Below, piece by piece: positions 1 through 64,000 of a stretch of 64,000 nucleotides of DNA; position 1 is the first letter of the stretch, and the number at the start of each line of letters is the position of its first letter. Made by a program: the position numbers and the translations under genes. Source of the stretch: Patescibacteria group bacterium (GTDB taxonomy: Bacteria > Patescibacteriota > Dojkabacteria > J137); NCBI GenBank assembly GCA_016861265.1, contig BOLA01000001.1, positions 523,569 through 587,568 of the forward strand, given 5' to 3'. The notes beneath the pieces are model-generated. The model did not search any database. It was not told where the DNA came from and was given only the letters and a program-made list of their open reading frames with translations.

Positions 1-346
1 AGGCAATTGTATTTTGAGTTAATGTAAAGTTAGGATTATTCATTGAGATTCTCTCAAGAATTTGTTTACTCGTTAGTGTTGTTTTTGGAGTTTGTAAATA
101 AAAGATAGCAAAGGTTGCGACAGCAGTTACTGCAAGTAAGGAAACTCCTACTAGCGATAGTACTGCAATTTTTCTCTTCGTCATAAATTGCGATATAAAA
201 TTTAAATTACTATTATTAATACCTCGATTATTTTCTTTAGTAACAGATTTCTTTAAATTTTCCAAAGCCATAGTCTGCCATTGTGCAGGAGGCTCAATAT
301 TGGTTTTTTGAATTAAATTTTCTAAGTCAGAATCATTTATTCTCAT
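1..346 (-). CDS. partial membrane protein, putative anti-sigma factor (the window cuts off its C-terminal part, which lies upstream of coordinate 1)
   Basis: Minus-strand ORF starting near 346, translated as MRINDSDLENLIQKTNIEPPAQW..., with one hydrophobic transmembrane segment (AVLSLVGVSLLAVTAVATFAIFYL). Its start overlaps the stop of the upstream ECF sigma gene, the usual sigma/anti-sigma coupling. Confidence 0.4.
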   Translation of the reverse strand, partial: MRINDSDLENLIQKTNIEPPAQWQTMALENLKKSVTKENNRGINNSNLNFISQFMTKRKIAVLSLVGVSLLAVTAVATFAIFYLQTPKTTLTSKQILERISMNNPNFTLTQNTIA

Positions 347-842
347 TATTTATTAATTCCTTTAATTTACTAAAGGCTCGACTTAACGCCATTTTAGTTG
401 CATCGTAAGTTTTGCCGGTGATTAACGCAATTTCTTCAATTGCTAACTCATTATAAAATCTTAATATTAATAAGTCCTTATCTATTTCGGAAAGTAGAAT
501 AAGTCTTGAATATATATACTCCTTAAGTAGCTCTTCCGTAACAGTTTTTTCTAAATTATTATTATCTGCTGGTTCTTCTGGCAATTCAGTAGGGTATTTT
601 CTTTTTTTTGCGTAATCAAAACAAAGCGATCTGGCAATTGTTATGAGCCATGTCTTAAGACTTGATTTGTCTGAATTGTAAGTTTCCCTATACTTCCAGG
701 CTCTAATAAAGGTTTCTTGAGCCAAGTCTTCGGCAGTTTCTTTTGAGTAGAAAAACAAGTATATATAGGAATATATAAGTCTGTTGTACTTAATAAAGAT
801 TACTTCTAAATCGTTTTGTGATTTTAATTCTTCAGTTTCCAA
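333..842 (-). CDS. RNA polymerase sigma factor, sigma-70 ECF subfamily
   Basis: Region 2 motif DLAQETFIRAWKY and a region 4 helix-turn-helix (LSEIDKDLLILRFYNELAIEEIALITGKTYDATKMALSRA). Length 169 aa. Ends with TGA. Confidence 0.85.
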   Translation of the reverse strand: METEELKSQNDLEVIFIKYNRLIYSYIYLFFYSKETAEDLAQETFIRAWKYRETYNSDKSSLKTWLITIARSLCFDYAKKRKYPTELPEEPADNNNLEKTVTEELLKEYIYSRLILLSEIDKDLLILRFYNELAIEEIALITGKTYDATKMALSRAFSKLKELINNENK

Positions 843-885
843 ATGTAGAATATGTAATTTCTCACATATTCTACATAAAATTGGC

Positions 886-2010
886 TTATCTTGTAACTTG
901 AAAGCTTTTTACTTGCTCTAATATTGCTTTCGCATTAACATCATTTTCAAAATGATCTCTAACTGGTTGAAGTAATTTATTTAAGTAGATAATTACTGCA
1001 CCTTTTAAATCAATAGAGGATAGTTCTTTGTTTGCAAATGATTGTTCTAATTCTTCGTAAGAATTAAAAATAATATTTCCGCCCCATTTCTCAGGTCTCT
1101 CTACAATAAATCCATCTTTTAGTAAATCTTGTTGACCTTTAAGAAATTTGGCCTGGAATATTATATATTTGCAGTATTCTAGAATTGGATTGTCTTCTAT
1201 TACACCATCTGTACAGTATGCTTTAGTAATTTTTCTTTTTACATCTTCTTCTGTATCTGTCATGAATATTGCAGAGTCAGGAATTGATTTACTCATTTTC
1301 GCAGCAATTGCCCTTGTTGTAGCATCTTCATTACTATCAACAGGTGCCCCTAATCCTCTTAACATTCTATGGCTTACTACAACTGGTTTATTAAATCCTA
1401 ATTCTGGTCCGACTTCTCTTGCAAGCATGTTAACCTTTCTTTGATCCATTCCTAATTGTGTAACCTGGCATTTCATTACTCCAAAAATATCTGCAGTTTG
1501 CATGCAAGGGTAGAGTATTTGGGCGGCACTTAAATCGTCACTTTCTTTTCTTCCCATTATTTCTGTTGTTCTTAAAACTCTTTTTAATGTGGAAGCTTTT
1601 GCAACTTTCATTACTAATTCCCAGTATTCTCTTTTACCTACAAAGTCACTGGTCCATAAAAATTCAGTATTGTCCAAATCCATTCCGCTAGCTTTCCAGA
1701 TTTCAATAAAGTAACTTCCCACAGTTTTTATCTTTTCTAAATCTCCGCCCATTTTGTTGTTTAGGTAACCAAACCAGTCTGCGACCCACATTCTGAATGT
1801 AAAGCCGGCTGCAATCATTTTATTTGTATTAATCGCCCTAATAATTCCTTGTGCAATATGCATTTGACCGGAAGGTTCAAAACCATCGTAAGTGAAAAGT
1901 TCTTCTCCGGATTCTAGTATTGTCTTTAGTTCATCTTCTCCAACAATTTCGCCTCCATCGGCTGCAATTGATTTTATTAGGTCAATTCTTTCTTGAGTTG
2001 ATAGGTTCAT
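886..2010 (-). CDS. tyrS: tyrosyl-tRNA synthetase, archaeal/eukaryotic type (class I aaRS)
   Basis: GFEPSGQMHIAQG (HIGH-like) and KMSKS present. GFEPSG matches archaeal-type TyrRS. A TrpRS assignment is not fully excluded. Confidence 0.65.
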   Translation of the reverse strand: MNLSTQERIDLIKSIAADGGEIVGEDELKTILESGEELFTYDGFEPSGQMHIAQGIIRAINTNKMIAAGFTFRMWVADWFGYLNNKMGGDLEKIKTVGSYFIEIWKASGMDLDNTEFLWTSDFVGKREYWELVMKVAKASTLKRVLRTTEIMGRKESDDLSAAQILYPCMQTADIFGVMKCQVTQLGMDQRKVNMLAREVGPELGFNKPVVVSHRMLRGLGAPVDSNEDATTRAIAAKMSKSIPDSAIFMTDTEEDVKRKITKAYCTDGVIEDNPILEYCKYIIFQAKFLKGQQDLLKDGFIVERPEKWGGNIIFNSYEELEQSFANKELSSIDLKGAVIIYLNKLLQPVRDHFENDVNAKAILEQVKSFQVTR

Positions 2011-2051
2011 AGTTTAAATTCTTAAATATAATTTGATTATACAATAAAGAA

Positions 2052-2073
2052 AATCCCCGCTGTAGCGGGGATT
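2052..2073. promoter_or_regulatory. perfect inverted repeat (atccccgc tgta gcggggat) in the divergent tyrS / 2144 intergenic region
   Basis: 8-bp GC-rich stem flanked by A/T runs on both strands. Could be a bidirectional terminator-like hairpin or an operator. Confidence 0.3.
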
Positions 2074-2143
2074 AAAATTTATAGATATATAAATATTACC
2101 CGCTTCAATAAGGTAGGTAATAATAGTAATAGTTTTTAAAATT

Positions 2144-2821
2144 ATGTTTTTTAACCATTTGTTGAATTATATTACACAGCCTAATTACTTGCAATTTGTG
2201 TATAATGAAAAAAGTTACCAACGTTTTATGACTGATTTACCTACACCATCTATAGATACAATTGAAAAAAACGAGACAGGAGAATTTGCTTTAGTAGATG
2301 TTGAGGCAGAGGAGTCTAATTTTTCTGCTTTCTTGGAATTTATTAGAGGCAGACATTACGCATCGGAAATTATTGAATTTTTGAGAGATCAATATGGATT
2401 AACAGAGGAAGAGCTTCCACTTAACACATCTAATCCTCAAAGTTTACTACAATACTATTCTATTGAGTTTGATGAGGCTGCAGACGATGGACAAATTCTG
2501 TTCAATATATATTCTCCAGGCTCTAATTCCGATACATTTAAACGATCAGAATTAGAAAAGGTTTTTTCTGAACTCACACTATTCGGAGAAAGTAATAGTA
2601 AATTCAGCACAAGATTTTTAATAGTATCTTTTGATGATTTAAATGGAATAAGACCAATAAGCCTAGATGTTGCCAGACTTTCTACCGATGAAACTAGATC
2701 AGGAACTAGGGTGTTATCGATAAGCCATCAAGACTCTATTCGTAGAAAGATGGAAGCGATTGCCAATAAAGGAGCGTCTAAACTCTTAGTTATTAAATTA
2801 CAAAAACCAAAGCAAGCATGA
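2144..2821 (+). CDS. hypothetical protein
   Basis: 225-aa ORF with no recognisable motif. Its stop overlaps the next gene start (ATGA). Confidence 0.5.
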   Translation: MFFNHLLNYITQPNYLQFVYNEKSYQRFMTDLPTPSIDTIEKNETGEFALVDVEAEESNFSAFLEFIRGRHYASEIIEFLRDQYGLTEEELPLNTSNPQSLLQYYSIEFDEAADDGQILFNIYSPGSNSDTFKRSELEKVFSELTLFGESNSKFSTRFLIVSFDDLNGIRPISLDVARLSTDETRSGTRVLSISHQDSIRRKMEAIANKGASKLLVIKLQKPKQA

Positions 2822-3780
2822 CTATAACTGATATAGCCCTATACATTGCAGCGTTTTTACTAATCTGGCTGGGCTCAGGTTTCACAGTAAAATCCATTGA
2901 ATCAATTGCTCATCGATTAAAGATGAATACATTTATAGTTTCATTTGTTGTACTTGGACTATTTACATCTTTGCCCGAAATATTTCTTGCAATTAATTCA
3001 ACAGTTGAACAAAGACCCGAAGTTTCCGCAGGTAACTTAATAGGCGGAATTGTAGTTTTATTCTTGCTATTAATACCATTAATTGCCATATCGGGCAAAG
3101 GTGCAAAGATAATTAAAGATATAAGCAAATTAAGACTATTTATTTCGTTGAGCGTTGTGGCCTTACCTTCTATTATGCTTGTGGATTCTTACCTAGGTAT
3201 TATAGAAGGATTAATATTCCTGGGTGCTTATACTTCCTTAATATTTTTTATTGAAAGAAAGAAAACAGGTGCAAAAGCGGAAGAAAAATCAAAGAAAAGA
3301 TCTACAAAACATAAGAAAGGGTTTTCATGGTCAATTTCATTCGGAAAATTAGTGCTGGGAAGTGTATTAATATTTGTTTCTAGTAATATAATTCTAGATA
3401 ACACAATAAAACTCGCAGAAGTGCTGAATATATCGACATTTGTAGTAAGTCTATTTGTAATTTCTATTGGTACAAATTTACCGGAGTTTACAGTAGGAAT
3501 AAGGTCTATATTGCAACACGACAAAAATCTCGCTTTAGGAAACTATATAGGTTCCGCAGCTGCCAATACATTACTATTCGGATTCTTAATATTACTCAAT
3601 CCCAATGGTATTTTAATTAATGATTCGAAAATAATTCTTACGTTATCTCTATTAATAGTGTCGTTAATTCTGTTCTATATATTCACAGTATCAAAGAAAG
3701 TATTATCGGCTAGAGAAGGGGTAGTATTACTATCTTTGTATGTAATATTTTGCTTTATTGAAATTGCATTTCAACATTAA
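2818..3780 (+). CDS. Na+/Ca2+ exchanger (CaCA) family membrane protein
   Basis: Two alpha-repeat signatures (GNLIGGIVVLFLL and GNYIGSAAANTLL) and about 10 transmembrane segments. Confidence 0.7.
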   Translation: MTITDIALYIAAFLLIWLGSGFTVKSIESIAHRLKMNTFIVSFVVLGLFTSLPEIFLAINSTVEQRPEVSAGNLIGGIVVLFLLLIPLIAISGKGAKIIKDISKLRLFISLSVVALPSIMLVDSYLGIIEGLIFLGAYTSLIFFIERKKTGAKAEEKSKKRSTKHKKGFSWSISFGKLVLGSVLIFVSSNIILDNTIKLAEVLNISTFVVSLFVISIGTNLPEFTVGIRSILQHDKNLALGNYIGSAAANTLLFGFLILLNPNGILINDSKIILTLSLLIVSLILFYIFTVSKKVLSAREGVVLLSLYVIFCFIEIAFQH

Positions 3781-4221
3781 TCAGAAGTGAACATCTGAGG
3801 TCTGATTTTCAATCATTTTATCCAGGGTTTCGTTACTAATAATCTCTAATATCGATTTGCCTAATAAAGACTCCTTATTTTCTGAGTTAATTATGTATAA
3901 ACCAGTATGGTCCGTTCCAATTCCAATCTCATCTTGAGCCAGCAACATTGAATCTGATTCTAAATTTCTAAGCATCTTTTTTCCCAGTATTACTTTTTCG
4001 CCATGATTTAACAAGTAACCTGGTACTATATTACCTTCACCTAGATAGGGTACAAAATCCCCTGCGTTCATATTAGTAGCCCCTGTTATTACCACCTTTG
4101 CCTTTCCACCCATATCTATTACTACTAAATTTAGTTTATCTGCATAAGGGTGCTTTAGCACATTTAATACTTTTACAATTTTTATATTTTCGAGTAAATC
4201 CTTTAATTCTTCTTTGTTCAT
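3781..4221 (-). CDS. tRNA-binding domain protein (CsaA/EMAP-like)
   Basis: KHPYADKLNLVVIDMGG...VVITGATNM...SDSMLLAQDEIG matches the tRNA_bind OB-fold pattern. Confidence 0.65.
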   Translation of the reverse strand: MNKEELKDLLENIKIVKVLNVLKHPYADKLNLVVIDMGGKAKVVITGATNMNAGDFVPYLGEGNIVPGYLLNHGEKVILGKKMLRNLESDSMLLAQDEIGIGTDHTGLYIINSENKESLLGKSILEIISNETLDKMIENQTSDVHF

Positions 4222-4252
4222 ATTTTGTTGGTAATACTAGGGTATTTTAACA

Positions 4253-4804
4253 TTAATTCCATTCATATCTGGAAGGGTGTTTTCTAATAAGACTTATTTC
4301 CCGATATACATCTAAGAATAGTACTATCGAAAGAATAAAACTCGACAGGGTAGTGATTATCCCTATCCAGTCAAATCCTTTACCCATAAAAATATTTACC
4401 CATATTAAAAGATTACTTAAAATCATGAAGATCCACCAACCAGCAGTCATTCCGTAAACTGTATATGAATCTTTTATAAGATTGAGTAAATTGAACTTCG
4501 AAAGACTCAAAATAACCATTTCACTAGTGTGGGTATTGTGAAAGAATATTGCTCTAAAAACCGCAACAGAAAAGAAAAGTGCAGCCACAATATACATGAA
4601 TAAATCTGAGTAAGCAGTGACAGTAATAACATCTTCGGGCTTTAATACGGTGGTAACTGCAAATATAGAGCCAGTATAGTCTCTGAAAGACCAGGCTATG
4701 CCAAAAAATCGGGTGACTAGTAAAATACCTAGGAATTTAGACAGAATGGTTACTGCCGCGGGAAATATTGAATAATCGAGAATTTTTACTAAGGATTTTG
4801 ACAT
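4253..4804 (-). CDS. integral membrane protein, unknown function
   Basis: 183 aa with about 5 hydrophobic segments. Confidence 0.5.
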   Translation of the reverse strand: MSKSLVKILDYSIFPAAVTILSKFLGILLVTRFFGIAWSFRDYTGSIFAVTTVLKPEDVITVTAYSDLFMYIVAALFFSVAVFRAIFFHNTHTSEMVILSLSKFNLLNLIKDSYTVYGMTAGWWIFMILSNLLIWVNIFMGKGFDWIGIITTLSSFILSIVLFLDVYREISLIRKHPSRYEWN

Positions 4805-4841
4805 TAATACATTCTATAGCAAAAAATGACTCAAACCAAGA

Positions 4842-5102
4842 TTAAAGTGCTTTGATTAATCTTGCCAATTGAGACTTGTATCTTGCTGCTGTATTCTTGT
4901 GAATTACATTACCTTTTACCGCCTTATCAATAGATTTAAATGCAGTAGGTAATAGTTTTTCCGCATTTGCCTTATCTTTTGAAGCAATAGACTTCATTAC
5001 AGCTTTTCTATCTTCCTTGTACTTTCTATTAACTCTCAAGTTAATTATTCTCTTTCTTTCTGATACTCTAATTGCTTTTTTTGCTGAACTTGTGTTTGCC
5101 AT
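4842..5102 (-). CDS. rpsT: 30S ribosomal protein S20
   Basis: MANTSSAKKAIRVSERKRIINLRVNRKYK... is the typical bS20 N-terminus. 86 aa. Confidence 0.85.
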   Translation of the reverse strand: MANTSSAKKAIRVSERKRIINLRVNRKYKEDRKAVMKSIASKDKANAEKLLPTAFKSIDKAVKGNVIHKNTAARYKSQLARLIKAL

Positions 5103-5238
5103 ATATAAATTTATGTAATTAATTTCTTTTGCGTAGGAATTTTAGCAGAGAATTTGTCAAAATAAAAGGATTAAATCCAAATTAGATAAGCTTCTTAAGC
5201 CAAAATGGGGTAAAATACCGGTATATTCAACTCAAATT

Positions 5239-6087
5239 ATGCACATAAGTGATTTAATGCCTAAAAATGGTCTATATGACTCTCATTGCCATTTAATATT
5301 CAGAGAATATCCTATTCCCACAGAAGAGATAGTGCAACAGGCTAGGTTTAGTAAATTAACTACGCTATTAAATGTATCTACCGATTTAAAGACTTCTGAA
5401 CAGGTACAAAACCTAAGTGTGGAAAATGATGGATTTATAAAAAGCTTCATAGGAGTAGACCCTCAGGAAGTAATACCAAACCCGGAACATTTTATGGGAT
5501 TAGACTTAACAAGCAAAGATTTTAAGCAAATAAAGCAAAGTTTAAAAGACATTCTAGATAAGCAAAAGGATACTATTATTGGAATAGGTGAAACCGGTAT
5601 GGATTTTTATTGGATTAAAGAACTAGATTCCGAAACCCAAGCAAAGTCCAAATTTCTTCAAGAAAAACTCTTCATCTTGCACATTGAGATTGCAAATGAC
5701 AATGTTTTACCACTTACAATACATTCAAGAGGAGCCGAAAGCGAGTGTCTAGATCTAATGCTGAACAATGCAATTAACACTAGGGGAATATTTCACTCAT
5801 TTACGGGTAATTATCAACAGGCTAAGAATATTATTGAATCAGGTAATGGGTTGGGTGTAAATGGTATTTTTACATTTAAAAATGCTCAAAATTTAAGAGA
5901 GGTTTACAGGAAGCTGGTCGGGAAAGTGAGTAAGGACACAGACCCGGAATATTTCTATAAAAAAGGGATCTTTTTTGAAACAGATTCTCCATTTCTAGCA
6001 CCAGAAGGCAAGAGAGGAGAGATTAACTATCCTGCTAACGTTGCAGATATCTATAAGGCTTTTGTAAATTTTTTATCTAATAATTAA
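5239..6087 (+). CDS. TatD-family metal-dependent hydrolase
   Basis: N-terminal DSHCHL motif and later HSF/HSR and D motifs of the TatD amidohydrolase fold. Confidence 0.6.
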   Translation: MHISDLMPKNGLYDSHCHLIFREYPIPTEEIVQQARFSKLTTLLNVSTDLKTSEQVQNLSVENDGFIKSFIGVDPQEVIPNPEHFMGLDLTSKDFKQIKQSLKDILDKQKDTIIGIGETGMDFYWIKELDSETQAKSKFLQEKLFILHIEIANDNVLPLTIHSRGAESECLDLMLNNAINTRGIFHSFTGNYQQAKNIIESGNGLGVNGIFTFKNAQNLREVYRKLVGKVSKDTDPEYFYKKGIFFETDSPFLAPEGKRGEINYPANVADIYKAFVNFLSNN

Positions 6088-6147
6088 ATGGAAACAAACA
6101 AAGACAATAAAGGCATGCCAATAGAACCTAGCTAGGCATCAACCTTA

Positions 6148-6219
6148 ATGGCGGCTTTTGCCATAATCGGGGTTATTGTAGGTGCAATAATGCTTGGTGT
6201 TTTTATCTTTTTAAGCTAA
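6148..6219 (+). CDS. possible small hydrophobic peptide (23 aa, MAAFAIIGVIVGAIMLGVFIFLS)
   Basis: Short ORF in an intergenic gap, a single transmembrane-like helix. Not in the ORF track and no strong Shine-Dalgarno sequence seen. Confidence 0.15.
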   Translation: MAAFAIIGVIVGAIMLGVFIFLS

Positions 6220-6267
6220 AGCTGCTATCTAGTGCTTTAAGACACTAGTTAGTATAATTACACCAAT

Positions 6268-7497
6268 ATGGAAACACCCGATAAGAAAATCAAAGTAGGT
6301 TATGTTATTCAAAGGTTTCATCCTTTTAAAGGAGGAGCCGAACAAAATATGTACGCTCTTGCCACAAGAATGGATAAACAAGGTCATGAAGTAACAGTAG
6401 TAACAACTAATGTAAAATTTAGAAACGAAACCCTTCCATCCACCGAAATTCATAAGGGCATGAAAATTGTTAGAAATTGGTCCTTAAATGAGCAACTTTA
6501 TGCAGGTTTTTACCCAGGTTTGCTTCCTTACCTACTAAAAAATCAATTTGATGTAATACATGCCTCTGGTATTGGTTTCTTATGGAGAGAGTGGTGTTTA
6601 ATAATTAAGAAGATTTTCTCCAGGAAAACTAGATTTATAGTGACTCCTCATGGACCATTCATGGCAGTTAACAACACAGAAGGTTTTAGAGGATTTGCAA
6701 AGAAATTCTATACTTTTTTTCTTAGATTATTCATTCCGTGGCTCTACGACGTGGTAATTGCAGTTAATCCCAAACAAGTCGAGTGGATGACTAAAGAATA
6801 TGGAATTAATCCGAACAAAATTTTCATACTTCCTAATGGAATTGATGTAGATTATCTAGAGCAAGAATTGCATGAACACACACCTGAGGAGAAAACAATT
6901 ATTACATACTTGAATAGGCATGAATGGTATAAGGGTATTCACAATGTAATAGAGGCTATTCATAATATTGAGATGAACAAATTGACTGATAAAAAATTTG
7001 AATTCTGGATTATGGGAAGAGCTGGAAACTATACCCCAAAATTAACCGAATTGGTAGATGAGTACAATTTACAAGACTATATAAAGTTTGTATTCTCTCC
7101 ATCTGATGAGGAAAGAGATAGAATCTTCTACGAAGAATCGCAAATAAATATATTACCTAGTAACTGGGAGGCCACTGGTATTACTCTAGTAGAGGCAATG
7201 GCTAAAGGTAATATTTTAATTACTACTTATCAAAATGAAGCTGCCGAAATAATAATAAAACAAGGGGAGAATGGATATATATATAACTATACAGATATTG
7301 ATAAACTTACAGAAATTCTTACCGAATTAATTAATGATTACGAACTAAGACAACAGATAAGAAGAAATAATATAGAAGCTGCGAAAGACTTTACATGGGA
7401 AGCAATATTTCCAGAGTACCTATCTTTGGTAGAGAGTCTATCGAATAAAACCACTTCGAAAATAAGTAATACTTCAGAAACAAAAGAGAATGTCTAA
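6268..7497 (+). CDS. glycosyltransferase family 4 (GT-B fold)
   Basis: N-terminal GGAEQ motif and C-terminal E-x7-E-like region typical of GT4 (EAMAKGNILI...). Confidence 0.75.
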   Translation: METPDKKIKVGYVIQRFHPFKGGAEQNMYALATRMDKQGHEVTVVTTNVKFRNETLPSTEIHKGMKIVRNWSLNEQLYAGFYPGLLPYLLKNQFDVIHASGIGFLWREWCLIIKKIFSRKTRFIVTPHGPFMAVNNTEGFRGFAKKFYTFFLRLFIPWLYDVVIAVNPKQVEWMTKEYGINPNKIFILPNGIDVDYLEQELHEHTPEEKTIITYLNRHEWYKGIHNVIEAIHNIEMNKLTDKKFEFWIMGRAGNYTPKLTELVDEYNLQDYIKFVFSPSDEERDRIFYEESQINILPSNWEATGITLVEAMAKGNILITTYQNEAAEIIIKQGENGYIYNYTDIDKLTEILTELINDYELRQQIRRNNIEAAKDFTWEAIFPEYLSLVESLSNKTTSKISNTSETKENV

Positions 7498-8188
7498 ACT
7501 AATTTTGGTTGGTCTGCCATTAGGTAATGTAGAAGATATTACGCTTAGAGTGCTTTACTCTCTGTTTAATGCTCCATATATTGCCGCAGAAGATACTAGA
7601 AACTATCTAAAAATTAAATCAATTGTGAAGGAAAGATATTCTCATATATTTCCTGATATTAACTTTGAGAACAAACCTGAATTGATTAGCTATAGGGAAC
7701 AAAATCATCAAAATGCTTCAAAAAGAATAATTGAAGTTATAAAAAAGGGCTTTGACGTTTATCTAATGAGCGATGCAGGAATGCCTGCGATCTCTGATCC
7801 CGGTTTTAGGCTGGTAGAAGAGTGTATAAAAAATGATATTGAGATTGATGTTCTACCTTCCGCGACAGCAGTAGATACTGCCTTAGTTCTGTCGGGACTA
7901 CCTACAGATAAGTTCGCCTTCTTAGGTTTTTTACCTAGACAAGAATCAAAAATTCTAAAAGCGATAGAATCATCACAAGAATTTACAACCATATTTTACG
8001 AATCTCCGTACAGGATAAAAAAGACTCTAGAAATTATTGATAAGAAATATCCAGAAGCTCAATGTGCTTTATGTAATGATTTAACCAAAAAATTCCAAAA
8101 GGTTATTAGAGGAAAGATTTCCGATTGTATTAATGAGTTAGGCAAAAAGGAAATTAAAGGTGAATGGGTTGTAGTTGTGAAAATTTAG
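7490..8188 (+). CDS. rsmI: 16S rRNA (cytidine1402-2'-O)-methyltransferase RsmI (tetrapyrrole methylase fold)
   Basis: LILVGLPLGNVEDITLRVL and MSDAGMPAISDPG motifs. Confidence 0.8.
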   Translation: MSKLILVGLPLGNVEDITLRVLYSLFNAPYIAAEDTRNYLKIKSIVKERYSHIFPDINFENKPELISYREQNHQNASKRIIEVIKKGFDVYLMSDAGMPAISDPGFRLVEECIKNDIEIDVLPSATAVDTALVLSGLPTDKFAFLGFLPRQESKILKAIESSQEFTTIFYESPYRIKKTLEIIDKKYPEAQCALCNDLTKKFQKVIRGKISDCINELGKKEIKGEWVVVVKI

Positions 8189-8197
8189 ACACAATTT

Positions 8198-9703
8198 CTA
8201 ATTACTAAATCTGTAACTTAAGGCCTCAAGTAAGTGAGGTTCCTCAACACTACTGCTATCAGATAGGTCAGCAATTGTTCTAGCCACTTTTAATATTTTG
8301 AAATAACTTCGGGTAGATAAATTAAATTTTTCGTTTGCACGTCTTAATAAAACTTTACTACTCGTTGAAATACTAATGTACTTGTTAATATCTTGTGAAG
8401 GAATTTGCGAATTTAATGTATAACCTTTGCCCTTGTACCTTTGCTCCTGGATAGCCCTTGCTTTTATTACTCTTTGTTTTATAGATTGAGAAGATTCTTC
8501 AGTACGTAGCAAATCTATATTGGAGATATCTATTTTATCTACCCACACCTGTAAATCAAATCTATCCATTATGGGACCAGAAATTCGCTTTTTATATTCA
8601 TTCAATTGTTTTGCACTGCAGATACATTCTTTTGTTTTATCTCCAAAGTAGCCACACTTGCATGGATTCATTGCTGCAAGAACTAAAAAGTCTGCCGGGT
8701 ATTCTATTGTACCAGTCGATCTAGAAATAGAGATTACTTTATCTTCTAAAGGTTGTCTTAGTACTTCAATTGATCTAGCCTCAAATTCAGGAAATTCATC
8801 TAGGAATAAGACACCCTTATTGGCTAATGTAATTTCACCGGGTCTCAAATTAAGACCTCCTCCAACCAGTGCAATATGTGAGATTGTATGGTGCGGCGCT
8901 CGAAAGGGTCTAGTTACTAAATATGGATTGTTTTTATCTAATAGTCCTGCCACACTATAGATCTTAGTTACTTCCAAAGATTCTTCTATATTCATAGACG
9001 GCAATATGTTCTTAAAGGCTTTTGAGAGCATTGATTTACCTGAACCGGGAGTTCCATTAAGAATACAATTATGTCCACCAGTTGCCGAAATTTCTAAGGC
9101 TCTTTTAGCTGTGTGTTGACCTACAATTGAACTAAAATCTATGTGGTGTATGTCTTTAACTTCAATTTTCTGTTTATTCTTGTATTTAGGAATTGGTCCA
9201 CCTTGAAAGTGTTGAACAACTTCTATTAATGTTTTTGCTGGATAAATATCGATACCTGATACTAGATTTGCTTCCTTTGCATTCTCAGAAGGTATAAAAA
9301 ATTCTTTGAACCCTTTCTTTTTGGCTTCCATAACGATGGGAAGAACCCCATTGACTGGCTTTAACGTACCGTCCAGGGATAATTCTCCTAAGAAAAGTTT
9401 ACGTGAAGTATTGAATGCTAGTTGTTCAGAAGCTAGCAGATAACCCACAGATAGAGGAAGATCGAACCCTGAACCACTTTTAATTAACTGAGCCGGTGCT
9501 AGGTTTATTATTATTTGCATGGGAACAAACGAAAACCCCGAATTTTTTATTGCAGAGGGAATACGTTCCTTGGCTTCTTGAATTGATTTATCTGCAAGGC
9601 CGATAATTGCAAAAAAGTTGGTACCTTTTCTATAGTCAACTTCGACATCTATAATTTCTACATTAAGACCTCTTATTGATGCAGTGTATAATTTAGAAAG
9701 CAT
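8198..9703 (-). CDS. YifB/ComM family Mg-chelatase-like AAA+ ATPase
   Basis: Lon-like N-terminal domain, Walker A GTPGSGKS, Walker B VLFLDE and a C-terminal Mg-chelatase domain. 501 aa. Confidence 0.85.
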   Translation of the reverse strand: MLSKLYTASIRGLNVEIIDVEVDYRKGTNFFAIIGLADKSIQEAKERIPSAIKNSGFSFVPMQIIINLAPAQLIKSGSGFDLPLSVGYLLASEQLAFNTSRKLFLGELSLDGTLKPVNGVLPIVMEAKKKGFKEFFIPSENAKEANLVSGIDIYPAKTLIEVVQHFQGGPIPKYKNKQKIEVKDIHHIDFSSIVGQHTAKRALEISATGGHNCILNGTPGSGKSMLSKAFKNILPSMNIEESLEVTKIYSVAGLLDKNNPYLVTRPFRAPHHTISHIALVGGGLNLRPGEITLANKGVLFLDEFPEFEARSIEVLRQPLEDKVISISRSTGTIEYPADFLVLAAMNPCKCGYFGDKTKECICSAKQLNEYKKRISGPIMDRFDLQVWVDKIDISNIDLLRTEESSQSIKQRVIKARAIQEQRYKGKGYTLNSQIPSQDINKYISISTSSKVLLRRANEKFNLSTRSYFKILKVARTIADLSDSSSVEEPHLLEALSYRFSN

Positions 9704-9754
9704 ACTTTAATATTAAAATATGTCTCAATATACATAAGTAAACTTACAATTCCT

Positions 9755-10945
9755 TTACAAACTTAATGATGGCTCTCTGTCCAGAGAATCAAAATCTTGA
9801 GTAAATATTAAATTTTGTGGGTTATGTTTAAGATTTTCCAAACCTAACTGAGCTGTCTTTATATTTGCAACTAATCCAATCATTGCTGCATTATCACCAG
9901 TCAGTTTTTTTGTATAAGGGTAGAGTGTTTCTACATTAAATTCTTTTGCCACTTTTCTTAATTCACTTCTTAATCTTGCTGATGCAACTACACCTCCTCC
10001 TAGCCACAACTGCTTAACACTGTGTTCTTTTAAAGCCTTTCTTAACTTGACTTTTAATTGTTCAATTGCTGCGGCTTCAAAGAGTACACATAAATCAATA
10101 ATTTGATCCTTTGATAAATCCATATCTCCCTCAACCTCCTGGGAGTGACTTAAAGTATTGCCACTAATTGAAGTCACTAATTGCTTAAATGCAGTCTTTA
10201 GTCCTGAATAGCTCATATTTAGATTTCCCGAGTTAACCATTGCTACAGGCAATTCATAAGTGATATCTGTTTTTTTGTTAGTAGTTTGAACTTTAACAGA
10301 CAGATTATCTTTAACTAACTTAAATGAATAGTTTTTTCTATTTTCTTTGGAAAATTTTGTAATAATTGGACCAGCTGGGTAACCGAACCCCAGAATTCTT
10401 CCGCATTTATCGTAGGCTTCCCCACAGGAATCATCTACGGTTTCCCCTATTTTTTTATAGTTGCCAAATTCATTAACTAATACAATTTCAGTATGTCCTC
10501 CTGAAATTAAAAATCCCAATGCCGGAAACTGAGCATTAAATTGTTTTGGATTTTCAGAGTTAGGCATTGCCAAGGCAGATAGTAAATGACCTTCCATATG
10601 ATTAACTGCCAGAAGAGGTTTGTTAAACTCTATTGCTAACTGCTTGGCTTTACGTAAACCAACTTCTAAGGCAATTGCTAGCCCAGGACCATAAGTTACC
10701 GAGATTGTATTAATCTGCTCCATAGATACACCCGATTTTTTTAATGCTTGATTAACCACATTGTCAATTCGTTCAGAGTGAGCCAACTTCGCTAGAGATG
10801 GAACCACACCTCCAAATTTTTGATGATATTCCATTTGAGAAGGCATAATACTAGCCAGAATAGTTCTTCCTTTTACGACAGCAACTGAAGTCTCGTCACA
10901 AGAAGTATCAATTGCCAATGTTATTATTGAATCCAAATTTTGCAT
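9755..10945 (-). CDS. tsaD: tRNA N6-adenosine threonylcarbamoyltransferase TsaD (Kae1/YgjD family)
   Basis: LAIDTSCDETSVAV, metal-binding HMEGH and the GPG...G motifs of the ASKHA fold. 396 aa with an insertion. Confidence 0.85.
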   Translation of the reverse strand: MQNLDSIITLAIDTSCDETSVAVVKGRTILASIMPSQMEYHQKFGGVVPSLAKLAHSERIDNVVNQALKKSGVSMEQINTISVTYGPGLAIALEVGLRKAKQLAIEFNKPLLAVNHMEGHLLSALAMPNSENPKQFNAQFPALGFLISGGHTEIVLVNEFGNYKKIGETVDDSCGEAYDKCGRILGFGYPAGPIITKFSKENRKNYSFKLVKDNLSVKVQTTNKKTDITYELPVAMVNSGNLNMSYSGLKTAFKQLVTSISGNTLSHSQEVEGDMDLSKDQIIDLCVLFEAAAIEQLKVKLRKALKEHSVKQLWLGGGVVASARLRSELRKVAKEFNVETLYPYTKKLTGDNAAMIGLVANIKTAQLGLENLKHNPQNLIFTQDFDSLDREPSLSL

Positions 10946-10977
10946 AGCTGAATTATACCTTATAGTATACTCTTCGG

Positions 10978-11466
10978 CTATTACAAACCTAATTCTGTAA
11001 GAACATCTGTAGGATATTTATAGGAGTGATCGGTAGATTCCTTGGTTATTAACTTGTAGTTTAACCCACTTAAAAGTTCTCTTACTTGTTCTGCACTTCC
11101 GTGTGAATCTTGTGTATTTTGTATAACTGAGAAGTTTTGTATTTTTCCTAGATTGAAATAAACGTCTAATTCTTCTTTTGTTCAATCATTTATTGGAATA
11201 CCCATCAGTATTAATTTATCCGGAACATTCTGTAATAGCATTCCTGCAGCTATATAAGTACCTATCGATTTAGCAACAATAGAGAAGGGCTCTGTAATAT
11301 TTAATCTTATTAGTCTTAACTCTTCTTGAGGATTCCATTCAATATTTTCAATCCAATGTCTCCAATTATGAACATATACTTTTTCACCTTTAGCTGATAG
11401 AGCGGAGGCTATCGCCTCCGCTTCTTCTTTGTTTTTTATTGAGAATCCTGGTAAAACTAAAATCAT
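10978..11466 (-). pseudogene. alpha/beta-hydrolase-like gene interrupted by an in-frame TGA at 11182-11184
   Basis: The 94-aa ORF (11182-11466) is followed after the TGA by 67 more codons in the same frame (TKEELDVYFNLGKIQNFSVIQNTQDSHGSAEQVRELL...), ending at TAA 10978-10980. Confidence 0.4.
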
Positions 11467-12074
11467 ATTTCCTTTCGTAGAAAGTGTCTATTAACTTCGT
11501 CCCAATTTACTACATTCCAAAAAGCTTCAATATATTCTGGTCTTCTATTCTGATATTTTAAATAGTAGGCATGTTCCCAAACATCTAAACCAAGAATTGG
11601 TCGCTTTCCTTGCATAATTGGTGCATCTTGATTGGCGGAACTCCATACTTCAAGTTTGCCATCTTTATCTATTGTCAACCAAGCCCATCCGCTTCCGAAT
11701 CTCTTAGTTGCAGCTTCAGTAAACTGTTGTTTGAAAGTCTCGAAGTTACCAAAAATATCGTTGATTGCATCCTTTAGTTCATTGCTTGGTTCTTTGGCTC
11801 CATCTTTTCCAAGGGTATGCCAAAAGAATGTATGGTTATAGTGGCCACCAGCATTATTAATTACAGCCTGCCTAATATCTTCCGGCAGACTAGCAGTATT
11901 GGCTAATAACTCCTCTAAAGATTTTTCTTTAAATTCAGGGTGCTTTTCCAAGGCAGCATTCAAATTGTTTACATATGCTTGGTGGTGCTTGGAGTAGTGT
12001 ATTTCCATTGTCTGAGCATCTATAAATGGCTCAAGGGCATCGAATGAGTAAGGTAATTTTGGAAGTTCGTGCAT
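11463..12074 (-). CDS. sodA: Fe/Mn superoxide dismutase
   Basis: [20 protein letters not shown] and DVWEHAYYL motifs. Confidence 0.92.
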
Positions 12075-12167
12075 AAGTGCTTTTTAAAAGATAATGCTTT
12101 TAAAAGTATATCATAGTATATTTAGATAGAATTTGTTTTAAAGAGTTGTACAAAATATATAATCATA

Positions 12168-13052
12168 ATGAACACAATAATTAAACAGAAAGAATTCATG
12201 AATACTACAATAACCTTTAAGGTTATTCAAGATTCCGAGAAAACCGTAGATATATTAAATGCAATGGAAGAGGGTTTTGGTGAGTTCGATAGAATTGTTA
12301 AAACATACACCAGGTTTGAAGAAACTAGTGAACTATCGAATCTGAATAGACAACAGGGCAGATGGATAAATATTTCAGAAGAATTCTGCTACTTAATTGA
12401 CTACATGTTAACTCTAGCCGAAAGAACGAGCGGAGCGTTTGACCCAACTGTAATAGACTTCTTAGAAACATACGGCTACGATAAAAACTATGATTTCACT
12501 AAACTTGAGAAACCAGAATTAGATGCAATGGTGCAAAAACTTGTAAAGGAGAGGCCTTCCTTTCGGGAGATTGAACTCGATAAAGAAAATCTTAAGGTTA
12601 AACTCGTTAAGAACCAAAGGCTCGATTTAGGAGGAATTGGGAAAGGCTATGCAATAGATTGTGCTTACAATAAATTAAATATATTTGATAATTTTTTAAT
12701 TGATGGAGGAGGAGATATTAGGGTAAAAGGCAAGAACGATAAAAAAGAACTTTGGATTGTTGATTTACTTGGCTTTAAAAATGAGAAAAAGCAGATAGTA
12801 GGACAAGTACAACTTAACAACGAGTCGATTGCGGGTTCTGGATCATGGGCAAGAAAATTTAAACAATTTCACCATTTAATAAATCCGACAACTGGTAAAC
12901 CACAAAACACTTATTCAACCGTTTTTGTACAAGCACCTACCTCAATTGAATCTGATTCCTGGGCAACAGCATTATTTGTTGGGGGAAATCAAATTACAAA
13001 TCTAATGCCAGAAAGTTTTAAATATTTTTTGATTGAGAATACTCTAGACTAA
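12168..13052 (+). CDS. apbE: FAD:protein FMN transferase (ApbE family)
   Basis: AFDPTV, GGIGKGYAID and HHLINPTTG motifs. Confidence 0.75.
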   Translation: MNTIIKQKEFMNTTITFKVIQDSEKTVDILNAMEEGFGEFDRIVKTYTRFEETSELSNLNRQQGRWINISEEFCYLIDYMLTLAERTSGAFDPTVIDFLETYGYDKNYDFTKLEKPELDAMVQKLVKERPSFREIELDKENLKVKLVKNQRLDLGGIGKGYAIDCAYNKLNIFDNFLIDGGGDIRVKGKNDKKELWIVDLLGFKNEKKQIVGQVQLNNESIAGSGSWARKFKQFHHLINPTTGKPQNTYSTVFVQAPTSIESDSWATALFVGGNQITNLMPESFKYFLIENTLD

Positions 13053-13707
13053 CTCTAAATCCTGATTTAATAACTGTCTCTATTACGCCTTTGTCTTTGT
13101 AATTTCCTAGCTTTGATCTAAGTCTGCTTACTAATGTATCTACAGCACCCAAAGTAACAGAGTCATCTAGCACCTTAGATAAAACTTCCTCTCTGGAAAA
13201 TATTTTATCTTTATTACTAAATAATAAGTAAGCGAGGTTGAATTCATTATAGGTCAAGTATATTTCTTTGTTATTTTTAATGCACATTCTATGTTTGGGA
13301 TTAAGGTAAATATCGCCAATTTCCAAAAAATTCTCCTTGCTTTTTTGTTTTATTAAATTATTTATTTGAGCTTCTAAAATTTTGTAGTTAATTGGTTTAT
13401 TGTGAATTAAGTTTGCTCCCGATTTATATGTTTCAATCTCGTTTTCTTCTGAATGAGTATCGGTCATAATTATTACGGGACAATCCACAACCTTATCTCT
13501 AATTCTTCTTAATACAGTAATTCCATTAAATTTAGGCAGGAATAAATCAATAATCGCTAAATCAAAATCTTGCTTTCTTGTTAACCTAATTGCTTCTTCA
13601 CCATCCATACAGGAATGAACATCGTAGTTCTTATTCTCTAAGAAACGTCGAACAAAGTAATTAGAAGATTTATCGTCTTCAGCTACCAAGATACTAGACC
13701 TATCCAT
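13018..13707 (-). CDS. OmpR-family response regulator (receiver plus winged-helix DNA-binding domain)
   Basis: Receiver domain DLAIIDLFLPKFNG and a C-terminal wHTH (RVSLEY...). No histidine kinase lies adjacent. Confidence 0.75.
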   Translation of the reverse strand: MDRSSILVAEDDKSSNYFVRRFLENKNYDVHSCMDGEEAIRLTRKQDFDLAIIDLFLPKFNGITVLRRIRDKVVDCPVIIMTDTHSEENEIETYKSGANLIHNKPINYKILEAQINNLIKQKSKENFLEIGDIYLNPKHRMCIKNNKEIYLTYNEFNLAYLLFSNKDKIFSREEVLSKVLDDSVTLGAVDTLVSRLRSKLGNYKDKGVIETVIKSGFRVSLEYSQSKNI

Positions 13708-13780
13708 ATATTGATAATTAAAAATAATTGATGGAGTTTATTAATTTTGAAAGCAAAGTAACAATGTAATGGATTACAAT

Positions 13781-14326
13781 TTACTTTCTCGTAGAATTCG
13801 ATGCTGAAATTTTCTTGTTTAGCTCAACAACCTTTCCTACACCAATCTTAATGTGAGGTTTAATATAGTGAAAGAAGAGAATCTCGACAATAACTAGGAG
13901 TAAATCAATTAACAATATCGTCTGTAAATCTAAACCGTATAATTTTAAATATACGGTAAGTGAAATTGCGACACAAAACAAAATACCTCTTCGTACTGCA
14001 TCAAAAATTGAAGCCTTCTCGTAAAAGTTTTTAAAAAAGAATTTATCAATTATCAAATGTAGACCTATGAATATGCATAAAATTCCAGAAATAAATACTG
14101 CTGATGCAATTAATGCATTATTTGATAGATATTCTAGTATCTGATTCTTGTCTATTAAAATCTGAATTGTAGAATTCAGGACATCCCATTCACCAGGCTT
14201 TATATTATTAGCCTCTATAAGATGCTGTATTTGATTTAAGTTAAATGGAGAGAAGTTTACAAAAAAGTACCTTGCTAAAAATAGCAAAAAAACTCCTAAC
14301 GCCAGTAATATTACTACACGCTTCAT
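13781..14326 (-). CDS. membrane protein, unknown function
   Basis: 181 aa with 4 transmembrane segments. Confidence 0.5.
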   Translation of the reverse strand: MKRVVILLALGVFLLFLARYFFVNFSPFNLNQIQHLIEANNIKPGEWDVLNSTIQILIDKNQILEYLSNNALIASAVFISGILCIFIGLHLIIDKFFFKNFYEKASIFDAVRRGILFCVAISLTVYLKLYGLDLQTILLIDLLLVIVEILFFHYIKPHIKIGVGKVVELNKKISASNSTRK

Positions 14327-14373
14327 TTACAAAAATTCTGATATACTTTAAATAATTATTTAAATTTCTCTAT

Positions 14374-15240
14374 ATGGATAATAATACACTAAAAAAAAGA
14401 CCTTCAATTATGGAAGTTTTAAGCAGTGATCCAAAAGAGAATACTGGAAACAGTGTTGAGACAACGGAATCCGGGATATTTCCAAACAATAGTAAACGAG
14501 CAAAAAAAATGGAACCGATTGAATCACCTGTAAAAGAAGTTATAAAGGAGAGGGTTGTAGTTGAGTATAGAGATAAAGGTAGAGGTTGCTCCTCAGGCCC
14601 TGGATGCAGCTGTGGATGCAGAACTTTTACTTGTGGAGGTTGTCTCCTATTTGTACTTGCAATAATTGGAATTGCCTACGTGATAATAAATAAGCCTGCA
14701 TTTATATGGAGTGAAGTAGTAACTTTTCTAAACGATGATCAAAGAGCACCCACATACAAACAGCAGGATTTAGCCAATCTACAGGAATCAATCAATAGCC
14801 AGATTAGTAACATTGGCGAAGTGCAAATAAACCTAACTCAGGATCAATTAACCACATTGGTGAGAAACCAGGCTACACAATTAAACGACTTAACAATTGA
14901 AATAAATCCTCAACAACTTAATATATACTTTTTTCTCGATAAGAGCCTGCCTGCAAAACCTTTATATGGAATTGTTAATATTACACAATCATCGGACGGT
15001 AAACTTGAAATTTCAAGAATAGGAACTGGTTTAATTCCTTTGCCAGACTTTATAAATAAGACTGCAACTAACGGAGTCTATTCAATTCTAAATATTGATA
15101 ATTCTAGCCAAAATCAAAGTCCACTAAGCATTCTGAGTAGTATATTTAATTCGCAAAATCTTACAATTAAATCAGTAGAATTACAGGAAGGTACTGTTAA
15201 AATTACCGCAGATGTTAAAGTAAATTTATTTGAACAATGA
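14374..15240 (+). CDS. hypothetical membrane-anchored protein with a Cys-rich juxtamembrane segment
   Basis: GRGCSSGPGCSCGCRTFTCGGC immediately before a transmembrane helix, then an extracellular Q/N/S-rich region. Confidence 0.5.
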   Translation: MDNNTLKKRPSIMEVLSSDPKENTGNSVETTESGIFPNNSKRAKKMEPIESPVKEVIKERVVVEYRDKGRGCSSGPGCSCGCRTFTCGGCLLFVLAIIGIAYVIINKPAFIWSEVVTFLNDDQRAPTYKQQDLANLQESINSQISNIGEVQINLTQDQLTTLVRNQATQLNDLTIEINPQQLNIYFFLDKSLPAKPLYGIVNITQSSDGKLEISRIGTGLIPLPDFINKTATNGVYSILNIDNSSQNQSPLSILSSIFNSQNLTIKSVELQEGTVKITADVKVNLFEQ

Positions 15241-16160
15241 TATACCTATTTTGTGGAGAGGATTATTACGAAAGCTTTAATCGATGCACCATAACAGCAC
15301 AAAATTTAGCTGCTAAAACTAGTTCCAATATTAATATAGTAAATGCAGACGAGCTAACAGATATTAACTATATACTTCAATTATTGGATGGAGTAGATAT
15401 GTTCTCATCTACCGGAATTCTAGTCCTTAAAAGACTTATAAATAATAAAAAATTCATCGAATATTTTGCAGATAACTTTGATAGACTTTCTCATTTCGAC
15501 ATAATAATTTGGCAGGATAATAAGGTAGACTCAAAACTAAAGCTCGTAAAAAAAATTGCTGAGAAAAAACTTTTGTTTAATTCAGAATTGCCTAAAGAAG
15601 GAGAAATGAAAAACTGGATAATGACTAAAGCTAAAGAAAAAGGACTTTTGTTAAATATTAATCAAGCTAACTTTCTTTTTGAAAGATATCAATTTAATAA
15701 GTACAGCATTATAAGTGAACTTGAGAAATTGAATATGTATTTAAAAGTAAAAAATAAGAAGACATTAACTGAAGATGTAATGGAGGAAGTAATGGGCTTC
15801 AATATAAAAGGGGATATGTGGAAATTTTTAGACTACTTTAGCAATAAAAATAAATTAAAAGCTTTAGTTGAATTCGAGAAAATAACTAAGTACGAAGATA
15901 ACTCTCAGTTATTAATAAGTATGCTTAATAGAGAACTAAAGTTAATATCGCAATATAAATACGTAAAGGAAAGTGGAAGAGACTTATCAGAATTAAAACT
16001 GCCTCCTTTTATAATAAAAAAAACCGCGGATAAATCAAAGAATTTTACAGCCCAAGAAGTGAAGATGTTAATAAAAAGATTATTCGACTTGGACTTTGCA
16101 ATAAAAACAGGAAGTGTGGAAGAAAAGTCTGCATTGGTATTATTCTTAGCCACAATATAA
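15237..16160 (+). CDS. holA: DNA polymerase III delta subunit
   Basis: N-terminal IYLFCGEDYY and overall helical clamp-loader-like organisation. Size 307 aa. Start overlaps the upstream stop. Confidence 0.55.
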   Translation: MIYLFCGEDYYESFNRCTITAQNLAAKTSSNINIVNADELTDINYILQLLDGVDMFSSTGILVLKRLINNKKFIEYFADNFDRLSHFDIIIWQDNKVDSKLKLVKKIAEKKLLFNSELPKEGEMKNWIMTKAKEKGLLLNINQANFLFERYQFNKYSIISELEKLNMYLKVKNKKTLTEDVMEEVMGFNIKGDMWKFLDYFSNKNKLKALVEFEKITKYEDNSQLLISMLNRELKLISQYKYVKESGRDLSELKLPPFIIKKTADKSKNFTAQEVKMLIKRLFDLDFAIKTGSVEEKSALVLFLATI

Positions 16161-16204
16161 ATTTCAACCTGTTAGTAGGCAAATTAATAATGTAAAATAT
16201 TATT

Positions 16205-17398
16205 ATGCGAAAATTAGCATCTGTATTACTAACAATTACATTACTGTTTCCACTTAATGTTCAAGCCCTAGAAGTAAAAGGGGTAGAAACTTTGGGTCTC
16301 GACACATCTATTTTTAAGACCGTTTACGATGTGGGTCTTCCTTCAAAAGTAATAATTGCTCCAATATTTATGCCTACACAGGTACGATTAACCGAAGCTA
16401 GTTGGATAAAAGGTATATATTACTACACGGTAGAAAGATTGGGTTATCCAACACTGCCTTATCATTATCTAATTGACAGCGATGGAAATGTCTACGACAG
16501 TAAAAGTACAGATGACAGAGTAGTTAATATAAAAGATGTTAATGAGAATACAATTGTTATAGGTTATCTTACTCAAGCAAATGCCACTTCATTTAGCGAC
16601 GATACAAAATCAAATCTTGGAGAGCTAATACTTGATGTCGTAAATAGAAATGGAATTAAATTAGAAGATGTGAGTGTGAGTGGCCTTAGATTCACCAAGC
16701 AGACTAGCTCAAATAATGTATTTTTAGAAAAAACTGATATATTTGGTTTGTGGCAGAATTCACTAAATTCAATAATTGATACCATTAGATCAAATTATTC
16801 TCCTACATTAAGGGAATATAATATTGCCGTAAATTCTACCTCTATTATTGCAACCGATATTGTGGCTGGTGAAGAAACTGACGGAACAATAAAAATAACA
16901 AATAAAGGACCTACAAACATTTATATAGGCGACTCGACCTATCTAGTTGCAGAAAAAACAGACGGGAGTAATAGTAAGTTTTATTTAAATAATGTATGGG
17001 TTTCTCAATCTCAATTTCCAGCAGTAGATGAACCTCAGACTTTTAAGATTGACCAGACAATTGAGATCCCTTTTAAGATAAGAGCTCCTTTATACATAGG
17101 AGAACAAACTGAAGACTTTAAAATAAAACTTATTGGTAATGGAAACTTAAATTCAGATACATTCCAAGTAAAACTAAATGTCCAAAGAGGCGATAAGAAA
17201 ATTATTCAAATACAAGAAACTGAGACTAATTTTTTAAGAGTAAGAGGTGAACCATCTACTGCGGCCGAGGAAATAGGCAGAGTAGACTCGGGTGGAAGAT
17301 ATATAGTATTAGAGGAAAATGAAGACGGATTCTATAAAATTGACCTAGGTGGAGGCAGCTCCGGATGGGTAGCAGCTTGGTTAGTAGACGTTGTGTAA
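16205..17398 (+). CDS. secreted N-acetylmuramoyl-L-alanine amidase (Amidase_2/PGRP-like) with a C-terminal SH3b domain
   Basis: Signal peptide, HYLIDSDGNVYD motif and a C-terminal YKIDLGGGSSGWVAAWLV (SH3_3-like). Confidence 0.55.
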   Translation: MRKLASVLLTITLLFPLNVQALEVKGVETLGLDTSIFKTVYDVGLPSKVIIAPIFMPTQVRLTEASWIKGIYYYTVERLGYPTLPYHYLIDSDGNVYDSKSTDDRVVNIKDVNENTIVIGYLTQANATSFSDDTKSNLGELILDVVNRNGIKLEDVSVSGLRFTKQTSSNNVFLEKTDIFGLWQNSLNSIIDTIRSNYSPTLREYNIAVNSTSIIATDIVAGEETDGTIKITNKGPTNIYIGDSTYLVAEKTDGSNSKFYLNNVWVSQSQFPAVDEPQTFKIDQTIEIPFKIRAPLYIGEQTEDFKIKLIGNGNLNSDTFQVKLNVQRGDKKIIQIQETETNFLRVRGEPSTAAEEIGRVDSGGRYIVLEENEDGFYKIDLGGGSSGWVAAWLVDVV

Positions 17399-18289
17399 CT
17401 AGAATCTAAGTTTGTTTCTAATCTTATAAACTAACTTTATTAGACCATATAGTCTGGTATCTATAACAACATCAACGGTATCGGCAAATTCAATTAGTTC
17501 TCCTCCAAAACCTGCCTTAAATCTTGAATATCCATCGCTTAGATCTTGTTTAATTCCGAATAAATCAAGTATTTTATAACCATTCTGTTTTCCATATTTA
17601 ATCAGTTCCCACACCAATGCATATGGAGCCATTAAGTTTTTATGCTCTTCAGAAGATCCGCCATAAACATAAGTTAGTGTATTATCGTATGCTATAACAA
17701 ACCAGCTGGCTAGTGGTACTTCTTCGTAATAGGCCGTGGCAATAAATACCTTATCTCTGAAATGTTTCCAAACGGTTTTTAAATAGTTTTCACTTCTTCC
17801 TGCATATTTCTGTCTTTTTAGAGTTTTTAAGTACAAATCAACAAACAAGTCTAATTCTGAATCTTTGTTTGAAATAGACACCTTTACGCCTTTTTTTTGA
17901 GCTAGTTTTAAGTTGTATCGAGACTTCTGCTTCATGTTGGCCAACAATTCATCTTCTGATTTTTCTAAGTTAAGATAAACCGTATTTGGCAAGTGAATTG
18001 GTAAACCTTCCGCAATATTCGATACCTTTCCCTTTAAATATTGTCTGGAATCTATTTCTGTTTTCAAGTTTTCAGGATCAATAGTTATAAAAACACACTT
18101 TGCTTCCTTTGCTGACTTAACTAAACTTGTGTAATCAATTTTAGTTAAATCTACCCTAGGCATATAGCCAATATACTTATTTACAAGTGGTAATTTGGTT
18201 GTCTGAAAGAAGTAGTGACCAATAGGAAAACATTTATTTCCCAGATCGGTTTTTGTATCAAACCATTGCTGACTCTGTAAAAAATTCAT
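17399..18289 (-). CDS. FemAB-family peptidoglycan interpeptide-bridge aminoacyltransferase
   Basis: GNAT-like tandem fold, C-terminal FK.GFGG motif. Confidence 0.65.
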   Translation of the reverse strand: MNFLQSQQWFDTKTDLGNKCFPIGHYFFQTTKLPLVNKYIGYMPRVDLTKIDYTSLVKSAKEAKCVFITIDPENLKTEIDSRQYLKGKVSNIAEGLPIHLPNTVYLNLEKSEDELLANMKQKSRYNLKLAQKKGVKVSISNKDSELDLFVDLYLKTLKRQKYAGRSENYLKTVWKHFRDKVFIATAYYEEVPLASWFVIAYDNTLTYVYGGSSEEHKNLMAPYALVWELIKYGKQNGYKILDLFGIKQDLSDGYSRFKAGFGGELIEFADTVDVVIDTRLYGLIKLVYKIRNKLRF

Positions 18290-18290
18290 A

Positions 18291-19343
18291 TTAATATCTA
18301 TCCTTTCTATAAATATAAGCTTCCATTAGCCTTTGCAACTTATAATTTGCACTTGTAGGAATATCTAGACCTCCCACATAGTCAAATTCGCTACCTCCAA
18401 ATCTTTTTTTAAATTCACTAACCCCATTCATTCCATTGTTTACGCTCTTTCCTTCAGGAATTATTCCCCACATATTATAAGTTACAAAACCCTTTTGTTT
18501 TAAATCTTTTATAATTTCCCAGTGCAGTAAGTAAGACGCACCGTACTTTTGTATTTCTTTATTGTTTACCGAACCACCATGGGAATAGTAACCAATATTA
18601 TTATAAGTATTAATTAATGCTCCAGAAATATACTGACCGTTTAATTTTGCTAAATACAAATTAAACATCGAGTTTTTTAAATATTCAAATTGCTTAATAA
18701 AATAATCTTCGGAAAAACTTGCAAAATCATGTCTTTGAGTTGTGCTGCTAAGTATTTTGTAAAATTCCCTAACTTGTTCTAGAGTGTTAGTCTTTTCCAC
18801 TGTAATTCCAACTTTTACCGAATTTCGAATATTGTATCTTGCAACCTTTTTCATATCTGCCAGTAAATGCTCCTCATCTTTTTGAATATCAATTTGCCAA
18901 ACATATTTAGCCTGAGTCGGAGCCATAGACTTTATAAAACCTACCGATTCTAATATTTCCAAATTATTCACAGATACTAACGGGTCAATTCTAAAGCAAT
19001 TTAAATTTCTTTCTGCTGCAAATTTATACTCCCAATTTTTAATCTCGTTGAATACATCGGCAAATACATTTCCTTGTTCGTTAATCTTAGAAAAATTTAT
19101 TACTGGACCATAAGGAGAGTAAGCATATTTAGCAAGTTTTCTCCTAAAGATCTCAATATAAAAATTTCCAATAAATTCCTGATTATATTGAATTAAATAC
19201 ATTTCTATTTCTTTTCCTAAGGATTTTTGAAAATTAATCCAATCAATGGAAGTCAAAAAGGAAGAATTACTTGATTGATTAATAGATTCCCAAATTTCAG
19301 AATGAGAATCTTCGTATTTTATGAATGAAAGATTTAAAGACAT
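18291..19343 (-). CDS. FemAB-family peptidoglycan interpeptide-bridge aminoacyltransferase (paralog)
   Basis: C-terminal FKKRFGG plus a coiled-coil insert typical of FemA/FemX. Confidence 0.65.
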   Translation of the reverse strand: MSLNLSFIKYEDSHSEIWESINQSSNSSFLTSIDWINFQKSLGKEIEMYLIQYNQEFIGNFYIEIFRRKLAKYAYSPYGPVINFSKINEQGNVFADVFNEIKNWEYKFAAERNLNCFRIDPLVSVNNLEILESVGFIKSMAPTQAKYVWQIDIQKDEEHLLADMKKVARYNIRNSVKVGITVEKTNTLEQVREFYKILSSTTQRHDFASFSEDYFIKQFEYLKNSMFNLYLAKLNGQYISGALINTYNNIGYYSHGGSVNNKEIQKYGASYLLHWEIIKDLKQKGFVTYNMWGIIPEGKSVNNGMNGVSEFKKRFGGSEFDYVGGLDIPTSANYKLQRLMEAYIYRKDRY

Positions 19344-19365
19344 ATGTTTAGTTTAATTAAAAGTA

Positions 19366-19387
19366 AGGCAGGTAACAACCTGCCTTA
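19366..19387 (-). terminator. rho-independent terminator-like hairpin downstream of dnaN
   Basis: aaggcagg taacaa cctgcctt is a perfect 8-bp stem followed on the minus strand by a T-rich stretch. Confidence 0.5.
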
Positions 19388-19427
19388 AATATTATTTCTT
19401 TGATTCTATTTAATGATAAAAATAGTC

Positions 19428-20576
19428 TTATACGTCTCTTCTAAGTGGCATTAGTATATGAATATATTTACTGTCTGCTTTATCTTTAAAAATAGATGCA
19501 CTCAAAGGACCTTTTGTTTCAAATTTAAGTGTTTCGCCTTTAATATGGTTTACCAAGTCCTGCAGATATCTTAAGTTGTATGCAGAATTTAAATCACCTG
19601 AACCATCTACAGATGTTACTTCGATTACAGTTTCGTTTTCTCCAACTTCTGCAACAGAAGATCTTAATTTAATAGCATTACTTTCAATATCAAAATCGAA
19701 TAGTGTCTTACTCGATAAATTCGATCTTGCAAATGTATTTACAATCTTAATACCTTCTTCCAAATCACTTCTTTTAACTTCGAATGTATAGCTGAAAGAA
19801 TCAGGCATTATTCTCTTATAATCAGGATAAGGTCCTTCTATTAATCTTAAACTTATTTCAACATCATCAAATTTAAAGATAATCTGAGATTTATTTTCTG
19901 TAATATATACATTAACTGTATCTACATCGGAGTAGTCTTGTAATATTTTTACAACTTCTGCCATATATCTAGCTGGAACAATAATTTGTCCTGTTGCTAA
20001 ATCCTTCTTTAAATTTGTAATTTTTGCACTTCTTTTAGAAAGTCTAAAACCGTCTAATCCAATAAAAGAGATTTCTTCATCGTTTTCTCCTAATTCAAAT
20101 AAAACTCCCGTCTGTTGAATTTTGCCGGCACTGAAATCAGTTGAACAAGCAAATAAAACTTTATCCATCGAAATTATTAACTCCGAAGAAGATATTGTGA
20201 ATAATGGTTCTTCAGGTGTTGCAGGTAATGGAGGAAACTCGTTGCTTGGAATTGTTGAAAAATTTGCTTTTGATTTTGAGGTCTTTACTAATAAAGTACT
20301 GTCCTTAGATTCAATATCAACTTTATCAGAAGAAGATGCTACTACAAAATCAGCAATATACTTAGCAGATACTGTTGTACTGCCTTCTTCTTCTACTTTT
20401 CCAGGTATCCACATGTTAATACCCATATCCAGATTGGTTGCAGACAATTTAATATCTGTATTAGATACATCTAGTAAGACATTGGACAACACAGGAATAT
20501 TAGGTTTTGTACTAACTGCCCTAGAAGCATACTGTAAAGATTTAGCAAGCTTTGAATGATTTAAAGTGATCTTCAT
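19428..20576 (-). CDS. dnaN: DNA polymerase III beta sliding clamp
   Basis: MKITLNHSKLAKSLQYASRAVSTKPNIPVLSNVLL, with three-domain length of 382 aa. Confidence 0.88.
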   Translation of the reverse strand: MKITLNHSKLAKSLQYASRAVSTKPNIPVLSNVLLDVSNTDIKLSATNLDMGINMWIPGKVEEEGSTTVSAKYIADFVVASSSDKVDIESKDSTLLVKTSKSKANFSTIPSNEFPPLPATPEEPLFTISSSELIISMDKVLFACSTDFSAGKIQQTGVLFELGENDEEISFIGLDGFRLSKRSAKITNLKKDLATGQIIVPARYMAEVVKILQDYSDVDTVNVYITENKSQIIFKFDDVEISLRLIEGPYPDYKRIMPDSFSYTFEVKRSDLEEGIKIVNTFARSNLSSKTLFDFDIESNAIKLRSSVAEVGENETVIEVTSVDGSGDLNSAYNLRYLQDLVNHIKGETLKFETKGPLSASIFKDKADSKYIHILMPLRRDV

Positions 20577-21038
20577 AATCTATTTATTTTTTAATAAGTA
20601 GAAATTATTAGTATATAGGCAATGTCTATATGTGAATAACTTCGTGAGTCAATTGATTATATCAGCATATTTTTGATTTTGTATATGTGGATATTGTTGG
20701 TGGATGCAATTTGATTAATTTATGGTTGTATTCCCAATCCTTAAGGCTTTTACATTTTTTTTGGTGTGATTGAATACAAGTTCTACTTCAGAATAGTTTA
20801 AAAATTATCCTTATTGGACAATATTTGTAGCTATGTGTAAAACCACATAATGTTTTCACGAAATCATTTAAAATTTTATAAGTAATTCTATTTAAACCAA
20901 TTTTACCAATGTATATATTCAAAATACTTTCTGCAAGTAATATCTAGAATTCAAATACTCTTGGTAAAAGTTTGTAATACAAAAATATTGCCACTTTACC
21001 AAAACAAGTGTAATCTAAAAATACATTAAAAATGATAA
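20577..21038. promoter_or_regulatory. candidate oriC segment: AT-rich intergenic region with DnaA-box-like 9-mers
   Basis: TGTGAATAA (20631-20639), TGTGGATAT (20686-20694) and further degenerate boxes. 460 bp very AT-rich, sitting between dnaN and the cassette. Confidence 0.45.
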
Positions 21039-21866
21039 ATGGCTAAAATTAATCTAAAAATACAAAGTGAAGATAGTAAGTTAAATTTTGAGCAAGAGAT
21101 TTTATTAGCAGATGTAGGTTTTATAATTAGCTATCTATCAGGAAGTAAAAAACAAGAGATTGTTAAAGGACAGAACTTAATAATTAAACCACAAATTGCA
21201 ATAAATGATACAAAAGAATTAACTAATCTACTAGAAAGATATCAACCGAGAAGTAATGTTGAGAAGTTAGCTTTGTTTGCAACTTATCTTAATAAGAAAA
21301 ATAATGATCAGCCTTTTTCTGAAGACCAACTTAAAGATTTATTTGATTTATCTAATTTAAAAATGCCTGAAAACTTTAAAAGAGATTTGTCGATTGCAGT
21401 TGAAAGAGGAGTTTTATTTAAACTAAAAGATTCGAATACTTTTATTACAACAAATAAAACTAATAAAGAGTTAGAGAATATGCTTTTTAAACAAACTATA
21501 GATGAATCAACTATTTTCAAAAAGAAAAGGGTAAGAGGATTAACTGAAAGAGCAGAGTTAAACGACTCAATTAAATCAGTTCCAATAACAGGGAGTATAA
21601 AAGGGGTATCAATTAAATATAGAGAGCTTAAAAGTGGCTCTGAGCGAATTTTATGGGTGGTTTTATACCTTAAGACTCATGGAATTGGAAATGTTTCTAT
21701 TAAAGATGTTGAATTTTTGAGTGATAAATTAGGAAAAGTATTGCAGTCAAAGTATTTTGCAATGTATAACAAAACAAATATTGATGAAGGTAAAATTGCT
21801 AAGGTAGAAAATAAGTTTATTATTACTGAAGAAGGTGAGAATTATATTAGTTGTTTGAGTATTTAA
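21039..21866 (+). CDS. hypothetical protein
   Basis: 275-aa ORF, no recognisable motif. Confidence 0.5.
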   Translation: MAKINLKIQSEDSKLNFEQEILLADVGFIISYLSGSKKQEIVKGQNLIIKPQIAINDTKELTNLLERYQPRSNVEKLALFATYLNKKNNDQPFSEDQLKDLFDLSNLKMPENFKRDLSIAVERGVLFKLKDSNTFITTNKTNKELENMLFKQTIDESTIFKKKRVRGLTERAELNDSIKSVPITGSIKGVSIKYRELKSGSERILWVVLYLKTHGIGNVSIKDVEFLSDKLGKVLQSKYFAMYNKTNIDEGKIAKVENKFIITEEGENYISCLSI

Positions 21867-21901
21867 ATTTATAATATAATTAAAATAATTACCCGTTTAC
21901 T

Positions 21902-22690
21902 ATGAAAAATCCATTTAAACAAGAGAAAAACTGGAATAAAACAGTTCTTGCATCTGAACGTATTGCTGCAAAAAGAAAACTAGAAACACCAATCACATCC
22001 CTTCTTGGTAGATATGTACCAGGTCTAGAAAGACTTTCTCCGGAAATGTTTGACAGCAGAAGTAGATACCTAAGCAGACCAATTATAGGCAGAGATAGCA
22101 AAATTGATGGGGGTGTTTATTTAGGTGAAAGTGAGAGAGAGGCTTTAGTTGTTGATTGGGAGAGGTCTCCAAACATTCAGAAGCTTTACAACACAATATT
22201 AAATGGAGCATTAGATTGGGATGAATATAGACAATCAGGGAAGATGATATACAGAAAAAGCGATGAAGATGGTAAGAAAGGACTTATTTCTGTAGCTTAT
22301 GATGTAGTTACCTCTCATATGAATGGAAGAAATCCAGACATGACTGAAAGCTATATATACGAAAAAGGTTGGTTAATGGATAAGAAAGTTAACCTGGATC
22401 ATTTTGTTGAGGATAGAATTGGAGTTTGTAGACATAGAGCACTGGTATTAGGTGTAATTTTAGAAAGAATGATTAAGGAAGGTCTATTATCCGGTAAAGT
22501 TTCCGTTGATAGAAATACAGCTGAATATAGAAGGGGCTATGGCGGCCATGCCTGGGTAAGATATACTACGAGCTCAGGAAAAGTTATTATTTTAGATCCG
22601 ATGCATGGATACAAAGGGAGTCTTGAGAATGTTAAGAGAGAAAGAGCAAACGGTAATAGAGTTTGGGACTATCTAAGACCTAAAGACTAA
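21902..22690 (+). CDS. hypothetical protein with a transglutaminase-like Cys-His-Asp core
   Basis: GVCRHRALVLGVIL (Cys), GHAWVRY (His) and IILDP (Asp), in the order and spacing of the transglutaminase-like/papain-fold superfamily. Locally higher GC. Confidence 0.4.
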   Translation: MKNPFKQEKNWNKTVLASERIAAKRKLETPITSLLGRYVPGLERLSPEMFDSRSRYLSRPIIGRDSKIDGGVYLGESEREALVVDWERSPNIQKLYNTILNGALDWDEYRQSGKMIYRKSDEDGKKGLISVAYDVVTSHMNGRNPDMTESYIYEKGWLMDKKVNLDHFVEDRIGVCRHRALVLGVILERMIKEGLLSGKVSVDRNTAEYRRGYGGHAWVRYTTSSGKVIILDPMHGYKGSLENVKRERANGNRVWDYLRPKD

Positions 22691-22760
22691 CTTCTTCTTA
22701 TCAATTTGACACAACGAGGTATTCCTTTATTAATATTATTTATATTTCTTACCTTTTAAT

Positions 22761-23231
22761 ATGCCTACAAGCCAAGATCTTCAAAAAATTTTAAGAGAAT
22801 TTAATTTGATGGGTTACGCAGATACTTCTGCTAAATATATTGATAACGGCAAAAACGGAAAGATAATTACAAAGCAAATAGGGGAATATAAATACGAAGA
22901 TGAATTTTATGGTGGAGAACCATATTCCGGTAACGAAACAATCTGGTTTAACGGCAAAGACGTTTTTAGATGTGTATATTGGGGGAAAGTAGAAAAGGGT
23001 ATTAAGTTTGGCGATGTTTACGATTTTTTAAGAAAAGCTTTAATGCAGGGTCCAAATAATAATCTGGTTCACAGAGGTCCAGCAGAATTTATAGAAGGTA
23101 ACTTAAAGTACACAAATTCAATAGAAGGAACAATAGATGAGTTTAGACAAATAGAAAAAATATTTATTGATAACAAAGAAGTTTATATTGCTTACTTTTT
23201 TGGGGGTAGAGTAAATATACAGGAAGAATAA
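22761..23231 (+). CDS. hypothetical protein
   Basis: 156-aa ORF. Confidence 0.45.
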   Translation: MPTSQDLQKILREFNLMGYADTSAKYIDNGKNGKIITKQIGEYKYEDEFYGGEPYSGNETIWFNGKDVFRCVYWGKVEKGIKFGDVYDFLRKALMQGPNNNLVHRGPAEFIEGNLKYTNSIEGTIDEFRQIEKIFIDNKEVYIAYFFGGRVNIQEE

Positions 23232-23235
23232 ATTT

Positions 23236-23610
23236 ATGACTAGAGAATTTTTCGAGGGGAAAAGTGAACAGGAAATAATTACGTTTCTAAGAGATTTAAA
23301 AACACAATTAGATCAGGGGGTAGATATGGATCCGCAAAGATTCATTCAATATTTTTTAAACTTGTTAGGTTCTGGATTGGCAGAATCCAGAAACCTAGAA
23401 ATAAGAATGTTACTGTCATCATTGTGTTTTTCTTTCTTGCCTAGATTTCTGGGTGAATTTACTGACTCACAGATACTTGCGTTTGTTGATAATGAAAATG
23501 GACAAGCCGTATTAAACGAAATAATTGAAATAACAACAGTACAAGGTATTTCCTATAGAGATCATGTAGAGTTAACTATTAAGGCTGCAAAAGAAAGTAC
23601 CAAACTATAG
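23236..23610 (+). CDS. hypothetical protein
   Basis: 124-aa ORF, 4 nt after the previous gene. Confidence 0.45.
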   Translation: MTREFFEGKSEQEIITFLRDLKTQLDQGVDMDPQRFIQYFLNLLGSGLAESRNLEIRMLLSSLCFSFLPRFLGEFTDSQILAFVDNENGQAVLNEIIEITTVQGISYRDHVELTIKAAKESTKL

Positions 23611-25017
23611 TTATTCCAACTCATCATCAGGGCTGGCACTTTCGTTAATATTAGTAATTATTTGTGCAACCTGTCTGTTAAATCCATCTTGAAGCATCAT
23701 TTTGCTTTTAATTTTATCTATAGCGTGTAGTACAGTGGTGTGATCTTCTCGGTTTAAGAATTTGGCAACTTCTTCTAATTTGTAATTAAACTCTTCCCTT
23801 AAAATATACATTGCCACCTGCCTAGCTAATGCTAATTCTTTTGTTCTTCTTGGTCCTTTTAGATCTTTTACGGTTACTCCAAAGGATTTAGCAACTTCCT
23901 TCAATACTTTTGGCACCTTTACTTTTTCACGTTTACTTTGAGCATCTTTGCCAATTGTGTGAGCTACTTCTTCCATTGTTAAATCCCCATTAGGTTTCAT
24001 TTGATTGTATAAAGCAACTTTTTGTAAAGCCCCTTCTAATTCCCTAATATTATCGGTAACGGCTCTTGCAATATATTCAATAACTTGTGGCTTTAAAGAT
24101 ACTCCAGTTGTGTCAGCTTTTCTTTGTAATATCGCAAGTCTTGTTTCGTAATCAGGATTAGAAATATCGACAACCATTCCCCCCAACATTCTAGATTTTA
24201 ATCTTGATTCTAAACTTTGAATGTCTTCTGGTCTTCGGTCTGCAATAAATATTACTTGTTTACCTGCGTTATGAATTTCGTTGAATGTATTAAAGAATTC
24301 ATCTTGAGTTGCTACCCATTTACTAATTAACTGAACATCGTCAATTATTAATAAATCAACTTGTCTGTATTTCTGTCTAAAGGCCTCCATGCCACCACCT
24401 TTAATTCCCTTTACCATTTCATTTAAAAAACCTTCGGAAGAAATGTATTTAACTTTATACTTCGGATTTCTTTCAATCATTGATCTTCCAATAGATTGTG
24501 CTAAGTGAGTTTTGCCGACACCAGTTTTACCATGCATAAATAATGGGTTGTACAAAACACCGGGATTATCGATTACAGCAAGTGCTGCTGCATGGGCTAA
24601 CCTGTTAGAGTTTCCAACCACATAATTAGAAATTGAATACTTTGGATTTAAACCCGATTTATTTATTGTTTCAGAAACAATGCTCATCATTCCGTTTTCT
24701 AGGTTTAATAACGGAGCAGAATCCGGATCCTTTTCTTTTTGATCATCAGGTATTGTTTCGGAGTGGTAGACCTCAAAAATCGGATTTAAACTATCTCCGT
24801 AAACGTAACTTACAGTTTCCTTAATTAATCTTTCGTGTTTTGATTTTAACCACTCAAGAGAGTAAGGGTTTTGAACACCAATAAAGACATTTCCATTGTC
24901 AATTTTTAAGAGTTTAGTTCCTTGAAAAAAAGTCTTAAAAGTTGCAGGAGAATCGAGTTTTATTTCTATTTGAGCAAGCGTGGTTTTCCAAAGCTGGGCT
25001 GGATCTTTAATTTTCAT
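23611..25017 (-). CDS. dnaA: chromosomal replication initiator protein DnaA
   Basis: AAA+ Walker A GKTGVGKTHLAQSIG, Walker B LLIIDDVQ and a C-terminal DNA-binding helix-turn-helix. 468 aa. Confidence 0.92.
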   Translation of the reverse strand: MKIKDPAQLWKTTLAQIEIKLDSPATFKTFFQGTKLLKIDNGNVFIGVQNPYSLEWLKSKHERLIKETVSYVYGDSLNPIFEVYHSETIPDDQKEKDPDSAPLLNLENGMMSIVSETINKSGLNPKYSISNYVVGNSNRLAHAAALAVIDNPGVLYNPLFMHGKTGVGKTHLAQSIGRSMIERNPKYKVKYISSEGFLNEMVKGIKGGGMEAFRQKYRQVDLLIIDDVQLISKWVATQDEFFNTFNEIHNAGKQVIFIADRRPEDIQSLESRLKSRMLGGMVVDISNPDYETRLAILQRKADTTGVSLKPQVIEYIARAVTDNIRELEGALQKVALYNQMKPNGDLTMEEVAHTIGKDAQSKREKVKVPKVLKEVAKSFGVTVKDLKGPRRTKELALARQVAMYILREEFNYKLEEVAKFLNREDHTTVLHAIDKIKSKMMLQDGFNRQVAQIITNINESASPDDELE

Positions 25018-25086
25018 AGTATAATTGTTTATCTGTTGAATTTATTTTTTGTAATCTGAGTTACAAATCTATTATTGCACGAAAAT

Positions 25087-25102
25087 TTATCCACGTGGAT
25101 AA
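25087..25102. promoter_or_regulatory. palindromic pair of perfect DnaA boxes (TTATCCACGTGGATAA) in the dnaA / yidD divergent promoter region
   Basis: TTATCCAC consensus on both strands, 30 bp upstream of the dnaA start. Confidence 0.7.
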
Positions 25103-25147
25103 CCTATAATAGTAATTTGTAAAATTATTACTTGGTAATTAATTTTA

Positions 25148-25447
25148 ATGAAGAAGTTATTAAATTTTCTTTTAAATATTCCTAAATACCTAGGTTTAAT
25201 TTTGATAAGAATTTATCAAAAGCTTTTCTCGTTCGATCATTCATTTTGGGCAAAGTATGTGAATTATAGAGTTTGTATTTATCATCCTTCTTGTTCTGAA
25301 TACACATATCAGTCAATAAATAAATTTGGACTAATAAAAGGATCTATAATGGGTTTTTTTAGAGTACTGAGATGTAATCCAACTAGTGTGCCCGGAAACG
25401 ACCCTGTTCCAGATCACTTCAGTATTAAAAGAAATTACGTTGATTAA
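25148..25447 (+). CDS. yidD: membrane protein insertion efficiency factor YidD
   Basis: IRIYQKLFS...CIYHPSCSEYTYQSINKFG matches the YidD signature (RxYQ...C.Y.PSCS.Y). Confidence 0.75.
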   Translation: MKKLLNFLLNIPKYLGLILIRIYQKLFSFDHSFWAKYVNYRVCIYHPSCSEYTYQSINKFGLIKGSIMGFFRVLRCNPTSVPGNDPVPDHFSIKRNYVD

Positions 25448-26208
25448 GTATATACAATAATATCTGTGTGGTTTTCCTTCGCAAACTCCTTAAATTGATG
25501 AAGCCATTTTAGATGCTCCATTTCTATTGCTAGAATTCTTAAATCGTTTAAGTTGTTACCCTTGAGTAGAATTAATGAAGCATTAACTTCTTGGTCAATA
25601 TTTGCGAATTTGCCATAGCTCTTTTCATTCTTTTCGTGATTTGGAGCGAATATATATGCATACTTATTATGCAGTTTAAATTCTACTTCCTTATCGAAAT
25701 CGGTAAGATGGAATTTTGCCTTCCATGTTACTTTTCCGAAACATGCAGCAATATCCACATAGTTTAAGTAGTAATCTTCAATATTATTTGAATTTAGAAA
25801 ACTTATAATTTTTTGAATAATAAAAAATTTAAGTAGTGGAGAATCAAATTTAAAGTCATCTAGTTTTATTATTGTATGCTCCTCCTTGTTAAGCAGAAAA
25901 TATCCTTCCAGATTAAATTTATCTATATTTTTATTAAATGGATTAAATTCGGAATTTGTTGCCAGAAAGTACTTAATGCTTGTTTCAAAAAACTCAATAA
26001 AATTAGGACTAACAACAACTGGGAATTTTTTACCGGCGTTATTCAATTTATGAGCAGAGCTGTTTGAATACTTAGGGCTAAGATCACTTCTAAGTACAGA
26101 AATTAAATCAGCAATTGCATCTGCCAATTCAGAATCTATATTTTTTACAAATTCCAACTTTAATTCGTGGCTTAAAAAAGGAAAATGATAGGTGTGAACA
26201 TTACTCAT
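25444..26208 (-). CDS. hypothetical protein
   Basis: 254-aa ORF. Confidence 0.5.
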   Translation of the reverse strand: MSNVHTYHFPFLSHELKLEFVKNIDSELADAIADLISVLRSDLSPKYSNSSAHKLNNAGKKFPVVVSPNFIEFFETSIKYFLATNSEFNPFNKNIDKFNLEGYFLLNKEEHTIIKLDDFKFDSPLLKFFIIQKIISFLNSNNIEDYYLNYVDIAACFGKVTWKAKFHLTDFDKEVEFKLHNKYAYIFAPNHEKNEKSYGKFANIDQEVNASLILLKGNNLNDLRILAIEMEHLKWLHQFKEFAKENHTDIIVYT

Positions 26209-26246
26209 AACTCAAGTTTAAATCTATTCTAATATAGTTTAATATA

Positions 26247-26846
26247 GTGGTAGGAAAAAACAAACATAAGTTACAAATGGAACAGAATAGAATTTTCAAT
26301 TTACTAAAACCCGTACAACCACCTCCTACATTCTGGGATAAAACCTACGACTGGGTGTTAGGCAAAGCAAGAGTGGTTATACTAGTTACTGAACTTCTTA
26401 TTGTATTTGCATTTGTAGCAAAGGTAATTGTAGATACACAAGCTAGAGCTAAGGATGAGGAAATTGCAACCCTTAAAAGTGAATTAGGTTTTTATGCAAC
26501 GCAAAGAGAGCCTTTATTCAGAGATATTCAAAGAAGAGACAGTGCATATCAACGACTTTGGAAGAATGGAGCGCATTACAAAGAAGTCCTAGACGAAATA
26601 TATTCATATATTCAAAATCCTGGAATTCAATTAACAGTTACAGCTGAGAAAAATAGAGTAAGTATTTTAGGCTACGATGACTTAAGTGCTGTTCAGAACT
26701 TAGAAACTCAATTAAAGGCATCGCCTAGTTTTTCTTCTGTATTTGTAGACACTTTATCTTTGGAACAAAAGGAAATATTGCAATCTACTGGTCAGTACGT
26801 TTTGGTCGCAACATTAGCTGATTATAAAAGAGAGGACTTAAATTAA
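26247..26846 (+). CDS. single-pass membrane protein with a coiled coil (possible PilN-like pilus assembly protein)
   Basis: N-terminal cytoplasmic segment, one transmembrane helix (VVILVTELLIVFAFVAKVIV), periplasmic coiled coil. Confidence 0.3.
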   Translation: MVGKNKHKLQMEQNRIFNLLKPVQPPPTFWDKTYDWVLGKARVVILVTELLIVFAFVAKVIVDTQARAKDEEIATLKSELGFYATQREPLFRDIQRRDSAYQRLWKNGAHYKEVLDEIYSYIQNPGIQLTVTAEKNRVSILGYDDLSAVQNLETQLKASPSFSSVFVDTLSLEQKEILQSTGQYVLVATLADYKREDLN

Positions 26847-26847
26847 T

Positions 26848-27498
26848 ATGCCGCCTGGATACAGAAATGTAAATAAAAGGTTAAACGACCTACTTTCAAC
26901 TTCACAGAGTAAGAGTTACTTTGTTGGAGCTGTAACGGTTGTATTTATAGTAATAATGGCAATGGTAGGTATTTTACCTGCATATAGTGCTTTTACTTTT
27001 CAAAACGAAGAGAATGCCAAACGAGATGAGGTAATTGCAAAACTCACAACTAAATTACAAATCTCGCAAACCCTATCAAAAGAATACGATTCTAAAATAG
27101 ATGTTGTAAATTACTTTAAGGAAATATTTCCTGATAATCCGGATCAAAATGGAATAATTACTTTATTAAATGATATTGCACTTTCAAATAGCTCATTCCT
27201 TTCAAAACTATCGTTTAATAAAAATCCTAGCGTCTTGTTTGCACAATCAGGTTACGAGGAACAAATAAAGTCTCAGCAGGTGAGTATTACAGTAGAAGGT
27301 TCCCAGAGTGCATTACAAAATATTGTTAACGATATAGAAAGTTCTAGAAGAATGTTAAATATTCTAAATTTTACTTTGGATAGAAAAACGGCGGAAGATA
27401 TTGCAACACAGGATGGAATTTCGCACGGAGAATATGTTTTGAATGTTCAAATGGAATATTATTACTATACTAATTTAACAAGTACAGATACGTTATGA
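26848..27498 (+). CDS. single-pass membrane protein with a coiled coil (possible PilO-like)
   Basis: Transmembrane helix VGAVTVVFIVIMAMVGILPAY then a coiled coil. Adjacent to the previous gene. Confidence 0.3.
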   Translation: MPPGYRNVNKRLNDLLSTSQSKSYFVGAVTVVFIVIMAMVGILPAYSAFTFQNEENAKRDEVIAKLTTKLQISQTLSKEYDSKIDVVNYFKEIFPDNPDQNGIITLLNDIALSNSSFLSKLSFNKNPSVLFAQSGYEEQIKSQQVSITVEGSQSALQNIVNDIESSRRMLNILNFTLDRKTAEDIATQDGISHGEYVLNVQMEYYYYTNLTSTDTL

Positions 27499-27755
27499 AT
27501 AAATCCTGGATTCTTTTAATAATTACAGGGGTATTGTTTTTAGCTGGTGCAATAGCCTGGGAAGCCTATCAGAATTTTTCAGGGGCAAGAAGTAATATAG
27601 ATACAACATTAGTAGAGTATCAAAGAGAAACCTTATTCAGTAAGAAACTAGAGGACCATATTACCTCGGATCCTAGATACATAAATCAATTATCCAATAA
27701 TGACTCCACAGAAGATAGTTCTGGATTCTTTCCGAGTGTAACTGTAGACAATTAA
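27495..27755 (+). CDS. small membrane-anchored protein
   Basis: 86 aa with an N-terminal transmembrane helix. Overlaps the previous stop. Confidence 0.35.
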   Translation: MNKSWILLIITGVLFLAGAIAWEAYQNFSGARSNIDTTLVEYQRETLFSKKLEDHITSDPRYINQLSNNDSTEDSSGFFPSVTVDN

Positions 27756-27793
27756 AAGTCTGATTATAAGTTGGCTTACTTCCTTACTTACTC

Positions 27794-30016
27794 TTATTCA
27801 CCCCTTAGACTTTGAATAAATGCATCTGCATCGGAGATTAAGACTTCTCTCGGCTTTGAACCATTTGCAGGTCCCACAACGCCCAACTCTTCAAGTTCTT
27901 CTAGTAAACTTGCAGCCCTATTAAAGCCAATTCGTAATCTTCTTTGTAAAAAGGAGGAAGATCCTTTTTGGCTGGCTACAACAATTCGTATTGCCTGTTC
28001 TAACATGTCGCCGGAATTTCCAAATTCACTTTCATCCATTCCGCCTTGTCCTTCTTCATTTTCCGGAGCCTGGTTGGCAATAATTTCGTTAACGTATTCT
28101 ACTTCTGGAGCTTGTGATTTTAGGAAGTCCACAATGTGAATAACTTCTTGTTGATCAATAAATGAACTTTGCAATCTGCTTGATTTTGGCTTGTCTGGAG
28201 CTTTATACAGCAAGTCTCCATAACCTAATAAGCTTTCAGCACCAATTCTATCTAGAATAACTCTAGAATCAGTAGAACTAGTTACGCTCATACCAATTCG
28301 ACCAGGAATATTAGCTTTAATAATACCTGTAATAACATTTACAGAAGGTCTTTGTGTTGCAAGAATTAAATGAATACCTACAGCTCTTGCTTTTTGGGCA
28401 AGTCTTACAATTGCCGTTTCAGCATCGACTTTGTTTGCAGTCATCATCATGTCCGCCATTTCGTCAATTACTATTACAATGTAAGGCATTGCTGCAAAAC
28501 CTTTCTTTTGGTTGTAACCTTGAATATTTCTAACTTGTTCTCTTGCTAAGTTCGAGTATCTAATTTCCATCTCCTTAACCGCCCACTGTAAAGCATTAAC
28601 AACTTGCTTCATGTCTGTAATTACGGGGGTTAGTAGGTGAGGAATGCCATTGTAATCCGAAAGTTCAACTTGTTTTGGGTCAACCAGAATGAATTTTACT
28701 TCGTCGGGGGTTTTCTTCATTAAAATAGATGCAATAAAGGAGTTTGTTAATACGGACTTACCTGAGCCTGTTGCTCCGGCAATTAACAAGTGAGGCATTT
28801 TCTGAATATCTGCAACAATTGAGCTTCCATCAATATTCTTTCCAATTGGAACGGGTAGAGCAAACTCATTCGTTTCCATTTCGTCAGATTCCATAATTTC
28901 CTTAAATCTAACCATATCTCTTTTTGATCTAGGCATTTCAATTCCTAAATATGTAGTTTCTGGAATAGACTCAATTCTAACTGCCTTTGAATCAACTCCT
29001 AGAGCTAGTGCAATGTTTTCACTTAATGTCGCAACTTTTGCAACTTTAATTCCTAATGGAATATTTAAAGCATATTGAATAACTGACGGACCAATAAATG
29101 AGTCTTCAACTTTTGCTTCTATTCCAAAACTTGCTAATATTTGTTCAATTATTCTTGCGTTTTGATCTATTGCCGGTTCATGAGCTTTTGCTTTCTTATA
29201 AGGAATTAATAGACTCAATGGTGGAAGTTTCCAACCAGGATATTTTAGATCATCTTGTTTTAATCCATCTTCGCCAAGTTCTCCTTCTTTTATTTCAACA
29301 TTACTATCACTTTGAACTCTTTTAACGGGTAGAGGTCTAATTGGCTCATCGTCGTCATCATCGTCTTTTCTTTTTTCAGGTAATGTTTTTTTGTGTCTAA
29401 TTAAATCGTTAAAATCACCAAGCCTTGCTGCTTTCTCCGGAACAACAGGTTCTTTTATATCTTCATCAGACTTTTCTCTGTTAAATAGAAAGTTATAGGC
29501 CTTTGCGATCCAACCTAGGAATGTCGCAATCTTATCTATTATTTCGCTTACGCTCATCGATATTGCAATTGGTGCGACTATTAGAACTGCGAGTAATAGA
29601 ATTATTCTTGTTCCTGAATCTACAGGAAATGAACTACCGAAAATGTTCTGCACTATAAATCTCCCGACAATTCCGCCCAACCCCTGTTCTCCACGATTAA
29701 GTTCTCTTTCACTTGTTGCAAAAGCCGTAAGTAGTGCAGGAATTAAAAAAACTAGAATACCTTGTGCTACAAGACTTTTAGTAGAAGTGAACGGTAGTTT
29801 ACTTCCTAGAAAGTGAATTCCTAACGAGAATAAAAATATTACAGTTATAACCGTCGAAAATCCAAAAAATCCTCGTGCTTGTGTAAATAAGTTGTTTTGA
29901 TTATCTGTTAAAGAGAATAAAGTTATTAAAAAGAATATTCCCAGTAATAAACTTATTAAACCAATAACAGTAGAGGTTTCCCTACTATCGTAAGTTACGT
30001 GCTTTTTTCTGGCCAT
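27794..30016 (-). CDS. ftsK: DNA translocase FtsK/SpoIIIE
   Basis: N-terminal transmembrane segments, acidic linker, Walker A GATGSGKS and the gamma-domain winged helix at the C-terminus. Confidence 0.88.
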   Translation of the reverse strand: MARKKHVTYDSRETSTVIGLISLLLGIFFLITLFSLTDNQNNLFTQARGFFGFSTVITVIFLFSLGIHFLGSKLPFTSTKSLVAQGILVFLIPALLTAFATSERELNRGEQGLGGIVGRFIVQNIFGSSFPVDSGTRIILLLAVLIVAPIAISMSVSEIIDKIATFLGWIAKAYNFLFNREKSDEDIKEPVVPEKAARLGDFNDLIRHKKTLPEKRKDDDDDDEPIRPLPVKRVQSDSNVEIKEGELGEDGLKQDDLKYPGWKLPPLSLLIPYKKAKAHEPAIDQNARIIEQILASFGIEAKVEDSFIGPSVIQYALNIPLGIKVAKVATLSENIALALGVDSKAVRIESIPETTYLGIEMPRSKRDMVRFKEIMESDEMETNEFALPVPIGKNIDGSSIVADIQKMPHLLIAGATGSGKSVLTNSFIASILMKKTPDEVKFILVDPKQVELSDYNGIPHLLTPVITDMKQVVNALQWAVKEMEIRYSNLAREQVRNIQGYNQKKGFAAMPYIVIVIDEMADMMMTANKVDAETAIVRLAQKARAVGIHLILATQRPSVNVITGIIKANIPGRIGMSVTSSTDSRVILDRIGAESLLGYGDLLYKAPDKPKSSRLQSSFIDQQEVIHIVDFLKSQAPEVEYVNEIIANQAPENEEGQGGMDESEFGNSGDMLEQAIRIVVASQKGSSSFLQRRLRIGFNRAASLLEELEELGVVGPANGSKPREVLISDADAFIQSLRGE

Positions 30017-30120
30017 GTATAATGAAATAACGTCTTTAAGTCCATTCTATCATAGATTACAAGCAAAAAAACAAGTGCATTTATAAAACTGAATTCAAAA
30101 TAAATGCTAATATTTACTAT

Positions 30121-30915
30121 ATGAAAGTAATGGATAAAGAAACAAAATTTGCTCATCTAGGAAAACCGGGAAGTGTATTTTCAATGGGTTTTGCAAGAAG
30201 ACTGGATTTAATTGAATCAAGAATTGATTTACATAATAAAGTATTTTTGGATATGGGCTGTGGTGAAGGAGTATGGTTAAGGGAATTTGCAAAGTTAAGT
30301 ACTCCGGGTAACGTTTACGGAAGTGAGTACGATAATGAACAAGTTCTATCAATACACAAAAGACTATCACAGGCATCCGAAGAGGAACGAAAATCAGATA
30401 AATTCTTACAAATTCCCTTAAATAACATTAGAAATTGTCCTGGAGAAAGTCTGGATTTCAAAGATGACTTCTTTGATATAGTTTTTCACAACGAAGTATT
30501 AGAACATGTGCAAGATGATGTAGAAACATTAAGAGAATGTTTTCGTGTATTAGACAAGGATGGTTACATGGTATTTTTTACTCCAAACAGAGGATGGCCC
30601 TTTGAAACACACGGTATGTTTTTAAAAGGGAAGTATTACTGGGGAAATATTCCATTTTTACCATGGATGCCAAATTTCATATACAAAAAATTTGCACCTC
30701 ATGTAAGAAATTATTCGAATGGAGATATTAAGAGATTAATAAAGCAGTCAGGAGGAGAGATTGTTTACCATTCGCATGTGTTTTCCGGATTTGATGGTTT
30801 GGTAAATAGATTTGGTTTCTTTGGAAGACTTGTACAAGGATTTTTTCACGCTATAGAAAAAACTCCTCTAAACTTTTTTGGAATAAGTCACTTTGTAATT
30901 GCTAAAAAAGTTTAA
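30121..30915 (+). CDS. class I SAM-dependent methyltransferase
   Basis: Motif I LDMGCGEG and a later post-I acidic motif (DIVFHNEVLEH). Confidence 0.7.
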   Translation: MKVMDKETKFAHLGKPGSVFSMGFARRLDLIESRIDLHNKVFLDMGCGEGVWLREFAKLSTPGNVYGSEYDNEQVLSIHKRLSQASEEERKSDKFLQIPLNNIRNCPGESLDFKDDFFDIVFHNEVLEHVQDDVETLRECFRVLDKDGYMVFFTPNRGWPFETHGMFLKGKYYWGNIPFLPWMPNFIYKKFAPHVRNYSNGDIKRLIKQSGGEIVYHSHVFSGFDGLVNRFGFFGRLVQGFFHAIEKTPLNFFGISHFVIAKKV

Positions 30916-31643
30916 TTGTCCTTTTTCCAATTACCCCATTCCCCGTAATATTTCTGTGCATGTTTTTCAAGGTGTTTTTTAAATATGACACCTGCGCTGC
31001 CAAGAACCATCATTCCTAAAAACCCTCCAATTAGCATTTTTACAATTCCGTTGTTCAGATATCGGCGCTCAGAATGACTAAACGTAGTCTTCAATACTCC
31101 AAATTTCAGTTTCAATTTTTTTGCCTTACGAATAATTTCTTGATCTTCGGTAATTCTCATTTGTTCGTTGAATCCTCCTATTTTTATAAATGCTTCTCGT
31201 GTAAAAAATAATGTTGCACCAGTAGCCATCGCAATTGGAGTTTTTTCTCTAATCTTAAAGGAGGTATTGGTAGCAATATTATGTACATTCTGCGAAACCA
31301 GTTTTGAATCAATTGCAAACATCGAACATGCTAGATCTAATTTTCTTTTATTAAATTCCTTTAGTGATTTTTCTAAAAATTCAGAATTAAAGGTGATGTC
31401 CGCATCTAGAAAAAGTAAGTAATCTCCTTTGGATTCCTTAAAGCCATTATTTCTTCCCACACTCTGAATCCCACCTCTTACTACTCTTGCTCCCCATAGT
31501 CTGGCAAGTTCTGCAGTGCTATCTGTAGAATTCGCATCGGCAACAATTACTTCAAAATCTTTATATGTCTGAATTCTCAACGCATCTAACAGTTGAGGAA
31601 GAAAAGCTTCCTCGTTTAGAGCAGGGATTATTATTGAAATCAT
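30912..31643 (-). CDS. glycosyltransferase family 2
   Basis: MISIIIPALNEE...FLDAD (DxD) in the GT-A fold. Confidence 0.75.
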   Translation of the reverse strand: MISIIIPALNEEAFLPQLLDALRIQTYKDFEVIVADANSTDSTAELARLWGARVVRGGIQSVGRNNGFKESKGDYLLFLDADITFNSEFLEKSLKEFNKRKLDLACSMFAIDSKLVSQNVHNIATNTSFKIREKTPIAMATGATLFFTREAFIKIGGFNEQMRITEDQEIIRKAKKLKLKFGVLKTTFSHSERRYLNNGIVKMLIGGFLGMMVLGSAGVIFKKHLEKHAQKYYGEWGNWKKDN

Positions 31644-31754
31644 TTTCTATAGTTTACTTTTATGGATAATATCACATTCAACTTTTTATTTTCCCTTTTT
31701 AAATTAATTTAATAAAGACCAAAAATGTTAAGATTTTAGGATTAGAAATTTTAT

Positions 31755-32864
31755 ATGAAAAAGAAAAAAATATTAATTGTGCTTGCTGATGTTGGCAATG
31801 GTCATAGATCCGCAGCAAACGCACTAACTAAGGCTTTTGAAAAGATTGACCACCAGGAATATGAGTTAAAGACTATAGATTTATTTGCCCTAGCAGATGT
31901 TCAACCCTTTAATTCATCTGATGATACATATTCCCTTGTGTCCAAGAACCAGGTATTTGAGGAAGTAAATAATTTCTTTTTTAGATTTTTTAATACTCAT
32001 TTCGGATTTTCCTTGTTTACATCTTATACATTAAGCTTTATGCAGAAGGAGTGTACTAAGATTATAGAAGAAGAAGATCCTGATATAGTTGTTTCGGTAC
32101 ATCCTATTGTAAGTATAATTATTTCCTCTATACATAGAATTGACGAAAGTAAATTTAAATACATTAATGTGATTACAGATTTGGTAACTTTATTTAAAGG
32201 TTGGGCAGATAAATATGCTGACTTAACATTCTCACCTACAGAGGAAGCCTACAACCTTTTGTTAGAATTAGGACTAGATAAGAAAAAGATAATAAGTCCT
32301 TTGTTCCCTATTAACCCTGATATGGAACGAGTACGACAAGAAGATATAATTTTAAAAGAGTTAAATTTTGAAACTTCCAACCCCATAATAACCCTTACAG
32401 GTGGGGGAGTAGGTACTGAGTCTTTAAGAAAAGCAATTAGTAAGATTGTAGATAGAAAGGACTTTAACTTAATTGTGATTTGTGGAAAATCAGAATCATT
32501 AAAAGAGGAACTCACCCAAAGATACATACATAATAAAAGCGTTAAAGTACTTGGCTATGTTAACAATATACAAGACTATTTTTCAGTATCTGACATAATA
32601 ATAACTAAGCCGGGTCCTGCCACAATACTCGAAATTCAGCTCTTCAAGAAAAAGGCAATCCTTACAAAGCCAATTGGAGAACAGGAAAAAGGTAATATAG
32701 GTTTCGCGTTGCAAGATCCAAATTTTAAGTATATTGGTAAAAATTGGGATTTATTAAACGAAAGTATTGATCATTTAAAAGAAATTCATATTACTTCGGG
32801 TAATACGAGTAGAAGCTTTAACGAGGCAGAGACAATAATGAAGAAAATCTTAGGTTTGGATTAA
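31755..32864 (+). CDS. MGDG-synthase-like glycosyltransferase (GT28/UgtP-like)
   Basis: N-terminal ILIVLADVGNGHRSAANAL motif of MGDG_synth / processive diacylglycerol glycosyltransferases. Confidence 0.6.
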   Translation: MKKKKILIVLADVGNGHRSAANALTKAFEKIDHQEYELKTIDLFALADVQPFNSSDDTYSLVSKNQVFEEVNNFFFRFFNTHFGFSLFTSYTLSFMQKECTKIIEEEDPDIVVSVHPIVSIIISSIHRIDESKFKYINVITDLVTLFKGWADKYADLTFSPTEEAYNLLLELGLDKKKIISPLFPINPDMERVRQEDIILKELNFETSNPIITLTGGGVGTESLRKAISKIVDRKDFNLIVICGKSESLKEELTQRYIHNKSVKVLGYVNNIQDYFSVSDIIITKPGPATILEIQLFKKKAILTKPIGEQEKGNIGFALQDPNFKYIGKNWDLLNESIDHLKEIHITSGNTSRSFNEAETIMKKILGLD

Positions 32865-32922
32865 GAAATTTATAGGTATAGGCTATAATTATATACCGTA
32901 AAGTAAATGGAGGGTTGCGAAA

Positions 32923-33273
32923 ATGGTTCCCGTGCTGGTAGTCGGTATGCCGAACGAATGGAGAACTAAGCCAGATAGGAGACGTTCACCTGGTTTCTTG
33001 CTTGAAAGAGCCGGAGGAACTTATCTTGGTAGTGTTACCTGCGGGGATGAGAAATCCCAAGTAGAGTACACAATGCTAATTTCTCCTCAATCAGATATAC
33101 TGCTGTTCGCCTCGAATATCGACAACGGTGGAGGATTTGCCAACGAAGAAGATATATGTAGGCATTACAAAACAGCAAAGCAAGTTTGGGATAACGCATG
33201 TAATACAATCCCCATGCCACCTATCGACGATTGTCGATATCACTGGCAGGGCTGGGTTACCAATAATCTGTAG
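32923..33273 (+). CDS. compositionally atypical (GC-rich) 116-aa ORF that may instead be a structured ncRNA
   Basis: Promoter-like TATAAT at 32884-32889, Shine-Dalgarno GGAGG 9 nt before the ATG, terminator hairpin at 33286-33308. GC is far above the flanking sequence and codon usage is unlike neighbouring genes. Confidence 0.3.
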   Translation: MVPVLVVGMPNEWRTKPDRRRSPGFLLERAGGTYLGSVTCGDEKSQVEYTMLISPQSDILLFASNIDNGGGFANEEDICRHYKTAKQVWDNACNTIPMPPIDDCRYHWQGWVTNNL

Positions 33274-33285
33274 ACTCAGTCGAAA

Positions 33286-33308
33286 GGAGCAGTAAAGCTG
33301 CTCCTTTT
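33286..33308 (+). terminator. rho-independent terminator (ggagcag taaa gctgctcc TTTT)
   Basis: 7-8 bp GC-rich stem followed by a T-run. Confidence 0.6.
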
Positions 33309-33367
33309 GATTAACTTTTTACTTTATCACTTCACTAACTAGACTGCTAGCTGATATAATTTTAACT

Positions 33368-34462
33368 ATGTCAAAAAGAGATTATTACGAAGTACTTGGG
33401 GTATCAAAAAGTGCATCCAAGGAAGAATTAAAAAAAACATATAGAGCCTTGGTAAAAAAGTATCATCCTGATAGGAATAAAGAGGCAGATGCTGAAGCAA
33501 AATTCAAGGAAGTTCAGGAAGCCTACGAAATTCTTAGTGACGACCAAAAAAGAAAAGCATACGATCAATATGGTTTTGCAGGTACACAGGCTTTTGGAGG
33601 AACTCAAGGTGGTTTTGGTAATTTCCAGGGATTCGAAGGCTTTCAAGGCGGTCTAGGGGGTGGCTTTGAGGATCTATTAGGCAGCTTTTTTGGATCATCT
33701 TTTGGAGGTTTTGGTGGTAATGGCCAAAATGAGCAACGTGATAATCGAGGTGCTGATCTGGAATTCACAGTCCAAGTTGAATTCAGTGAAGCTATTTTTG
33801 GAACAAATAAATCTGTAAATTATCAACGAAATGTTAGGTGTGAAGTTTGTAAAGGAAGTGGTGCTAAAAATGGAAAAAAGAAGAAATGTACAACGTGTGA
33901 AGGAAAAGGAAAAGTTGTACAGGTTCAAAATACTTTATTGGGGCGAATGCAGATTGTAAATACATGTCCAACCTGTCACGGAAGCGGTGAAATGATTGAA
34001 GAAAAATGTCCTAATTGTAAAGGTGATGGGTTAATTAATAAAAAGGAAGAATTTAGTCTGAAGATTCCTGCTGGAATTCCGGATGGAGTAACCCTAAGAT
34101 TTACTGGACAGGGAAACTATGGAAAGAATGGAGGAGAACCAGGTGATCTATTTGTTACAGTCGAAGTAAAATCACATAAAGTCCTAGAAAGACGAGGAGA
34201 TGATATTTACATGGATAAAGAAATAGATGTTGTTACTGCAGTACTTGGGGGAGAGGTGGAGGTCCCAACCGTCCATGGCGATGTTTTTGTTAGTGTACCC
34301 GCAGGAACGCAAAGTGAACAAGTTCTTAGACTAAAGTCAAAAGGTGGCCCAAAGTTCAGAGGAAGTGGCAATGGTGACCAATTTGTTAAGATAATTGTCA
34401 AAGTTCCACAGAAGTTAAGCTCTAAACAGAAAAAAATCTGGGAAGAACTTAAGAATAGTTGA
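33368..34462 (+). CDS. dnaJ: chaperone DnaJ
   Basis: J domain (HPD in YHPDRNK), G/F-rich linker, four CxxCxGxG zinc-finger repeats and a C-terminal substrate-binding domain. Confidence 0.92.
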
Positions 34463-34591
34463 GTTTTGTGAACACCCATACAGTATGGCGTTTCACGATT
34501 CGTTTGACAAAAAAGAATTTAGCTAAATATAATGGATTTATCACAAATTTTTAGAGATTAAAAATTTTCAATAGCCATTAAGTAGTTAAAT

Positions 34592-35362
34592 ATGATTGAC
34601 CTAAACGATGTTTGTGGTCTTCCAATTCAATTCGATAACGATAATTCTACATTTGTTTTATCGCAAGATTTAGACTGCGAAGGCGAGTATAAGGTTAGAC
34701 TTTCCGAGATTGTTCCAGTACTTCTGAATAAATATCTTAAATATCCAGAAATTGTTTATACCCATAGAAAAAATATTACAATTCGCGGTGTAGATTATGA
34801 AGGAGTTAGCTATGATTTAATACACATACCATTCGGACTTTTAGGAATAGAATACATGAAAACCCATGTATATTATTCGGACGAAGTTCCAGGCAAGTAC
34901 GACTGTATAGTGGAGGTACTACAAGGCGAACTAACTGCAATAATGCAAAAAAATCAAGACAAGGAAGATGAGTGGCAATTTGACACAGGAGTGGAGGATT
35001 TATCTATTATTGTTTTAAGAAAGGGCCACAAGCTTGCCATTCCTACAGGGTATTTCTACACTTTTGTAAATACTGGTTCGGTTCCATTGATTATATCCAA
35101 GGTTTCTGCAATTAATAAAAAATCAACCATTGATTACAATATCCTTAAAAGGGAAAAGGGGTTAGCTTGCTATATAATTTCAAAGAATGCAAAAATTGAG
35201 ACAGTCGCAAATCCCAAGTACAAAGTATCTACAAAGCTGAAAGCAACAGGGATAGGTACTTTTATTGATAAAAAATCTCAGGATGAATCTCAAAAACAAA
35301 TTTTCAAAACTAAGGATCCACTTGCTAAAATGTTGAGTAAAGTTCGATCTTTTGTTCTGTAA
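34592..35362 (+). CDS. hypothetical protein
   Basis: 256-aa ORF. Confidence 0.5.
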   Translation: MIDLNDVCGLPIQFDNDNSTFVLSQDLDCEGEYKVRLSEIVPVLLNKYLKYPEIVYTHRKNITIRGVDYEGVSYDLIHIPFGLLGIEYMKTHVYYSDEVPGKYDCIVEVLQGELTAIMQKNQDKEDEWQFDTGVEDLSIIVLRKGHKLAIPTGYFYTFVNTGSVPLIISKVSAINKKSTIDYNILKREKGLACYIISKNAKIETVANPKYKVSTKLKATGIGTFIDKKSQDESQKQIFKTKDPLAKMLSKVRSFVL

Positions 35363-36092
35363 TTTAAAATTTGTGAATATAGAAATCAAAATACAATTCA
35401 GCGCTTTAAATCTCCTTATACTCCTCAATCTTGTTATATTTGTAATTGCATTTTTATTAAATAGTTCAGTAGGTTTTGATAATAATCTTTTCTATTTAAT
35501 GGGAGGACAGGTCACTTCAAGAATTACTGCAGGGAGTTTGTGGCTTTTAGTTACTGCAAATTTTTTTCATATTGAATTACTACATTTTGTTTTCAATATT
35601 ATTTCTTTATACAGAATTGGTCAGCTAGTTGAATATTATTACGACAGTAAAAAACTATTTACGGTATATGTGTTGGGTGGAGTTGGTGGTGTATTGCTAT
35701 CTTACTTAACATCTCTTATTTTCCATCAAAATGTATTTTCTTTGGGAGCATCTGCAAGTATTTTTGCTTTAGTGGGAATGCTATTAGGCGGAACATTCAG
35801 GAGAAATAGATTCGGAAGGGATTTACCATTCAGTACAACTGATTTGTTACCATTTGTCTTGATAGCATTCGTTTTTGGATTCATGCCGGGGTTGAACATT
35901 AATAATTGGGCACATTTGGGAGGTTTATTAACAGGGATTATTCTAGGTTTAGTAATTCCCAACTCCTTAACCCGATCTACAAACAATTTCGAAAATTACA
36001 CAATTAAATTCCTATTTTGGATTTCCATGATAATATTTATATTATCTTACGGAGCATTAATATTTAATGCCTATAACCTTCTTATTAAATAA
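35352..36092 (+). CDS. rhomboid-family intramembrane serine protease
   Basis: GASASIFALVGM (GxSG catalytic Ser) and AHLGG (catalytic His). 6 transmembrane segments. Confidence 0.7.
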   Translation: MFCNLKFVNIEIKIQFSALNLLILLNLVIFVIAFLLNSSVGFDNNLFYLMGGQVTSRITAGSLWLLVTANFFHIELLHFVFNIISLYRIGQLVEYYYDSKKLFTVYVLGGVGGVLLSYLTSLIFHQNVFSLGASASIFALVGMLLGGTFRRNRFGRDLPFSTTDLLPFVLIAFVFGFMPGLNINNWAHLGGLLTGIILGLVIPNSLTRSTNNFENYTIKFLFWISMIIFILSYGALIFNAYNLLIK

Positions 36093-36094
36093 GT

Positions 36095-37447
36095 ATGAAA
36101 GGATTTTTAGAAATTTATTTTAAAAGACCTATTAAGAGGTTCTTTCATGTTGTTCAGTCACAGACTGAATCGGTAAAACTTAAAAGTCCTTCAAGAAATT
36201 TAAAGTTAATTGCAGTTACAGGTACATCGGGAAAATCAACGACCTCAAGTATGATTTTTCATATTTTAAAAAATAGCGGATACAAAACTGGACTTATATC
36301 AACTGTAGAAGCAGTAGCCGGAGATAAAAAAATTGATACCGGATTGCACGTAACAACCCCCGATGCTAAGCAATTACAACAATTGTTAAGAATAATGGTG
36401 GACGAAGGTATGGAGTATGTTGTTATTGAAACATCTTCACATGCACTGGCACAAGGTAGATTAGGTCTGTTACAACTAGACTTTGCAGTATTTACCAATA
36501 TTAAAAGAGATCATTTAGATTGGCATGGAACTTGGGAAAATTATGCCAAGGCAAAGGCTGGTTTAATTAATAAATTAAAGTCGACAGGAAAAATTGTTTT
36601 AAATAAAGACGATAAACAATCTTATGATTATTTAAGGCACTATTACTATTCCTTGGCAAAAAGCCCAGCTAATTTTATTGAATATACAAAGAATTCAGAA
36701 GTGAGCAATATTAAAAGCAGTATAGAAGGACTTAATTTTGATTATCAAGATGTTAAGTTTAGCGTTCCAATTATTGGTGAATATAATATTGAAAATTTAA
36801 TTGCTGCTGTAAAAACAGCAGAGTTAATAGGAATTTCGGCAGAAACTGCAGCTAAAGCATTGAATTCTTTTAAAGGGGTTAAAGGTAGAATGGAAGTTCT
36901 ACAAACAAAACCCTTTGGTGTAATTGTAGATTTTGCACACAATACCGACTCGCTAGAAAAGTCTCTTCAATCTGTTCGAAGCATGAATGGAGTGAAAAAT
37001 ATAATTTCTGTTTTTGGTTCTGCGGGCTTAAGAGATAAGGAAAAAAGATTTACTATGGGAGAAGCTGCAGCAAAACTCAGCAATATAGTTGTGGCCACGA
37101 GTGAAGATCCTAGAACAGAAAGTCTTTTTGAAATTAATACTAAAATAATAGAGGGTGCAACTCAATCAGGTGCAAAACTTGTAAAACGTTTTTCAAATCA
37201 CCAGGATTACCTGGAGTATATTAAAGATACTAAAAACTTAGAACTATCTGAGGATAAATTGGTATTCGCATTTGACCAGGAAACCGTAGACTCAAGATTC
37301 GATGCCATAGATTTTGCCTTAAGAATAGCAAAGGAAGGCGATATTGTAATTACACAGGGTAAAGGACACGAACAATCGCTCTGTTTTGGAACTACTGAAT
37401 ATCCATTTACTGATCAAGAAGCTGTTGGTAGAGCATTAGCTAAATAA
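36095..37447 (+). CDS. Mur ligase family protein (MurE/MurT-like)
   Basis: ATP-binding IAVTGTSGKSTTS and the Mur ligase middle and C-terminal domains. Confidence 0.6.
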   Translation: MKGFLEIYFKRPIKRFFHVVQSQTESVKLKSPSRNLKLIAVTGTSGKSTTSSMIFHILKNSGYKTGLISTVEAVAGDKKIDTGLHVTTPDAKQLQQLLRIMVDEGMEYVVIETSSHALAQGRLGLLQLDFAVFTNIKRDHLDWHGTWENYAKAKAGLINKLKSTGKIVLNKDDKQSYDYLRHYYYSLAKSPANFIEYTKNSEVSNIKSSIEGLNFDYQDVKFSVPIIGEYNIENLIAAVKTAELIGISAETAAKALNSFKGVKGRMEVLQTKPFGVIVDFAHNTDSLEKSLQSVRSMNGVKNIISVFGSAGLRDKEKRFTMGEAAAKLSNIVVATSEDPRTESLFEINTKIIEGATQSGAKLVKRFSNHQDYLEYIKDTKNLELSEDKLVFAFDQETVDSRFDAIDFALRIAKEGDIVITQGKGHEQSLCFGTTEYPFTDQEAVGRALAK

Positions 37448-37490
37448 TCAGTACACTTCGTTGTCGGCTTATTAATTCCAGTGTACACTA

Positions 37491-38426
37491 TTGTCATACT
37501 CGTTATTTTCAAATATGAAATCTCTAAACTCCCAAATTCAAAAATACAAACGTCTAGTACTAGTCCTTGTGATTATTGTAATTATAATGGCAGGATTATT
37601 AATAACAGTTAACAACAGAAGATCGGCTAAAGCAGACCTAACTGTGGAAACAGTAAAACTCCGAGATGTTGAAAAGAAAGTTTCTGCAGATGGCTTTGTT
37701 GAAGGTGCAGATAAAAGAGTTGTATTTTTTACTCCAAATTTAAAGGTTACCGAAGTTAGATTCAAAGTAGGTGATCAAGTAAATCAAGATGATGTCTTAG
37801 CAGTATTAACAACAAACGATGGTCGAAATATTAATACAGAAGTTAAAGCACCCATTGCAGGTATTATTACTGAATACAACTACAAACAAAATGATATTGT
37901 GAGTTCAGTTAATTCTGCCGGAGTTTCAATTGTGGATAAATCTTCTTACAAGATTGAACTACTTGTTAATGAAAACGATATTGTAGACTTAAAGCAAGGT
38001 CAAAAAGCAAAGATTCTTTACTCGGCAATTTCGGTTGAAGACGAATTTGACGGTGAGGTAGAAACAGTTTATCCCGATGCGACATCTGAAAGTGCTGCCG
38101 TAAGTTACAAGGTAATTATAAAGCCTACTGCTGTACCTGAATTCTTAAAGTTAGGTATGTCTGCCAGCGTGGTAATAACTACTGCAACTGCAGAAAATGT
38201 TTTATCTGTACCTGAAAGCTATATTGTTGAAAAGGAAGATAAAAAATTCCTTAAATTCTTAACATGGAATGATTCTGAAAAAACGACTTACCAGATTAAC
38301 GAAAAAGAAGTTACAACAGGATTGTCTACGGATGAATATGTAGAAATTAAATCAGGTGTAAACGAAGGAGATGAAATTGTCGAGCCTAATTTTGAACCGA
38401 CAAGAATTAGTATTTTCGGAAGATGA
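37491..38426 (+). CDS. efflux transporter periplasmic adaptor subunit (HlyD/MacA-like)
   Basis: N-terminal transmembrane helix, then biotinyl/lipoyl-like and beta-barrel segments. Upstream of ABC ATPase and permease genes. Confidence 0.6.
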   Translation: MSYSLFSNMKSLNSQIQKYKRLVLVLVIIVIIMAGLLITVNNRRSAKADLTVETVKLRDVEKKVSADGFVEGADKRVVFFTPNLKVTEVRFKVGDQVNQDDVLAVLTTNDGRNINTEVKAPIAGIITEYNYKQNDIVSSVNSAGVSIVDKSSYKIELLVNENDIVDLKQGQKAKILYSAISVEDEFDGEVETVYPDATSESAAVSYKVIIKPTAVPEFLKLGMSASVVITTATAENVLSVPESYIVEKEDKKFLKFLTWNDSEKTTYQINEKEVTTGLSTDEYVEIKSGVNEGDEIVEPNFEPTRISIFGR

Positions 38427-39115
38427 AATTTAAACAAACAGAAACAACAACTCAACACTTAATAGAACTTAAAAATATTTCTAAATCCTATAACTTGAAT
38501 AAGGATAATGAATTTAGAGCTCTTAAAGGTGTTGATTTAATAATCGATAGAGGAGAGTTCGTAGCAATAATGGGACCATCGGGAAGTGGTAAATCCACAT
38601 TAATGAATATATTAGGCGCTCTGGACACTCCTGATCGTGGAACATACACAATTAATGGTGTAGATATTAGTAAGTACACAGATGATCAATTAGCCTCTTT
38701 TAGAAACAAAGATGTGGGTTTTGTATTCCAGCAATTTAACCTACTTCCCAGAATTAATGTTAGAGATAATGTACTATTACCGACGCTGTATGGTTATGTA
38801 GAAAATAAAGATGAGAAACTGAAGGAAGTTTTAACTAAGGTAGGTCTTTTAGACAAAATAAATAATAAATCTAACCAATTATCAGGCGGTCAGATTCAAA
38901 GGGTCGCAATTGCTAGAGCATTAATAATGAACCCTTCAATAATTATGGCAGATGAACCCACTGGAAATCTTGATACAAAAACCTCTCAGGAAATTATGAA
39001 TATCTTTAAAAATCTTAATGAGGAGGGTAATACAATTATTCTTGTAACCCATGAGGAGGATATTGCTGCCTACGCTAATAGAAAAATAAGACTTAAGGAT
39101 GGTCAAATAATATAA
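38423..39115 (+). CDS. ABC transporter ATP-binding protein (MacB/LolD-like)
   Basis: Walker A GPSGSGKST, signature LSGGQIQRVAIARA and Walker B IIMADEPT. Confidence 0.9.
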   Translation: MKFKQTETTTQHLIELKNISKSYNLNKDNEFRALKGVDLIIDRGEFVAIMGPSGSGKSTLMNILGALDTPDRGTYTINGVDISKYTDDQLASFRNKDVGFVFQQFNLLPRINVRDNVLLPTLYGYVENKDEKLKEVLTKVGLLDKINNKSNQLSGGQIQRVAIARALIMNPSIIMADEPTGNLDTKTSQEIMNIFKNLNEEGNTIILVTHEEDIAAYANRKIRLKDGQII

Positions 39116-39117
39116 TT

Positions 39118-40335
39118 ATGTTAAAAGATACATTTAAAATAGCAATAGATTCAATGCGGGCCAATAAAGGCAGAGCATTATTAACTATGCTTGGAATAAT
39201 AATTGGAATCTCTTCAGTAATTGCAGCACTATCAATTGGTCAGGCGGCGCAGTCAGTAATACTAGAGCAGGTACAAGGATTGGGTTCAAATACAATTACT
39301 ATTACTTCTGGAAACTTTACGAATGCATTTAGGTCCAGGGCAACAGCATTATCGACACTAAATTCAAAACTAGATTATAAGGTTGTTAACGTATTAGACA
39401 ATAGTATTAAATTCCCGGAGATTGAAGAAGTATCTCCAGAGTCTACTTCAGGTCAGGATATTTTCTACAAGTCAAAAACAGAAAGTGTAAGCGTTTATGG
39501 CATTACACCTACTGTATTCAGTGTAAGGCAGCTTTCGTTATCGAAAGGTAGATTAATAACAGAAGATGATCAGTTAAAAGTGAAAAGAAATATAGTCCTT
39601 GGTTCTGGTGTTGTTAGTTCGTTATTTGGTGAAAGCGATCCACTTGGTAAAGATGTGAAAATAAAGGGTCTAACATTTAAAGTAGTGGGAGTATTGGAAG
39701 AAAAGGGAAATGCAAATTTTGATGAAGCGGTATATGTTCCATTAAGCACACTATCAGCCTCCATAACTGGTTCAAAGAATTTAAACCAAATTGTTGTTAA
39801 AGTAAAGGACGAGGATCAGATCGATACATTAACAGGCAAAATTCAGCAATCACTATTAAAATATTATAAAGTAAGAGATCTAGATAAAGCGCCGTTTACA
39901 GTTATTAGTTCTAAAGACATATTAAGTTTAACCGAAAGCATTACAAGTATTTTTACCGTATTACTTGCAAGCATTGCTGGGATTTCACTAATTGTAGGGG
40001 GAATAGGAATTATGAATATTATGCTGGTTTCTGTAAGTGAAAGAACTAGAGAAATTGGTTTGCGAAAAGCAATTGGAGCCAGACAAAATGCAATCTTGAT
40101 GCAGTTCCTAATAGAAGCAGTGGTATTAACTTTGAGTGGAGGTCTTATTGGGATGGTTCTAGGAATTATACTAGGCATGATTATTGGTGTAGTAGGTGGC
40201 TTCAGTGTTGGAATTTCCATAAGTGCTATTGTATTATCTGTATCCGTTTCGGTAAGTATTGGTGTTATATTCGGCTTCTATCCCGCATATCGAGCTGCGA
40301 AACTAAACCCTATTGATGCATTAAAGTATGAATAA
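39118..40335 (+). CDS. ABC transporter permease, FtsX/MacB-like
   Basis: MacB periplasmic domain plus four C-terminal transmembrane helices of FtsX type. Confidence 0.85.
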   Translation: MLKDTFKIAIDSMRANKGRALLTMLGIIIGISSVIAALSIGQAAQSVILEQVQGLGSNTITITSGNFTNAFRSRATALSTLNSKLDYKVVNVLDNSIKFPEIEEVSPESTSGQDIFYKSKTESVSVYGITPTVFSVRQLSLSKGRLITEDDQLKVKRNIVLGSGVVSSLFGESDPLGKDVKIKGLTFKVVGVLEEKGNANFDEAVYVPLSTLSASITGSKNLNQIVVKVKDEDQIDTLTGKIQQSLLKYYKVRDLDKAPFTVISSKDILSLTESITSIFTVLLASIAGISLIVGGIGIMNIMLVSVSERTREIGLRKAIGARQNAILMQFLIEAVVLTLSGGLIGMVLGIILGMIIGVVGGFSVGISISAIVLSVSVSVSIGVIFGFYPAYRAAKLNPIDALKYE

Positions 40336-40903
40336 TTTAGTACTCAAATTAACAGGAATTCTTGCAGTTTTACTGCCTGTACTAGGAATCTTGTTTTCTA
40401 TGTCACTTAAGACCGATTTTGTAATTGGTAAAAATGTATTGAGTGATTTAGGAGCTGATAGTAGAACTGAGAATCTATTTAACTATTCCTTAATTTTAGG
40501 AGGAATTCTATCAATAATATATTTCCTGAATGAAAAATCCTTATTCGGAGATTCAAGGATATCTAAAAGATTTTTTCTAGTAGGGAGTCTCGGATTGGCA
40601 ATGCTAGGGCTTTTCCCAGTTTATGACGCATCATACTGGTATTTTCAAAGAGTAATGCATTGGTTTGGTGGATTACTTTTCTTTGTGGGGTTTCCACTAG
40701 GAATGTTTACTTTAGGAATAAGTCTGAAACCAACAAGGTTTAGAAAATTCTCTTTTTATTATGCAATTCTAACTCTTTTAGTACCTGCTGTACTTATATT
40801 TAATAATAATATGAGTGTGCTCCAATTTTCGGTAGTAGCCTTAATTATTAATTGGTTCTTTTTATTTGTAGTTAGAGTTTTCAGGCATAAAAGTATTGTA
40901 TAA
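40328..40903 (+). CDS. membrane protein, unknown function
   Basis: 191 aa with about 5 transmembrane segments. Confidence 0.5.
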   Translation: MNNLVLKLTGILAVLLPVLGILFSMSLKTDFVIGKNVLSDLGADSRTENLFNYSLILGGILSIIYFLNEKSLFGDSRISKRFFLVGSLGLAMLGLFPVYDASYWYFQRVMHWFGGLLFFVGFPLGMFTLGISLKPTRFRKFSFYYAILTLLVPAVLIFNNNMSVLQFSVVALIINWFFLFVVRVFRHKSIV

Positions 40904-40906
40904 TCA

Positions 40907-42679
40907 GTGCATATGAACGTAAAAGACAATATTAGACAAAAACTAGACGAGTTTATGCAATCTCAAGGAATTGACATCACTTACGATGTATCTGTTCCAA
41001 AAGATCCCACTCATGGAGGATTCACCACAAATTTTGCTCTTGTTGCAGCTAAACTACTAAAACAATCGCCAATAGCTACTGCTACTATTATAAGTGAATT
41101 ATTTAAAAACGAGGACTACTTAAGTAAGACTGAGATTGCTGGCCCGGGTTTCTTGAACTTCTATATTAATCAAAACTTAACTAAGGCATTAGTTAATAAT
41201 ATTATAAGTAATCCCAATTACGGTGAAAGTAAAGCAATTAATCAAAAATGGCTAATAGAGCATACTTCTCCCAATCCAAATAAGTCAATGCATCTAGGTC
41301 ATCTACGAAACAATGTTACTGGAGTTGCAATTGCAAACATTGCAAGAGCTGCAGGTGCGAACGTAACAATAGATGCAATAGATAACAATAGAGGAATTGC
41401 TATTGCAAAACTAATGTGGGGTTATTTGAAATTTGCAAACAAAGATCAAAATAAACAAACCGAAGATATAAGATATTGGTTTGAACACAAGTCTGAATGG
41501 ATGACGCCTGAAGATGCAGGGTTAAGCTCAGATAAATTTATGGATGGAATGTATGTTAAAGGCAGCGAAGACTTTAAGAATCCGGAAGTAGAACAGAAAG
41601 TAAGGCAACTAGTTGTTGATTGGGAAGCAGAAGATAATCTGACTTGGGAACTTTGGAAGACAGTATTAAATTATGTATACCAAGGACAGGCCAAAACACT
41701 AAGTAGATTAGGGAGTAATTGGGATCATGTCTGGCATGAACACGAACATTACAAAGAAGGGAAAGAGATTGTAGAACAAGGGTTATCTAAAGGTATCTTT
41801 ATAAAATTACCAGACGGAGCAATAGTTACAAATTTAAAAGAATACAAAATACCAGATACAATTGTAATAAAAAAAGATGGAACCTCCTTGTATATTACAC
41901 AGGATTTAGCGCTTACAAAAAAGAAAATTGATAGATTTAATCCCGATAAGATCTTTTGGGTAATCGGTCCCGAGCAGTCACTCGCAATGAAGCAGGTTTT
42001 TGCAGTGTCGAATCAGCTAGGTTTTGGTCCACTTGAAAAATTTAATCACATTGCCTACGGATTTATTAGCATTAAGGGACAAGGAAAGATGAGTTCAAGA
42101 GCCGGAAATGTAATCTATATTGACGATCTACTGGACGAGGCAAGAGATAGTGTAATGGAGAAAATAAAAAATGATGAATTAACTGAAGACCAAAAAAGAG
42201 AGGTTGCGGAGAAAGTTGGAATTGCCGCTGTTAAATACAGTATTTTGAAAGTTGGTAGAACAACTGACACTGCATTCGACTTTGATACTTCACTGTCGTT
42301 TGAGGGGGACTCAGGTCCATATTTAATGTATTCCTATGCAAGGTGTGCTTCCATTTTAAGACAGTACGAAAAACCGGTTGAAGAAGTTCAAAATTTTGAA
42401 AATATATACAATACTGCAGAAGAGGTTGAATTGCTTAGAATACTTAATAATTTCCCCGAGGTAGTAAAGGAGTCTGCTAATAACTACGCACCAAATTTAG
42501 TATGTAGCTACTTATTTGAGTTAGCACAAAGTTTTAACAAATTCTATAACCAACACTCAGTCTTAAAAGCTGAAAACGAAGAACTGGTAAGAAGTAGGGT
42601 AATCCTAACTAAAGCCATTTCCATTGTAATTAAGAAGGGGTTATCGCTTCTTGGAATTGATACTGTTGAAGCCATGTAA
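40907..42679 (+). CDS. argS: arginyl-tRNA synthetase
   Basis: HIGH-class motif SMHLGHLRN and KMSKS variant GKMSSRAGN. Add-1-like N-terminus and DALR C-terminal domain. Confidence 0.85.
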   Translation: MHMNVKDNIRQKLDEFMQSQGIDITYDVSVPKDPTHGGFTTNFALVAAKLLKQSPIATATIISELFKNEDYLSKTEIAGPGFLNFYINQNLTKALVNNIISNPNYGESKAINQKWLIEHTSPNPNKSMHLGHLRNNVTGVAIANIARAAGANVTIDAIDNNRGIAIAKLMWGYLKFANKDQNKQTEDIRYWFEHKSEWMTPEDAGLSSDKFMDGMYVKGSEDFKNPEVEQKVRQLVVDWEAEDNLTWELWKTVLNYVYQGQAKTLSRLGSNWDHVWHEHEHYKEGKEIVEQGLSKGIFIKLPDGAIVTNLKEYKIPDTIVIKKDGTSLYITQDLALTKKKIDRFNPDKIFWVIGPEQSLAMKQVFAVSNQLGFGPLEKFNHIAYGFISIKGQGKMSSRAGNVIYIDDLLDEARDSVMEKIKNDELTEDQKREVAEKVGIAAVKYSILKVGRTTDTAFDFDTSLSFEGDSGPYLMYSYARCASILRQYEKPVEEVQNFENIYNTAEEVELLRILNNFPEVVKESANNYAPNLVCSYLFELAQSFNKFYNQHSVLKAENEELVRSRVILTKAISIVIKKGLSLLGIDTVEAM

Positions 42680-43939
42680 TGCCTTCTGGCTTAGTGCAAG
42701 AGCTACGCTAAAGAAGATTAAAAAGTCCATCAGATTTACAATACCGTTTTCGTGTATTACACTTCGTAACATCCAGGCAAATACCGCAATAAAAGTAAAA
42801 TCCAATATTCTATGTTTATTGTTATTAAATATTCTTTTAAATAATTTTCCGACTAGGGTCAGAAAAATTGCCAATACTACAAATCCATTTTGAATAATTA
42901 TATCTAGTATAAAGTTATGGGCTCTATCTACAAGTAGCCCCTTAATTAATCCGTAATCTCTAAATACTTCACCCAAAGTATCGAATCCAAATCCAAATAA
43001 AATTATTCTGAACTGGTTCATGTTGAATGGTTGTGTAATTATTGTAAGGACTGAATTTAAGATATCTATACGAAGATTGTATTCAGTGTTTGTTCTTAGA
43101 AAAGTGTAGGCACCTATTGCGGCTGCGACAACTCCAAATGTTAAAAAATACATAAAAATCTTCTTGGGTAAGATTTCGTATAGAACTATTAACGCAATCG
43201 CAGCCGCTGCGGAAACCATACCCCATCCAGATTGCGTTAGCCCCAAAACTGCTATGAATAAAAATATTAACAATCCAAAGTATAATTTGAATATTAAACG
43301 AAGCGTTAAATTTCTATGCAATCTTAGACCTAGATAGTATGCAGAAAATATTATTGCTAAAAGTAATCTTCCGGCAAACCAATTCGCCTGACCAAAAGTA
43401 CCATTTACCCAAATTCCTTCTAATATAGAACTAGGATTAATCCTTACCAGTTCTGTAAACTGATTATATGCCGTAGCACACTGAATAACTGTAGAAAATA
43501 TTAAGCCCAACGATAGCAAATGCCAATTGGTGACAGATATATTACTATATACACCATAGGCTGCCCATATCATTAATAGATAGGTAATGACACCCTGTAA
43601 CCTAAATGAATTACCCCAGATTGCAATGTCTATGTGAGTGGAAAGCAGTGTAGATATAATGAATAGCAATGTGATTATTAGTACTACGTATAGTGACTTG
43701 GGCAATCTAAACTTATTTGAATTTCGTTGTTTTAGTACTCCTGTAACAAACGCTAATATTAGAATTACAGCACATGTTATTTGATAGAAGAAAACTTTTG
43801 GAAGCTCATATCCCTTAGGTAGAGTATTATAATCAACTATAAATGGAGATACACAAATACCTACTGCAGCAATAAAGATAATGCTTTGCTGTAGTACAAG
43901 TAACAAGTTGTTTTTAATATATTCAATTAGTTTGCTCAT
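42641..43939 (-). CDS. polytopic membrane protein, possibly O-antigen ligase/polymerase-like
   Basis: 432 aa with at least 10 transmembrane segments and a large loop. Family assignment is weak. Confidence 0.35.
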   Translation of the reverse strand: MSKLIEYIKNNLLLVLQQSIIFIAAVGICVSPFIVDYNTLPKGYELPKVFFYQITCAVILILAFVTGVLKQRNSNKFRLPKSLYVVLIITLLFIISTLLSTHIDIAIWGNSFRLQGVITYLLMIWAAYGVYSNISVTNWHLLSLGLIFSTVIQCATAYNQFTELVRINPSSILEGIWVNGTFGQANWFAGRLLLAIIFSAYYLGLRLHRNLTLRLIFKLYFGLLIFLFIAVLGLTQSGWGMVSAAAAIALIVLYEILPKKIFMYFLTFGVVAAAIGAYTFLRTNTEYNLRIDILNSVLTIITQPFNMNQFRIILFGFGFDTLGEVFRDYGLIKGLLVDRAHNFILDIIIQNGFVVLAIFLTLVGKLFKRIFNNNKHRILDFTFIAVFAWMLRSVIHENGIVNLMDFLIFFSVALALSQKALHGFNSINSKKR

Positions 43940-43992
43940 AAGTGCTTTGCACTTAAAGATATTAACAGATAAACTGTGTTCTATAAAATACT

Positions 43993-45012
43993 ATGAAGAA
44001 TCATAATATCTCTATAAAGTTTTTAATAATAATATTAACATCCATAATTGGTATAACCATTGTTGTATCAAGCTTTCCTGATATTGTTAAATCGACTAAA
44101 ATCGATAATCCTCCCATCTCATTTACTCAGAAAGAATATGAACAGCCAATCAAAGAAACTAGTTCATTTAGCATGCTTTTTGTGGGGGATGTAATGCTTG
44201 CCAGATCAATTGGCTATGCAATTCAATCGGGAGATAATCCGTTTAGAAATGTAAAGTCAACTTTTGACGAGTATGATTTAGTAATCGCGAATCTTGAGAC
44301 TGTTGCTTCAGAAGATCAGTATGCCTTTCAAAACCCTAATAAGTTATTCACTTTTAATGCACCAGTAACTACTTTAAATACACTAACTCAAAATGGGATT
44401 GATGCAGTAAGTCTTGCTAACAACCATACAATGGATTTTGGGTCCCAAGCTCTTTTAAACACAATTCAGAATTTAAAAGATAGAGGTGTGTTGTATGCAG
44501 GAGCTGGAAATAATATTAAAGAAGCTTTTGAGCCAAAATATATTTTCCATAATAAAACTACTATTGCACTATTAGCATTTAATGATATTGAAAATTGGGT
44601 TGCGGATGCCACAGAAAATTCACCTGGTTCAGCAAATTTTGATAAACAAAGAATTAGAGAATCTTTAGAAAAAGCTAATGTTAATGCGGATATTGTAGTA
44701 GTTTTCCCGCACTGGGGAATAGAATACTCTTTAACTAATTCGGATAGGCAATCGGAATACGCAAGATACTTTATTGATAACGGTGCAGACATAGTAATTG
44801 GAGCACATCCACATGTATTGCAAAATAGTGAAGAATACAATGCAAAAATGATTTATTACTCATTGGGTAACTTTGTGTTCGATGATATGTGTACAATTCC
44901 CAATGCATGTAGTGCCGGAATGGTCGAGATTCTTGTGGAGGATAGTGAAATTAAAAGCTCGCGATTAATTAATATTAGGCTAGCCGACAATGGTTTTCCA
45001 GAGCTAGAATAA
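43993..45012 (+). CDS. CapA/PgsA-family metallophosphatase (poly-gamma-glutamate/capsule biosynthesis-like)
   Basis: FVGDVM, NLE, ANNH and GAHPHVLQ metallophosphoesterase motifs in CapA order. Confidence 0.65.
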   Translation: MKNHNISIKFLIIILTSIIGITIVVSSFPDIVKSTKIDNPPISFTQKEYEQPIKETSSFSMLFVGDVMLARSIGYAIQSGDNPFRNVKSTFDEYDLVIANLETVASEDQYAFQNPNKLFTFNAPVTTLNTLTQNGIDAVSLANNHTMDFGSQALLNTIQNLKDRGVLYAGAGNNIKEAFEPKYIFHNKTTIALLAFNDIENWVADATENSPGSANFDKQRIRESLEKANVNADIVVVFPHWGIEYSLTNSDRQSEYARYFIDNGADIVIGAHPHVLQNSEEYNAKMIYYSLGNFVFDDMCTIPNACSAGMVEILVEDSEIKSSRLINIRLADNGFPELE

Positions 45013-45453
45013 TTATTTCTTATTCCTTAATAGGTCTCTAATTTCAGTTAATAACTCTTCTTGTTTGCTCATTGCCTGTTTTGTTTGCTGTACCTCTTCC
45101 TTTTTCTGCTTTTTTTCTTGAGCCTTCTTTAGGGTGTTAATTCCTTTTACCATAAGGAAAATACAAAGCGCTACAATTAAAAAGTCAAAGGTATTCTGTA
45201 AAAAGTTACCATAGTTTAAGGTTGCGGCGGGTACAATATTTCCTGTTGAATCAATATATTCAGGCTTTAATACAAGTTTTAAACTTGTGAAATTAACTCC
45301 ACCCACAATTAATCCTATTAGTGGGGTAAATATATCTGCAACAAGTGAAGATACAATCTTACCGAAAGCGGCTCCAATAATAACTCCGACGGCCAAGTCG
45401 ATTACATTGCCCTTCATGGCAAACTCTTTAAACTCGTTTAAGATTTTGTTCAT
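45013..45453 (-). CDS. mscL: large-conductance mechanosensitive channel MscL
   Basis: [34 protein letters not shown] is the canonical MscL N-terminus and TM1. Confidence 0.88.
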
Positions 45454-45534
45454 AACTAGAATTATTATAAGTAATTTATTTTACTAAACTAATTGAAATG
45501 GCGGGACACACAGGTCTGGAACCAATGAATACTT

Positions 45535-45614
45535 TGGTGAAGGGACTCGAACCCTCACAGATTTGCATCTAATTGTTTGGAAAACAATCGTGTCTACCAT
45601 TGCACCACACCTGG
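45535..45614 (-). tRNA. tRNA-like gene, anticodon loop UU-UCC-AA (Gly-type), with a long variable hairpin and an imperfect acceptor stem
   Basis: Reverse complement shows a D-arm GTGC/AATGGTAGA/(A)CAC, an anticodon stem ATTGT/ACAAT with loop TTTCCAA, a variable hairpin AGAT-GCAA-ATCT and a T-arm GAGGG-TTCGAGT-CCCTT. Only 4 of 7 acceptor pairs form (CCAGGTG versus CACCAAA), so it may be a damaged or atypical tRNA. Confidence 0.4.
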
Positions 45615-45689
45615 AATTCATCCACCAAAATATTCAATTTAATTATAACAAATGAGACATTTGAGACACCTAAAAAAGGAGTCTCAAAA

Positions 45690-46703
45690 TTATTCTAAAA
45701 TCTTTGTAAAAACCCTCCTCATGTCAATACAGCAGTAAATGTAAACTTCTCTAAAGTAATCGCTGGATAAAGATTTGTTATAGAAATTTTTCTTAATCCT
45801 ATCTAGCGTACGCGGCGTAAACAAGGGATCATCAATCCATAATATCAACATTCCTTTTCCGTACTTATTCAATGCATTTTTATACGAGTTTTTGTTTAAC
45901 TTTCTCTCGACTCCTTCAACTGTAGAATATGAAATAGCTTTATCTGGTTCGAAGATTACTCCCGGAGGATGTTTATAAATTACATCGCCTCCAAATGCCC
46001 AAGAATAGGCCTCTTTTGCTTCTTCTTCATTTCTAAATACATCCGTGATTTCTACCCAAACTTGTTCTCCGGAATTAGCTTTTAATATTGCATCTGGTGG
46101 ATCTGGAGTTTCTATAACTGAATAACTAGATGTAGGCTTACTAATAAATTTCGCAAAATCCTTGGCTACAGCCAACTCGTGTGCCCGCTTAAGTTCTTGT
46201 ATATTTCTAAAATTTTGCATTAAGAGATTTGAGACTGGAATATCGGCATGGTTTCCCACTGGCAATATTACAAAATATGCATATTTATAATTCAGATCAA
46301 TTTGATATGCCCTCAATTTTCTCTTATCTTCAAAGACTGCGTCACTTCCAGTATTGTTTGATTTCTTTGCTTCAATCACTAAAAAGTTGGAATCGGAAGC
46401 TGAGCCTCGTTTATGGATTATTATGTCAGGATAGACGGTAACAGCTTCAGTATTATTACTTTCAATTTCAGCAATGGTTGTGATTAATTTCTTAGGTAAT
46501 TCTCCATCTCGATTGTATTCACAATCTACTGAGAATCCGTCAAGCTTAGGAAAGAAATTCTTTAGTTCTTGTTCAAGATATACAGCTAGCCTATGAGTTA
46601 GGCTCCTCTCGTTAATATTAACTTGTAGGATATGACGATCTTCTGTAATAAGCCTACTTAACGATTTCTCAATTAATTGTTTAACCTTTTCATTTTCTTC
46701 CAT
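45690..46703 (-). CDS. PD-(D/E)xK nuclease-fold protein (restriction-endonuclease-like)
   Basis: VYPDIIIHKRG...FLVIEAKK gives a PD...(E)xK core motif. 337 aa. Confidence 0.5.
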   Translation of the reverse strand: MEENEKVKQLIEKSLSRLITEDRHILQVNINERSLTHRLAVYLEQELKNFFPKLDGFSVDCEYNRDGELPKKLITTIAEIESNNTEAVTVYPDIIIHKRGSASDSNFLVIEAKKSNNTGSDAVFEDKRKLRAYQIDLNYKYAYFVILPVGNHADIPVSNLLMQNFRNIQELKRAHELAVAKDFAKFISKPTSSYSVIETPDPPDAILKANSGEQVWVEITDVFRNEEEAKEAYSWAFGGDVIYKHPPGVIFEPDKAISYSTVEGVERKLNKNSYKNALNKYGKGMLILWIDDPLFTPRTLDRIKKNFYNKSLSSDYFREVYIYCCIDMRRVFTKILE

Positions 46704-46710
46704 GAATTCA

Positions 46711-48336
46711 TTATATCAACATCTCAACTCCATCATTATCAACAAACTTCCACTTCTTATTACTACTTGAAGTCTTTTCATGCTTCTTAAAGAATTTTTT
46801 ATTATCCTCAGCCATGTAAACCGTAAAGTAAGTTTTACCATTCGAATCTTTTAATTCTCGCCCAATTAATTCACCATTTCGGTTCATTTTACTAACTGTA
46901 GCAGAATGTAATCCAAATTCACTTTTAAATTGCCAACTCGCAATCCATAGATCATGATTCTTAATAATCTCAGCTGGTACTATCCCTTCTTTTACATTTC
47001 TTCTACAATCAGCACATTGAATACCATCTAGATTCCACCAAGACTCACTACCTTTAAGACCTCTAGAACAAAGATTACATGAATAACCAGATTCTCGGTC
47101 CTCTAAGAAGAAACCTTCGGGTTCTTTTTCCAATCTTTTCTTTCTTAGTCTCTCTGTTATTTCCATCTCTGCTAGTAGTCTTGCTATTTCTGCTGAGTTT
47201 GAATACTTTAAAAGTTTCTCGGGATCTATTTCTGTTTTAGGTTCTTCTTTCTTTTTACCAAACAATTCATGTAAATCTTCATCACGTTCATATCCTTTTA
47301 ATTGTCCCGAAATATACCCTAATCTATAGGAAGTACCATCTGGTGTAAGTCTCCAGTTTGTTATCTCTAAAGCTTCTTTAATTATTTTTTCTAATTCTTT
47401 AGTACTATCTTTACTGCTTCTATTTGTATCATTATCTTGAACTGAGAATGGAACTATAACAAATCGAGTAATTTCAGGTTTATCAAAGGCTAAATTTTTA
47501 AACTTATATTTAACTAGCTTTTTATTAAGTACCTTTTCAAGTTCAACGATGGTTAATCTTTTTATATTAAAGGTTCTTTCATAAACAGGATCTTGATATT
47601 TTTGAAGCTCATATTCGTATATTTCATTCATAAACTTTAGCTGTTCAAATCCATCTAGTAACTCATCGCCTTTTTCTTTTGACAAACAAAATTCTGATCT
47701 GTATTTTTCTAATAATGATTTCTCCTTTTGTTCTTTCTGTAATCTTTCCTCATCATTCTTTTTATAATCATCAATTTCAATATTCTTATAATCACATGAA
47801 GTACATTTTGTGGTAGTAGTAACTATGTCATCTTTTCGTTTAAACTTATATTTAACCTCTGATTTACATTTTGGGCAAAGATCTGGTTCATGGATCCATT
47901 CCTTTCCATCTTCCCAAACATGTTTACGCTTCTTACATGAGGGGCATTCGAAGAAAAATAACATTTTCTGTGGTTTAGCATCATGCCAATCAAGTGATTT
48001 CATTGTTACATCCATTAACTTATTGCAAGTTGAACACTTAATTGCTGGAGCTGGAGTATTATCATATTTATATTGCTTGAGTTCATCTTCTTCTATCCAT
48101 TCTTTAATTTCAGTTTCTCGATTCTTATATCTGTATAATTTGGTATTTAGAAGCTGTTCATGAAGAACTTGGTTCCAGCCATTATTGATTTCTTCTATTG
48201 GAGTATTTTGGATGTCATGAGATTTGAGTGAATCTTTAGCAACTTTGCTTATAAATTCAATTTTATCAAGACATAGTTCAATAGTTAGTAAATCATACCG
48301 ATCTTCATAGTATTGTTGATCTTGAAGATATTGCAT
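46711..48336 (-). CDS. hypothetical protein with multiple CxxC zinc-ribbon pairs
   Basis: CSTCNK, CPSCKK, CPKCKS, CTSCDY, CNLCSR and CADCRR pairs. 541 aa. 7 nt upstream of the PD-(D/E)xK gene. Confidence 0.5.
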   Translation of the reverse strand: MQYLQDQQYYEDRYDLLTIELCLDKIEFISKVAKDSLKSHDIQNTPIEEINNGWNQVLHEQLLNTKLYRYKNRETEIKEWIEEDELKQYKYDNTPAPAIKCSTCNKLMDVTMKSLDWHDAKPQKMLFFFECPSCKKRKHVWEDGKEWIHEPDLCPKCKSEVKYKFKRKDDIVTTTTKCTSCDYKNIEIDDYKKNDEERLQKEQKEKSLLEKYRSEFCLSKEKGDELLDGFEQLKFMNEIYEYELQKYQDPVYERTFNIKRLTIVELEKVLNKKLVKYKFKNLAFDKPEITRFVIVPFSVQDNDTNRSSKDSTKELEKIIKEALEITNWRLTPDGTSYRLGYISGQLKGYERDEDLHELFGKKKEEPKTEIDPEKLLKYSNSAEIARLLAEMEITERLRKKRLEKEPEGFFLEDRESGYSCNLCSRGLKGSESWWNLDGIQCADCRRNVKEGIVPAEIIKNHDLWIASWQFKSEFGLHSATVSKMNRNGELIGRELKDSNGKTYFTVYMAEDNKKFFKKHEKTSSSNKKWKFVDNDGVEMLI

Positions 48337-48383
48337 AAATAATTATATATTTTTTTGCTTTAAAGTTATAATTTCTGCATATT

Positions 48384-49835
48384 TTGATTGTTAATAATAT
48401 GCTCACAAAGTCTGATTTCCTAATTTATCTTGATGCCCCAAGGCATTTGTGGGCAGTTAAGCACGGCAAGGTTGTAGAAAATGAACTAAATGCGTATGTT
48501 AAACATTTATTTGAGCAAGGATATGAAGTAGAAAAATTAGCAGAGGAATACATTCAAGAATGTTTAATTCCCCAATATAAGGCTCATCAATCTGATGTAT
48601 TAATCCAACCTACATATATTGACGGTGATTTCGAAGCTAGAACTGATGTACTTATAAAAAATCCTTTCACAGAAAAATGGGATATGTTCGAAATCAAAAG
48701 TTCTACGAGTGTAAAGAAAACTCATCAATATGATGCTACATTTCAGGCTCTTATATTTCAGAAAAAGTACGACTTGGGACAAATACACATACTCCATTTA
48801 AATGGAAAATATATACGAGAAGGCGAAATAAACTTATCTAATTTATTTGTTGAAACTAATATTACTGAAAAGGTTGGATCACTTAAAGATGAGGTTAACC
48901 TATTACGTTGTAAAGCACTTGAAGATATAAAGGAAGATAGCTGTACTCATGTACTTGGATGTATCAAACCAAAAGAATGTATATGTTCAGATATATGCCA
49001 TCTAAATCTTCCTGAATATTCAATTTATGATATTAATTATTTAACAGGGAATGAAAAGAAAATAAGGGAGCTAGAAGAAAGAAGTATTATTAATATATTT
49101 GATATCCCTGAGGATTTTAAACTTTCAGAGAAACAACGATTTCAAGTCTCTGTTGCACAAAGTAAACAAGTGGTTATAGATATTGATTCAATTAAATTAG
49201 ACCTTAAAGGAATAGAATATCCACTTCACTTTATAGATTATGAATCTTTTAATCCAGCAGTACCTATATACAATGGATATAAACCATATGACCAAATGTC
49301 TTTTCAGTGGTCTCTACATGTTCAAAAAGAACCTAATGGTGATTTAGAGCATTATGAATTTATCGAACTAGAGAAATGTGATCCAATTCAAAATTTCCTT
49401 TCTGAGTTATCTAAAAAAATTAATCGAAGTGGTTCAATTATTGTTTGGAATAAAACATTTGAAGGTACGCAAAATAAACGTATGGGACAGATCCATCCAG
49501 AATTTGCCTCTTTTTGTGAAGACATGAATACCAGAATGTATGATCTAATGGATATCTTTAAGAATCAATGGTATGCAGATCCTAAATTCAAAGGAAGTTT
49601 TTCTATTAAAAAAGTACTTCCAGTGCTAGTACCAGAGTTAAGTTATGAGGGAATGAGTATCGCAGAGGGGGCTACAGCCATGGCAAGTTGGAATGAAATA
49701 ATATATGGAGAAAGTATTGAAGATGATAAAAAATTAGATACTAAAAACAATTTGCTTAAGTACTGTGAACTTGATACTTTGGCAATGATAAAGATATTCG
49801 CAGTCATTCAGAAAGTTCTAAATTATAACTATTAA
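48384..49835 (+). CDS. DUF2779-like protein with an N-terminal Cas4/RecB-like PD-(D/E)xK nuclease motif
   Basis: N-terminal LTKSDFLIYLDAPRHLW then D-VLIKNP...FEIKSS (D...ExK). The C-terminal half carries the HFIDYESF segment. Confidence 0.45.
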   Translation: MIVNNMLTKSDFLIYLDAPRHLWAVKHGKVVENELNAYVKHLFEQGYEVEKLAEEYIQECLIPQYKAHQSDVLIQPTYIDGDFEARTDVLIKNPFTEKWDMFEIKSSTSVKKTHQYDATFQALIFQKKYDLGQIHILHLNGKYIREGEINLSNLFVETNITEKVGSLKDEVNLLRCKALEDIKEDSCTHVLGCIKPKECICSDICHLNLPEYSIYDINYLTGNEKKIRELEERSIINIFDIPEDFKLSEKQRFQVSVAQSKQVVIDIDSIKLDLKGIEYPLHFIDYESFNPAVPIYNGYKPYDQMSFQWSLHVQKEPNGDLEHYEFIELEKCDPIQNFLSELSKKINRSGSIIVWNKTFEGTQNKRMGQIHPEFASFCEDMNTRMYDLMDIFKNQWYADPKFKGSFSIKKVLPVLVPELSYEGMSIAEGATAMASWNEIIYGESIEDDKKLDTKNNLLKYCELDTLAMIKIFAVIQKVLNYNY

Positions 49836-52800
49836 TCAATCTTCTATCCACTCAGAAGAAGTTCGTTTACCTGAGGAGATGTGTCCAACTACCCTACCAT
49901 TACTTAGTTGAAATATAAGTCCTACCTGTCGAACTCTTAACCCAAGAAGTGATCTAACCTCAAGACATATAGCAAGCTTCTGATCATCTGGAGATAGGAT
50001 AGAACTTTCAATTTTAGAATTTCGATTACTATATTCTTTGGGTAATTGATTCAGTATCGTAGACCATTGTTCAGATTTATCCGTACTACGATTAATTCCG
50101 TCAAGAAGCTGGGTAAGTGGTTCAAGAAAGATTTGCTCTCCAGATGTAAGATATTCAAAATAAATTTGTAAACCTGTTAACTCACAAATTTTCAAATCTT
50201 CAGGATGGCATTTTCTCCCACTCCATGCACATGGTTTAGCTTCAAGAGGTGAACAATAATTCCCTGTTACAGACTTTATAGCTTCTTTCTCCATTAACCT
50301 TGCTCCAGAAAGGCTGCTTGAGACAAAGAATTTCTTAAGGGCCTTTTCCCCTGAAAATACAGATTTCTCAAGTTCATCAGTCAATACTTTTTTGCCAGTA
50401 ATAGAACATTGTTCTAAAATCCCAGGTAGAACTATTTTATTAGTAATTTCACATTTTTCTCCTTCAGAAGGTAGTAATGGTTGTTTTGTTACTGCACAAA
50501 AAATGAATTCGTCTTTATGCCCAGTTTTTCCAGAGAAAATAGAACGTAATTGTTGATCTTTCCTATAAGTTTTTTTTGAAACTTCACTAATAGCCAACTC
50601 GTCTTTTAGAACTTCATCTCCCGTAAATTCACATTTACCAAAAAAACTTTGTTCGGCTTTCTTTCCACTTAATTGAGAAACTTTTAGCAGTGATCTCATA
50701 ACAGGTTTACCTGTAATTTGAGAATAATCAATTTCATCTATTAAGACACGTTTACCAGTAAGTGAACATATTATAGTATTATCAATTGTGGCTTTTCTGG
50801 AACTTATTTCTGATTGAATTAAAAGGTTACGCAATACTTTATTTCCAGTTATTGCATCTGACTCGAGGCAGTCTACAGGTACCTCTTTATTGGTTTTGGT
50901 ACATTTTTCTATTACTGGAACATTTAGAAATTTATTCTGAGATGGAGATAGAGTTATTTCACTAGTATAATTTTCACCACCATCAATATGGTAGTTTACA
51001 AGTATTTTTAATTCTCTGTGAACTGTCCCCTCAACACCTACCATATTGACATTAAGTCTAGGTGTAAAGTCATCATTTAGTCTCTTTCTTTTAATAAGAT
51101 CATCACCTGCACTTTGAATTTCTATTGATTTTCGTTCATTGTAAAATCTACAAAATTCAGATATCCCTTCATCGGCATTTATATTATTAATAATCTTATC
51201 TATTATAATTCCAATCGAACTAGGATCTTCTATAGTATTTGGTATTTTATCTAAGCCGTTTTTAATTTTATTATTATGTTCTATAGAAGAACAATCACTT
51301 TCGATAAGTCGCTCATAGCTATCGCAAGCTACTGTTGAGCGAACCCTAATGAGTGTTTTTCCATCAAAACATCTATATACATCTTTGATATTATAATTTT
51401 TAAAATCACCATTAAAACTATTGACCCATTTTCTTGATATCTCGTCAATCTTTTGTAATATACCATCATCTACATCTGAAACGTTGTGTAATGGGCTACT
51501 AGTTATCTTACCTACAAGACTCTCAAATGAACTTGTTCCTGGAGCATACAAATCACTGTCGGGAGATTTCAAATCTTCATTAAATTGTATTATTTTTATA
51601 TCGCCATCAAGATTACAGCTATATGAATCTATATCAATTTGTGAGATTTTACCCCCCAAGGATTCTAGTCCTAGTAGAGAAACCTCTTTCGCACTCAAAG
51701 ACTTAATTTGTTTAGGTAAATTAGGACATAATGGTCCCATATCTGAACTATCCATTGCACCGAGAAGTGTATTAATAACTTTTTGTTGAGCTTCTAATTC
51801 AACTTTTGCATTAGATATACTTTCCTCGGTCATTCGAGTTGCTTCTTCTATATCTTTTCCTGCTAGCGATGCGATAACAAGTTTACGGATCTGTTCTTCA
51901 AATCCATCTGAGACTTCGTCTTCATTTTCACTTAAACCAGAACCTTCTAATAACGATTCGATATCTCCAATGGCGTGAGCAGCCATCTGTAATTTTTCCA
52001 TTAATCGACCTACAATTTTTTCTTCAAAGGTATCTTTCAAGACTATATTAAAAATGCTTACATTCTTGTGCTCAGAGGCTAATCTTTGAATACGACCTAT
52101 TCGTTGCTCAACAATCATAGGATTCCACGGCAGATCATAATTAATTAGTACATTTGCCGATTGTAAATTTACCCCTTCTGAACCTGCTTCTGTAGATATA
52201 ATCACGTTAATTTCTGGATTGGACTTCTTAAATCTGGCTATCGTATCTTGGTTTCTTTGTCCTGAATCGCCGTTTATGAGTCCACATTTTATACCTAGTT
52301 TTTCTAGAAAGATTTGAATTGAGGTCTGTGTTTCTCTACGTCCTGTAAATATGACCAATCTCCATGCATCAGGTTTCTCGGAACGCAATCTCTCTACCAA
52401 GATATTTAACCCATTTAACTTTGCCGTCACCCCAACCCGTTTAACTACTTCTTGAACATCTATGGCTAGTGATTCAGGAATTGTCTGCCTTCTTGCCATG
52501 TTATTAAGTTGTGCAGATAATGCTTCGGGGCTACTTATAAGAGCTTGGAGAATAGATATTTGAGCTAATGGGTTGAGTTTTTGAATTGGTTCTGCAATTG
52601 TATTAATTAATTCTAGCTCCTCTTTAGATGGAATAACTCGATGGAGTTGCACTATCCTTTCTGGAAAATCAAGTTTTGCATCGATTCTCCTTACACGAGA
52701 CATATACCCATAAACAATTGAACGAAATTCCTCAGCTTTTTCTGGTTTTAAGTGACGAGCATCTGAACGATTATCAGCAATAAAATTTCTTGCGAATAAT

Positions 52801-53528
52801 CCTTCACTTCCAAGAGGATTTTCATGACCTCTAGCCACTGTTAACAAGTCAATGAGTGAGTATAAATCCCAAAGTCTATTGTGAATTGGAGTTGCGGTAA
52901 GCATCAATACATATTTAAATACTCTGTCCGATAAGGCTTGATGAAAACGTTTGGCAACTTGAGGGGTTTTCTCTACACCATATAGATTACGCAATTTGTG
53001 AGCTTCATCTAAAATCAACATTTCAAAACCTAATGTTGATAAGATGTCGAAATATATACGTGCGGATTGATATGTTGTAATTACTGCAACGGAAGAGTCA
53101 TCTGGAAAATTTAATTCTGTTAATTTCTTACCAATTGCTTCAATAGCTGTTATCTTAAATTTTAAATCTAGTTCTTCACGCCACTGAGGCATTAATATTT
53201 TGGGACAAACAATCAGTATCTTTGACACCCGATTACGGGATATAAGTTCGCTTATTATTAATCCGGCACTTATAGTTTTTCCTAACCCAACGTCATCAGC
53301 TAACAATGTAACAGGTAATCTCCTACAAAATGTGATTAAATTGGATACTTGATGTTGATATGGTTCAACATGATCTTTCCATTTATATTCTGACTTTATA
53401 TCACTTCTATCTTTTATTATAATTGGATCAATTAAATCCCATTCGAGTGCAGATTTATACAGATCATATTCTTCTTTATCTTTGGATTTTGAAAGTGCTT
53501 TAGTTTGAATGATAGAAGATGTATCCAT
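49836..53528 (-). CDS. SNF2-family (SWI2/SNF2) helicase/translocase with a roughly 650-aa C-terminal extension carrying tandem C-x2-TG-x2-VL repeats
   Basis: SNF2_N LADDVGLGKTISAG, DEAH box LILDEAHKLRN, helicase-C motifs (ISTEAGSEGVNLQ, QRIGRIQR). C-terminal repeats such as CSLTGKRVLIDEI, CEFTGDEVLKDEL, CEITNKIVLPGIL, CSITGKKVLTDEL. 1230 aa. Confidence 0.85.
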   Translation of the reverse strand: MDTSSIIQTKALSKSKDKEEYDLYKSALEWDLIDPIIIKDRSDIKSEYKWKDHVEPYQHQVSNLITFCRRLPVTLLADDVGLGKTISAGLIISELISRNRVSKILIVCPKILMPQWREELDLKFKITAIEAIGKKLTELNFPDDSSVAVITTYQSARIYFDILSTLGFEMLILDEAHKLRNLYGVEKTPQVAKRFHQALSDRVFKYVLMLTATPIHNRLWDLYSLIDLLTVARGHENPLGSEGLFARNFIADNRSDARHLKPEKAEEFRSIVYGYMSRVRRIDAKLDFPERIVQLHRVIPSKEELELINTIAEPIQKLNPLAQISILQALISSPEALSAQLNNMARRQTIPESLAIDVQEVVKRVGVTAKLNGLNILVERLRSEKPDAWRLVIFTGRRETQTSIQIFLEKLGIKCGLINGDSGQRNQDTIARFKKSNPEINVIISTEAGSEGVNLQSANVLINYDLPWNPMIVEQRIGRIQRLASEHKNVSIFNIVLKDTFEEKIVGRLMEKLQMAAHAIGDIESLLEGSGLSENEDEVSDGFEEQIRKLVIASLAGKDIEEATRMTEESISNAKVELEAQQKVINTLLGAMDSSDMGPLCPNLPKQIKSLSAKEVSLLGLESLGGKISQIDIDSYSCNLDGDIKIIQFNEDLKSPDSDLYAPGTSSFESLVGKITSSPLHNVSDVDDGILQKIDEISRKWVNSFNGDFKNYNIKDVYRCFDGKTLIRVRSTVACDSYERLIESDCSSIEHNNKIKNGLDKIPNTIEDPSSIGIIIDKIINNINADEGISEFCRFYNERKSIEIQSAGDDLIKRKRLNDDFTPRLNVNMVGVEGTVHRELKILVNYHIDGGENYTSEITLSPSQNKFLNVPVIEKCTKTNKEVPVDCLESDAITGNKVLRNLLIQSEISSRKATIDNTIICSLTGKRVLIDEIDYSQITGKPVMRSLLKVSQLSGKKAEQSFFGKCEFTGDEVLKDELAISEVSKKTYRKDQQLRSIFSGKTGHKDEFIFCAVTKQPLLPSEGEKCEITNKIVLPGILEQCSITGKKVLTDELEKSVFSGEKALKKFFVSSSLSGARLMEKEAIKSVTGNYCSPLEAKPCAWSGRKCHPEDLKICELTGLQIYFEYLTSGEQIFLEPLTQLLDGINRSTDKSEQWSTILNQLPKEYSNRNSKIESSILSPDDQKLAICLEVRSLLGLRVRQVGLIFQLSNGRVVGHISSGKRTSSEWIED

Positions 53529-53566
53529 ACTTTATTTTGATTTTATGGTTATCATTGGTAATTAAG

Positions 53567-54559
53567 TTAATGTGTACGCTGCATAATTAATTCTTCTTTC
53601 ACTTTTTGATGAGCTGTTGTTAGCATTTCTTTGACACCATTTTTAAACTTCGTATTTTCAAGTATCTGAGGTACCTTTACATTTCTTACAGTATCAGGAA
53701 GAGACAAATTTGCAAAGGCATTGGTTGGTCTATACTTGAAGTCTTTAAGATTAAAAACAGTCATTATCTTTCCATATTGAGCCTCAAAATCATTTATTAA
53801 TTCTTGAAGTTTTGATCTGAATAAATCTGGATGTAATTTTATGTATCTTTTATTTGTAAATCCAACCACTGAAGCTATATTAATCATATCATCCGCGGAT
53901 AATGTCGTGCCTTCTAGGATTCTTAGAGCTAATGCTTCGTCAATCTCCTCTTCTAATATAAATGGAGCTCTTTTTATTATATCGACTCTTTTTCTAGCAA
54001 TACTTGCGATAATTAAGGACCTTATTGCATATGAACGAAAAGATGCTTTTGAATGGTATTGTAGAAGTCGAATAATTTCATCCACAGCTTTATCATAATC
54101 TCCAACAAGTAAGTGTCTTTCTAATCCATAAAAATATAAAAATACATAGCTTAAATTAGTTTCTTGAGTGACATCTCTCAACCAGTTTAGATATTGATAG
54201 CGAGTCTCAGGATAAAATTTACTATAAGAAGGGTAATACATAGGATCTTTATATAAATCATTATTTGGTTTGATTGGAAGCTTTGTCCAAATCAAACTTG
54301 GTTCAGCGTAAAATCCATTTTCATTTTCCTTAAGTTCGGGACCGTTCTCAGTAAGAGTTATCGTTATGCTCATAGAGCCAGCAATTTCTATCTTAGATGT
54401 ATCTTCATCAGTTATCCATAATAAAGAAAGGGTGGGTTCAGGTATTCTTAATGAATCTCTAATATTATTATTTGTAGATCTACTGACACTAATAATCTTA
54501 TTATCAATATTTGGATTATTATTAGTTTTCTTAAATAGAGATCCAAGTAAATTGAACAT
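53567..54559 (-). CDS. hypothetical protein co-transcribed with the SNF2 helicase (possibly TerB-N-like, unverified)
   Basis: 330-aa ORF ending 38 nt upstream of the SNF2 start. Contains a conserved-looking YQYLNWLRDV...YFYGLERHLL segment. Confidence 0.45.
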   Translation of the reverse strand: MFNLLGSLFKKTNNNPNIDNKIISVSRSTNNNIRDSLRIPEPTLSLLWITDEDTSKIEIAGSMSITITLTENGPELKENENGFYAEPSLIWTKLPIKPNNDLYKDPMYYPSYSKFYPETRYQYLNWLRDVTQETNLSYVFLYFYGLERHLLVGDYDKAVDEIIRLLQYHSKASFRSYAIRSLIIASIARKRVDIIKRAPFILEEEIDEALALRILEGTTLSADDMINIASVVGFTNKRYIKLHPDLFRSKLQELINDFEAQYGKIMTVFNLKDFKYRPTNAFANLSLPDTVRNVKVPQILENTKFKNGVKEMLTTAHQKVKEELIMQRTH

Positions 54560-54677
54560 AATATTCTTAAATGATTAACTTTTTAATTTAATAATATAGA
54601 GATTTTACTACTTTTCTCTTGCATTTTATATTGAGATATACTTAGCCTTCCTCACAAATTTGTATTATAATCATGGC

Positions 54678-54848
54678 ATAAGAGACCTAACCTCATATGG
54701 ATTTTTCTATGTGAGCATGGTTTCTAAACAAAATCGTACGACACGTAAAAACGGCTTCTCAGCCGGTATCGTGTCGTACGTCTACAAGGGGGAACTCTTG
54801 TAGGGCAGCCCGAAAGGGTGTAGCCACTGGTCTGAGAAGTCGTTTTTT
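54678..54848 (+). ncRNA. candidate structured RNA or regulatory element (GC-rich, nested hairpins, pseudoknot-capable)
   Basis: -10 TATAAT at 54666-54671; perfect 11-bp inverted repeat CGTACGACACG (54735-54745) / CGTGTCGTACG (54770-54780) enclosing the hairpin CGGCTTCTCAGCCGG; GNRA-capped hairpin GGCAGCCC-GAAA-GGGUGUAGCC (54804-54825); segment ACTGGTCTGAGAAG (54826-54840) complementary to CTTCTCAGCCGGT; then a T6 run. Confidence 0.35.
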
Positions 54849-54965
54849 GCTATTAAGCCTCAAACACTTTCCAAATCAGCACGTAAATTAATTTTTAATA
54901 CTAATTGCCTATGACAATAAGCTTATAAGTACAGCTAGCTTACTTTTATTTTTTATTATTTTTAT

Positions 54966-55478
54966 ATGGCTCAAGATCAAAATAGTACTATAGGAACAGC
55001 AAAAAAATCCTTTATTAAAGGAATTAGTGGAACTGTAGGAATAATAGGAGGATTGTTGCTTTGTTGCTTAGTTGTTGCTGTAATGGTTGCTATGTCACAA
55101 GGTAGTAAGACACCAACTAATGACTCGTCCAGCAATAGTTCAAACACTAGCTCTAATACACCCAAACATGATCCAGTAAATTTAACTTTTACAGGAAAGG
55201 GTAATAAAGATACAGATAGTTTTACTTTGTATGATGGAACTGCAAAAATGACAGTTACTACATCAGGTGGATCTGTGGGTACATACTCATCAGTAACTTT
55301 GCAAAAAGAAGGCGAGAATATGTTCTTAAATGGACTAACTGGCGAAGATTTAAATATCTCAACTAAGGGTTCAGAAGATGGTCATGGAGATACAACAGTT
55401 AGAGGAATAAAAGAAGGTAAATATTACATTTCTGTTATTTCAGGTGTTGACTGGAGTGTGACTATAACTCAAGAGTAA
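54966..55478 (+). CDS. membrane-anchored Ser/Thr-rich secreted protein, unknown function
   Basis: N-terminal transmembrane helix GIIGGLLLCCLVVAVMVAM, S/N-rich linker, beta-rich C-terminal domain. Confidence 0.5.
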   Translation: MAQDQNSTIGTAKKSFIKGISGTVGIIGGLLLCCLVVAVMVAMSQGSKTPTNDSSSNSSNTSSNTPKHDPVNLTFTGKGNKDTDSFTLYDGTAKMTVTTSGGSVGTYSSVTLQKEGENMFLNGLTGEDLNISTKGSEDGHGDTTVRGIKEGKYYISVISGVDWSVTITQE

Positions 55479-55498
55479 TAATCAAACCACTAAACCTA

Positions 55499-55522
55499 AG
55501 AGACCTCGTGATGAGGTCTCTT
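55499..55522 (+). terminator. rho-independent terminator-like hairpin (agagacctc gtgatg gaggtctct)
   Basis: 9-bp stem followed by a T-rich stretch, immediately after the 54966-55478 CDS. Confidence 0.55.
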
Positions 55523-55533
55523 TCTATATCAAG

Positions 55534-56223
55534 ATGTATAATCTAACTATGACTATTGAAGAACTTAATAAACATATAGAATCACTAACTCTTCCGCATA
55601 AGAAACTTTTAGAAATTTTTCAAAATGTATATAAACCATTTGAAGAGCTATCTGAAATTTTAGGACATCAGGTATATGTAGATCCTACAACATTTGAAAC
55701 ATTAGTTTCTATTTTTCCTACTGAAAAAAGTCTAAAAGTTTCAATCGAAGAGATAACGGCAAATCCAGATATTTACTTTATCTACACAAACCATGTAAAA
55801 CTTCCTCGATATAGAGACTCACACATTATTGTAGATAAACAAACTGCATTTTTAATAAATAAGCTTGATATGACATTTAGACGAAAATTTTACTTAGGAA
55901 TAAAAAAAGTTCCATTCAATAAAAATACTTCAGTACTTAGAATTGAAGACTACACCTTTGAAATAGATAAAGACTCTGACACATATAACCTATGTCTTAT
56001 GCTATTTGGTTCTAAACAATATATTAATCGAATATGGAAATGGAATGATATCTTAGATAAAGTAATGGGACATAGCGATGAAAGAAAAGATGATGTGAAT
56101 GCTTTTAAACTTAAAGTCTATAGATTAAATCTAAGACTATATAAAACTGGGTATAAGAATATAATTTTGTATAAAAATAAAACAGTGCGTGTAAATCCTG
56201 AGTATATCTTCCTCTTCAAATAG
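55534..56223 (+). CDS. hypothetical protein
   Basis: 229-aa ORF. Confidence 0.45.
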   Translation: MYNLTMTIEELNKHIESLTLPHKKLLEIFQNVYKPFEELSEILGHQVYVDPTTFETLVSIFPTEKSLKVSIEEITANPDIYFIYTNHVKLPRYRDSHIIVDKQTAFLINKLDMTFRRKFYLGIKKVPFNKNTSVLRIEDYTFEIDKDSDTYNLCLMLFGSKQYINRIWKWNDILDKVMGHSDERKDDVNAFKLKVYRLNLRLYKTGYKNIILYKNKTVRVNPEYIFLFK

Positions 56224-56287
56224 ACACCGAACCTGACCGAAACCCACTTCATGATGTAATTAGATAATAATTTTTATCTAATTATAT

Positions 56288-57616
56288 ATGGAAGAAAAAC
56301 TTCAAACTGTCTATGTAAATATAGACGATCTTACCAAAGCTGACTACAACCCAAGGAAATGGGATGAAAAAGCACTTTCAGATTTAAAAGAAAGCATAAA
56401 GCGATTCGGCATAGTAGATCCAGCTATAGTAAATTCAGCTGAAAGTAGAAAAAACATAGTGATTGGTGGACATATGCGTATTGAAGCAGCTAAAGCTTTA
56501 GGTCTTAAAGAAATGCCGGTAATTTATCTGGATATTTCAGATATCGAAAAAGAAAAAGAGCTTAATTTAAGACTTAATAAAAATCAAGGTGAGTTTGATT
56601 TCACTCTACTTGCAAATTTCGCAGAAGATCTATTACAAGATGTGGGTTTTAACTCTGAAGAATTAGACTCAATCTTTGATTGGGATGATGACAATCCAGA
56701 AGTTTTTGATTTAAAGAAAGAACTTGAAAAATTAAATATTAAAGAGATTGAAATACAAAAAGGCGATGTTTGGCAACTAGGTGAAAGTAAATTAATGTGT
56801 GGTGATTCTACAATCGAAGAAAATGTTTTGAAACTTATGAATGGTGAAAAAGCAGACATGTGTTTTACTGATCCTCCGTATATTCTGGATTATCTTCATG
56901 GTAAAAAGAAAAATGGCAAACCAGTTGAGGGCTTTGGAGCTAAGAGAAATAGAAAGTATTTAGAAACAGATGAACTTCCTGATAACTTTACAGAATTATG
57001 GATGGGGAACGTATCTAAAATTTCAAAAGATAATTTTCACATCATTGTTTATGAAAATTGGAAAAATATACGAACTATTTGGAATGAAATTGAAAAATAT
57101 TGGAAAGTTAAAAACATGTTAGTTTGGCATCTTCCAAATAGAAATCAGGGATTTGCAGCTAAATATAAGTTCTTTTCAAAGCATGACATTGCAATGGTAG
57201 GTTCAACTGAAAGATCGGAAACTTTTAATTTAAATCCTGAAGATGAGCTTTTACAAAATGAATATGAAACTGCACTTTATGCAATAGCTGGCAAACCTCA
57301 TTGGGAAGGTTATGAAAAAGGTAAAAAAATCCAGCCAACAGATTTTATTGAATATAAAGCTTCAGATGAAAAAAGTTCTGGGCAAGGAATTATATTTGGA
57401 ACAAAACCACTAGAGATTTTAATCCCATATATCAAAGTTTTAACAAAGAGAGATGATTTGATAATTGAACCATTTGGAGGAAGTGGTTCAACTCTTATTG
57501 CTTCAACAAAGATGAAAAGACGATGCTACTTAATGGAAAAGTCACCAGTCTATGCAGAAGTTATTAAAAACAGATGGGAAAAGTTAACTGGTGAGAAAGG
57601 AGTAAAAATATCATGA
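56288..57616 (+). CDS. ParB-like nuclease domain fused to a DNA N6-adenine/N4-cytosine methyltransferase (beta-class)
   Basis: ParBc GGHMRIEAAKALG; methyltransferase motif IV CFTDPPY before motif I EPFGGSGST (beta permutation). A phage-typical fusion. Confidence 0.8.
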   Translation: MEEKLQTVYVNIDDLTKADYNPRKWDEKALSDLKESIKRFGIVDPAIVNSAESRKNIVIGGHMRIEAAKALGLKEMPVIYLDISDIEKEKELNLRLNKNQGEFDFTLLANFAEDLLQDVGFNSEELDSIFDWDDDNPEVFDLKKELEKLNIKEIEIQKGDVWQLGESKLMCGDSTIEENVLKLMNGEKADMCFTDPPYILDYLHGKKKNGKPVEGFGAKRNRKYLETDELPDNFTELWMGNVSKISKDNFHIIVYENWKNIRTIWNEIEKYWKVKNMLVWHLPNRNQGFAAKYKFFSKHDIAMVGSTERSETFNLNPEDELLQNEYETALYAIAGKPHWEGYEKGKKIQPTDFIEYKASDEKSSGQGIIFGTKPLEILIPYIKVLTKRDDLIIEPFGGSGSTLIASTKMKRRCYLMEKSPVYAEVIKNRWEKLTGEKGVKIS

Positions 57617-58014
57617 AGAATAAAAAGAAAGAATTAGTTGAACAACTAAGAAAAACTCCTGTTATTGAAGTTGCCTGTAAAAAGATTGGAATTGGTAGAG
57701 CGACATTCTACAGATGGAAGAAACGAGATCAGAAGTTTGCTGAGGAAGCGGAATTTGCCTTGAATGAAGGTTCTCAGTTAGTTAATGATATGGCTGAAAG
57801 CCAATTAATAACTTCAATTAAAAATGGAAATATGACAGGAATTATATTTTGGCTTAAAAATCACCATAAGCAATATTCTCCAAAACTTGAGGTCACGACA
57901 AAAAGTGCTGATCTTCCGCTAACTGAAGAACAAAAAGAAACGATTAGAAGATCGTTGAGCATGGCATTTAATTTAAATATTAATAATGATGAAAATGAAG
58001 AAGCTACAAATTGA
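57613..58014 (+). CDS. putative terminase small subunit (N-terminal helix-turn-helix)
   Basis: HTH IGIGRATFYRWKK. Small basic protein immediately upstream of and overlapping the terminase large subunit. Confidence 0.45.
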   Translation: MKNKKKELVEQLRKTPVIEVACKKIGIGRATFYRWKKRDQKFAEEAEFALNEGSQLVNDMAESQLITSIKNGNMTGIIFWLKNHHKQYSPKLEVTTKSADLPLTEEQKETIRRSLSMAFNLNINNDENEEATN

Positions 58015-59458
58015 TCAAGACTACTCATTGCCCATGGAAGTTATTGATGAAATACTAAATGATAAGCAAGTTCGTAAGGAATTAATAAGAGAAAGTCATT
58101 ATTGGTTCTTTCATTTGTATTTCAGTGAATATGTGAAGTATTCAACGGCAGATTTTCAAAAGGAAATGTTCAAGATTACTGAAGATGATAAAGTCAAAAT
58201 GGCAGTGATTATTGCATTTAGAGGCTCGGCTAAATCAACAATTATGACTATGTCCTATCCTCTTTGGGCGATAATTGGAAAACAAAAAAGGAAGTGTGTA
58301 GTAATAATATCTCAAACTCAACAACAGGTCAGAACTCACTTTGCAAATTTAAAGCGTGAATTAGAAAGCAATGAAATTTTAAGAAACGATTTAGGTGCAT
58401 TAGAAGAAGAATCTGATGAATGGGGATCATATTCATTAGTCTTACCTAAATTTAATGCAAGACTTATTGCAGCATCAAGTGAGCAAAGTATCAGAGGAAT
58501 AAGGCATGGTGCAAATAGACCTGATCTAATAATTTGTGATGATGTTGAAGATATAAGTTCAGTGAAGACAAAAGAGGGTCGAGATAAAGCATATAACTGG
58601 CTATCAGGCGAAGTTATTCCCCTTGGTGATCAAAATACAAAAGTAATAATGATAGGAAATCTTCTACATGAAGACTCTTTGTTAATGAGATTAAAGAAGA
58701 AAATTACTGAAGAAAATATGAATGCAATATTCAAGGAGTATCCTATTGTTGATTCTGAAAATAATATTCTTTGGGAAAGTAAATTTAAGAACCTTGAGGA
58801 CATTGAGAATTTTAAAAAGATTATAGGAGATGATAAGGCTTGGCAAAGAGAATATATGTTAAAGATTATTCCGGAAGACGACCAACTAGTGTATAGAGAA
58901 TGGATTCAATATTATGATGAATTACCACAAAATACCAGTAGTTATAAATACACTATAATTGGTATTGATTTGGCAATTTCAACAAGTACATCTGCAGATT
59001 ACACAGCTATGATAACAGCGCATGTTTTTGGTTATCTAGAAAATCTTAAAGTATATATATTACCAAATATATTTAATAAGAGAATTGAATTCCCTGAAAT
59101 AGTCGATACCGTAAAACAAAAAGGTAGAGAAAAGTACTACAGCAGAAGACCAGAGATTTATATTGAAGATGTTGGATATCAAGCATCTGTAATACAAGCA
59201 CTGAAGAATCAGAGCTTAAATGTTAAAGGATTCAAAGTTCATGGTCAAGATAAACGAGCAAGGTTAAATTCCGTAACTCCATATATAAGATTTGGACAGG
59301 TCCTTTTTCCTAAGCAAGGAGCAGAAGAATTAATTCAACAGCTAGTCTATTTTGGTGTAGAGAAGCATGATGACCTAGTTGATGCATTTTCGATGCTAAT
59401 GATAAGAGTTTCAGAAAAAGATAGACCTGGTGTGCAAATTTTACCCTATTATTTCTAA
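57986..59458 (+). CDS. phage terminase large subunit (ATPase plus RNase-H-like nuclease)
   Basis: Walker A AFRGSAKST, Walker B PDLIICDDVED, C-terminal nuclease acidic residues (GIDLA...D...D). Confidence 0.6.
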   Translation: MMKMKKLQIDQDYSLPMEVIDEILNDKQVRKELIRESHYWFFHLYFSEYVKYSTADFQKEMFKITEDDKVKMAVIIAFRGSAKSTIMTMSYPLWAIIGKQKRKCVVIISQTQQQVRTHFANLKRELESNEILRNDLGALEEESDEWGSYSLVLPKFNARLIAASSEQSIRGIRHGANRPDLIICDDVEDISSVKTKEGRDKAYNWLSGEVIPLGDQNTKVIMIGNLLHEDSLLMRLKKKITEENMNAIFKEYPIVDSENNILWESKFKNLEDIENFKKIIGDDKAWQREYMLKIIPEDDQLVYREWIQYYDELPQNTSSYKYTIIGIDLAISTSTSADYTAMITAHVFGYLENLKVYILPNIFNKRIEFPEIVDTVKQKGREKYYSRRPEIYIEDVGYQASVIQALKNQSLNVKGFKVHGQDKRARLNSVTPYIRFGQVLFPKQGAEELIQQLVYFGVEKHDDLVDAFSMLMIRVSEKDRPGVQILPYYF

Positions 59459-59502
59459 TAAATAGCTGGACTTCATTTGATTGTAGCGGTACTGTCCTTG
59501 GT

Positions 59503-60831
59503 ATGAAAACAATTAACCAAGAACAAATCCGCTACTGCTTATATGCAAGAAAATCATCAGAATCAGATGAGAAACAAGCAATGAGTATTGATGGGCAACT
59601 TATGGAGATGAAGGCTCTAGCAAAACGAGAAAAGATTGAGATTATTGAAGTTATAACAGAAAGCCATTCAGCAAAAGAAACTGGTCAAAGACCTCAATTT
59701 AATTACTTGTTAGAGAATATTCAAAAGGGAAAATATAACGCCATAATTACTTGGGCACCAGATAGAATTTCTAGAAATGCAGGTGATCTTGGTCGAGTTG
59801 TTGATCTAATGGATCAAGGAAAGCTTCTATTTATCAAAACTCATTCTCAAACTTTCAGCAATAATCCAAATGAAAAGTTCTTATTGATGATTCTATGCTC
59901 TCAGGCAAAACTAGAGAATGATAATCGAGGTATTAATGTCAAAAGAGGTCTAAGGAATAAATGTAGCGTAGGAATTAGACCAGGTATGGCTCCGATTGGA
60001 TACTTGAATACAATGAAAGGAAATAGAATTGCATCTGTAGACTTAGACCCAGAACGAGCACCTATAATTAAAGAGATGTTTTATAAAGTTGCTAATCAAG
60101 GATATTCCGGTAGGATGGTTAAAAAATGGTTAGACAAACAAAACTTTCAAACAAAAAAAGGTTATAAATTAAGCTTAGGAAGAATTTATGTTGCTCTCAG
60201 TAATCCTTTTTATTATGGAGAATTTCAATATGGTAAGAAATGGTATAAGGGAATACATGAGCCTTTAATCTCCAAATATATTTTTGATAAAGTTCAAATT
60301 CAGCTGGAAGTTGTTCCAAGACAATGGAATAAGCAAGTCTTTCCATTTAAAAAGATTTGTAAGTGCGGTGGCTGTGGTGGAAGTGTTACAGCAGAAGTTA
60401 AATACAGAAGAACAAAGAAAGGAGTTATTAATACTCATATCTATTATCACTGCAATAGAGTTAGAGATTATGACTGTGACGAGCCATACATCACTGAGGA
60501 AGAGTTAATAAAACAACTAGTTACTTATTTACCGGAAATAAATTTAGACTCTAACTATTTATGGAGTGAATTAAATGATGAAATTAGAAGGTTAGATAAT
60601 TTAAAAGAAATTATTATAAAAAATAATGAAGCTCCTATTCAGTTAACTCTACCTAGAACTAAAGGAGAGATATTAATTTGTGAACAAAAATCAAATGAAT
60701 ATATACTACAAGAATATTTAGTTCACATACTTCAGTTTGGTACACCAGATGAAAGAATTAAAATCTTAAATGGAATAAAATCCCAGTTTAAATTAACAGA
60801 AAGAAAGCTAATTGTTAATAACAACATCTGA
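59503..60831 (+). CDS. large serine recombinase (resolvase/invertase N-terminal domain, recombinase domain, zinc ribbon)
   Basis: Catalytic-Ser motif YARKSSESDEKQ, DRISRN and a CKCGGCGG...YYHCNR zinc ribbon. Confidence 0.8.
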   Translation: MKTINQEQIRYCLYARKSSESDEKQAMSIDGQLMEMKALAKREKIEIIEVITESHSAKETGQRPQFNYLLENIQKGKYNAIITWAPDRISRNAGDLGRVVDLMDQGKLLFIKTHSQTFSNNPNEKFLLMILCSQAKLENDNRGINVKRGLRNKCSVGIRPGMAPIGYLNTMKGNRIASVDLDPERAPIIKEMFYKVANQGYSGRMVKKWLDKQNFQTKKGYKLSLGRIYVALSNPFYYGEFQYGKKWYKGIHEPLISKYIFDKVQIQLEVVPRQWNKQVFPFKKICKCGGCGGSVTAEVKYRRTKKGVINTHIYYHCNRVRDYDCDEPYITEEELIKQLVTYLPEINLDSNYLWSELNDEIRRLDNLKEIIIKNNEAPIQLTLPRTKGEILICEQKSNEYILQEYLVHILQFGTPDERIKILNGIKSQFKLTERKLIVNNNI

Positions 60832-60875
60832 TCTTATCAGAATCTTTTACAAAATAGAAAATATTAATTTTAAAA

Positions 60876-60892
60876 ACTCTTAGTATAAGAGT
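60876..60892. promoter_or_regulatory. 17-bp palindrome ACTCTTA-gta-TAAGAGT overlapping the -10 of the BlaI-like repressor gene (putative autoregulatory operator)
   Basis: Perfect inverted repeat immediately followed by TATAAT (60893-60898), 26 nt before the repressor ATG. Confidence 0.45.
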
Positions 60893-60923
60893 ATAATTCA
60901 TATTTAAATATCTAATATAAATT

Positions 60924-61298
60924 ATGCTTAAACTTACTGGAGATTTGGAACAAGAAATAATGAATATATTATGGGTTGATAGTGAACCTCTTATACCTTC
61001 TGTAATCCAATCCAGATTATCAAAAAAACTAGCCTATACCACTGTGAAGACAATATTAGAAAGACTTCATGATAAAGGCTTATTAAATAGACAGAAAAAA
61101 TCGGGTGTGTATTATTATAGTCCTAAAGTCTCAAAGGAAAGTTATGGTTCAAAAAGTTTAAGATCAGTTTTTAAAAACATTCTTGGATCTTATGGTAATT
61201 TAGCGATCTCTCAATTTATTGAATCTATAAAAGAAGAGCCTGAGAGTCTTGATCTATTAAAAAAATATTTAGAAGATGAGGAAAATAAATCAATATAA
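60924..61298 (+). CDS. BlaI/MecI/CopY-family transcriptional repressor
   Basis: Winged helix with LEQEIMNILW...TVKTILERLHDKGLL. Confidence 0.7.
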   Translation: MLKLTGDLEQEIMNILWVDSEPLIPSVIQSRLSKKLAYTTVKTILERLHDKGLLNRQKKSGVYYYSPKVSKESYGSKSLRSVFKNILGSYGNLAISQFIESIKEEPESLDLLKKYLEDEENKSI

Positions 61299-62259
61299 TC
61301 AACAAAAGAATATATCATTTTTTCTGTTACTGCTTTTAGGAACAACATATACAATTCTGATTGGAATTATTGTTACAAAAATACTACCTGGGTTTATTAT
61401 GCAACTGTTATATATTATAGATACAGTAAAACACGAGACTTACTTATTAGATCTGTTGACCTCTAAGGACTTTTACATATATTTAATAGGAGGTTTGGTT
61501 ATTTGTTACCTTCTAATTAGATATATTAAAGCAACAATTAGAATGGCTATTTCTATTGTGACTTCAAAAATATATACTGATTCCTTTACTTGGGTTCATA
61601 ATAACGAATATGTATTAATTGATTCAAGCGAATCACTTGCTTTTACTTCTGGGTTATTATTCCCCAAAATCTATATGTCGAATTCTCTAATAGATAAACT
61701 AAGCAAAGATGAACTAGAAAGTGTTCTCTTGCATGAAAAGCTGCATCAAAGTAACTACGATCCTTTAAGAAAATTAATCCAGGATTTCTTGTCAGACTTA
61801 ATACCTTTTATGCCTGATAAGAGCTTCATATTTCATAATTATAGTCTTCTTTCAGAGTTAAGTGCTGATTATAATTATATTAATATGAGAGGTAATAAGA
61901 AAAACCTTTTAAGTGCATTAGATAAAATGTTAAAACCAACAAAAGTGGTTATTAGGTTAAATATTAGTAATTTTTCGTTCAACCATGACAGAGTTAAGAT
62001 TCTATTAGAGAATGATAAGTTCAGAACTAAAAGATATTTTTCTTCGATTACATTTAATATATCATCTGTACTTATATTTTCTTTTATTCTTTTAAATTCA
62101 TCAATATTTATAGTTTGCAATAATATTGAAGAGTGTATCAATGCAGTAGTCTATACAACATATGATCCAGATCCAATGCCTTGTCTACAGTCATCATCAC
62201 AGTTTCACTGCAGTGTCTTTACTAAAAATCATCAAAAAAATTCGTCCACCTCTATATAA
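61276..62259 (+). CDS. BlaR1-like M56 peptidase-domain membrane protein (signal transducer/antirepressor), lacking a penicillin-binding sensor domain
   Basis: Transmembrane helices plus HEKLHQSNYD (HExxH...D zincin motif in the BlaR1 arrangement). C-terminus is a transmembrane segment plus a Cys-rich tail instead of a PBP domain. Confidence 0.6.
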   Translation: MRKINQYNQQKNISFFLLLLLGTTYTILIGIIVTKILPGFIMQLLYIIDTVKHETYLLDLLTSKDFYIYLIGGLVICYLLIRYIKATIRMAISIVTSKIYTDSFTWVHNNEYVLIDSSESLAFTSGLLFPKIYMSNSLIDKLSKDELESVLLHEKLHQSNYDPLRKLIQDFLSDLIPFMPDKSFIFHNYSLLSELSADYNYINMRGNKKNLLSALDKMLKPTKVVIRLNISNFSFNHDRVKILLENDKFRTKRYFSSITFNISSVLIFSFILLNSSIFIVCNNIEECINAVVYTTYDPDPMPCLQSSSQFHCSVFTKNHQKNSSTSI

Positions 62260-62322
62260 TCAATCTTTTCTTTCTGCTACAACTGTAGTAATATAAGTAA
62301 GTAATTTATTATTCACCTACTT

Positions 62323-63162
62323 ATGGCTCAAACTTCAAAAGATATTAAGGAGGAGATTATTACATTAAATATAACTCCATTCTTGACACCTATATCTTTA
62401 ATTTTCTCAGCTTTAATTATTTCTACAGGACTTTTCTTTGGTCTTAGTAATATTGCCAACAATCTTAAAGGCTTTAATGGAGTACAAGGTACTGCTAATA
62501 CACCACAAGCAGTCCAACCAAATCCTACTCAAACAAAGGTAGATATATCTCAAATAAAATCTCTTTTCAATAATAAGAACATTACCTTTGGAGATGAGAA
62601 TAGAAAATTACTTTTTGTTGAAGTTGCAGACCCAAGCTGTCCTTACTGTCATATTGCAGGTGGTAAAAATCCTGAATTAAATAAAAGTGTAGGAACTCAA
62701 TTTGTATTGCAACAAGATGGTGGTAGTTATATAGCGCCTATTCCTGAAATGAGAAAACTAGTTGATGAAGGAAAAGCCTCATTTGTATATATTTATACTA
62801 ATGGACATGGTAATGGCGAAATGGCAACACAAGCTCTTTACTGTGCTTATGAAAAAGGAAGGTTCTGGGAAGCTCATGATTTATTAATGTCATCATCGGG
62901 GTATTCGTTAATAAATGACAATGTAAAAAATGACAAATCAAAATCACAGGAATTAGCTAATTTCCTAAGTTCAGCAGTTAATACTAATGATATGAAATCA
63001 TGTTTAGATAGTGGAAAATATGCTAATAGAATTCAAGAAGATCAAGCTGTAGCCCAAAGCTTAGGTGTAACAGGAACTCCAGGATTCTTTATTAATGAAA
63101 CAAATTTTGCGGGAGCATATAGCTGGAAAGATATGGAAAGCATAGTTCAGTCATCATTATAA
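62323..63162 (+). CDS. DsbA-like thioredoxin-fold thiol:disulfide oxidoreductase, membrane-anchored
   Basis: CPYCH active site and an N-terminal transmembrane helix. Confidence 0.7.
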   Translation: MAQTSKDIKEEIITLNITPFLTPISLIFSALIISTGLFFGLSNIANNLKGFNGVQGTANTPQAVQPNPTQTKVDISQIKSLFNNKNITFGDENRKLLFVEVADPSCPYCHIAGGKNPELNKSVGTQFVLQQDGGSYIAPIPEMRKLVDEGKASFVYIYTNGHGNGEMATQALYCAYEKGRFWEAHDLLMSSSGYSLINDNVKNDKSKSQELANFLSSAVNTNDMKSCLDSGKYANRIQEDQAVAQSLGVTGTPGFFINETNFAGAYSWKDMESIVQSSL

Positions 63163-63175
63163 GAACTCTCTAAAT

Positions 63176-64000
63176 ATGAAGATTTTCGGGAATAACAATA
63201 GTTTAAGTAAAGGTTTTGAATATTTAGATAGCCAGAAATATTTCTATTTTGATTCTGCATGTCAAACCTTACGACCTCAGGAAGTAATAGATGCCGAAGT
63301 GGAATATTATAAAAAATTTAACGCCTGCGGTCACAGAGTTAAATATAAATGGGGTGAGATTGTAGATAAAAAAGTCCAAGAAACAAGAGACTCTATTCTT
63401 AAAATTGTCGGTAAGAATTCTAAAGAATATTCTGTTGGGTTTACATTAAATACTACATTTGGAATTAATACAGTTCTACATCAGATTAAGCCTAATAAAT
63501 TTAATCAAGTAGTTACATCTGAGATTGAACATAATTCTGTTTTTTTGCCATCAATAACTTACGCAAAGAAAAACAACTTAAAAGGGCTAATACTACCAAG
63601 AGATTTTCATGGAAATTTAGAATATTCTATTGAACAGATTAAAAATTCAATTGTTTTAGTAAATACTACTAGTAATATTGATGGAAGAAACCTCCTGAAT
63701 ATAAAAGAATTATGTAAGGATATTAAAAAGAATGGAAGTTTATTGCTTTTAGATGCATCTCAAACTTTTGGTCATAATATTCAGCTTTTAAAAGATGTTG
63801 ATTTTGATGCTTCATTTGGTTCAGGTCATAAAATGTATGGACCTAGTATTGGTTTTATTATTATAAGAAAAGAACTGTTAAAAGATCTTGATTACTTTTT
63901 TATTGGAGGTAGTACTGTGCAAGATGTACGTAAGTCAGACTTTGATCTTATTTCTGATGATTCAGAACTTTATGCACGAATTGAACCTGGTCTTCAAAAC
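63176..64000 (+). CDS. aminotransferase class V / cysteine desulfurase-like protein (3' end truncated by the window)
   Basis: PLP-lysine motif SGHKMYGP and EHNSV. The ORF runs off the window end. Confidence 0.7.
   Translation, partial: MKIFGNNNSLSKGFEYLDSQKYFYFDSACQTLRPQEVIDAEVEYYKKFNACGHRVKYKWGEIVDKKVQETRDSILKIVGKNSKEYSVGFTLNTTFGINTVLHQIKPNKFNQVVTSEIEHNSVFLPSITYAKKNNLKGLILPRDFHGNLEYSIEQIKNSIVLVNTTSNIDGRNLLNIKELCKDIKKNGSLLLLDASQTFGHNIQLLKDVDFDASFGSGHKMYGPSIGFIIIRKELLKDLDYFFIGGSTVQDVRKSDFDLISDDSELYARIEPGLQN

What the first reader, a model, noticed from the sequence alone, without database searches (positions are those of the whole stretch)
50230..50950. Tandem C-x2-TG-x2-V-L-x2-E-L repeat array in the C-terminal extension of the SNF2 protein
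After the helicase core (SNF2_N plus Helicase_C, about the first 560 aa), the protein continues for about 650 aa. The last about 250 aa hold at least eight degenerate copies of a 20-25-aa unit: CSLTGKRVLIDEIDYSQITGKPV, CEFTGDEVLKDELAISEV, CEITNKIVLPGILEQ, CSITGKKVLTDELEKSVFSGEKAL, CELTGLQIYFEYLTSGEQ. The regularly spaced Cys/Ser-x2-Thr-Gly pattern suggests a repeated small-ligand- or zinc-binding module that I cannot assign to a named domain. Such C-terminal modules typically specify the target (DNA modification or phage protein) in defence translocases.
Basis: seen in the sequence. Interest (0 to 1): 0.6.

Follow-up and report, generated by a model that had tools for sequence, protein, structure and literature searches.

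The report
Zinc-less hairpin-repeat rod on SNF2 ATPase
The repeat is real but is a 15-residue unit present 17 times; it is predicted to form a rod of small zinc-finger-like hairpins that have lost their zinc ligands, sits in the tail of an uncharacterised bacterial SNF2 motor protein related to phage-defence helicases, and matches no described domain family.

Summary
The repeat exists, but its period is 15 aa, not 20-25. There are 17 units, aa 876-1130 of a 1230-aa SNF2 protein (window 50139-50903, minus strand). Lag-15 autocorrelation gives z = 11.9; the best shuffle reached 4.0. The consensus is [C/S]-x-[IVL]-[S/T]-G-[K/R]-x-[VA]-L-P-x-E-L-x-x.

AlphaFold2 (pLDDT 87-89) gives every unit the same shape: a 6-residue knuckle loop, a strand, a 3-10 turn and a strand. 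Pfam, NCBIfam, PDB sequences and Foldseek against PDB give no significant match. The weak fold hits are tandem LIM and other zinc fingers.

Divergent relatives carry true C-x2-C-x4-C-x2-H units with the same 15-aa spacing. Their ligand positions (1, 4, 9, 12) are among the six best-conserved positions of the zinc-less unit. I therefore read the array as a zinc-finger-derived, mostly zinc-free hairpin rod.

The array is the second most conserved region of the protein and is exactly 254 aa in 74 of 76 family members. Sister clades expand it to about 73 units.

Context points to mobile elements and defence, without proof. A Cas4-like/DEDD nuclease gene is adjacent in 16 of 83 loci. Serine recombinases are frequent neighbours. 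Long-array members sit in DISARM operons or other defence islands.

Function is inferred, not shown.

The parts
49836..53528 (-). Whole gene: a 1230-aa SNF2-family ATPase with a 700-aa unannotated C-terminal extension.
   Evidence: ORF. Pfam SNF2-rel_dom (4e-27) and Helicase_C (6e-20). The family is uniform at about 1230-1236 aa.
51939..53378 (-). SNF2 ATPase core (aa 51-530) with motifs I-VI intact: GLGKT, DEAH, TATP, QRIGRIQR.
   Evidence: Sequence and Pfam. Best solved relatives are the Sulfolobus SNF2/Rad54 core 1z63 (3e-28) and E. coli RapA (3e-24). Best defence models are DrmD, BrxHI and HmaA, all matching the core only.
50904..51938 (-). Helical linker plus two alpha/beta domains with long hairpins (aa 531-875). 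Invariant motifs are DSYERL, EFCRFY and DDFTP. Function unknown.
   Evidence: AF2 model, pLDDT mostly 83-95. Invariant columns. No family match. Weak Foldseek match of the C-terminal model to RapA 8t0l_F (E = 5e-3); which region matched is not reported.
50139..50903 (-). The repeat array: 17 tandem 15-aa units (aa 876-1130). Each unit is a knuckle loop [C/S]xx[S/T]G[K/R], a strand, a 3-10 turn (P-x-E) and a strand.
   Evidence: Periodicity. Register and family consensus. DSSP per unit. Conservation.
49839..50138 (-). C-terminal cap domain (aa 1131-1230): short helices plus a 4-5-stranded antiparallel sheet. It is retained after arrays of any length.
   Evidence: AF2 model. It is conserved in the long variants P0134, P0131 and P0150.
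48384..49835 (+). DUF2779 protein (Cas4-like PD-(D/E)XK nuclease plus DEDD 3'-5' exonuclease). It is convergent with the SNF2 gene and their stop codons abut. It is the only recurrent neighbour of the family.
   Evidence: Pfam DUF2779, 8e-38. Adjacent in 16 of 83 loci from several phyla. Kept in the 89%-identical relative. Domain interpretation from PMC13621843 and PMC3985635.
53567..54559 (-). TerB_N-domain protein 38 bp upstream on the same strand. It is lineage-specific, so it is only a possible partner.
   Evidence: Pfam TerB_N, 1.6e-19, and PADLOC SngA, 3e-17. Present in the 89% relative but in none of the 80 genome loci.

Best explanation
The array is a rod-like stack of 17 miniature beta-hairpin modules. 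The modules descend from 15-residue C-x2-C-x4-C-x2-H zinc knuckles that have lost their metal ligands. In the zinc-less unit, [C/S]1, [S/T]4, L9 and E12 occupy the former ligand positions.

The protein has four parts in order: an intact SNF2 (DrmD/RapA-branch) ATPase, two middle domains, the rod, and a small C-terminal cap domain.

Shown:
- the 15-aa periodicity;
- the same predicted secondary-structure pattern in every unit;
- unit-by-unit conservation and a fixed array length within the 1230-aa class;
- expansion to about 73 units in sister clades;
- the absence of any matching described family.

Inferred, function: the rod is a rigid arm of defined length and a docking surface. It holds the cap domain, and probably a partner, at a set distance from the DNA-translocating motor. 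The likeliest partner is the adjacent Cas4-like/DEDD nuclease.

Inferred, role: the gene acts in surveillance or restriction of foreign DNA and is carried on serine-recombinase mobile islands.
For: Repeat and fold:
- Lag-15 z = 11.9.
- Identical DSSP per unit (loop of 6, strand of 3, 3-10 turn of 3, strand of 3) in two independent AF2 runs with pLDDT 89 and 87.
- pTM is only 0.55-0.57 despite the high pLDDT, as expected for an elongated repeat.

Zinc-finger ancestry:
- The best, still non-significant, Foldseek PDB hits are tandem LIM domains and CHY/PHD zinc fingers.
- BFVD hits with probability 1.0 include a phage protein named as LIM-domain-containing.
- JGI labels P0134 with the zinc-ribbon protein S27E.
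- Relatives P0223, P0233 and P0247 carry C-x2-C-x4-C-x2-H units spaced 15 aa apart. The zinc-less unit is best conserved at positions 1, 4, 8, 9, 12 and 13.

Functional constraint:
- The array is the second most conserved region (mean top-residue frequency 0.69, against 0.81 for the core and 0.59 for the flanking domains).
- It is exactly 254 aa in 74 of 76 members.
- Nine position-1 Cys are conserved in 76 of 76 members.

Extensibility:
- 671 representatives match the C-terminal profile, and many are 1350-2100 aa with up to 12 matched stretches.
- P0134 has 73 units with nested periods of 45 and 181 aa.
- Detected unit count tracks protein length, r = 0.94.

Context:
- DUF2779 is adjacent in 16 of 83 loci.
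- Serine recombinases lie nearby in 11 loci.
- The window island runs from a tRNA-Gly gene to a serine recombinase.
- P0136 directly follows DrmA/DrmB/DrmC.
- P0134 and P0144 lie in DISARM, GmrSD, methyltransferase and Mrr islands.
Against: - No coordinates were available, so rod geometry, units per turn and the burial of positions 1, 4, 9 and 12 are inferred from secondary structure and conservation only.
- No fold match is significant.
- The CCCH units of the relatives are not in an unbroken register with their zinc-less units. Homology of the two unit types is therefore likely but not proven.
- DUF2779 is absent from about 80% of the loci.
- No DrmA, DrmB or DrmC lies within 8 kb in the 80 short-class loci.
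- Two long-variant loci have housekeeping neighbours.
- The family was not found in the phage, plasmid or IMG/VR collections.
- No experiment links any member to defence.
- The strict invariance of the Cys residues would also fit metal or redox chemistry.
Confidence: 0.45

Rival explanations
1. The units are working metal-binding (zinc or iron-sulfur) or small-ligand-binding modules. The ligands would be shared between neighbouring units.
For: - Nine position-1 Cys and H1108 are conserved in 75-76 of 76 members and are never exchanged for Ser.
- C1092, C1100, H1108 and C1115 could form one site at the end of the array.
- The family consensus has C876, C887, C891 and H901 at the start of the array.
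- Relatives have full CCCH units.
Against: - There is at most one Cys per unit, and half of the units have Ser instead.
- Positions 4, 9 and 12 are S/T, L and E.
- The window protein itself has D891 and N901 in the putative first site.
- The end-site Cys equivalent to C1100 is Ser in P0134.
- AF2 folds the array confidently without metal.
Confidence: 0.12
2. The array is a nucleic-acid-binding track. The [S/T]-G-[K/R] loops, repeated every 15 aa, follow the phosphate backbone of DNA or RNA beside the SNF2 motor.
For: - K or R is at position 6 in 63% of units, and R or K is common at position 7.
- The array is attached to a DNA translocase.
- Zinc-ribbon and LIM-like modules often contact nucleic acids (general knowledge).
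Against: - The net charge of the array is only +4 (38 K/R against 34 D/E).
- Glu at position 12 is conserved next to the basic loop, which suggests an internal salt-bridge ladder rather than a free basic surface (inference).
- No nucleic-acid-binding family matches.
Confidence: 0.18
3. The array is an oligomerisation shaft like the adenovirus fibre, whose 15-residue repeats form a trimeric triple beta-spiral.
For: - The period is the same, 15 residues (fibre shaft repeat: general knowledge).
- Several adenovirus fibre models appear among the BFVD hits (E = 1e-4 to 1e-3).
Against: - Those hits have probability 0.14-0.57 and TM-scores around 0.1.
- The monomer is predicted with pLDDT around 90, which is unusual for a chain that needs a trimer to fold.
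- The conserved positions differ from the fibre motif.
Confidence: 0.05
4. The protein is not a defence factor. It is a RapA-like housekeeping remodeller for transcription or repair, and the rod contacts a cellular machine such as RNA polymerase.
For: - RapA is the top fold hit for the post-helicase region (E = 5e-3, probability 0.97) and a close solved relative of the core.
- Conservation is high and length is uniform, unlike typical fast-evolving defence proteins.
- Some loci have housekeeping neighbours.
- One source names a member RapA.
Against: - The distribution is patchy: 125 relatives confirmed in a scan of one genome per each of 185,579 species, spread over unrelated phyla at 40-50% identity.
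- Neighbourhoods are variable, with recombinases, PIN and nuclease genes.
- About 10 loci carry split copies.
- Long-array members have DISARM contexts.
- The RapA NCBIfam model scores 121 bits against a cut-off of 576.
- Only about 50 aa precede the ATPase core, so there is no room for a RapA-type N-terminal domain.
Confidence: 0.2

Closest known systems
DrmD, the SNF2 helicase of class 1 DISARM
   Same: It gives the best PADLOC and NCBIfam matches (1e-53 and 2e-57). One DrmD model also aligns into the linker of the long variant P0136, up to aa 652. P0136 lies directly after DrmA, DrmB and DrmC, the position expected for DrmD.
   Different: Scores are far below the equivalog cut-offs (195 against 610 and 171 against 950). 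The DrmD models do not cover the C-terminal 600 aa or the array. There is no DrmA, DrmB or DrmC near the window gene or in the 80 short-class loci.
RapA/HepA, the RNA-polymerase-recycling SNF2 ATPase of E. coli
   Same: It is a close solved relative of the core (about 3e-24). It is also the only PDB fold hit of note for the region after the helicase (8t0l_F, E = 5e-3, 281 columns).
   Different: The window protein has no RapA-type N-terminal domain. RapA has no hairpin array. The NCBIfam RapA model scores 121 bits against a cut-off of 576.
Tandem LIM domains and other strings of zinc knuckles (LMO2, Lhx3, Isl1, PINCH, CHY finger)
   Same: Both are elongated chains of short beta-hairpins with knuckle turns. 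These are the best, though weak, structural neighbours of the array (E = 0.08-0.4, TM 0.3-0.37 relative to the target). Relatives carry real CCCH units with the same period.
   Different: The hits are not significant. The units here lack the metal ligands, are 15 aa long rather than about 25-30 aa per finger, and number 17-73 in a row.
Adenovirus fibre shaft (triple beta-spiral) and spruce-budworm antifreeze protein CfAFP
   Same: Both are built on 15-residue beta-rich repeats (general knowledge). The fibre gives weak Foldseek hits and CfAFP a weak Pfam hit (E = 0.97).
   Different: The probabilities are low, and the motifs and strand patterns differ. The fibre needs a trimer, and CfAFP is a one-coil-per-repeat beta-helix rather than a hairpin with a 3-10 turn.
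Shango (SngA TerB-domain protein, SngB ATPase, SngC helicase)
   Same: The upstream gene matches SngA/TerB_N (3e-17) and lies next to a helicase.
   Different: There is no SngB. No SngC model appears among the 25 best of the 50 PADLOC families listed for the SNF2 protein. The TerB_N neighbour is missing from all 80 other loci.

Membership tests
SNF2 (SWI2/SNF2) ATPases | SNF2-related N-lobe plus Helicase_C lobe, with motifs I-VI intact. | tested here: met
   Pfam SNF2-rel_dom scores 95 bits (cut-off 24.9) and Helicase_C 72 bits (cut-off 23.5). GLGKT, DEAH and QRIGRIQR are visible in the sequence.
DISARM DrmD | Full-length match to the DrmD equivalog models above their cut-offs. | tested here: not met
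   NF038317 scores 195 bits against a cut-off of 610. NF038318 scores 171 against 950. Only the core region aligns.
DISARM DrmD | Encoded in an operon with DrmA, DrmB (DUF1998/MZB) and DrmC (PLD). | tested here: not met
   None is present in the window or within 8 kb in the 80 short-class loci. The feature is met only for the long variants P0136 and P0134.
RapA | Match to the RapA equivalog above its cut-off, and an N-terminal RNA-polymerase-binding domain. | tested here: not met
   PRK04914 scores 121 bits against a cut-off of 576. Only about 50 aa precede motif I.
Zinc ribbon / zinc knuckle / LIM fingers | Four Cys or His ligands per module. | tested here: not met
   Units have 0-1 Cys at position 1, with S/T, L and E at positions 4, 9 and 12. 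No zinc-finger Pfam model matches. Foldseek E-values are 0.08 or worse.
Zinc ribbon / zinc knuckle / LIM fingers | Metal actually bound, at least at the conserved C1092/C1100/H1108/C1115 set. | not testable with these tools
   The four residues are conserved in 75-76 of 76 members. No coordinates and no metal-aware prediction were available.
Pentapeptide-repeat or beta-helix repeat families (MfpA, CfAFP) | Significant match to the repeat profile. | tested here: not met
   MfpA gives E = 0.058 in the PDB sequence search. Pentapeptide_4 gives E = 0.14 in 1 of 18 members. CfAFP gives E = 0.97.
Adenovirus-type triple beta-spiral | A 15-residue repeat that folds as a trimer. | tested here: inconclusive
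   The period matches. Foldseek probabilities are 0.14-0.57 with TM around 0.1. The oligomeric state could not be tested.
Shango defence system | SngA (TerB), SngB ATPase and SngC helicase encoded together. | tested here: not met
   Only an SngA-like TerB_N protein is present. No SngB or SngC hit was found among the five proteins scanned.

The most novel reading that the evidence does not exclude
The array is a new protein repeat class: a zinc-free solenoid of zinc-knuckle-derived hairpins. It serves as a length-tunable rigid arm (17 to about 73 units) on a DNA translocase. The SNF2 protein would then define a new anti-mobile-element system. This system would act alone or with the Cas4-like/DEDD nuclease, and its long-array forms would replace DrmD in DISARM.
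Probability: 0.25. Interest if true: 0.75.

Novelty: new variant of a known kind. Interest (0 to 1): 0.55.

Why it matters
SNF2 ATPases recur in DISARM, BREX, Zorya and Dpd, but how their accessory regions direct the motor is largely unknown. DrmD itself is uncharacterised (PMC9142583).

This family offers a clean case. A conserved motor carries a rod whose length evolution has set to discrete values. The rod is built from a 15-residue module that no domain database describes. The module shows how a zinc finger can be turned into a metal-free structural repeat.

The family has at least 671 cluster representatives. It occurs in cultivated Bradyrhizobium, Rhodopseudomonas and Bosea strains, so it is open to experiment.

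Tried and rejected
- Named-domain assignment failed for the array and the whole C-terminal 650 aa. I tried Pfam at E up to 10, including 73-unit arrays and all alignment members, NCBIfam, PADLOC, a PDB sequence profile search and Foldseek against PDB on two models.
- TerB_N as a system partner: rejected as a general feature. No TerB_N homologue lies near any of the 80 other loci. It is kept only in the 89%-identical relative.
- DISARM membership of the window gene: rejected.
- A DNA-level tandem repeat or recent expansion in the window: none.
- Phage, plasmid or viral-contig carriage: no hits.
- An att-type direct repeat of the tRNA-Gly gene bounding the island: none found.
- A 45-aa (three-unit) super-period in the window array: not distinguishable (lag 45 z = 7.3 against lag 30 z = 8.1; unit-to-unit profile similarities). 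It is clear in P0134.
- Literature searches for the repeat, DrmD C-terminal repeats and TerB-N/SNF2 links found no description of this family.
Full report
**The gene**

The finding lies in a 1230-aa ORF on the minus strand, window 49836-53528. Pfam finds SNF2-rel_dom at aa 72-317 and Helicase_C at aa 381-483, and nothing after about aa 530. ATPase motifs I-VI are intact in the sequence.

The best defence-library matches are DrmD, BrxHI, HmaA, ZorD and DpdE. All are confined to the helicase core and fall far below the curated cut-offs. For example, NCBIfam DISARM_DrmD scores 195 bits against a cut-off of 610, and RapA scores 121 against 576. The closest solved cores are Sulfolobus SNF2/Rad54 (1z63) and E. 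coli RapA.

**Checking the observation**

The quoted span 50230-50950 corresponds to aa 860-1100. BLOSUM62 autocorrelation over aa 871-1135 gives a sharp peak at lag 15 (z = 11.9). Harmonics follow at lags 30, 45, 60 and 75 (z = 8.1, 7.3, 6.6 and 6.5). The maximum over 500 shuffles was 4.0.

Written in 15-mers, the array has 17 units. They start at aa 876, 891... 1071, 1086 (a 14-aa unit), 1100 and 1115. The consensus is [C/S]-x-[IVL]-[S/T]-G-[K/R]-x-[VA]-L-P-x-E-L-x-x.

That explains the reported '20-25 aa, at least eight copies'. The array is window 50139-50903, and a further 100-aa domain follows it. There is no DNA-level repeat.

**The family**

The C-terminal 650 aa first recovered only 20 proteins through the word-indexed search. 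A profile search then recovered 225. An exhaustive HMMER search of 1.84 billion representatives gave 671 hits at E ≤ 1e-3.

A scan of one genome per species confirmed 125 relatives. They include Patescibacteria, Nitrospirota, Acidobacteriota, Planctomycetota and Alphaproteobacteria such as cultivated Bradyrhizobium, Rhodopseudomonas and Bosea. Identities to the window protein in the 80 loci kept are 36-49%.

In the 1230-aa class the array is in perfect register. It is 254 aa long in 74 of 76 members. It is the second most conserved region after the ATPase core: the mean top-residue frequency is 0.69, against 0.81 for the core and 0.59 for the flanking domains.

Whether position 1 is Cys or Ser is fixed for each unit (0.96). 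Nine of these Cys, plus H1108, are conserved in 75-76 of 76 members. Outside the shared motif the units resemble each other little, and they fall into a C-type and an S-type.

**Structure**

I ran two AlphaFold2 predictions with a 76-sequence alignment: aa 577-1230 (pLDDT 89) and aa 861-1145 (pLDDT 87). Both give every unit the same pattern. It is a six-residue loop ([C/S]xx[S/T]G[K/R]), a three-residue strand, a three-residue 3-10 turn (P-x-E) and a three-residue strand.

Each knuckle loop therefore joins the last strand of one unit to the first strand of the next. This is the geometry of a zinc-knuckle hairpin. A pTM of only 0.55-0.57 with high pLDDT fits an elongated repeat.

Foldseek against PDB gave no hit at E ≤ 1e-3 for either model. 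For the array, the top hits with some probability are tandem LIM domains (LMO2, Lhx3, Isl1, PINCH) and CHY/PHD fingers. For the larger model the top hit is RapA (E = 5e-3).

**Origin of the unit**

Divergent long members (P0223, P0233, P0247 and others) carry bona fide C-x2-C-x4-C-x2-H units spaced exactly 15 aa apart at the start of their arrays. Their ligand positions are 1, 4, 9 and 12. These are among the six best-conserved positions of the zinc-less unit, where they hold [C/S], [S/T], L and E.

JGI's automatic name for P0134 includes the zinc-ribbon protein S27E. I therefore read the array as zinc-knuckle-derived but mostly metal-free.

Two possible residual sites exist. The first is C1092, C1100, H1108 and C1115 at the array end, present in the window protein. 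The second is C876, C887, C891 and H901 at the array start. That one is present in 69-76 of 76 members but degenerate in the window protein, which has D891 and N901. The end site is not conserved in P0134, so metal binding remains unproven.

**Array length varies between clades**

Many representatives are 1350-2100 aa with up to 12 matched stretches. P0134 (2098 aa) has 73 units with a hierarchy of periods: 15 aa, 45 aa (C-S-S triplets) and a 181-aa super-repeat. The number of detected units correlates with protein length (r = 0.94). The cap domain is retained after every array. The architecture is therefore motor, middle domains, rod of n units, then cap.

**Genomic context**

- Across 83 loci the only recurrent neighbour is a DUF2779 protein. 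It is present in 16 loci from several phyla and lies directly upstream or downstream.
- DUF2779 proteins combine a Cas4-like PD-(D/E)XK nuclease with a DEDD 3'-5' exonuclease (PMC13621843, PMC3985635).
- In the window the DUF2779 gene is convergent with abutting stop codons (48384-49835). This arrangement is kept in an 89%-identical relative, together with the upstream TerB_N gene.
- TerB_N is absent from all the other loci.
- Large serine recombinases lie within 8 kb in 11 loci. PIN, integrase and scattered defence genes also occur. About ten copies are split.
- The window gene sits in an island that starts at tRNA-Gly (45531-45615). The island also contains a gene with a PD-Lambda-3_A-like N-terminus, a ParB-methyltransferase, a terminase-like gene and a serine recombinase.
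- Long-array members give the clearest defence signal. P0136 directly follows DrmA (1096 bits), DrmB and DrmC. P0134 lies inside an island of DISARM, MmeI-type methyltransferase, RES and GmrSD genes. P0144 lies between GmrSD, methyltransferase and UvrD genes and an Mrr nuclease.
- Two other long members have housekeeping neighbours.
- No DrmA, DrmB or DrmC is near the short-class genes.
- The family was not found in the phage, plasmid or IMG/VR collections.

**Interpretation**

Shown:
- a real 15-aa repeat of 17 units;
- a uniform predicted hairpin module;
- strong, unit-specific conservation;
- a discrete but clade-variable array length;
- no described family that matches.

Inferred: the array is a rigid arm and docking surface that sets the position of the cap domain, or of a partner, relative to a dsDNA-translocating SNF2 motor. 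The Cas4-like/DEDD nuclease is the best candidate partner. The likely role is surveillance of foreign DNA.

The idea of a 'target-specifying' module is not supported, because the array is conserved rather than diversifying.

The rivals cannot be excluded with the tools available. They are shared metal sites, a nucleic-acid track, a trimeric shaft, and a RapA-like housekeeping role.

**Novelty**

This is a new variant of a known kind. It is an SNF2 ATPase of the DrmD/RapA branch carrying an undescribed repeat domain. No paper in the searchable library describes it.

Noticed in passing
window 45531-60831: The SNF2 gene lies in what looks like an integrated mobile island. Its contents are listed below.
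- tRNA-Gly(tcc), 45531-45615.
- A 337-aa protein whose N-terminus matches PD-Lambda-3_A (1e-33), 45690-46703.
- A ParB_N plus N6_N4 methyltransferase fusion, 56288-57616.
- A terminase-large-subunit-like gene, 57986-59458.
- A large serine recombinase, 59503-60831.
No att-like direct repeat was found.
   Followed up: partly
window 46711-48336 (-): A 541-aa protein with several CxxC...CxxC pairs (zinc-ribbon-like). Its only family matches are sub-threshold (MCM_OB, Zn_ribbon_8) and it has no PADLOC match. It lies between the PD-Lambda-3_A-like gene and the DUF2779 gene.
   Followed up: no
window 53567-54559 (-): A TerB_N-domain protein (Pfam 1.6e-19; PADLOC SngA 3e-17) 38 bp upstream of the SNF2 gene on the same strand. 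The pairing is kept in an 89%-identical relative but is absent from 80 other loci. It is therefore either a lineage-specific addition or a separate system.
   Followed up: partly
window 49835/49836: The DUF2779 gene (+) and the SNF2 gene (-) are convergent with no intergenic base between their stop codons. Their transcripts must overlap or terminate inside the other gene. In the other phyla the two genes are co-directional.
   Followed up: partly
window 50826-50858 (aa 891 and 901): The window protein and its closest relative have D891 and N901. Of 76 family members, 73 have Cys at 891 and 69 have His at 901. Together with C876 and C887 these would form a possible CCCH site at the start of the array, so that site appears to be lost in this lineage.
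   Followed up: partly
L086 8001-14297 (P0134); L088 9001-14709 (P0136): Sister-clade proteins carry arrays of about 45-73 units. P0134 has a 181-aa (12-unit) super-repeat and C-S-S triplets. P0136 lies directly after DrmA/DrmB/DrmC, where DrmD is expected.
   Followed up: partly
L001 10001-11650 (P0010); L049 6280-9977: Decayed copies of the family occur. One is a 549-aa C-terminal remnant in a 4.2-Mb contig, next to Recombinase, Resolvase, DUF2924 and ParB-methyltransferase genes. Another is a copy split into 468 and 775 aa in Bradyrhizobium sp. WSM1743. About 10 of the 83 loci are split or truncated other than by a contig end.
   Followed up: partly
P0223 aa 967-996; P0233 aa 968-1115; P0247 aa 984-1013: These are Cys-rich stretches of C-x2-C-x4-C-x2-H units spaced 15 aa apart, at the start of the arrays of divergent members. 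No Pfam zinc-finger model matches them.
   Followed up: partly

Follow-up and report, generated by a model that had tools for sequence, protein, structure and literature searches.

The closest described counterpart of the element reported here is the LOOT RNA motif (Rfam RF03000), which came from the set of 224 candidate RNAs of Weinberg et al. 2017 (PMC5737381) and joined Rfam with release 14, as one of its 'metagenomic-based' families (PMC7779021). Its structure has been given as about 43 base pairs in six helices (Rivas 2020). LOOT has until now been an orphan, catalogued from metagenomes and carrying the Rfam type 'Gene; sRNA': a literature search found no paper on a host or a function for it, and the main text of Weinberg et al. 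2017 does not discuss it.

Aside from LOOT itself, parts of the element recall other systems. Terminator/anti-terminator leaders are, like LOOT, promoter-proximal and possess two exclusive helices with a common strand, a GC-rich helix at a U-tract and a gene close behind; LOOT departs from them in that its predicted terminator helix closes around two whole hairpins and in that the competing hairpin, P2, lies upstream. The c4 RNAs of phages P1 and P7 and the CI RNA of phage P4 are antisense RNAs for immunity that derive from the very transcript they target. LOOT is similar to these in being a structured RNA in the transcript of a temperate element, with a complementary site just downstream and a pair that covaries between relatives, but it bears no sequence or Rfam relation to them, and the genes behind it are accessory cargo. 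With regard to gene organisation, prophage 'moron' or lysogenic-conversion cassettes next to an integrase are an established concept of phage genomics. The LOOT unit is likewise autonomous from promoter to gene, carries variable membrane, surface or defence cargo and often lies beside a recombinase; a structured, conserved leader RNA as a standard part of a moron cassette is, to our knowledge, without precedent.

A further likeness concerns tertiary contacts. The 11-nt receptor for GAAA tetraloops has the canonical form CCUAAG_UAUGG, as in group I introns, and its insertion variant CCUAAAG_UAUGG is still functional. The internal loop of the LOOT helix P1, CCUAA(A/C)C..G(C/U)AUGG, shares CCUAA and AUGG with this receptor but has one extra nucleotide per strand and a C-G pair in place of G.U; judged by its letters, it resembles the 11-nt GAAA receptor.

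Here we describe a copy of LOOT in a stretch of 64,000 nucleotides (referred to as the window) together with its homologues. The element is a further copy of a known, uncharacterised RNA family and not a new kind of element. What is new lies at the level of the family, namely a switch helix, hosts among the CPR bacteria, a leader position in mobile elements, and membrane and defence cargo. The Rfam model says nothing of the 3′ tail helix and its U-tract, of CPR bacteria as hosts, of a setting in mobile elements or of the ORF that constantly follows, and the literature search brought up none of these.

Identity and Anatomy of the Element

With the curated thresholds of Rfam 15, a scan of the whole window returned two matches only, one tRNA and one LOOT. 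The latter scores 55.3 bits against a gathering score of 46.4 (cmscan) and is full-length, covering model positions 1-121 of 121 with an E-value of about 1.1e-7 over the whole window. A covariance model of our own, R1, scores the same copy at 140.9 bits, and seven copies found with R1 in genome bins all obtained 60-82 bits when rescanned with the Rfam model, which supports the identity. That the structured element is a LOOT RNA can be taken as virtually certain. The initial annotation, made from the letters of the window, had recommended such an Rfam/Infernal scan and had noted a resemblance to SRP RNA domain IV. This resemblance did not hold up, since a permissive scan of 54400-55100 (E ≤ 1) excluded the SRP, 6S and retron families and yielded, besides LOOT, one sub-threshold chance match to malK-II. 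No match of the element to the C4 family was found in either the whole-window or the permissive scan, and blastn of the element against 50,697 phage records gave no match. A reverse transcriptase was not identified among 14 large ORFs scanned between 45690 and 63162, with Pfam applied to ten ORFs in 45690-59458 and PHROGs to ten ORFs in 53567-63162.

The element occupies a 406-bp spacer between a minus-strand ORF ending at 54559 and the first plus-strand ORF downstream (Table 1). All six helices of the family are present in the consensus order, and the same architecture is found in model R1. As in the Rfam motif, there is a CCUAA-C/G-CAUGG loop, an A-rich linker, and GNRA-capped P3 and P4 hairpins, and the conserved nucleotides CCUAAC, GCAUGG, the GU junction and the P4 GAAA loop are retained. 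In the Rfam alignment, 5 of the 44 pairs are non-standard in the window copy (four in outer P2b and one in P4), which further differs from Rfam LOOT by a longer linker, a bulged P3 with GGAA for GAAA, and a longer P4. The RF03000 model stops at P4; the covarying tail helix and the U-tract lie beyond it.

Table 1. Features of the LOOT copy and its immediate surroundings, in window coordinates
Feature	Position	Strand	Basis or remark
-10 hexamer TATAAT	54666-54671	+	Read from the sequence; ends 13 nt before the first LOOT nucleotide
LOOT core (helices P1, P1b, P2a, P2b, P3, P4)	54684-54825	+	Rfam RF03000 and model R1
5′ domain P1/P1b	54684-54722	+	Rfam consensus alignment; covariation
P1, 4-bp helix	54684-54687 / 54719-54722	+	Covaries in homologues
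Internal loop UAAC / CAU	54688-54691 / 54716-54718	+	Rfam consensus alignment
P1b, 9-bp hairpin	54692-54700 / 54707-54715	+	Covaries in homologues
A-rich linker UCUAAACAAAAU, P1 to P2	54723-54734	+	Aligns to Rfam consensus AAAA, with an insertion
P2 hairpin	54735-54780	+	Sequence, Rfam alignment, covariation in homologues
P2a, perfect 11-bp stem CGTACGACACG / CGTGTCGTACG	54735-54745 / 54770-54780	+	Sequence
A-rich bulge of P2	54746-54751	+	Sequence, Rfam alignment
P2b, CGGC/GCCG with loop UUCUCA	54752-54755 / 54762-54765	+	Sequence, Rfam alignment
GU junction after P2	54780-54781	+	Rfam alignment
P3 hairpin CTACAAG / CTTGTAG, GNRA loop GGAA (family consensus GAAA)	54782-54803	+	Rfam alignment and covariation
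P4 hairpin, GAAA loop	54804-54825	+	Rfam alignment, fold, covariation
3′ tail ACTGGTCTGAGAAGTCG	54826-54842	+	Complementary to 54747-54767; outside the Rfam model
U6 tract	54843-54848	+	Sequence; outside the Rfam model
Minus-strand hairpin and T-run	54765-54752	-	Terminator scan
First downstream ORF, 170 aa, putative regulated cargo	54966-55478	+	N-terminal membrane segment, no family match

The TATAAT box, the 11-bp repeat, its inner hairpin, the CTACAAG and GAAA hairpins, the tail and the T6 run of the initial annotation were all found where it had placed them. Its start of the element, 54678, comes close to that of the match; the 5′ domain, which belongs to the same RNA according to the Rfam alignment, had gone unrecognised. 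The plus-strand RNA folds at -75.2 kcal/mol (z = -7.65), a stability equalled by 0 of 200 shuffles, and the minus strand gives z = -4.37. The structure is far beyond chance. The earlier view that the locus holds a structured RNA beyond a plain terminator agrees with this fold and with the covariation seen across the family.

Homologues and Covariation of the Rfam-Type Fold

About 100 further LOOT copies were collected, the majority of them in genome bins of Patescibacteria (CPR). A first, loose DNA pattern run on IMG/VR gave 120 loci, nearly all of which were chance matches or group I introns, with a single LOOT among them (L022); the phage group I introns caught in this way also contain a loop of the P1 type. 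The neighbours of L022 are those of the window copy, a ParB_N/N6_N4 methylase fusion (65% identical) and a large serine recombinase (45%), and loci retrieved via the methylase gave more LOOTs. Model R1 was built from a hand alignment of five copies, using MAFFT with N padding, and extends 30 nt beyond the Rfam model; MAFFT alone misaligned LOOT RNAs. A selective DNA pattern derived from the copies in hand gave 17 matches in IMG/VR, 10 of them true, and at least 120 loci when run on one genome per GTDB species, where R1 finds LOOT in 94 of the first 100 loci listed. The sample drawn in this manner is a subset of the family, and the window copy itself fails the pattern. As the pattern fixes CCTAAMC, GCATGG, GGTC and GAAA, conservation of those letters is not to be judged from the sample; the GAAA loop of P3, for instance, is almost invariant in it, with GAAA being fixed by the pattern itself. 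The tail, the promoter and the ORF are no part of the selection.

In the R1 alignment of 102 sequences, the Rfam-type fold (fold A) has 95% of its cells paired, compared with 34-42% in slid controls. As for covariation among these aligned homologues, 40 of the 44 pairs change on both sides, with support for every helix. Pairing reaches 97% in P2a (10 of 11 pairs changed on both sides), 96% in P2b (5 of 5), 97.8% in P3 (7 of 8) and 93.8% in P4 (7 of 7). P2a stands apart in that G.U pairs make up 0.8% of its pairs versus 13-21% in the other helices, and the spacing between its arms varies among homologues. Fold A is a set of hairpins in a row without a multi-helix junction. The receptor-like loop and the A-rich linker aside, it has few conserved unpaired nucleotides; the linker is recognisable in 96 of 102 homologues, which have at least three A among the 6 nt on the 5′ side of P2a.

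An Alternative Helix Formed by the 3′ Tail

The minimum free energy (MFE) fold of the window RNA adopts a tail helix between 54747-54767 and 54826-54847, with 21 bp, a duplex energy of -31.0 kcal/mol and its end in the U-tract. The partner of the tail in the tip of P2 consists of the A-run or bulge, the 5′ strand of P2b, the loop and part of the 3′ strand. This arrangement, referred to as fold B, is a property of the family: the 17-22 nt 3′ of P4 are complementary to the P2 tip in every one of the about 100 homologues. In an alignment-free test, P2 tips paired with their own tails at a mean of -25.1 kcal/mol, with the tails of other LOOTs at -14.1 (sd 5.1) and with shuffled tails at -10.8, and the own tail ranked first of 102 in 40 cases, with a median rank of 2. 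In an alignment made with a second covariance model (R2), in which the tail helix is encoded, both sides have changed in 16 of its 16 pairs and pairing reaches 93.2% of cells, with slid controls for the whole structure at 40-46%; since that alignment is fitted to fold B, the alignment-free comparison weighs more. The helix also holds conserved U.G wobbles, which can be formed by the plus strand only, and bears an A-run on its 5′ side. At least four U are present in the 8 nt after its GC-rich part in 104 of 104 copies.

Fold B shares with intrinsic terminators a GC-rich helix directly before a U-tract. In place of the short loop of a simple terminator hairpin, it has a 'loop' of about 75 nt that holds P3 and P4, and in the window the helix encloses about 58 nt (54768-54825) with both hairpins; the consensus terminator scan did not call the fold B helix on the plus strand. 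Folds A and B are exclusive because the tail helix takes a strand of P2b and the link to P2a, with 0-1 nt, is too short for a helix of about 18 bp. On these geometric grounds the tail helix should be unable to coexist with P2a, and a full pseudoknot, in which P2a and the whole tail helix would be present at once, was rejected as a candidate. The initial annotation had proposed mutually exclusive folds of the tail and the first hairpin, which proved to be conserved and covarying in about 100 homologues, and had also used the word pseudoknot, of which the pairing itself is real and the joint occurrence with P2a falls away.

The two folds are closely balanced in nearest-neighbour estimates of their energy. 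Over 102 copies, constrained MFE values average -58.2 kcal/mol for fold A and -58.5 kcal/mol for fold B, the difference has a median of 0.0 and quartiles of -3.5 and +2.2, and fold B is the more stable one in 51 of 102 copies. The corresponding values for the window copy are -64.7 (A) and -67.1 (B). The energies of P2 and of the tail helix correlate with r = 0.44, a value that is partly built in because the P2 tip belongs to both of them. The window contains no second sequence complementary to either the tip of P2 or the tail, which favours action in cis.

The strand of the element had initially been left ambiguous on account of a hairpin with a T-run on the minus strand. This feature exists, but the ambiguity does not survive, because what reads as a T-run there is the opposite strand of the A-run with which the U-tract pairs on the plus strand.

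Hosts and Genomic Setting

Among the matches listed, 55 of 80 source names belong to Patescibacteria/CPR lineages, including Saccharibacteria, Gottesmanbacteria, Parcubacteria, Microgenomates, Uhrbacteria and Nomurabacteria. The rest comprise ten named 'bacterium' only, 11 from other phyla with LOOT, and four loci without a LOOT match; the 11 copies under other phyla could be due to mis-binning or to a wider host range. The window carries dnaA, ftsK, argS, murE and tsaD, and the named homologues of its DnaA (57-74% identity) are all from Candidatus Dojkabacteria (WS6).

Upstream of LOOT, a -10-like hexamer with at most one mismatch ends 3-40 nt before the element in 82 of 101 loci, compared with 22 of 101 in a control interval of equal width. 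The signal emerges only when variable spacing is allowed; none was detected at a fixed distance from the LOOT start in the homologous loci. The perfect TATAAT of the window and its counterparts in these 82 loci bear out the earlier proposal that the element has its own -10 box.

Downstream, 88 of 94 copies have an ORF of at least 60 aa on the same strand whose start, counted from the model end, falls between -10 and +100 nt, against 43% at random positions. The median offset is 28.5 nt, which leaves no space for a separate promoter. The gap in the window is longer than usual: 118 nt lie between the U-tract and the ORF, a space that could accommodate a promoter for the ORF itself. ORF calling was crude throughout, and the first gene call underestimated downstream ORFs on the same strand. 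The proteins encoded downstream stem from many unrelated families, and neighbouring proteins as a whole form 724 clusters among 934. A feature many of them have in common is an N-terminal hydrophobic segment, found in 37 of 58 downstream proteins versus 22% of other neighbours by the first gene call (odds ratio 6.4, p = 4e-11) and in 52 of 88 downstream ORFs by the corrected call. Other downstream cargo includes type I and type III methylases, trypsin-like proteases, nucleases and DUF proteins.

Counts of neighbours are limited to the short flank that each locus offers; in it, a large serine recombinase lies near LOOT in 39 of 102 loci, often immediately upstream and divergent. Other recurrent neighbours are the ParB-methylase (21), a small-terminase-like HTH protein (15) and the large terminase (14), and LexA- or XRE-like regulators recur as well. 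The unit of LOOT and cargo takes several positions and orientations with respect to the backbone genes. In the window, it is located between a Shango-like TerB_N/SNF2 defence cluster and a ParB-methylase/terminase/recombinase module, and the genes flanking the element diverge from it. A tRNA-Gly gene lies about 9 kb from the unit; no repeats of this gene marking the ends of an element were found. LOOT here belongs to a mobile island, rich in defence genes, that is integrated in a Candidatus Dojkabacteria chromosome. The family is now placed in Patescibacteria, within mobile elements that bear recombinases and terminases.

Proposed Mechanism and Competing Explanations

The order of promoter, core, P2, tail, U-tract and close gene points to a leader with a terminator/anti-terminator choice. 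Briefly, LOOT would be transcribed on the plus strand from its own promoter, with the TATAAT of Table 1 as the -10 box. In fold A, the P2 hairpin would be formed and the 3′ tail free, so that RNA polymerase would continue into the downstream ORF. In fold B, P2 would be open, and its tip and the tail would form a helix of 17-22 bp around P3 and P4 that abuts the U-tract; this arrangement is built like an intrinsic terminator, at which a transcript of about 165 nt would be released. We infer that fold B terminates, that P2 is the anti-terminator and that the balance between the two is regulated. In our estimation, the proposal that LOOT is a leader RNA gating read-through into cargo genes has about the same chance of being right as of being wrong. 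As to the trigger, a protein, Mg2+-dependent docking of GAAA into the P1 loop, or folding kinetics are more likely than a metabolite, since the cargo is heterogeneous and conserved unpaired nucleotides are few. With a receptor-like loop in P1 and a GAAA loop in P3, tertiary docking could stabilise one of the folds. A terminator 'loop' with two hairpins would be atypical, and the tail would have to displace a P2 that has already folded; both observations speak against the leader model.

Of the candidates named by the initial annotation, the small RNA and the riboswitch-like switch bracket the two leading explanations, the read-through leader and a stand-alone sRNA that acts in trans. The sRNA would have its own promoter and always end at the tail helix and U-tract, giving a product of about 165 nt that binds a protein or an RNA elsewhere; the alternative between P2 and the tail would then reflect folding order, and expression of the ORF would be independent or due to leakage. 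The promoter signal and the universal U-tract predict such a discrete transcript, a compact fold with GNRA loops and a receptor-like loop would suit a stable RNA, and the filing of RF03000 by Rfam as an sRNA gene counts for this explanation and against the leader. A same-strand ORF about 30 nt behind the element in 88 of 94 copies, without room for a promoter, is hard to reconcile with it, as a constitutive terminator would silence that ORF. Nor would a plain terminator need to have the P2 and terminator folds held equally stable by selection, and a complementary target is absent from the window. We therefore consider the stand-alone sRNA unlikely, noting that terminated leaders can act in trans as well, which makes the two accounts compatible. 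Some second-messenger riboswitches precede diverse surface-protein genes, so the cargo of LOOT has a precedent if the core, with the P1 receptor and the GNRA loops of P3 and P4, were the aptamer of a metabolite- or ion-sensing riboswitch and P2 and the tail its expression platform. The position in a 5′ UTR, the terminator/anti-terminator pair and the tertiary-contact motif would fit; fold A, however, lacks a multi-helix junction and has few conserved unpaired nucleotides, and the downstream functions (restriction-modification methylases, proteases, nucleases and many uncharacterised membrane proteins) are mixed and without a metabolic theme, which renders a riboswitch improbable. It is also distinctly improbable that LOOT is an immunity RNA of the c4/CI kind, the core of which would be processed in the lysogen and the P2 tip of which would pair in trans with the tails of nascent transcripts, made by the element itself or by a relative entering the cell, and force their termination, the covarying tip and tail serving as the specificity (hetero-immunity) determinant. 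RNA and complementary site do share one transcript, compensatory changes distinguish the pairs of different elements, and the modules around LOOT, in which terminase genes, a serine recombinase and LexA- or XRE-like repressors occur, resemble those of a temperate phage. Against it, the genes behind LOOT encode membrane, secreted and restriction-modification cargo and not antirepressor or replication functions, the Rfam scans gave no C4 match, and proximity favours intramolecular pairing.

Function at the level of DNA is very doubtful, whether the element were to serve the large serine recombinase next to it as an att site, to act in packaging, or to form a cruciform or a single-stranded hairpin. 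P2a is a strictly Watson-Crick inverted repeat with the low G.U content given above, the recombinase is present in the available flank of 39 of the 102 loci, and the position and orientation of the unit vary. All the other helices and the tail helix, on the other hand, rely on G.U or U.G wobbles, which are A.C mismatches on the opposite strand, and the GNRA loops, the upstream promoter, the downstream U-tract and the variable spacing of the P2a arms do not suit a DNA element either. Serine-integrase att sites are short imperfect dyads, unlike a 140-nt unit of multiple hairpins. The replication, att or packaging site entertained by the initial annotation gives way accordingly to an RNA of the plus strand, as indicated by the G.U wobbles, the GNRA loops, the promoter and the U-tract. 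There is next to no chance that the locus is a plain bidirectional intrinsic terminator between divergent or convergent operons. Such a terminator would explain the hairpin and T-run on the minus strand, the helix and T6 on the plus strand, and the A-rich linker 5′ of P2a, which on the minus strand makes a stem followed by a U-tract. The six helices with their 44 covarying pairs would be superfluous in it, as would the two GNRA hairpins and the receptor-like loop, and the genes on either side in the window point away from the element instead of converging. As a complete account it is refuted by the family-wide covariation of P1, P1b, P3 and P4.

Returning to the leader model, a more specific and clearly more tentative version of it is that LOOT represents a new class of bistable leader in the mobile elements of CPR/Patescibacteria. 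An energy-balanced switch between P2 and the terminator helix, held by a tetraloop-receptor contact, might there control surface and defence cargo in answer to a signal derived from the element or the host, such as a protein, a second messenger or the growth state. Genomes of CPR bacteria are tiny, hardly any genetics exists for them and only a few of their regulators are known; a widespread RNA switch on the surface and defence genes of their mobile elements would, if true, offer a handle on gene regulation in both host and phage. The tail-helix alternative and the near-invariable cargo ORF provide a family of 'unknown function' with a hypothesis that can be tested by mutation. A minor aspect concerns the antisense strand, on which P2 may double as a terminator; with its strictly Watson-Crick stem also ending antisense transcription, LOOT may act as a two-way insulator of gene cassettes.

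Gene content around LOOT

In the neighborhood of LOOT, the Rfam RF03000 structured RNA, the window and the IMG/VR locus L022 share homologous flanking genes, with 65% identity between their ParB-methylases and 45% between their serine recombinases, while the large terminases enclosed by them (57986-59458 in the window, 2416-3741 in L022) have no BLASTP similarity to each other. This combination of dissimilar terminases and homologous neighbors points to shuffling of modules within elements of this type. In the window, genes for the small and large terminase subunits are followed directly by that of the large serine recombinase (57613-60831). No portal or capsid genes were found in the 18 kb visible, which suggests that the prophage is not complete but satellite-like or rearranged.

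The upstream side, between a tRNA-Gly gene and LOOT (45690-54559), looks like a defence island, judging from its predicted proteins. These comprise a 337-aa protein matching PD-Lambda-3_A of PADLOC (1e-33), a 1230-aa SNF2 helicase with similarity to DrmD/BrxH/HmaA/ZorD-type helicases, a DUF2779 protein, and a TerB_N protein (53567-54559, minus strand) matching SngA of Shango (3e-17).

Coordinates of LOOT and other features
Feature	Locus	Position	Strand	Remark
tRNA-Gly	window	45531-45615
P2a	window	54735-54745 / 54770-54780		alignment A7 columns 85-95 / 144-154
Short LOOT-like match	L168	461-569	+	model R2
Short LOOT-like match	L182	401-515	+	model R2
Convergent LOOT pair	L182	3618-3767 / 4269-4412	+ / -
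Tandem LOOT pair	L250	1265-1405 / 2498-2645	- / -
Group I introns	L050	308-3503		four within 3.5 kb
Group I intron(s)	L085	59-826

Watson-Crick pairing in P2a

Covariation in helix P2a is strictly Watson-Crick, with G.U pairs at 0.8% compared with 13-21% in P1b, P3, and P4, and a conserved A-rich linker lies directly 5′ of the helix. Since the minus strand of a perfect stem with such a linker would give a perfect hairpin followed by a U-tract, these features could reflect a terminator on the antisense strand; they could also be read as recognition of the helix by a protein or through A-minor contacts.

Unusual copies, introns, and hosts

Two short LOOT-like matches to R2, the covariance model including the tail helix (~110 nt, 37-40 bits), adjoin reverse-transcriptase genes, and both missed every Rfam gathering score. 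In two loci, paired LOOT copies lie at most ~1 kb apart, each copy being followed by small downstream ORFs of its own. The IMG/VR contigs L050, L085, L017, L059, and L118, retrieved with a loose pattern, carry group I introns (Rfam Intron_gpI), and the loop 'CC UAAA C..G CAU GG' of these introns repeats the tetraloop-receptor-like motif found in P1 of LOOT.

Among the matches listed, bona fide LOOT also occurs in bins labelled archaea, Gammaproteobacteria, Bdellovibrionales, Verrucomicrobiia, or Gastranaerophilales (L183, L197, L258, L201, L223, L224, L247, L225, L256, L232, and L257). Either CPR or phage contigs may have been assigned to these bins in error, or LOOT may have a wider host range.

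Follow-up and report, generated by a model that had tools for sequence, protein, structure and literature searches.

A tRNA-targeting integrative island of Patescibacteria with its own terminase operon, a candidate phage satellite

The locus described here raises the question of what a phage-type packaging operon, joined to a recombinase gene, is doing in the chromosome of a member of the Patescibacteria where nothing of a virion accompanies it. The window, that is, the whole stretch of 64,000 nucleotides that was analysed, contains in 56288-60831 four ORFs, all co-directional and all lying where the original prediction had placed them (Table 1), and the answer that we favour, with moderate confidence, is that the larger segment 45505-60831 is a copy, with a rearranged right end, of an integrative island that is widespread in Patescibacteria and acts as a phage satellite. 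Literature searches found no published description of this island.

The first product of the operon carries a ParB_N domain at its N-terminus (Pfam, E 2.5e-13) and an N6_N4_Mtase domain (E 3.6e-19), with the DPPY of motif IV (about residue 195) ahead of the FGGSG of motif I (about residue 405), and the fusion of a ParB nuclease with a beta-class methyltransferase that had been proposed is thus borne out by domains and motif positions. The second matches phrog_309 in PHROGs (E 9e-10) and, below the Pfam cutoff, HTH_Tnp_1_2, and its reading frame overlaps the start of TerL by 29 nt. In TerL itself, which matches phrog_38 (PHROGs, E 1.8e-84), a C-terminal RNase H-like nuclease domain is recognised by this family together with Terminase_6C (25.1 bits, with a Pfam cutoff of 22.6) and psiM2_ORF9 (54.5 bits, with an NCBIfam cutoff of 41.65), and an N-terminal ATPase with Walker A and Walker B is also present: the TerL family profile aligned the ATPase region of T7 gp19 (4bij, E 2.8e-4) and a second TerL, 8dgc, over a Walker A-like FRG-GKS and a Walker B-like (I/L)II-DDVE. 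In the family alignment, the columns G80 S81 K83 S84 T85, C184 D185 D186 V187 E188 D189 and those of a C-terminal DD are invariant or nearly so. The fourth product is a large serine recombinase (LSR), with the domains Resolvase, Recombinase and Zn_ribbon_recom all above their Pfam cutoffs, with YARKSS, DRISRN and a CxxC...C ribbon in its translation, and with a likeness to CcrB that stays under the NCBIfam cutoff (E 1.4e-30). ORFs and profile matches uphold the claim that the TerS-like protein, TerL and the serine recombinase are contiguous and co-directional.

Table 1. Features of the island copy in the window, in window coordinates.
Feature	Position	Strand	Remarks
Distal island end (Block 1), degenerate tRNA-Ser 3' half ggttccagacctgtgtgtcccgcca	45500-45524	-	breakpoint between 45504 and 45505
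tRNA-like sequence, long variable arm	45531-45629	-	ARAGORN, Rfam
Conserved terminal motif (Block 2) GAGACATTTGAGACAC	45654-45669	+	tandem TGAGACA repeat, then GAGAC..GTCTC hairpin
337-aa protein, defence candidate	45690-46703	-	N-half PD-Lambda-3_A-like; C-half phrog_23471
p541, 541-aa multi-Zn-ribbon protein, recurrent island gene	46711-48336	-	CxxC ribbons
DUF2779 protein, recurrent island gene flanking the variable slot	48384-49835	+	Pfam E 8.2e-38
Variable defence slot: SNF2 helicase and TerB_N protein	49836-54559	-	Pfam, PADLOC
SNF2 helicase	49836-53528	-	1230 aa
TerB_N protein, SngA-like	53567-54559	-	SngA E 3e-17
LOOT RNA (Rfam RF03000), orphan structured RNA leading a small ORF	54684-54825	+	55.3 bits, gathering threshold 46.4
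LOOT-led 170-aa protein	54966-55478	+	N-terminal membrane anchor, Ser/Asn-rich linker, beta-rich domain
p229, 229-aa winged-helix regulator candidate	55534-56223	+	AF2 model, Foldseek
ParB_N / beta-class N6/N4 DNA methyltransferase fusion	56288-57616	+	442 aa, core gene
TerS-like HTH protein	57613-58014	+	133 aa, core gene
Large terminase subunit TerL	57986-59458	+	490 aa, core gene
Large serine recombinase (LSR), CcrB/XisF-like	59503-60831	+	442 aa, the island's sole recombinase
Right-hand breakpoint	60764-60831	+	similarity to L002, L121 and L003 stops in the last ~20 LSR codons

This gene order is shared with the late operons of pac-type tailed phages, where ParB-nuclease/methylase, TerS and TerL follow one another in the same order and in overlapping frames, and where TerL combines a T7/Mu-type ATPase with an RNase H-like nuclease domain; in these phages, however, portal and head genes come directly next, as in L107 and L108, whereas the island has a recombinase or cargo in their place. 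Pfam and PHROGs found no virion structural genes in the window, and at the window locus there are no contiguous head, tail or lysis modules, nor pseudogenes of them, such as a prophage would have. Downstream of the LSR lie the genes for BlaI (Penicillinase_R), an M48/M56 BlaR1-like peptidase and DsbA, after which a cysteine-desulfurase-type Aminotran_5 gene comes next in strain L116. Among 125 non-redundant proteins within 7 kb 3' of TerL across the family, no portal, capsid or protease family recurs (PHROGs, Pfam), and as a positive control the same tool detects portal, minor head and major head beside the nearest true-phage TerLs, those of L107 and L108. The predicted absence of capsid, portal and tail genes beside the module therefore holds both in the window and family-wide, and what is conserved is an operon of ParB-methyltransferase, TerS and TerL without portal, capsid, tail or lysis genes.

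At least 595 species-representative genomes, most of them with a Patescibacteria name, have this operon, usually accompanied by the LSR, with TerL homologues that are 50–92% identical; the ParB-methyltransferase lies 5' of TerL in 90 of the 91 loci with room for it, and TerS was found by BLASTP in 82 of 82. It could be argued that such an island is what decay has left of a prophage, a CPR phage whose structural genes were deleted and whose former integrase is the LSR, given that phage late operons usually begin with these three genes, that true phages with 34–36% identical TerLs have portal and capsid directly after them, and that the right end of the window copy is rearranged. We hold this to be improbable in the extreme, since the same truncated layout, with intact conserved ORFs and without recurrent portal or capsid, is repeated in all those species, since the identity of TerL to that of any catalogued phage does not exceed 29%, and since independent decay would not yield a single gene order with conserved termini. 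A prophage remnant was rejected on the recurrence of the three genes in so many genomes without a neighbouring portal or capsid.

The LSR gene stands 3' of TerL in 67 of 90 loci, adjacent to it in 35 and farther along the same strand in 32; in 14 of the 90 no recombinase was found within 8–10 kb. These recombinase-less loci, the few matches in IMG/VR (27 only, mostly short contigs) and the fact that the analysis turned up neither a helper phage nor an excision junction, neither a circular form nor a copy associated with virions, and no circular contig among the loci, are counted against the satellite reading. A different explanation would be that of a domesticated packaging or gene-transfer function, in which the host has kept the operon and has the structural genes elsewhere in its genome, beyond the 20 kb inspected in each, in the manner of a GTA, or in which headful packaging of chromosomal DNA next to the module proceeds in situ and in one direction, as in lateral transduction, spreading the adjacent defence genes without excision. 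Unlikely as this explanation seems to us, it would accommodate the 14 loci without a nearby recombinase, the recurring neighbourhoods with P-type ATPase and DsbA, which hint at stable positions, a module GC adapted to that of each host (r = 0.89), and a TerL as conserved across the phylum as a housekeeping aminoacyl-tRNA synthetase, its identity among relatives declining no faster than that of ArgRS. From this decay, and from the (near-)invariant Walker A-like GSAKST, Walker B-like CDDVED and C-terminal DD, it follows that TerL is under strong constraint; the ameliorated GC fits a long residence of the island, and could fit a domesticated host function too. Domestication is nevertheless opposed by a presence that varies among strains of the same species, with an empty tRNA site, by conserved island termini, by a recombinase in most loci, and by two diverged copies of the module, which are found within single MAGs and on one contig.

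The insertion site, as read from the comparison of loci, is the very 3' end of a tRNA gene, in most cases tRNA-Ser, with the LSR at the tRNA-proximal end of the island and a conserved terminus at the far end. The integrated element of about 15 kb that the original prediction had envisaged is supported, and its presence shown to vary between strains, by L110, a contig of the same species that is 100% identical to window positions 35013-45504 and then diverges, with tRNA-Arg, an intact tRNA-Ser(cga) and MscL at the empty site; L111 and L112 diverge at this same point, and L111 has different cargo and a recombinase reduced to a stump. The canonical island end, as seen in L002 and L121, consists of the LSR, a gene for a 200-aa protein (p200) and an intact tRNA-Ser. 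Within 3 kb, a tRNA 3' end faces the LSR in 17 of 50 loci, in 11 of which it is that of tRNA-Ser, and the complete islands, with both ends, measure 9.5–19 kb. An integrase, defined att ends and strain-variable presence, all marks of PICI-type satellites, are found together in the island family, the recombinase being of the serine type; tRNA 3' ends are unusual targets for serine-recombinase elements. A search for attL/attR repeats, which had been suggested, yielded no long ones within the window.

At the far end, the border had been placed at the tRNA-like gene, and is in fact the degenerate tRNA-Ser 3' fragment (Block 1). The sequence GTCTGGAACC occurs across the loci eight times in the expected orientation and never in the other, 4–5 of these occurrences coming after a recognisable (T)GGCGG acceptor-like stretch. 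Block 2, with the consensus AAAATGAGACAAATGAGACAC, is present in 18 loci, in all of them on the module strand and in none the wrong way round, and 17 of the 18 copies lie 3.4–10 kb 5' of TerL, in some loci with a pseudo-tRNA end ahead of Block 2. The far-end terminus is thus a conserved arrangement of a pseudo-tRNA 3' half and a tandem TGAGACA repeat. Between these two blocks the window has the tRNA-like sequence, an insertion of about 100 bp peculiar to this copy, which the corresponding termini of L005, L035, L046 and L111 do not have; it is called by ARAGORN as a weak and atypical tRNA-Gly(tcc) of 85 nt (45531-45615, minus strand), scores 38.7 bits with the Rfam tRNA model, and can be read as having a 7-bp acceptor pairing, TTTGGTG/CACCAAA, and an insertion of 10–12 nt.

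As regards the right border, the serine recombinase to which it had been assigned does mark the island end in L002 and L121, but the canonical end of LSR, p200 and tRNA-Ser is missing in the window. The blastn alignments end at 60764 with L002, at 60776 with L121-L123 and at 60804 with L001, and after the LSR of the window a BlaI flank replaces p200 and tRNA-Ser. Since its tRNA-proximal end has been replaced by BlaI/BlaR1/DsbA, the window copy is a chimera, made of L002-like and L116-like segments, and most likely the p200/tRNA-Ser junction was lost via recombination with a second copy of the module upstream of BlaI. The window copy, without a proximal att end, may therefore now be immobile.

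It should also be considered whether two neighbouring units have been taken for one, namely a mobile 6-kb block from the LOOT RNA to the LSR (54641-60831) and an unrelated chromosomal defence island (45505-54600) at a tRNA hotspot, since the 6.1-kb block is shared as a whole with L121-L125 (87%), the identity to L002 differs between the module (85%) and the left cluster (96%), and L116 has the module beside quite different left-hand genes. Such a division is nonetheless very unlikely, because the distal terminus keeps its distance of 3.4–10 kb from TerL in 17 loci of distant lineages, because the islands with both ends span the sizes given above, because p541 and DUF2779 recur with the module, and because there is no second recombinase in 45.5–54.6 kb.

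What had been taken as an upstream nuclease/helicase cluster consists of PD-Lambda-3_A-like, Zn-ribbon, DUF2779, SNF2 helicase and TerB_N proteins. The first of these, of 337 aa, matches PD-Lambda-3_A in PADLOC (E 1.2e-33) and phrog_23471 (E 4.5e-15); p541, matched by no Pfam, NCBIfam or PDB family and recognisable by its CxxC ribbons only, has homologues near the module in 16–19 loci, sometimes as two split genes; and the carriers of DUF2779 include L002, L006, L053, L087, L103, L104 and L121. Between DUF2779 and the module there is a slot that holds different anti-phage systems in different strains: in the window, an SngA-like protein and an SNF2 helicase without SngB, the ATPase that a Shango system has beside SngA (TerB) and SngC (helicase); in L121, a full Shango (SngA 4.5e-19, SngB 1.7e-159, SngC 1.8e-203); in L116, Shedu SduA, a type I S subunit and a kinase; and in L001 and L005, a PLD/SNF2 protein and a type IIG enzyme. 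The view of the element as a carrier of defence is thus substantiated by the Shango, Shedu and restriction systems in the slot of its relatives; the further idea, that of a specific protection of the element by the methyltransferase against the nucleases beside it, is unsupported, because nearly every locus has the ParB-methyltransferase as a core gene, irrespective of the cargo.

The setting of the module, among defence systems and adjoining a variable slot, would also suit the terminase module being itself an anti-phage device, with TerS and TerL competing with phage packaging or poisoning it, and with island transfer secondary or absent. SaPI/PICI satellites interfere with the packaging of their helper phages, and p229, which is hypervariable, could be a phage sensor. 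To us this appears distinctly unlikely, however, as no PADLOC model matches TerL or TerS, as the ATPase and nuclease motifs for real packaging have been kept, and as the tight linkage to the recombinase and the conserved att-like termini favour mobility. Interference and island transfer are mutually compatible.

The remaining part of the island, between the slot and the packaging operon, begins with the LOOT RNA, which belongs to the element: a covariance model of our own detects it in 32 of the 104 loci of the family, in every case close to the module, and in the alignment of 33 distinct copies 94.6% of the cells are paired and compensatory changes occur in 38 of the 40 pairs, so that a score over the gathering threshold is joined by helices with covariation support. 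This RNA leads a small variable ORF, whose product is membrane-anchored in the window and in several relatives. Elsewhere it is always followed by a variable ORF in the same orientation, usually 50–90 nt away, with domains such as tRNA_anti-like OB, NucS/PD-(D/E)XK, bPH with SHOCT, or Zn-ribbon with Ig, and several of these ORFs have a common N-terminal stretch that includes a hydrophobic anchor. Next to it, p229 is probably an OmpR/PhoB-type winged-helix DNA-binding regulator, to judge from an AF2 model (pLDDT 80, from an alignment of five sequences) for which Foldseek returned the effector domains of AdeR, ArlR, ToxR and PhoB in the PDB (TMt 0.66–0.70, E 0.008–0.1). Homologues of p229 are just 8 among 62 upstream neighbours, and it is 42% identical to the protein of L116, whereas its neighbours are 95–100% identical. 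Regulators of the temperate type are found in part of the family, 21 loci having a divergent LexA/S24 repressor and 20 a Cro-like HTH.

The mobile elements of the ultra-small CPR/Patescibacteria, and their phage-host biology, are barely charted, and to our knowledge no satellites have been described in this phylum. The island resembles PICI/SaPI in its size (~10–20 kb), in the site-specific integrase at one end, in its strain-variable presence, in having a TerS-like small terminase gene of its own and accessory and defence cargo without structural or lysis genes, and, in part of the family, in its temperate-type regulators; it differs in using a large serine recombinase where PICIs use a tyrosine integrase, in adding a full TerL and the ParB/methyltransferase fusion, and in that no primase-replicase or capsid-size-redirection gene was recognised in it. 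Pfam, PHROGs and NCBIfam found no primase or replicase family among the island ORFs, p541 and DUF2779 being uncharacterised, and no recombination directionality factor was identified in the island. The majority of the satellites in a survey come from Proteobacteria and Firmicutes (PMC10085698). Both TerS and TerL are carried by cfPICI, but the definition of these includes portal, capsid, protease and head-tail adaptor/connector genes (PMC10085698), a set that is absent from the window and of which no gene recurs in the island family. With SCC (SCCmec) the island shares a CcrB-like recombinase, site-specific insertion into the 3' terminus of a conserved gene, variable cargo in the manner of a cassette and the lack of transfer machinery of its own, although SCC has no terminase or packaging genes, targets rlmH (orfX) and not tRNA genes, and belongs to another phylum. 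Tycheposon-type tRNA islands likewise insert at tRNA 3' ends, in streamlined genomes, and swap their cargo; some of them are thought to be mobilised by phages, and they use tyrosine recombinases and are not known to carry a TerS/TerL/ParB-methyltransferase operon or LOOT RNA. Insertion next to tRNA genes, packaging functions without shell genes and a swappable defence slot make it most likely that the island is a satellite of a previously undescribed kind.

Satellite behaviour, including helper dependence and encapsidation, is what we infer from this design, and packaging by the island's own terminase in dependence on a helper phage would be its likeliest form. The signal would be infection by the helper or, in the subfamily with the LexA/S24 repressor, the SOS response; a regulator, in the window perhaps the winged-helix p229, would activate the packaging operon, and the LSR would excise the island. 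TerS would then bind a pac site borne by the island, for which the terminal TGAGACA repeats are a candidate, and TerL would cleave the island DNA and fill with it procapsids of a co-infecting CPR phage. The methyltransferase would have marked this DNA, allowing it to survive restriction in the next host, where the LSR would reinsert the island at a tRNA 3' end, and its upkeep would be repaid by the defence genes that it carries and by the surface protein that LOOT leads.

If this is true, the island, which hundreds of CPR species carry, would add a new satellite-like design, in which a serine recombinase is combined with TerS/TerL and a ParB-methyltransferase, and would be a route by which tiny streamlined genomes exchange defence systems; these predictions could be tested in the few cultivable Saccharibacteria. 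A bolder proposal, which we regard as decidedly improbable, is that of a phylum-wide new class of element, where TerS/TerL, the ParB-methyltransferase and LOOT would form a self-contained mobilisation module, so that the islands would be satellites of CPR phages, the first of their kind, or else a system by which these episymbiotic bacteria export DNA, independent of capsids or domesticated by the host, with the TGAGACA terminus as a packaging or recognition site and with LOOT as an RNA of the machinery and not a mere leader. For LOOT RNA, the context described here is the first that could be found, literature searches having returned no paper on it. In the annotation of MAGs, practical markers of these islands are their tRNA-Ser end, the terminus with the TGAGACA repeat and membership of TerL in this clade. 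Some island regions are catalogued in IMG/VR as viral contigs.

The island at window positions 45505-60831 belongs to a family with a site-specific architecture, in which conserved termini, gain and loss at the level of strains and a swappable defence slot go together with an absence of virion genes. The four genes that the original prediction had read as a phage-derived module without structural genes (a ParB-methyltransferase, a TerS-like protein, TerL and a large serine recombinase) are borne out by the listing of open reading frames and by profile searches, as is the nuclease/helicase cluster proposed upstream of them, where PD-Lambda-3_A-like, Zn-ribbon, DUF2779, 1230-aa SNF2 helicase and TerB_N (SngA-like) proteins were found. 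The TerL family profile aligns to the T7 gp19 ATPase region, Walker A-like and Walker B-like stretches included; the terminase pair is conserved, accompanied by a methyltransferase, and apparently functional. The recombinase is CcrB/XisF-like by comparison with NCBIfam-type profiles, and on its 3′ side stand BlaI, then a BlaR1-like peptidase and DsbA, identified by profile search. Neither the listing nor the profile searches gave a structural gene in the module or its flank, as had been claimed for capsid, portal and tail genes. An exact-protein look-up of the window TerL returned no record, and a scan for promoters and terminators showed no enrichment over shuffles. In many family members an extra gene of ~250 aa, weakly similar (22-25%) to the ParB-methylase, lies between the latter and TerS; it does not occur in the window's subfamily.

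Features of the window and of homologous or same-species contigs (L handles), each in its own coordinates
Feature	Sequence	Position	Strand	Remarks
ParB_N + N6_N4_Mtase fusion	window	56288-57616		profile searches; DPPY ahead of FGGSG
Small HTH protein, TerS-like	window	57613-58014		matches TerS PHROGs; 29-nt overlap with next gene
TerL	window	57986-59458		phrog_38, E 1.8e-84; Terminase_6C; NCBIfam psiM2_ORF9 nuclease domain above cutoff
Large serine recombinase, complete	window	59503-60831		YARKSS and DRISRN motifs, zinc ribbon
Extra ~250-aa gene (examples)	L012; L026; L093	8799-9584; 8796-9569; 7884-8624		
Recombinase stump, 100 aa, 3′ part	L111	1057-1362	-	beside tRNA-proximal spacer; glycosyltransferase, NUDIX, methyltransferase cargo
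tRNA-like sequence	window	45531-45629	-	
Block 2, window copy	window	45654-45669		
Block 2 elsewhere (others besides)	L005; L009; L035; L046; L051; L087	4483; 3169; 4021; 1448; 445; 1258		
p229 gene	window	55534-56223	+	
p229 gene	L116; L002	4029-4670; 7594-8226		
Defence slot	window, L002			SNF2 helicase, TerB_N protein
Defence slot	L121			complete Shango: SngA, SngB, SngC
Defence slot	L116			Shedu, type I S subunit, kinase
Slot-type genes	L001, L005, L007			PLD/SNF2 protein, type IIG enzyme; between TerL and recombinase in L005, L007
LexA-type repressor (example)	L038	5500-6147	-	
Cro/CI-type HTH, 73 aa (example)	L063	10246-10467	-	
LOOT RNA (Rfam RF03000, orphan)	window	54684-54825	+	Rfam
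Post-LOOT ORFs with common N-terminus	L065; L026; L029; L073; L081	4080-4781; 13137-13694; 13108-13653; 13126-13929; 13166-13705		

The absence of virion genes extends to the family. The genes in the 7 kb 3′ of TerL supplied 125 non-redundant proteins (230-700 aa), in which PHROGs and Pfam revealed no recurrent portal, major capsid or protease family, and the matches obtained were to host housekeeping and defence genes. Two genuine phage contigs, L107 and L108, the closest of their kind (TerL 34-36% identical), were the positive control and gave portal, minor head and major head genes directly after TerL, and in L107 the same tool also found TerS before it. A decayed prophage, or prophage remnant, is the least tenable of the alternative explanations, and the preservation of the module has to be set beside it: in the 104 loci analysed (TerL identity at least 40%), the ParB-methyltransferase lies upstream on the same strand in 90 of the 91 with room for it, and BLASTP finds a TerS-like gene in 82 of 82. 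The order of the recombinase is looser, since it follows TerL immediately in 35 of 90 loci, lies 1-7 kb beyond it on the same strand, with variable genes intervening, in 32, and is missing within 8-10 kb in 14. Two unrelated neighbours standing side by side are another of the rival readings. The Zn-ribbon protein p541 was considered as a hidden portal or replication protein, a proposal left unsupported by its Zn-ribbons, the only domains recognised.

The window TerL is at most 29% identical to that of any catalogued phage, while metagenomes hold thousands of close relatives (50-92% identical), and scanning a single genome for each species showed carriers in at least 595 genomes; IMG/VR holds only 27 family members, mostly on short contigs. 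Among the best 80 loci of these at least 595 genomes, 51 come from records titled after CPR lineages (Dojkabacteria, Saccharibacteria, Moranbacteria, Woesebacteria, Paceibacterota, Peregrinibacteria, Gracilibacteria and others) and 4 from records called simply "bacterium". The other 25 records bear names such as Gammaproteobacteria, Bdellovibrionales, Flavobacteriaceae or Methanoregula and come nearly all from co-assembly MAG series; these non-CPR-titled records, which include L009, L017, L021, L026-L031, L036, L038-L040, L063, L065, L066, L072, L078, L079 and L082, may be mislabelled bins or contaminating contigs. The window ArgRS has its relatives in Patescibacteria, and TerL identity to relatives drops no faster than that of ArgRS. 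Module GC tracks flank GC from 33% to 56% (r = 0.89), which fits a long residence of the element in each lineage and leads us to reject a GC anomaly as a mark of recent transfer. A domesticated function, GTA-like or lateral-transduction-like, is a rival to be considered beside this long residence, as it is beside the strain-level gain and loss.

The block absence to be sought in related genomes was found within the same species. The 150-kb contig L110 is 100% identical to window positions 35013-45504 and diverges exactly at 45504/45505, beyond which it carries tRNA-Arg, an intact tRNA-Ser(cga) and MscL, and this arrangement is the empty site. Abutting the flank common to L110, the window retains only a degenerate 3′ half of tRNA-Ser, ggttccagacctgtgtgtcccgcca. 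In two other strains, L111 and L112, the divergence sets in at this very base, with glycosyltransferase cargo and a recombinase reduced to a 100-aa stump; L111, of the same species, shows at the tRNA-Ser site of the window a decayed island whose cargo has been replaced. The tRNA-like gene proposed as the left bound does not hold that place: it is a window-specific insertion of ~100 bp inside the terminus, between the two distal motifs, Block 1 and Block 2, and is missing from other termini. As a tRNA call it is weak and atypical; the anticodon loop is that of Gly (tcc), the variable arm is long, and the perfect 7-bp acceptor (TTTGGTG/CACCAAA) forms only if 10-12 nt inserted after the 5′ acceptor strand are allowed; it is possibly the relic of an earlier integration.

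The attL/attR repeats expected between the window borders did not appear, the matches being AT-rich chance ones of 9-10 bp, and when the 10 kb upstream in other loci were searched for direct repeats of the tRNA 3′ end at the proximal border, only L051 rose above shuffled controls. Motif and alignment, instead of direct repeats, located the distal end, which is a diverged pseudo-tRNA. Block 1 is this pseudo-tRNA end: across loci all 8 occurrences of GTCTGGAACC have the expected orientation, an acceptor-like (T)GGCGG stretch being recognisable before 4-5 of the 8 matches and the rest being weaker or coincidental-looking. Block 2, AAAATGAGACAAATGAGACAC (~21 nt, with tandem TGAGACA), marks the far end of the island in 18 loci from widely separated lineages, always on the module strand and never in the wrong orientation, and in 17 of the 18 TerL begins 3.4-10 kb downstream of it. 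Its possible roles are those of a pac site, an operator or an accessory site for recombination; because repeated sites are what TerS proteins typically bind, the TGAGACA repeats are a candidate for a pac site or a regulatory one. TATAAAAAGG and an inverted GTCTC often come right after Block 2 (window 45654-45692). Islands with both ends in one locus measure 9.5, 12.6, 14.4, 17.5 and 19.1 kb, and that of the window, from 45505 to the recombinase stop, 15.3 kb.

At the other end, the claim that the serine integrase is the right bound holds for relatives of the window. In L002, 96% identical over the left cluster and 85% over the module, a 203-aa gene comes after the recombinase, and then an intact tRNA-Ser, encoded on the other strand, with its 3′ end first; the relative behind L121-L125 is somewhat more remote, sharing the block 54641-60776 at 87%, and its recombinase is followed by p200 (a ~200-aa gene for which no PDB relative was found), tRNA-Ser(gga) and tRNA-Cys. 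In 17 of 50 loci there is a tRNA within 3 kb that turns its 3′ end toward the recombinase (11 tRNA-Ser, the rest Asp, Glu or Gln). In the window itself BlaI follows instead, and the recombinase/BlaI/BlaR1/DsbA junction is the same as in L116 (97% identical over 56088-64000), whose left side differs (Shedu SduA, type I S subunit, kinase and a 213-aa p229 homologue). From these similarities it follows that the window joins an L002-like left part to an L116-like right part, with the switch in the p229 gene (55523-56250); similarity to tRNA-type islands ends at 60764-60804, within the last ~20 codons of the recombinase. Two diverged module copies are present within single MAGs (TerL identity 58%), and one 39-kb contig has two at 86%; as two copies per genome are thus possible, a tRNA-Ser copy recombining with one on the BlaI side would be the simplest explanation of the right end. 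No empty site was found on the BlaI side, where contigs with identical BlaI, DsbA or recombinase all carry the recombinase upstream of BlaI. In distant lineages, heavy-metal P-type ATPase genes lie within 10 kb downstream at 12 loci (L018, L021, L022, L025, L028, L057, L059, L062, L071, L073, L081, L098) and DsbA/VKOR-type genes at 4 (L028, L060, L074, L081), L028 having BlaI, BlaR and DsbA as in the right flank of the window. This recurrence suggests a second preferred insertion neighbourhood, or may reflect old synteny.

The recombination breakpoint that separates left cargo from module falls in the p229 gene, the next one upstream of the methylase. This gene belongs to a small subfamily (8 homologues) and is hypervariable, with 42% identity to L116 or no BLAST match where its neighbours are at 92-100% (95-100% for the flanking proteins in the comparison with L116); in a model of moderate confidence, the last 100 residues of the protein look like the winged-helix DNA-binding domains of OmpR/PhoB/ToxR. 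Left of it, the content of the slot between DUF2779 and the module differs among strains. Both p541 and DUF2779 recur with the module, and type I HsdM, HsdS and HsdR and MmeI-like enzymes are recurrent neighbours family-wide. It is in this setting that packaging interference, the terminase itself serving as defence, enters as a rival. Regulatory genes accompany other members: a LexA-type repressor (LexA_DNA_bind and Peptidase_S24), divergent and upstream of the operon, in 21 loci, and a Cro/CI-type HTH directly 3′ of TerL on the opposite strand in 20, neither of them being in the window.

From this architecture we infer that the island is a phage satellite. The serine recombinase would excise it, its TerS and TerL would fill the procapsids of a helper CPR phage with island DNA, the methyltransferase would shield that DNA in the next host, and the recombinase would put the island back at a tRNA 3′ end. 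In its working the closest likeness is to a PICI-type satellite, from which it differs in showing no PICI-type replication module and in the serine type of its recombinase. The cfPICIs are defined by portal, capsid and connector genes (PMC10085698), and the island falls outside this definition because it has none of them. With SCC elements it has in common a Ccr-like recombinase and a cassette logic, although SCC elements are without packaging genes. No description of a terminase-island element was found in the literature.

The LOOT RNA, which the original prediction did not mention, is a component of this terminase-island family. A covariance model built from six copies and run on the 104 family loci found it in 32 of them (34 matches in all, window and L002 counted), always within a few kb of the module (L023, L026, L029, L030, L042, L045, L047, L049, L065, L073, L081 and L082 among them). 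Its place is immediately past the recombinase, or immediately ahead of the recombinase and pointing away from it, or on the upstream side of the methylase. Covariation gives its helices very strong support: 94.6% of cells pair and 38 of 40 pairs have compensatory changes, against 33-42% paired in slid controls. No description of its genomic context was found in the literature. A circular permutation, with LOOT after the recombinase or before the methylase, was unsupported by contig L065, and the contigs had no terminal overlaps. A variable ORF always lies 3′ of LOOT in its own orientation, usually 50-90 nt off, and in the window this is the membrane-anchored p170. Those in L065, L026, L029, L073 and L081 look like a shuffled surface-protein family; their N-terminal 25-80 residues, including a hydrophobic anchor, are conserved, and their C-terminal domains differ (OB/tRNA_anti-like or none recognised).
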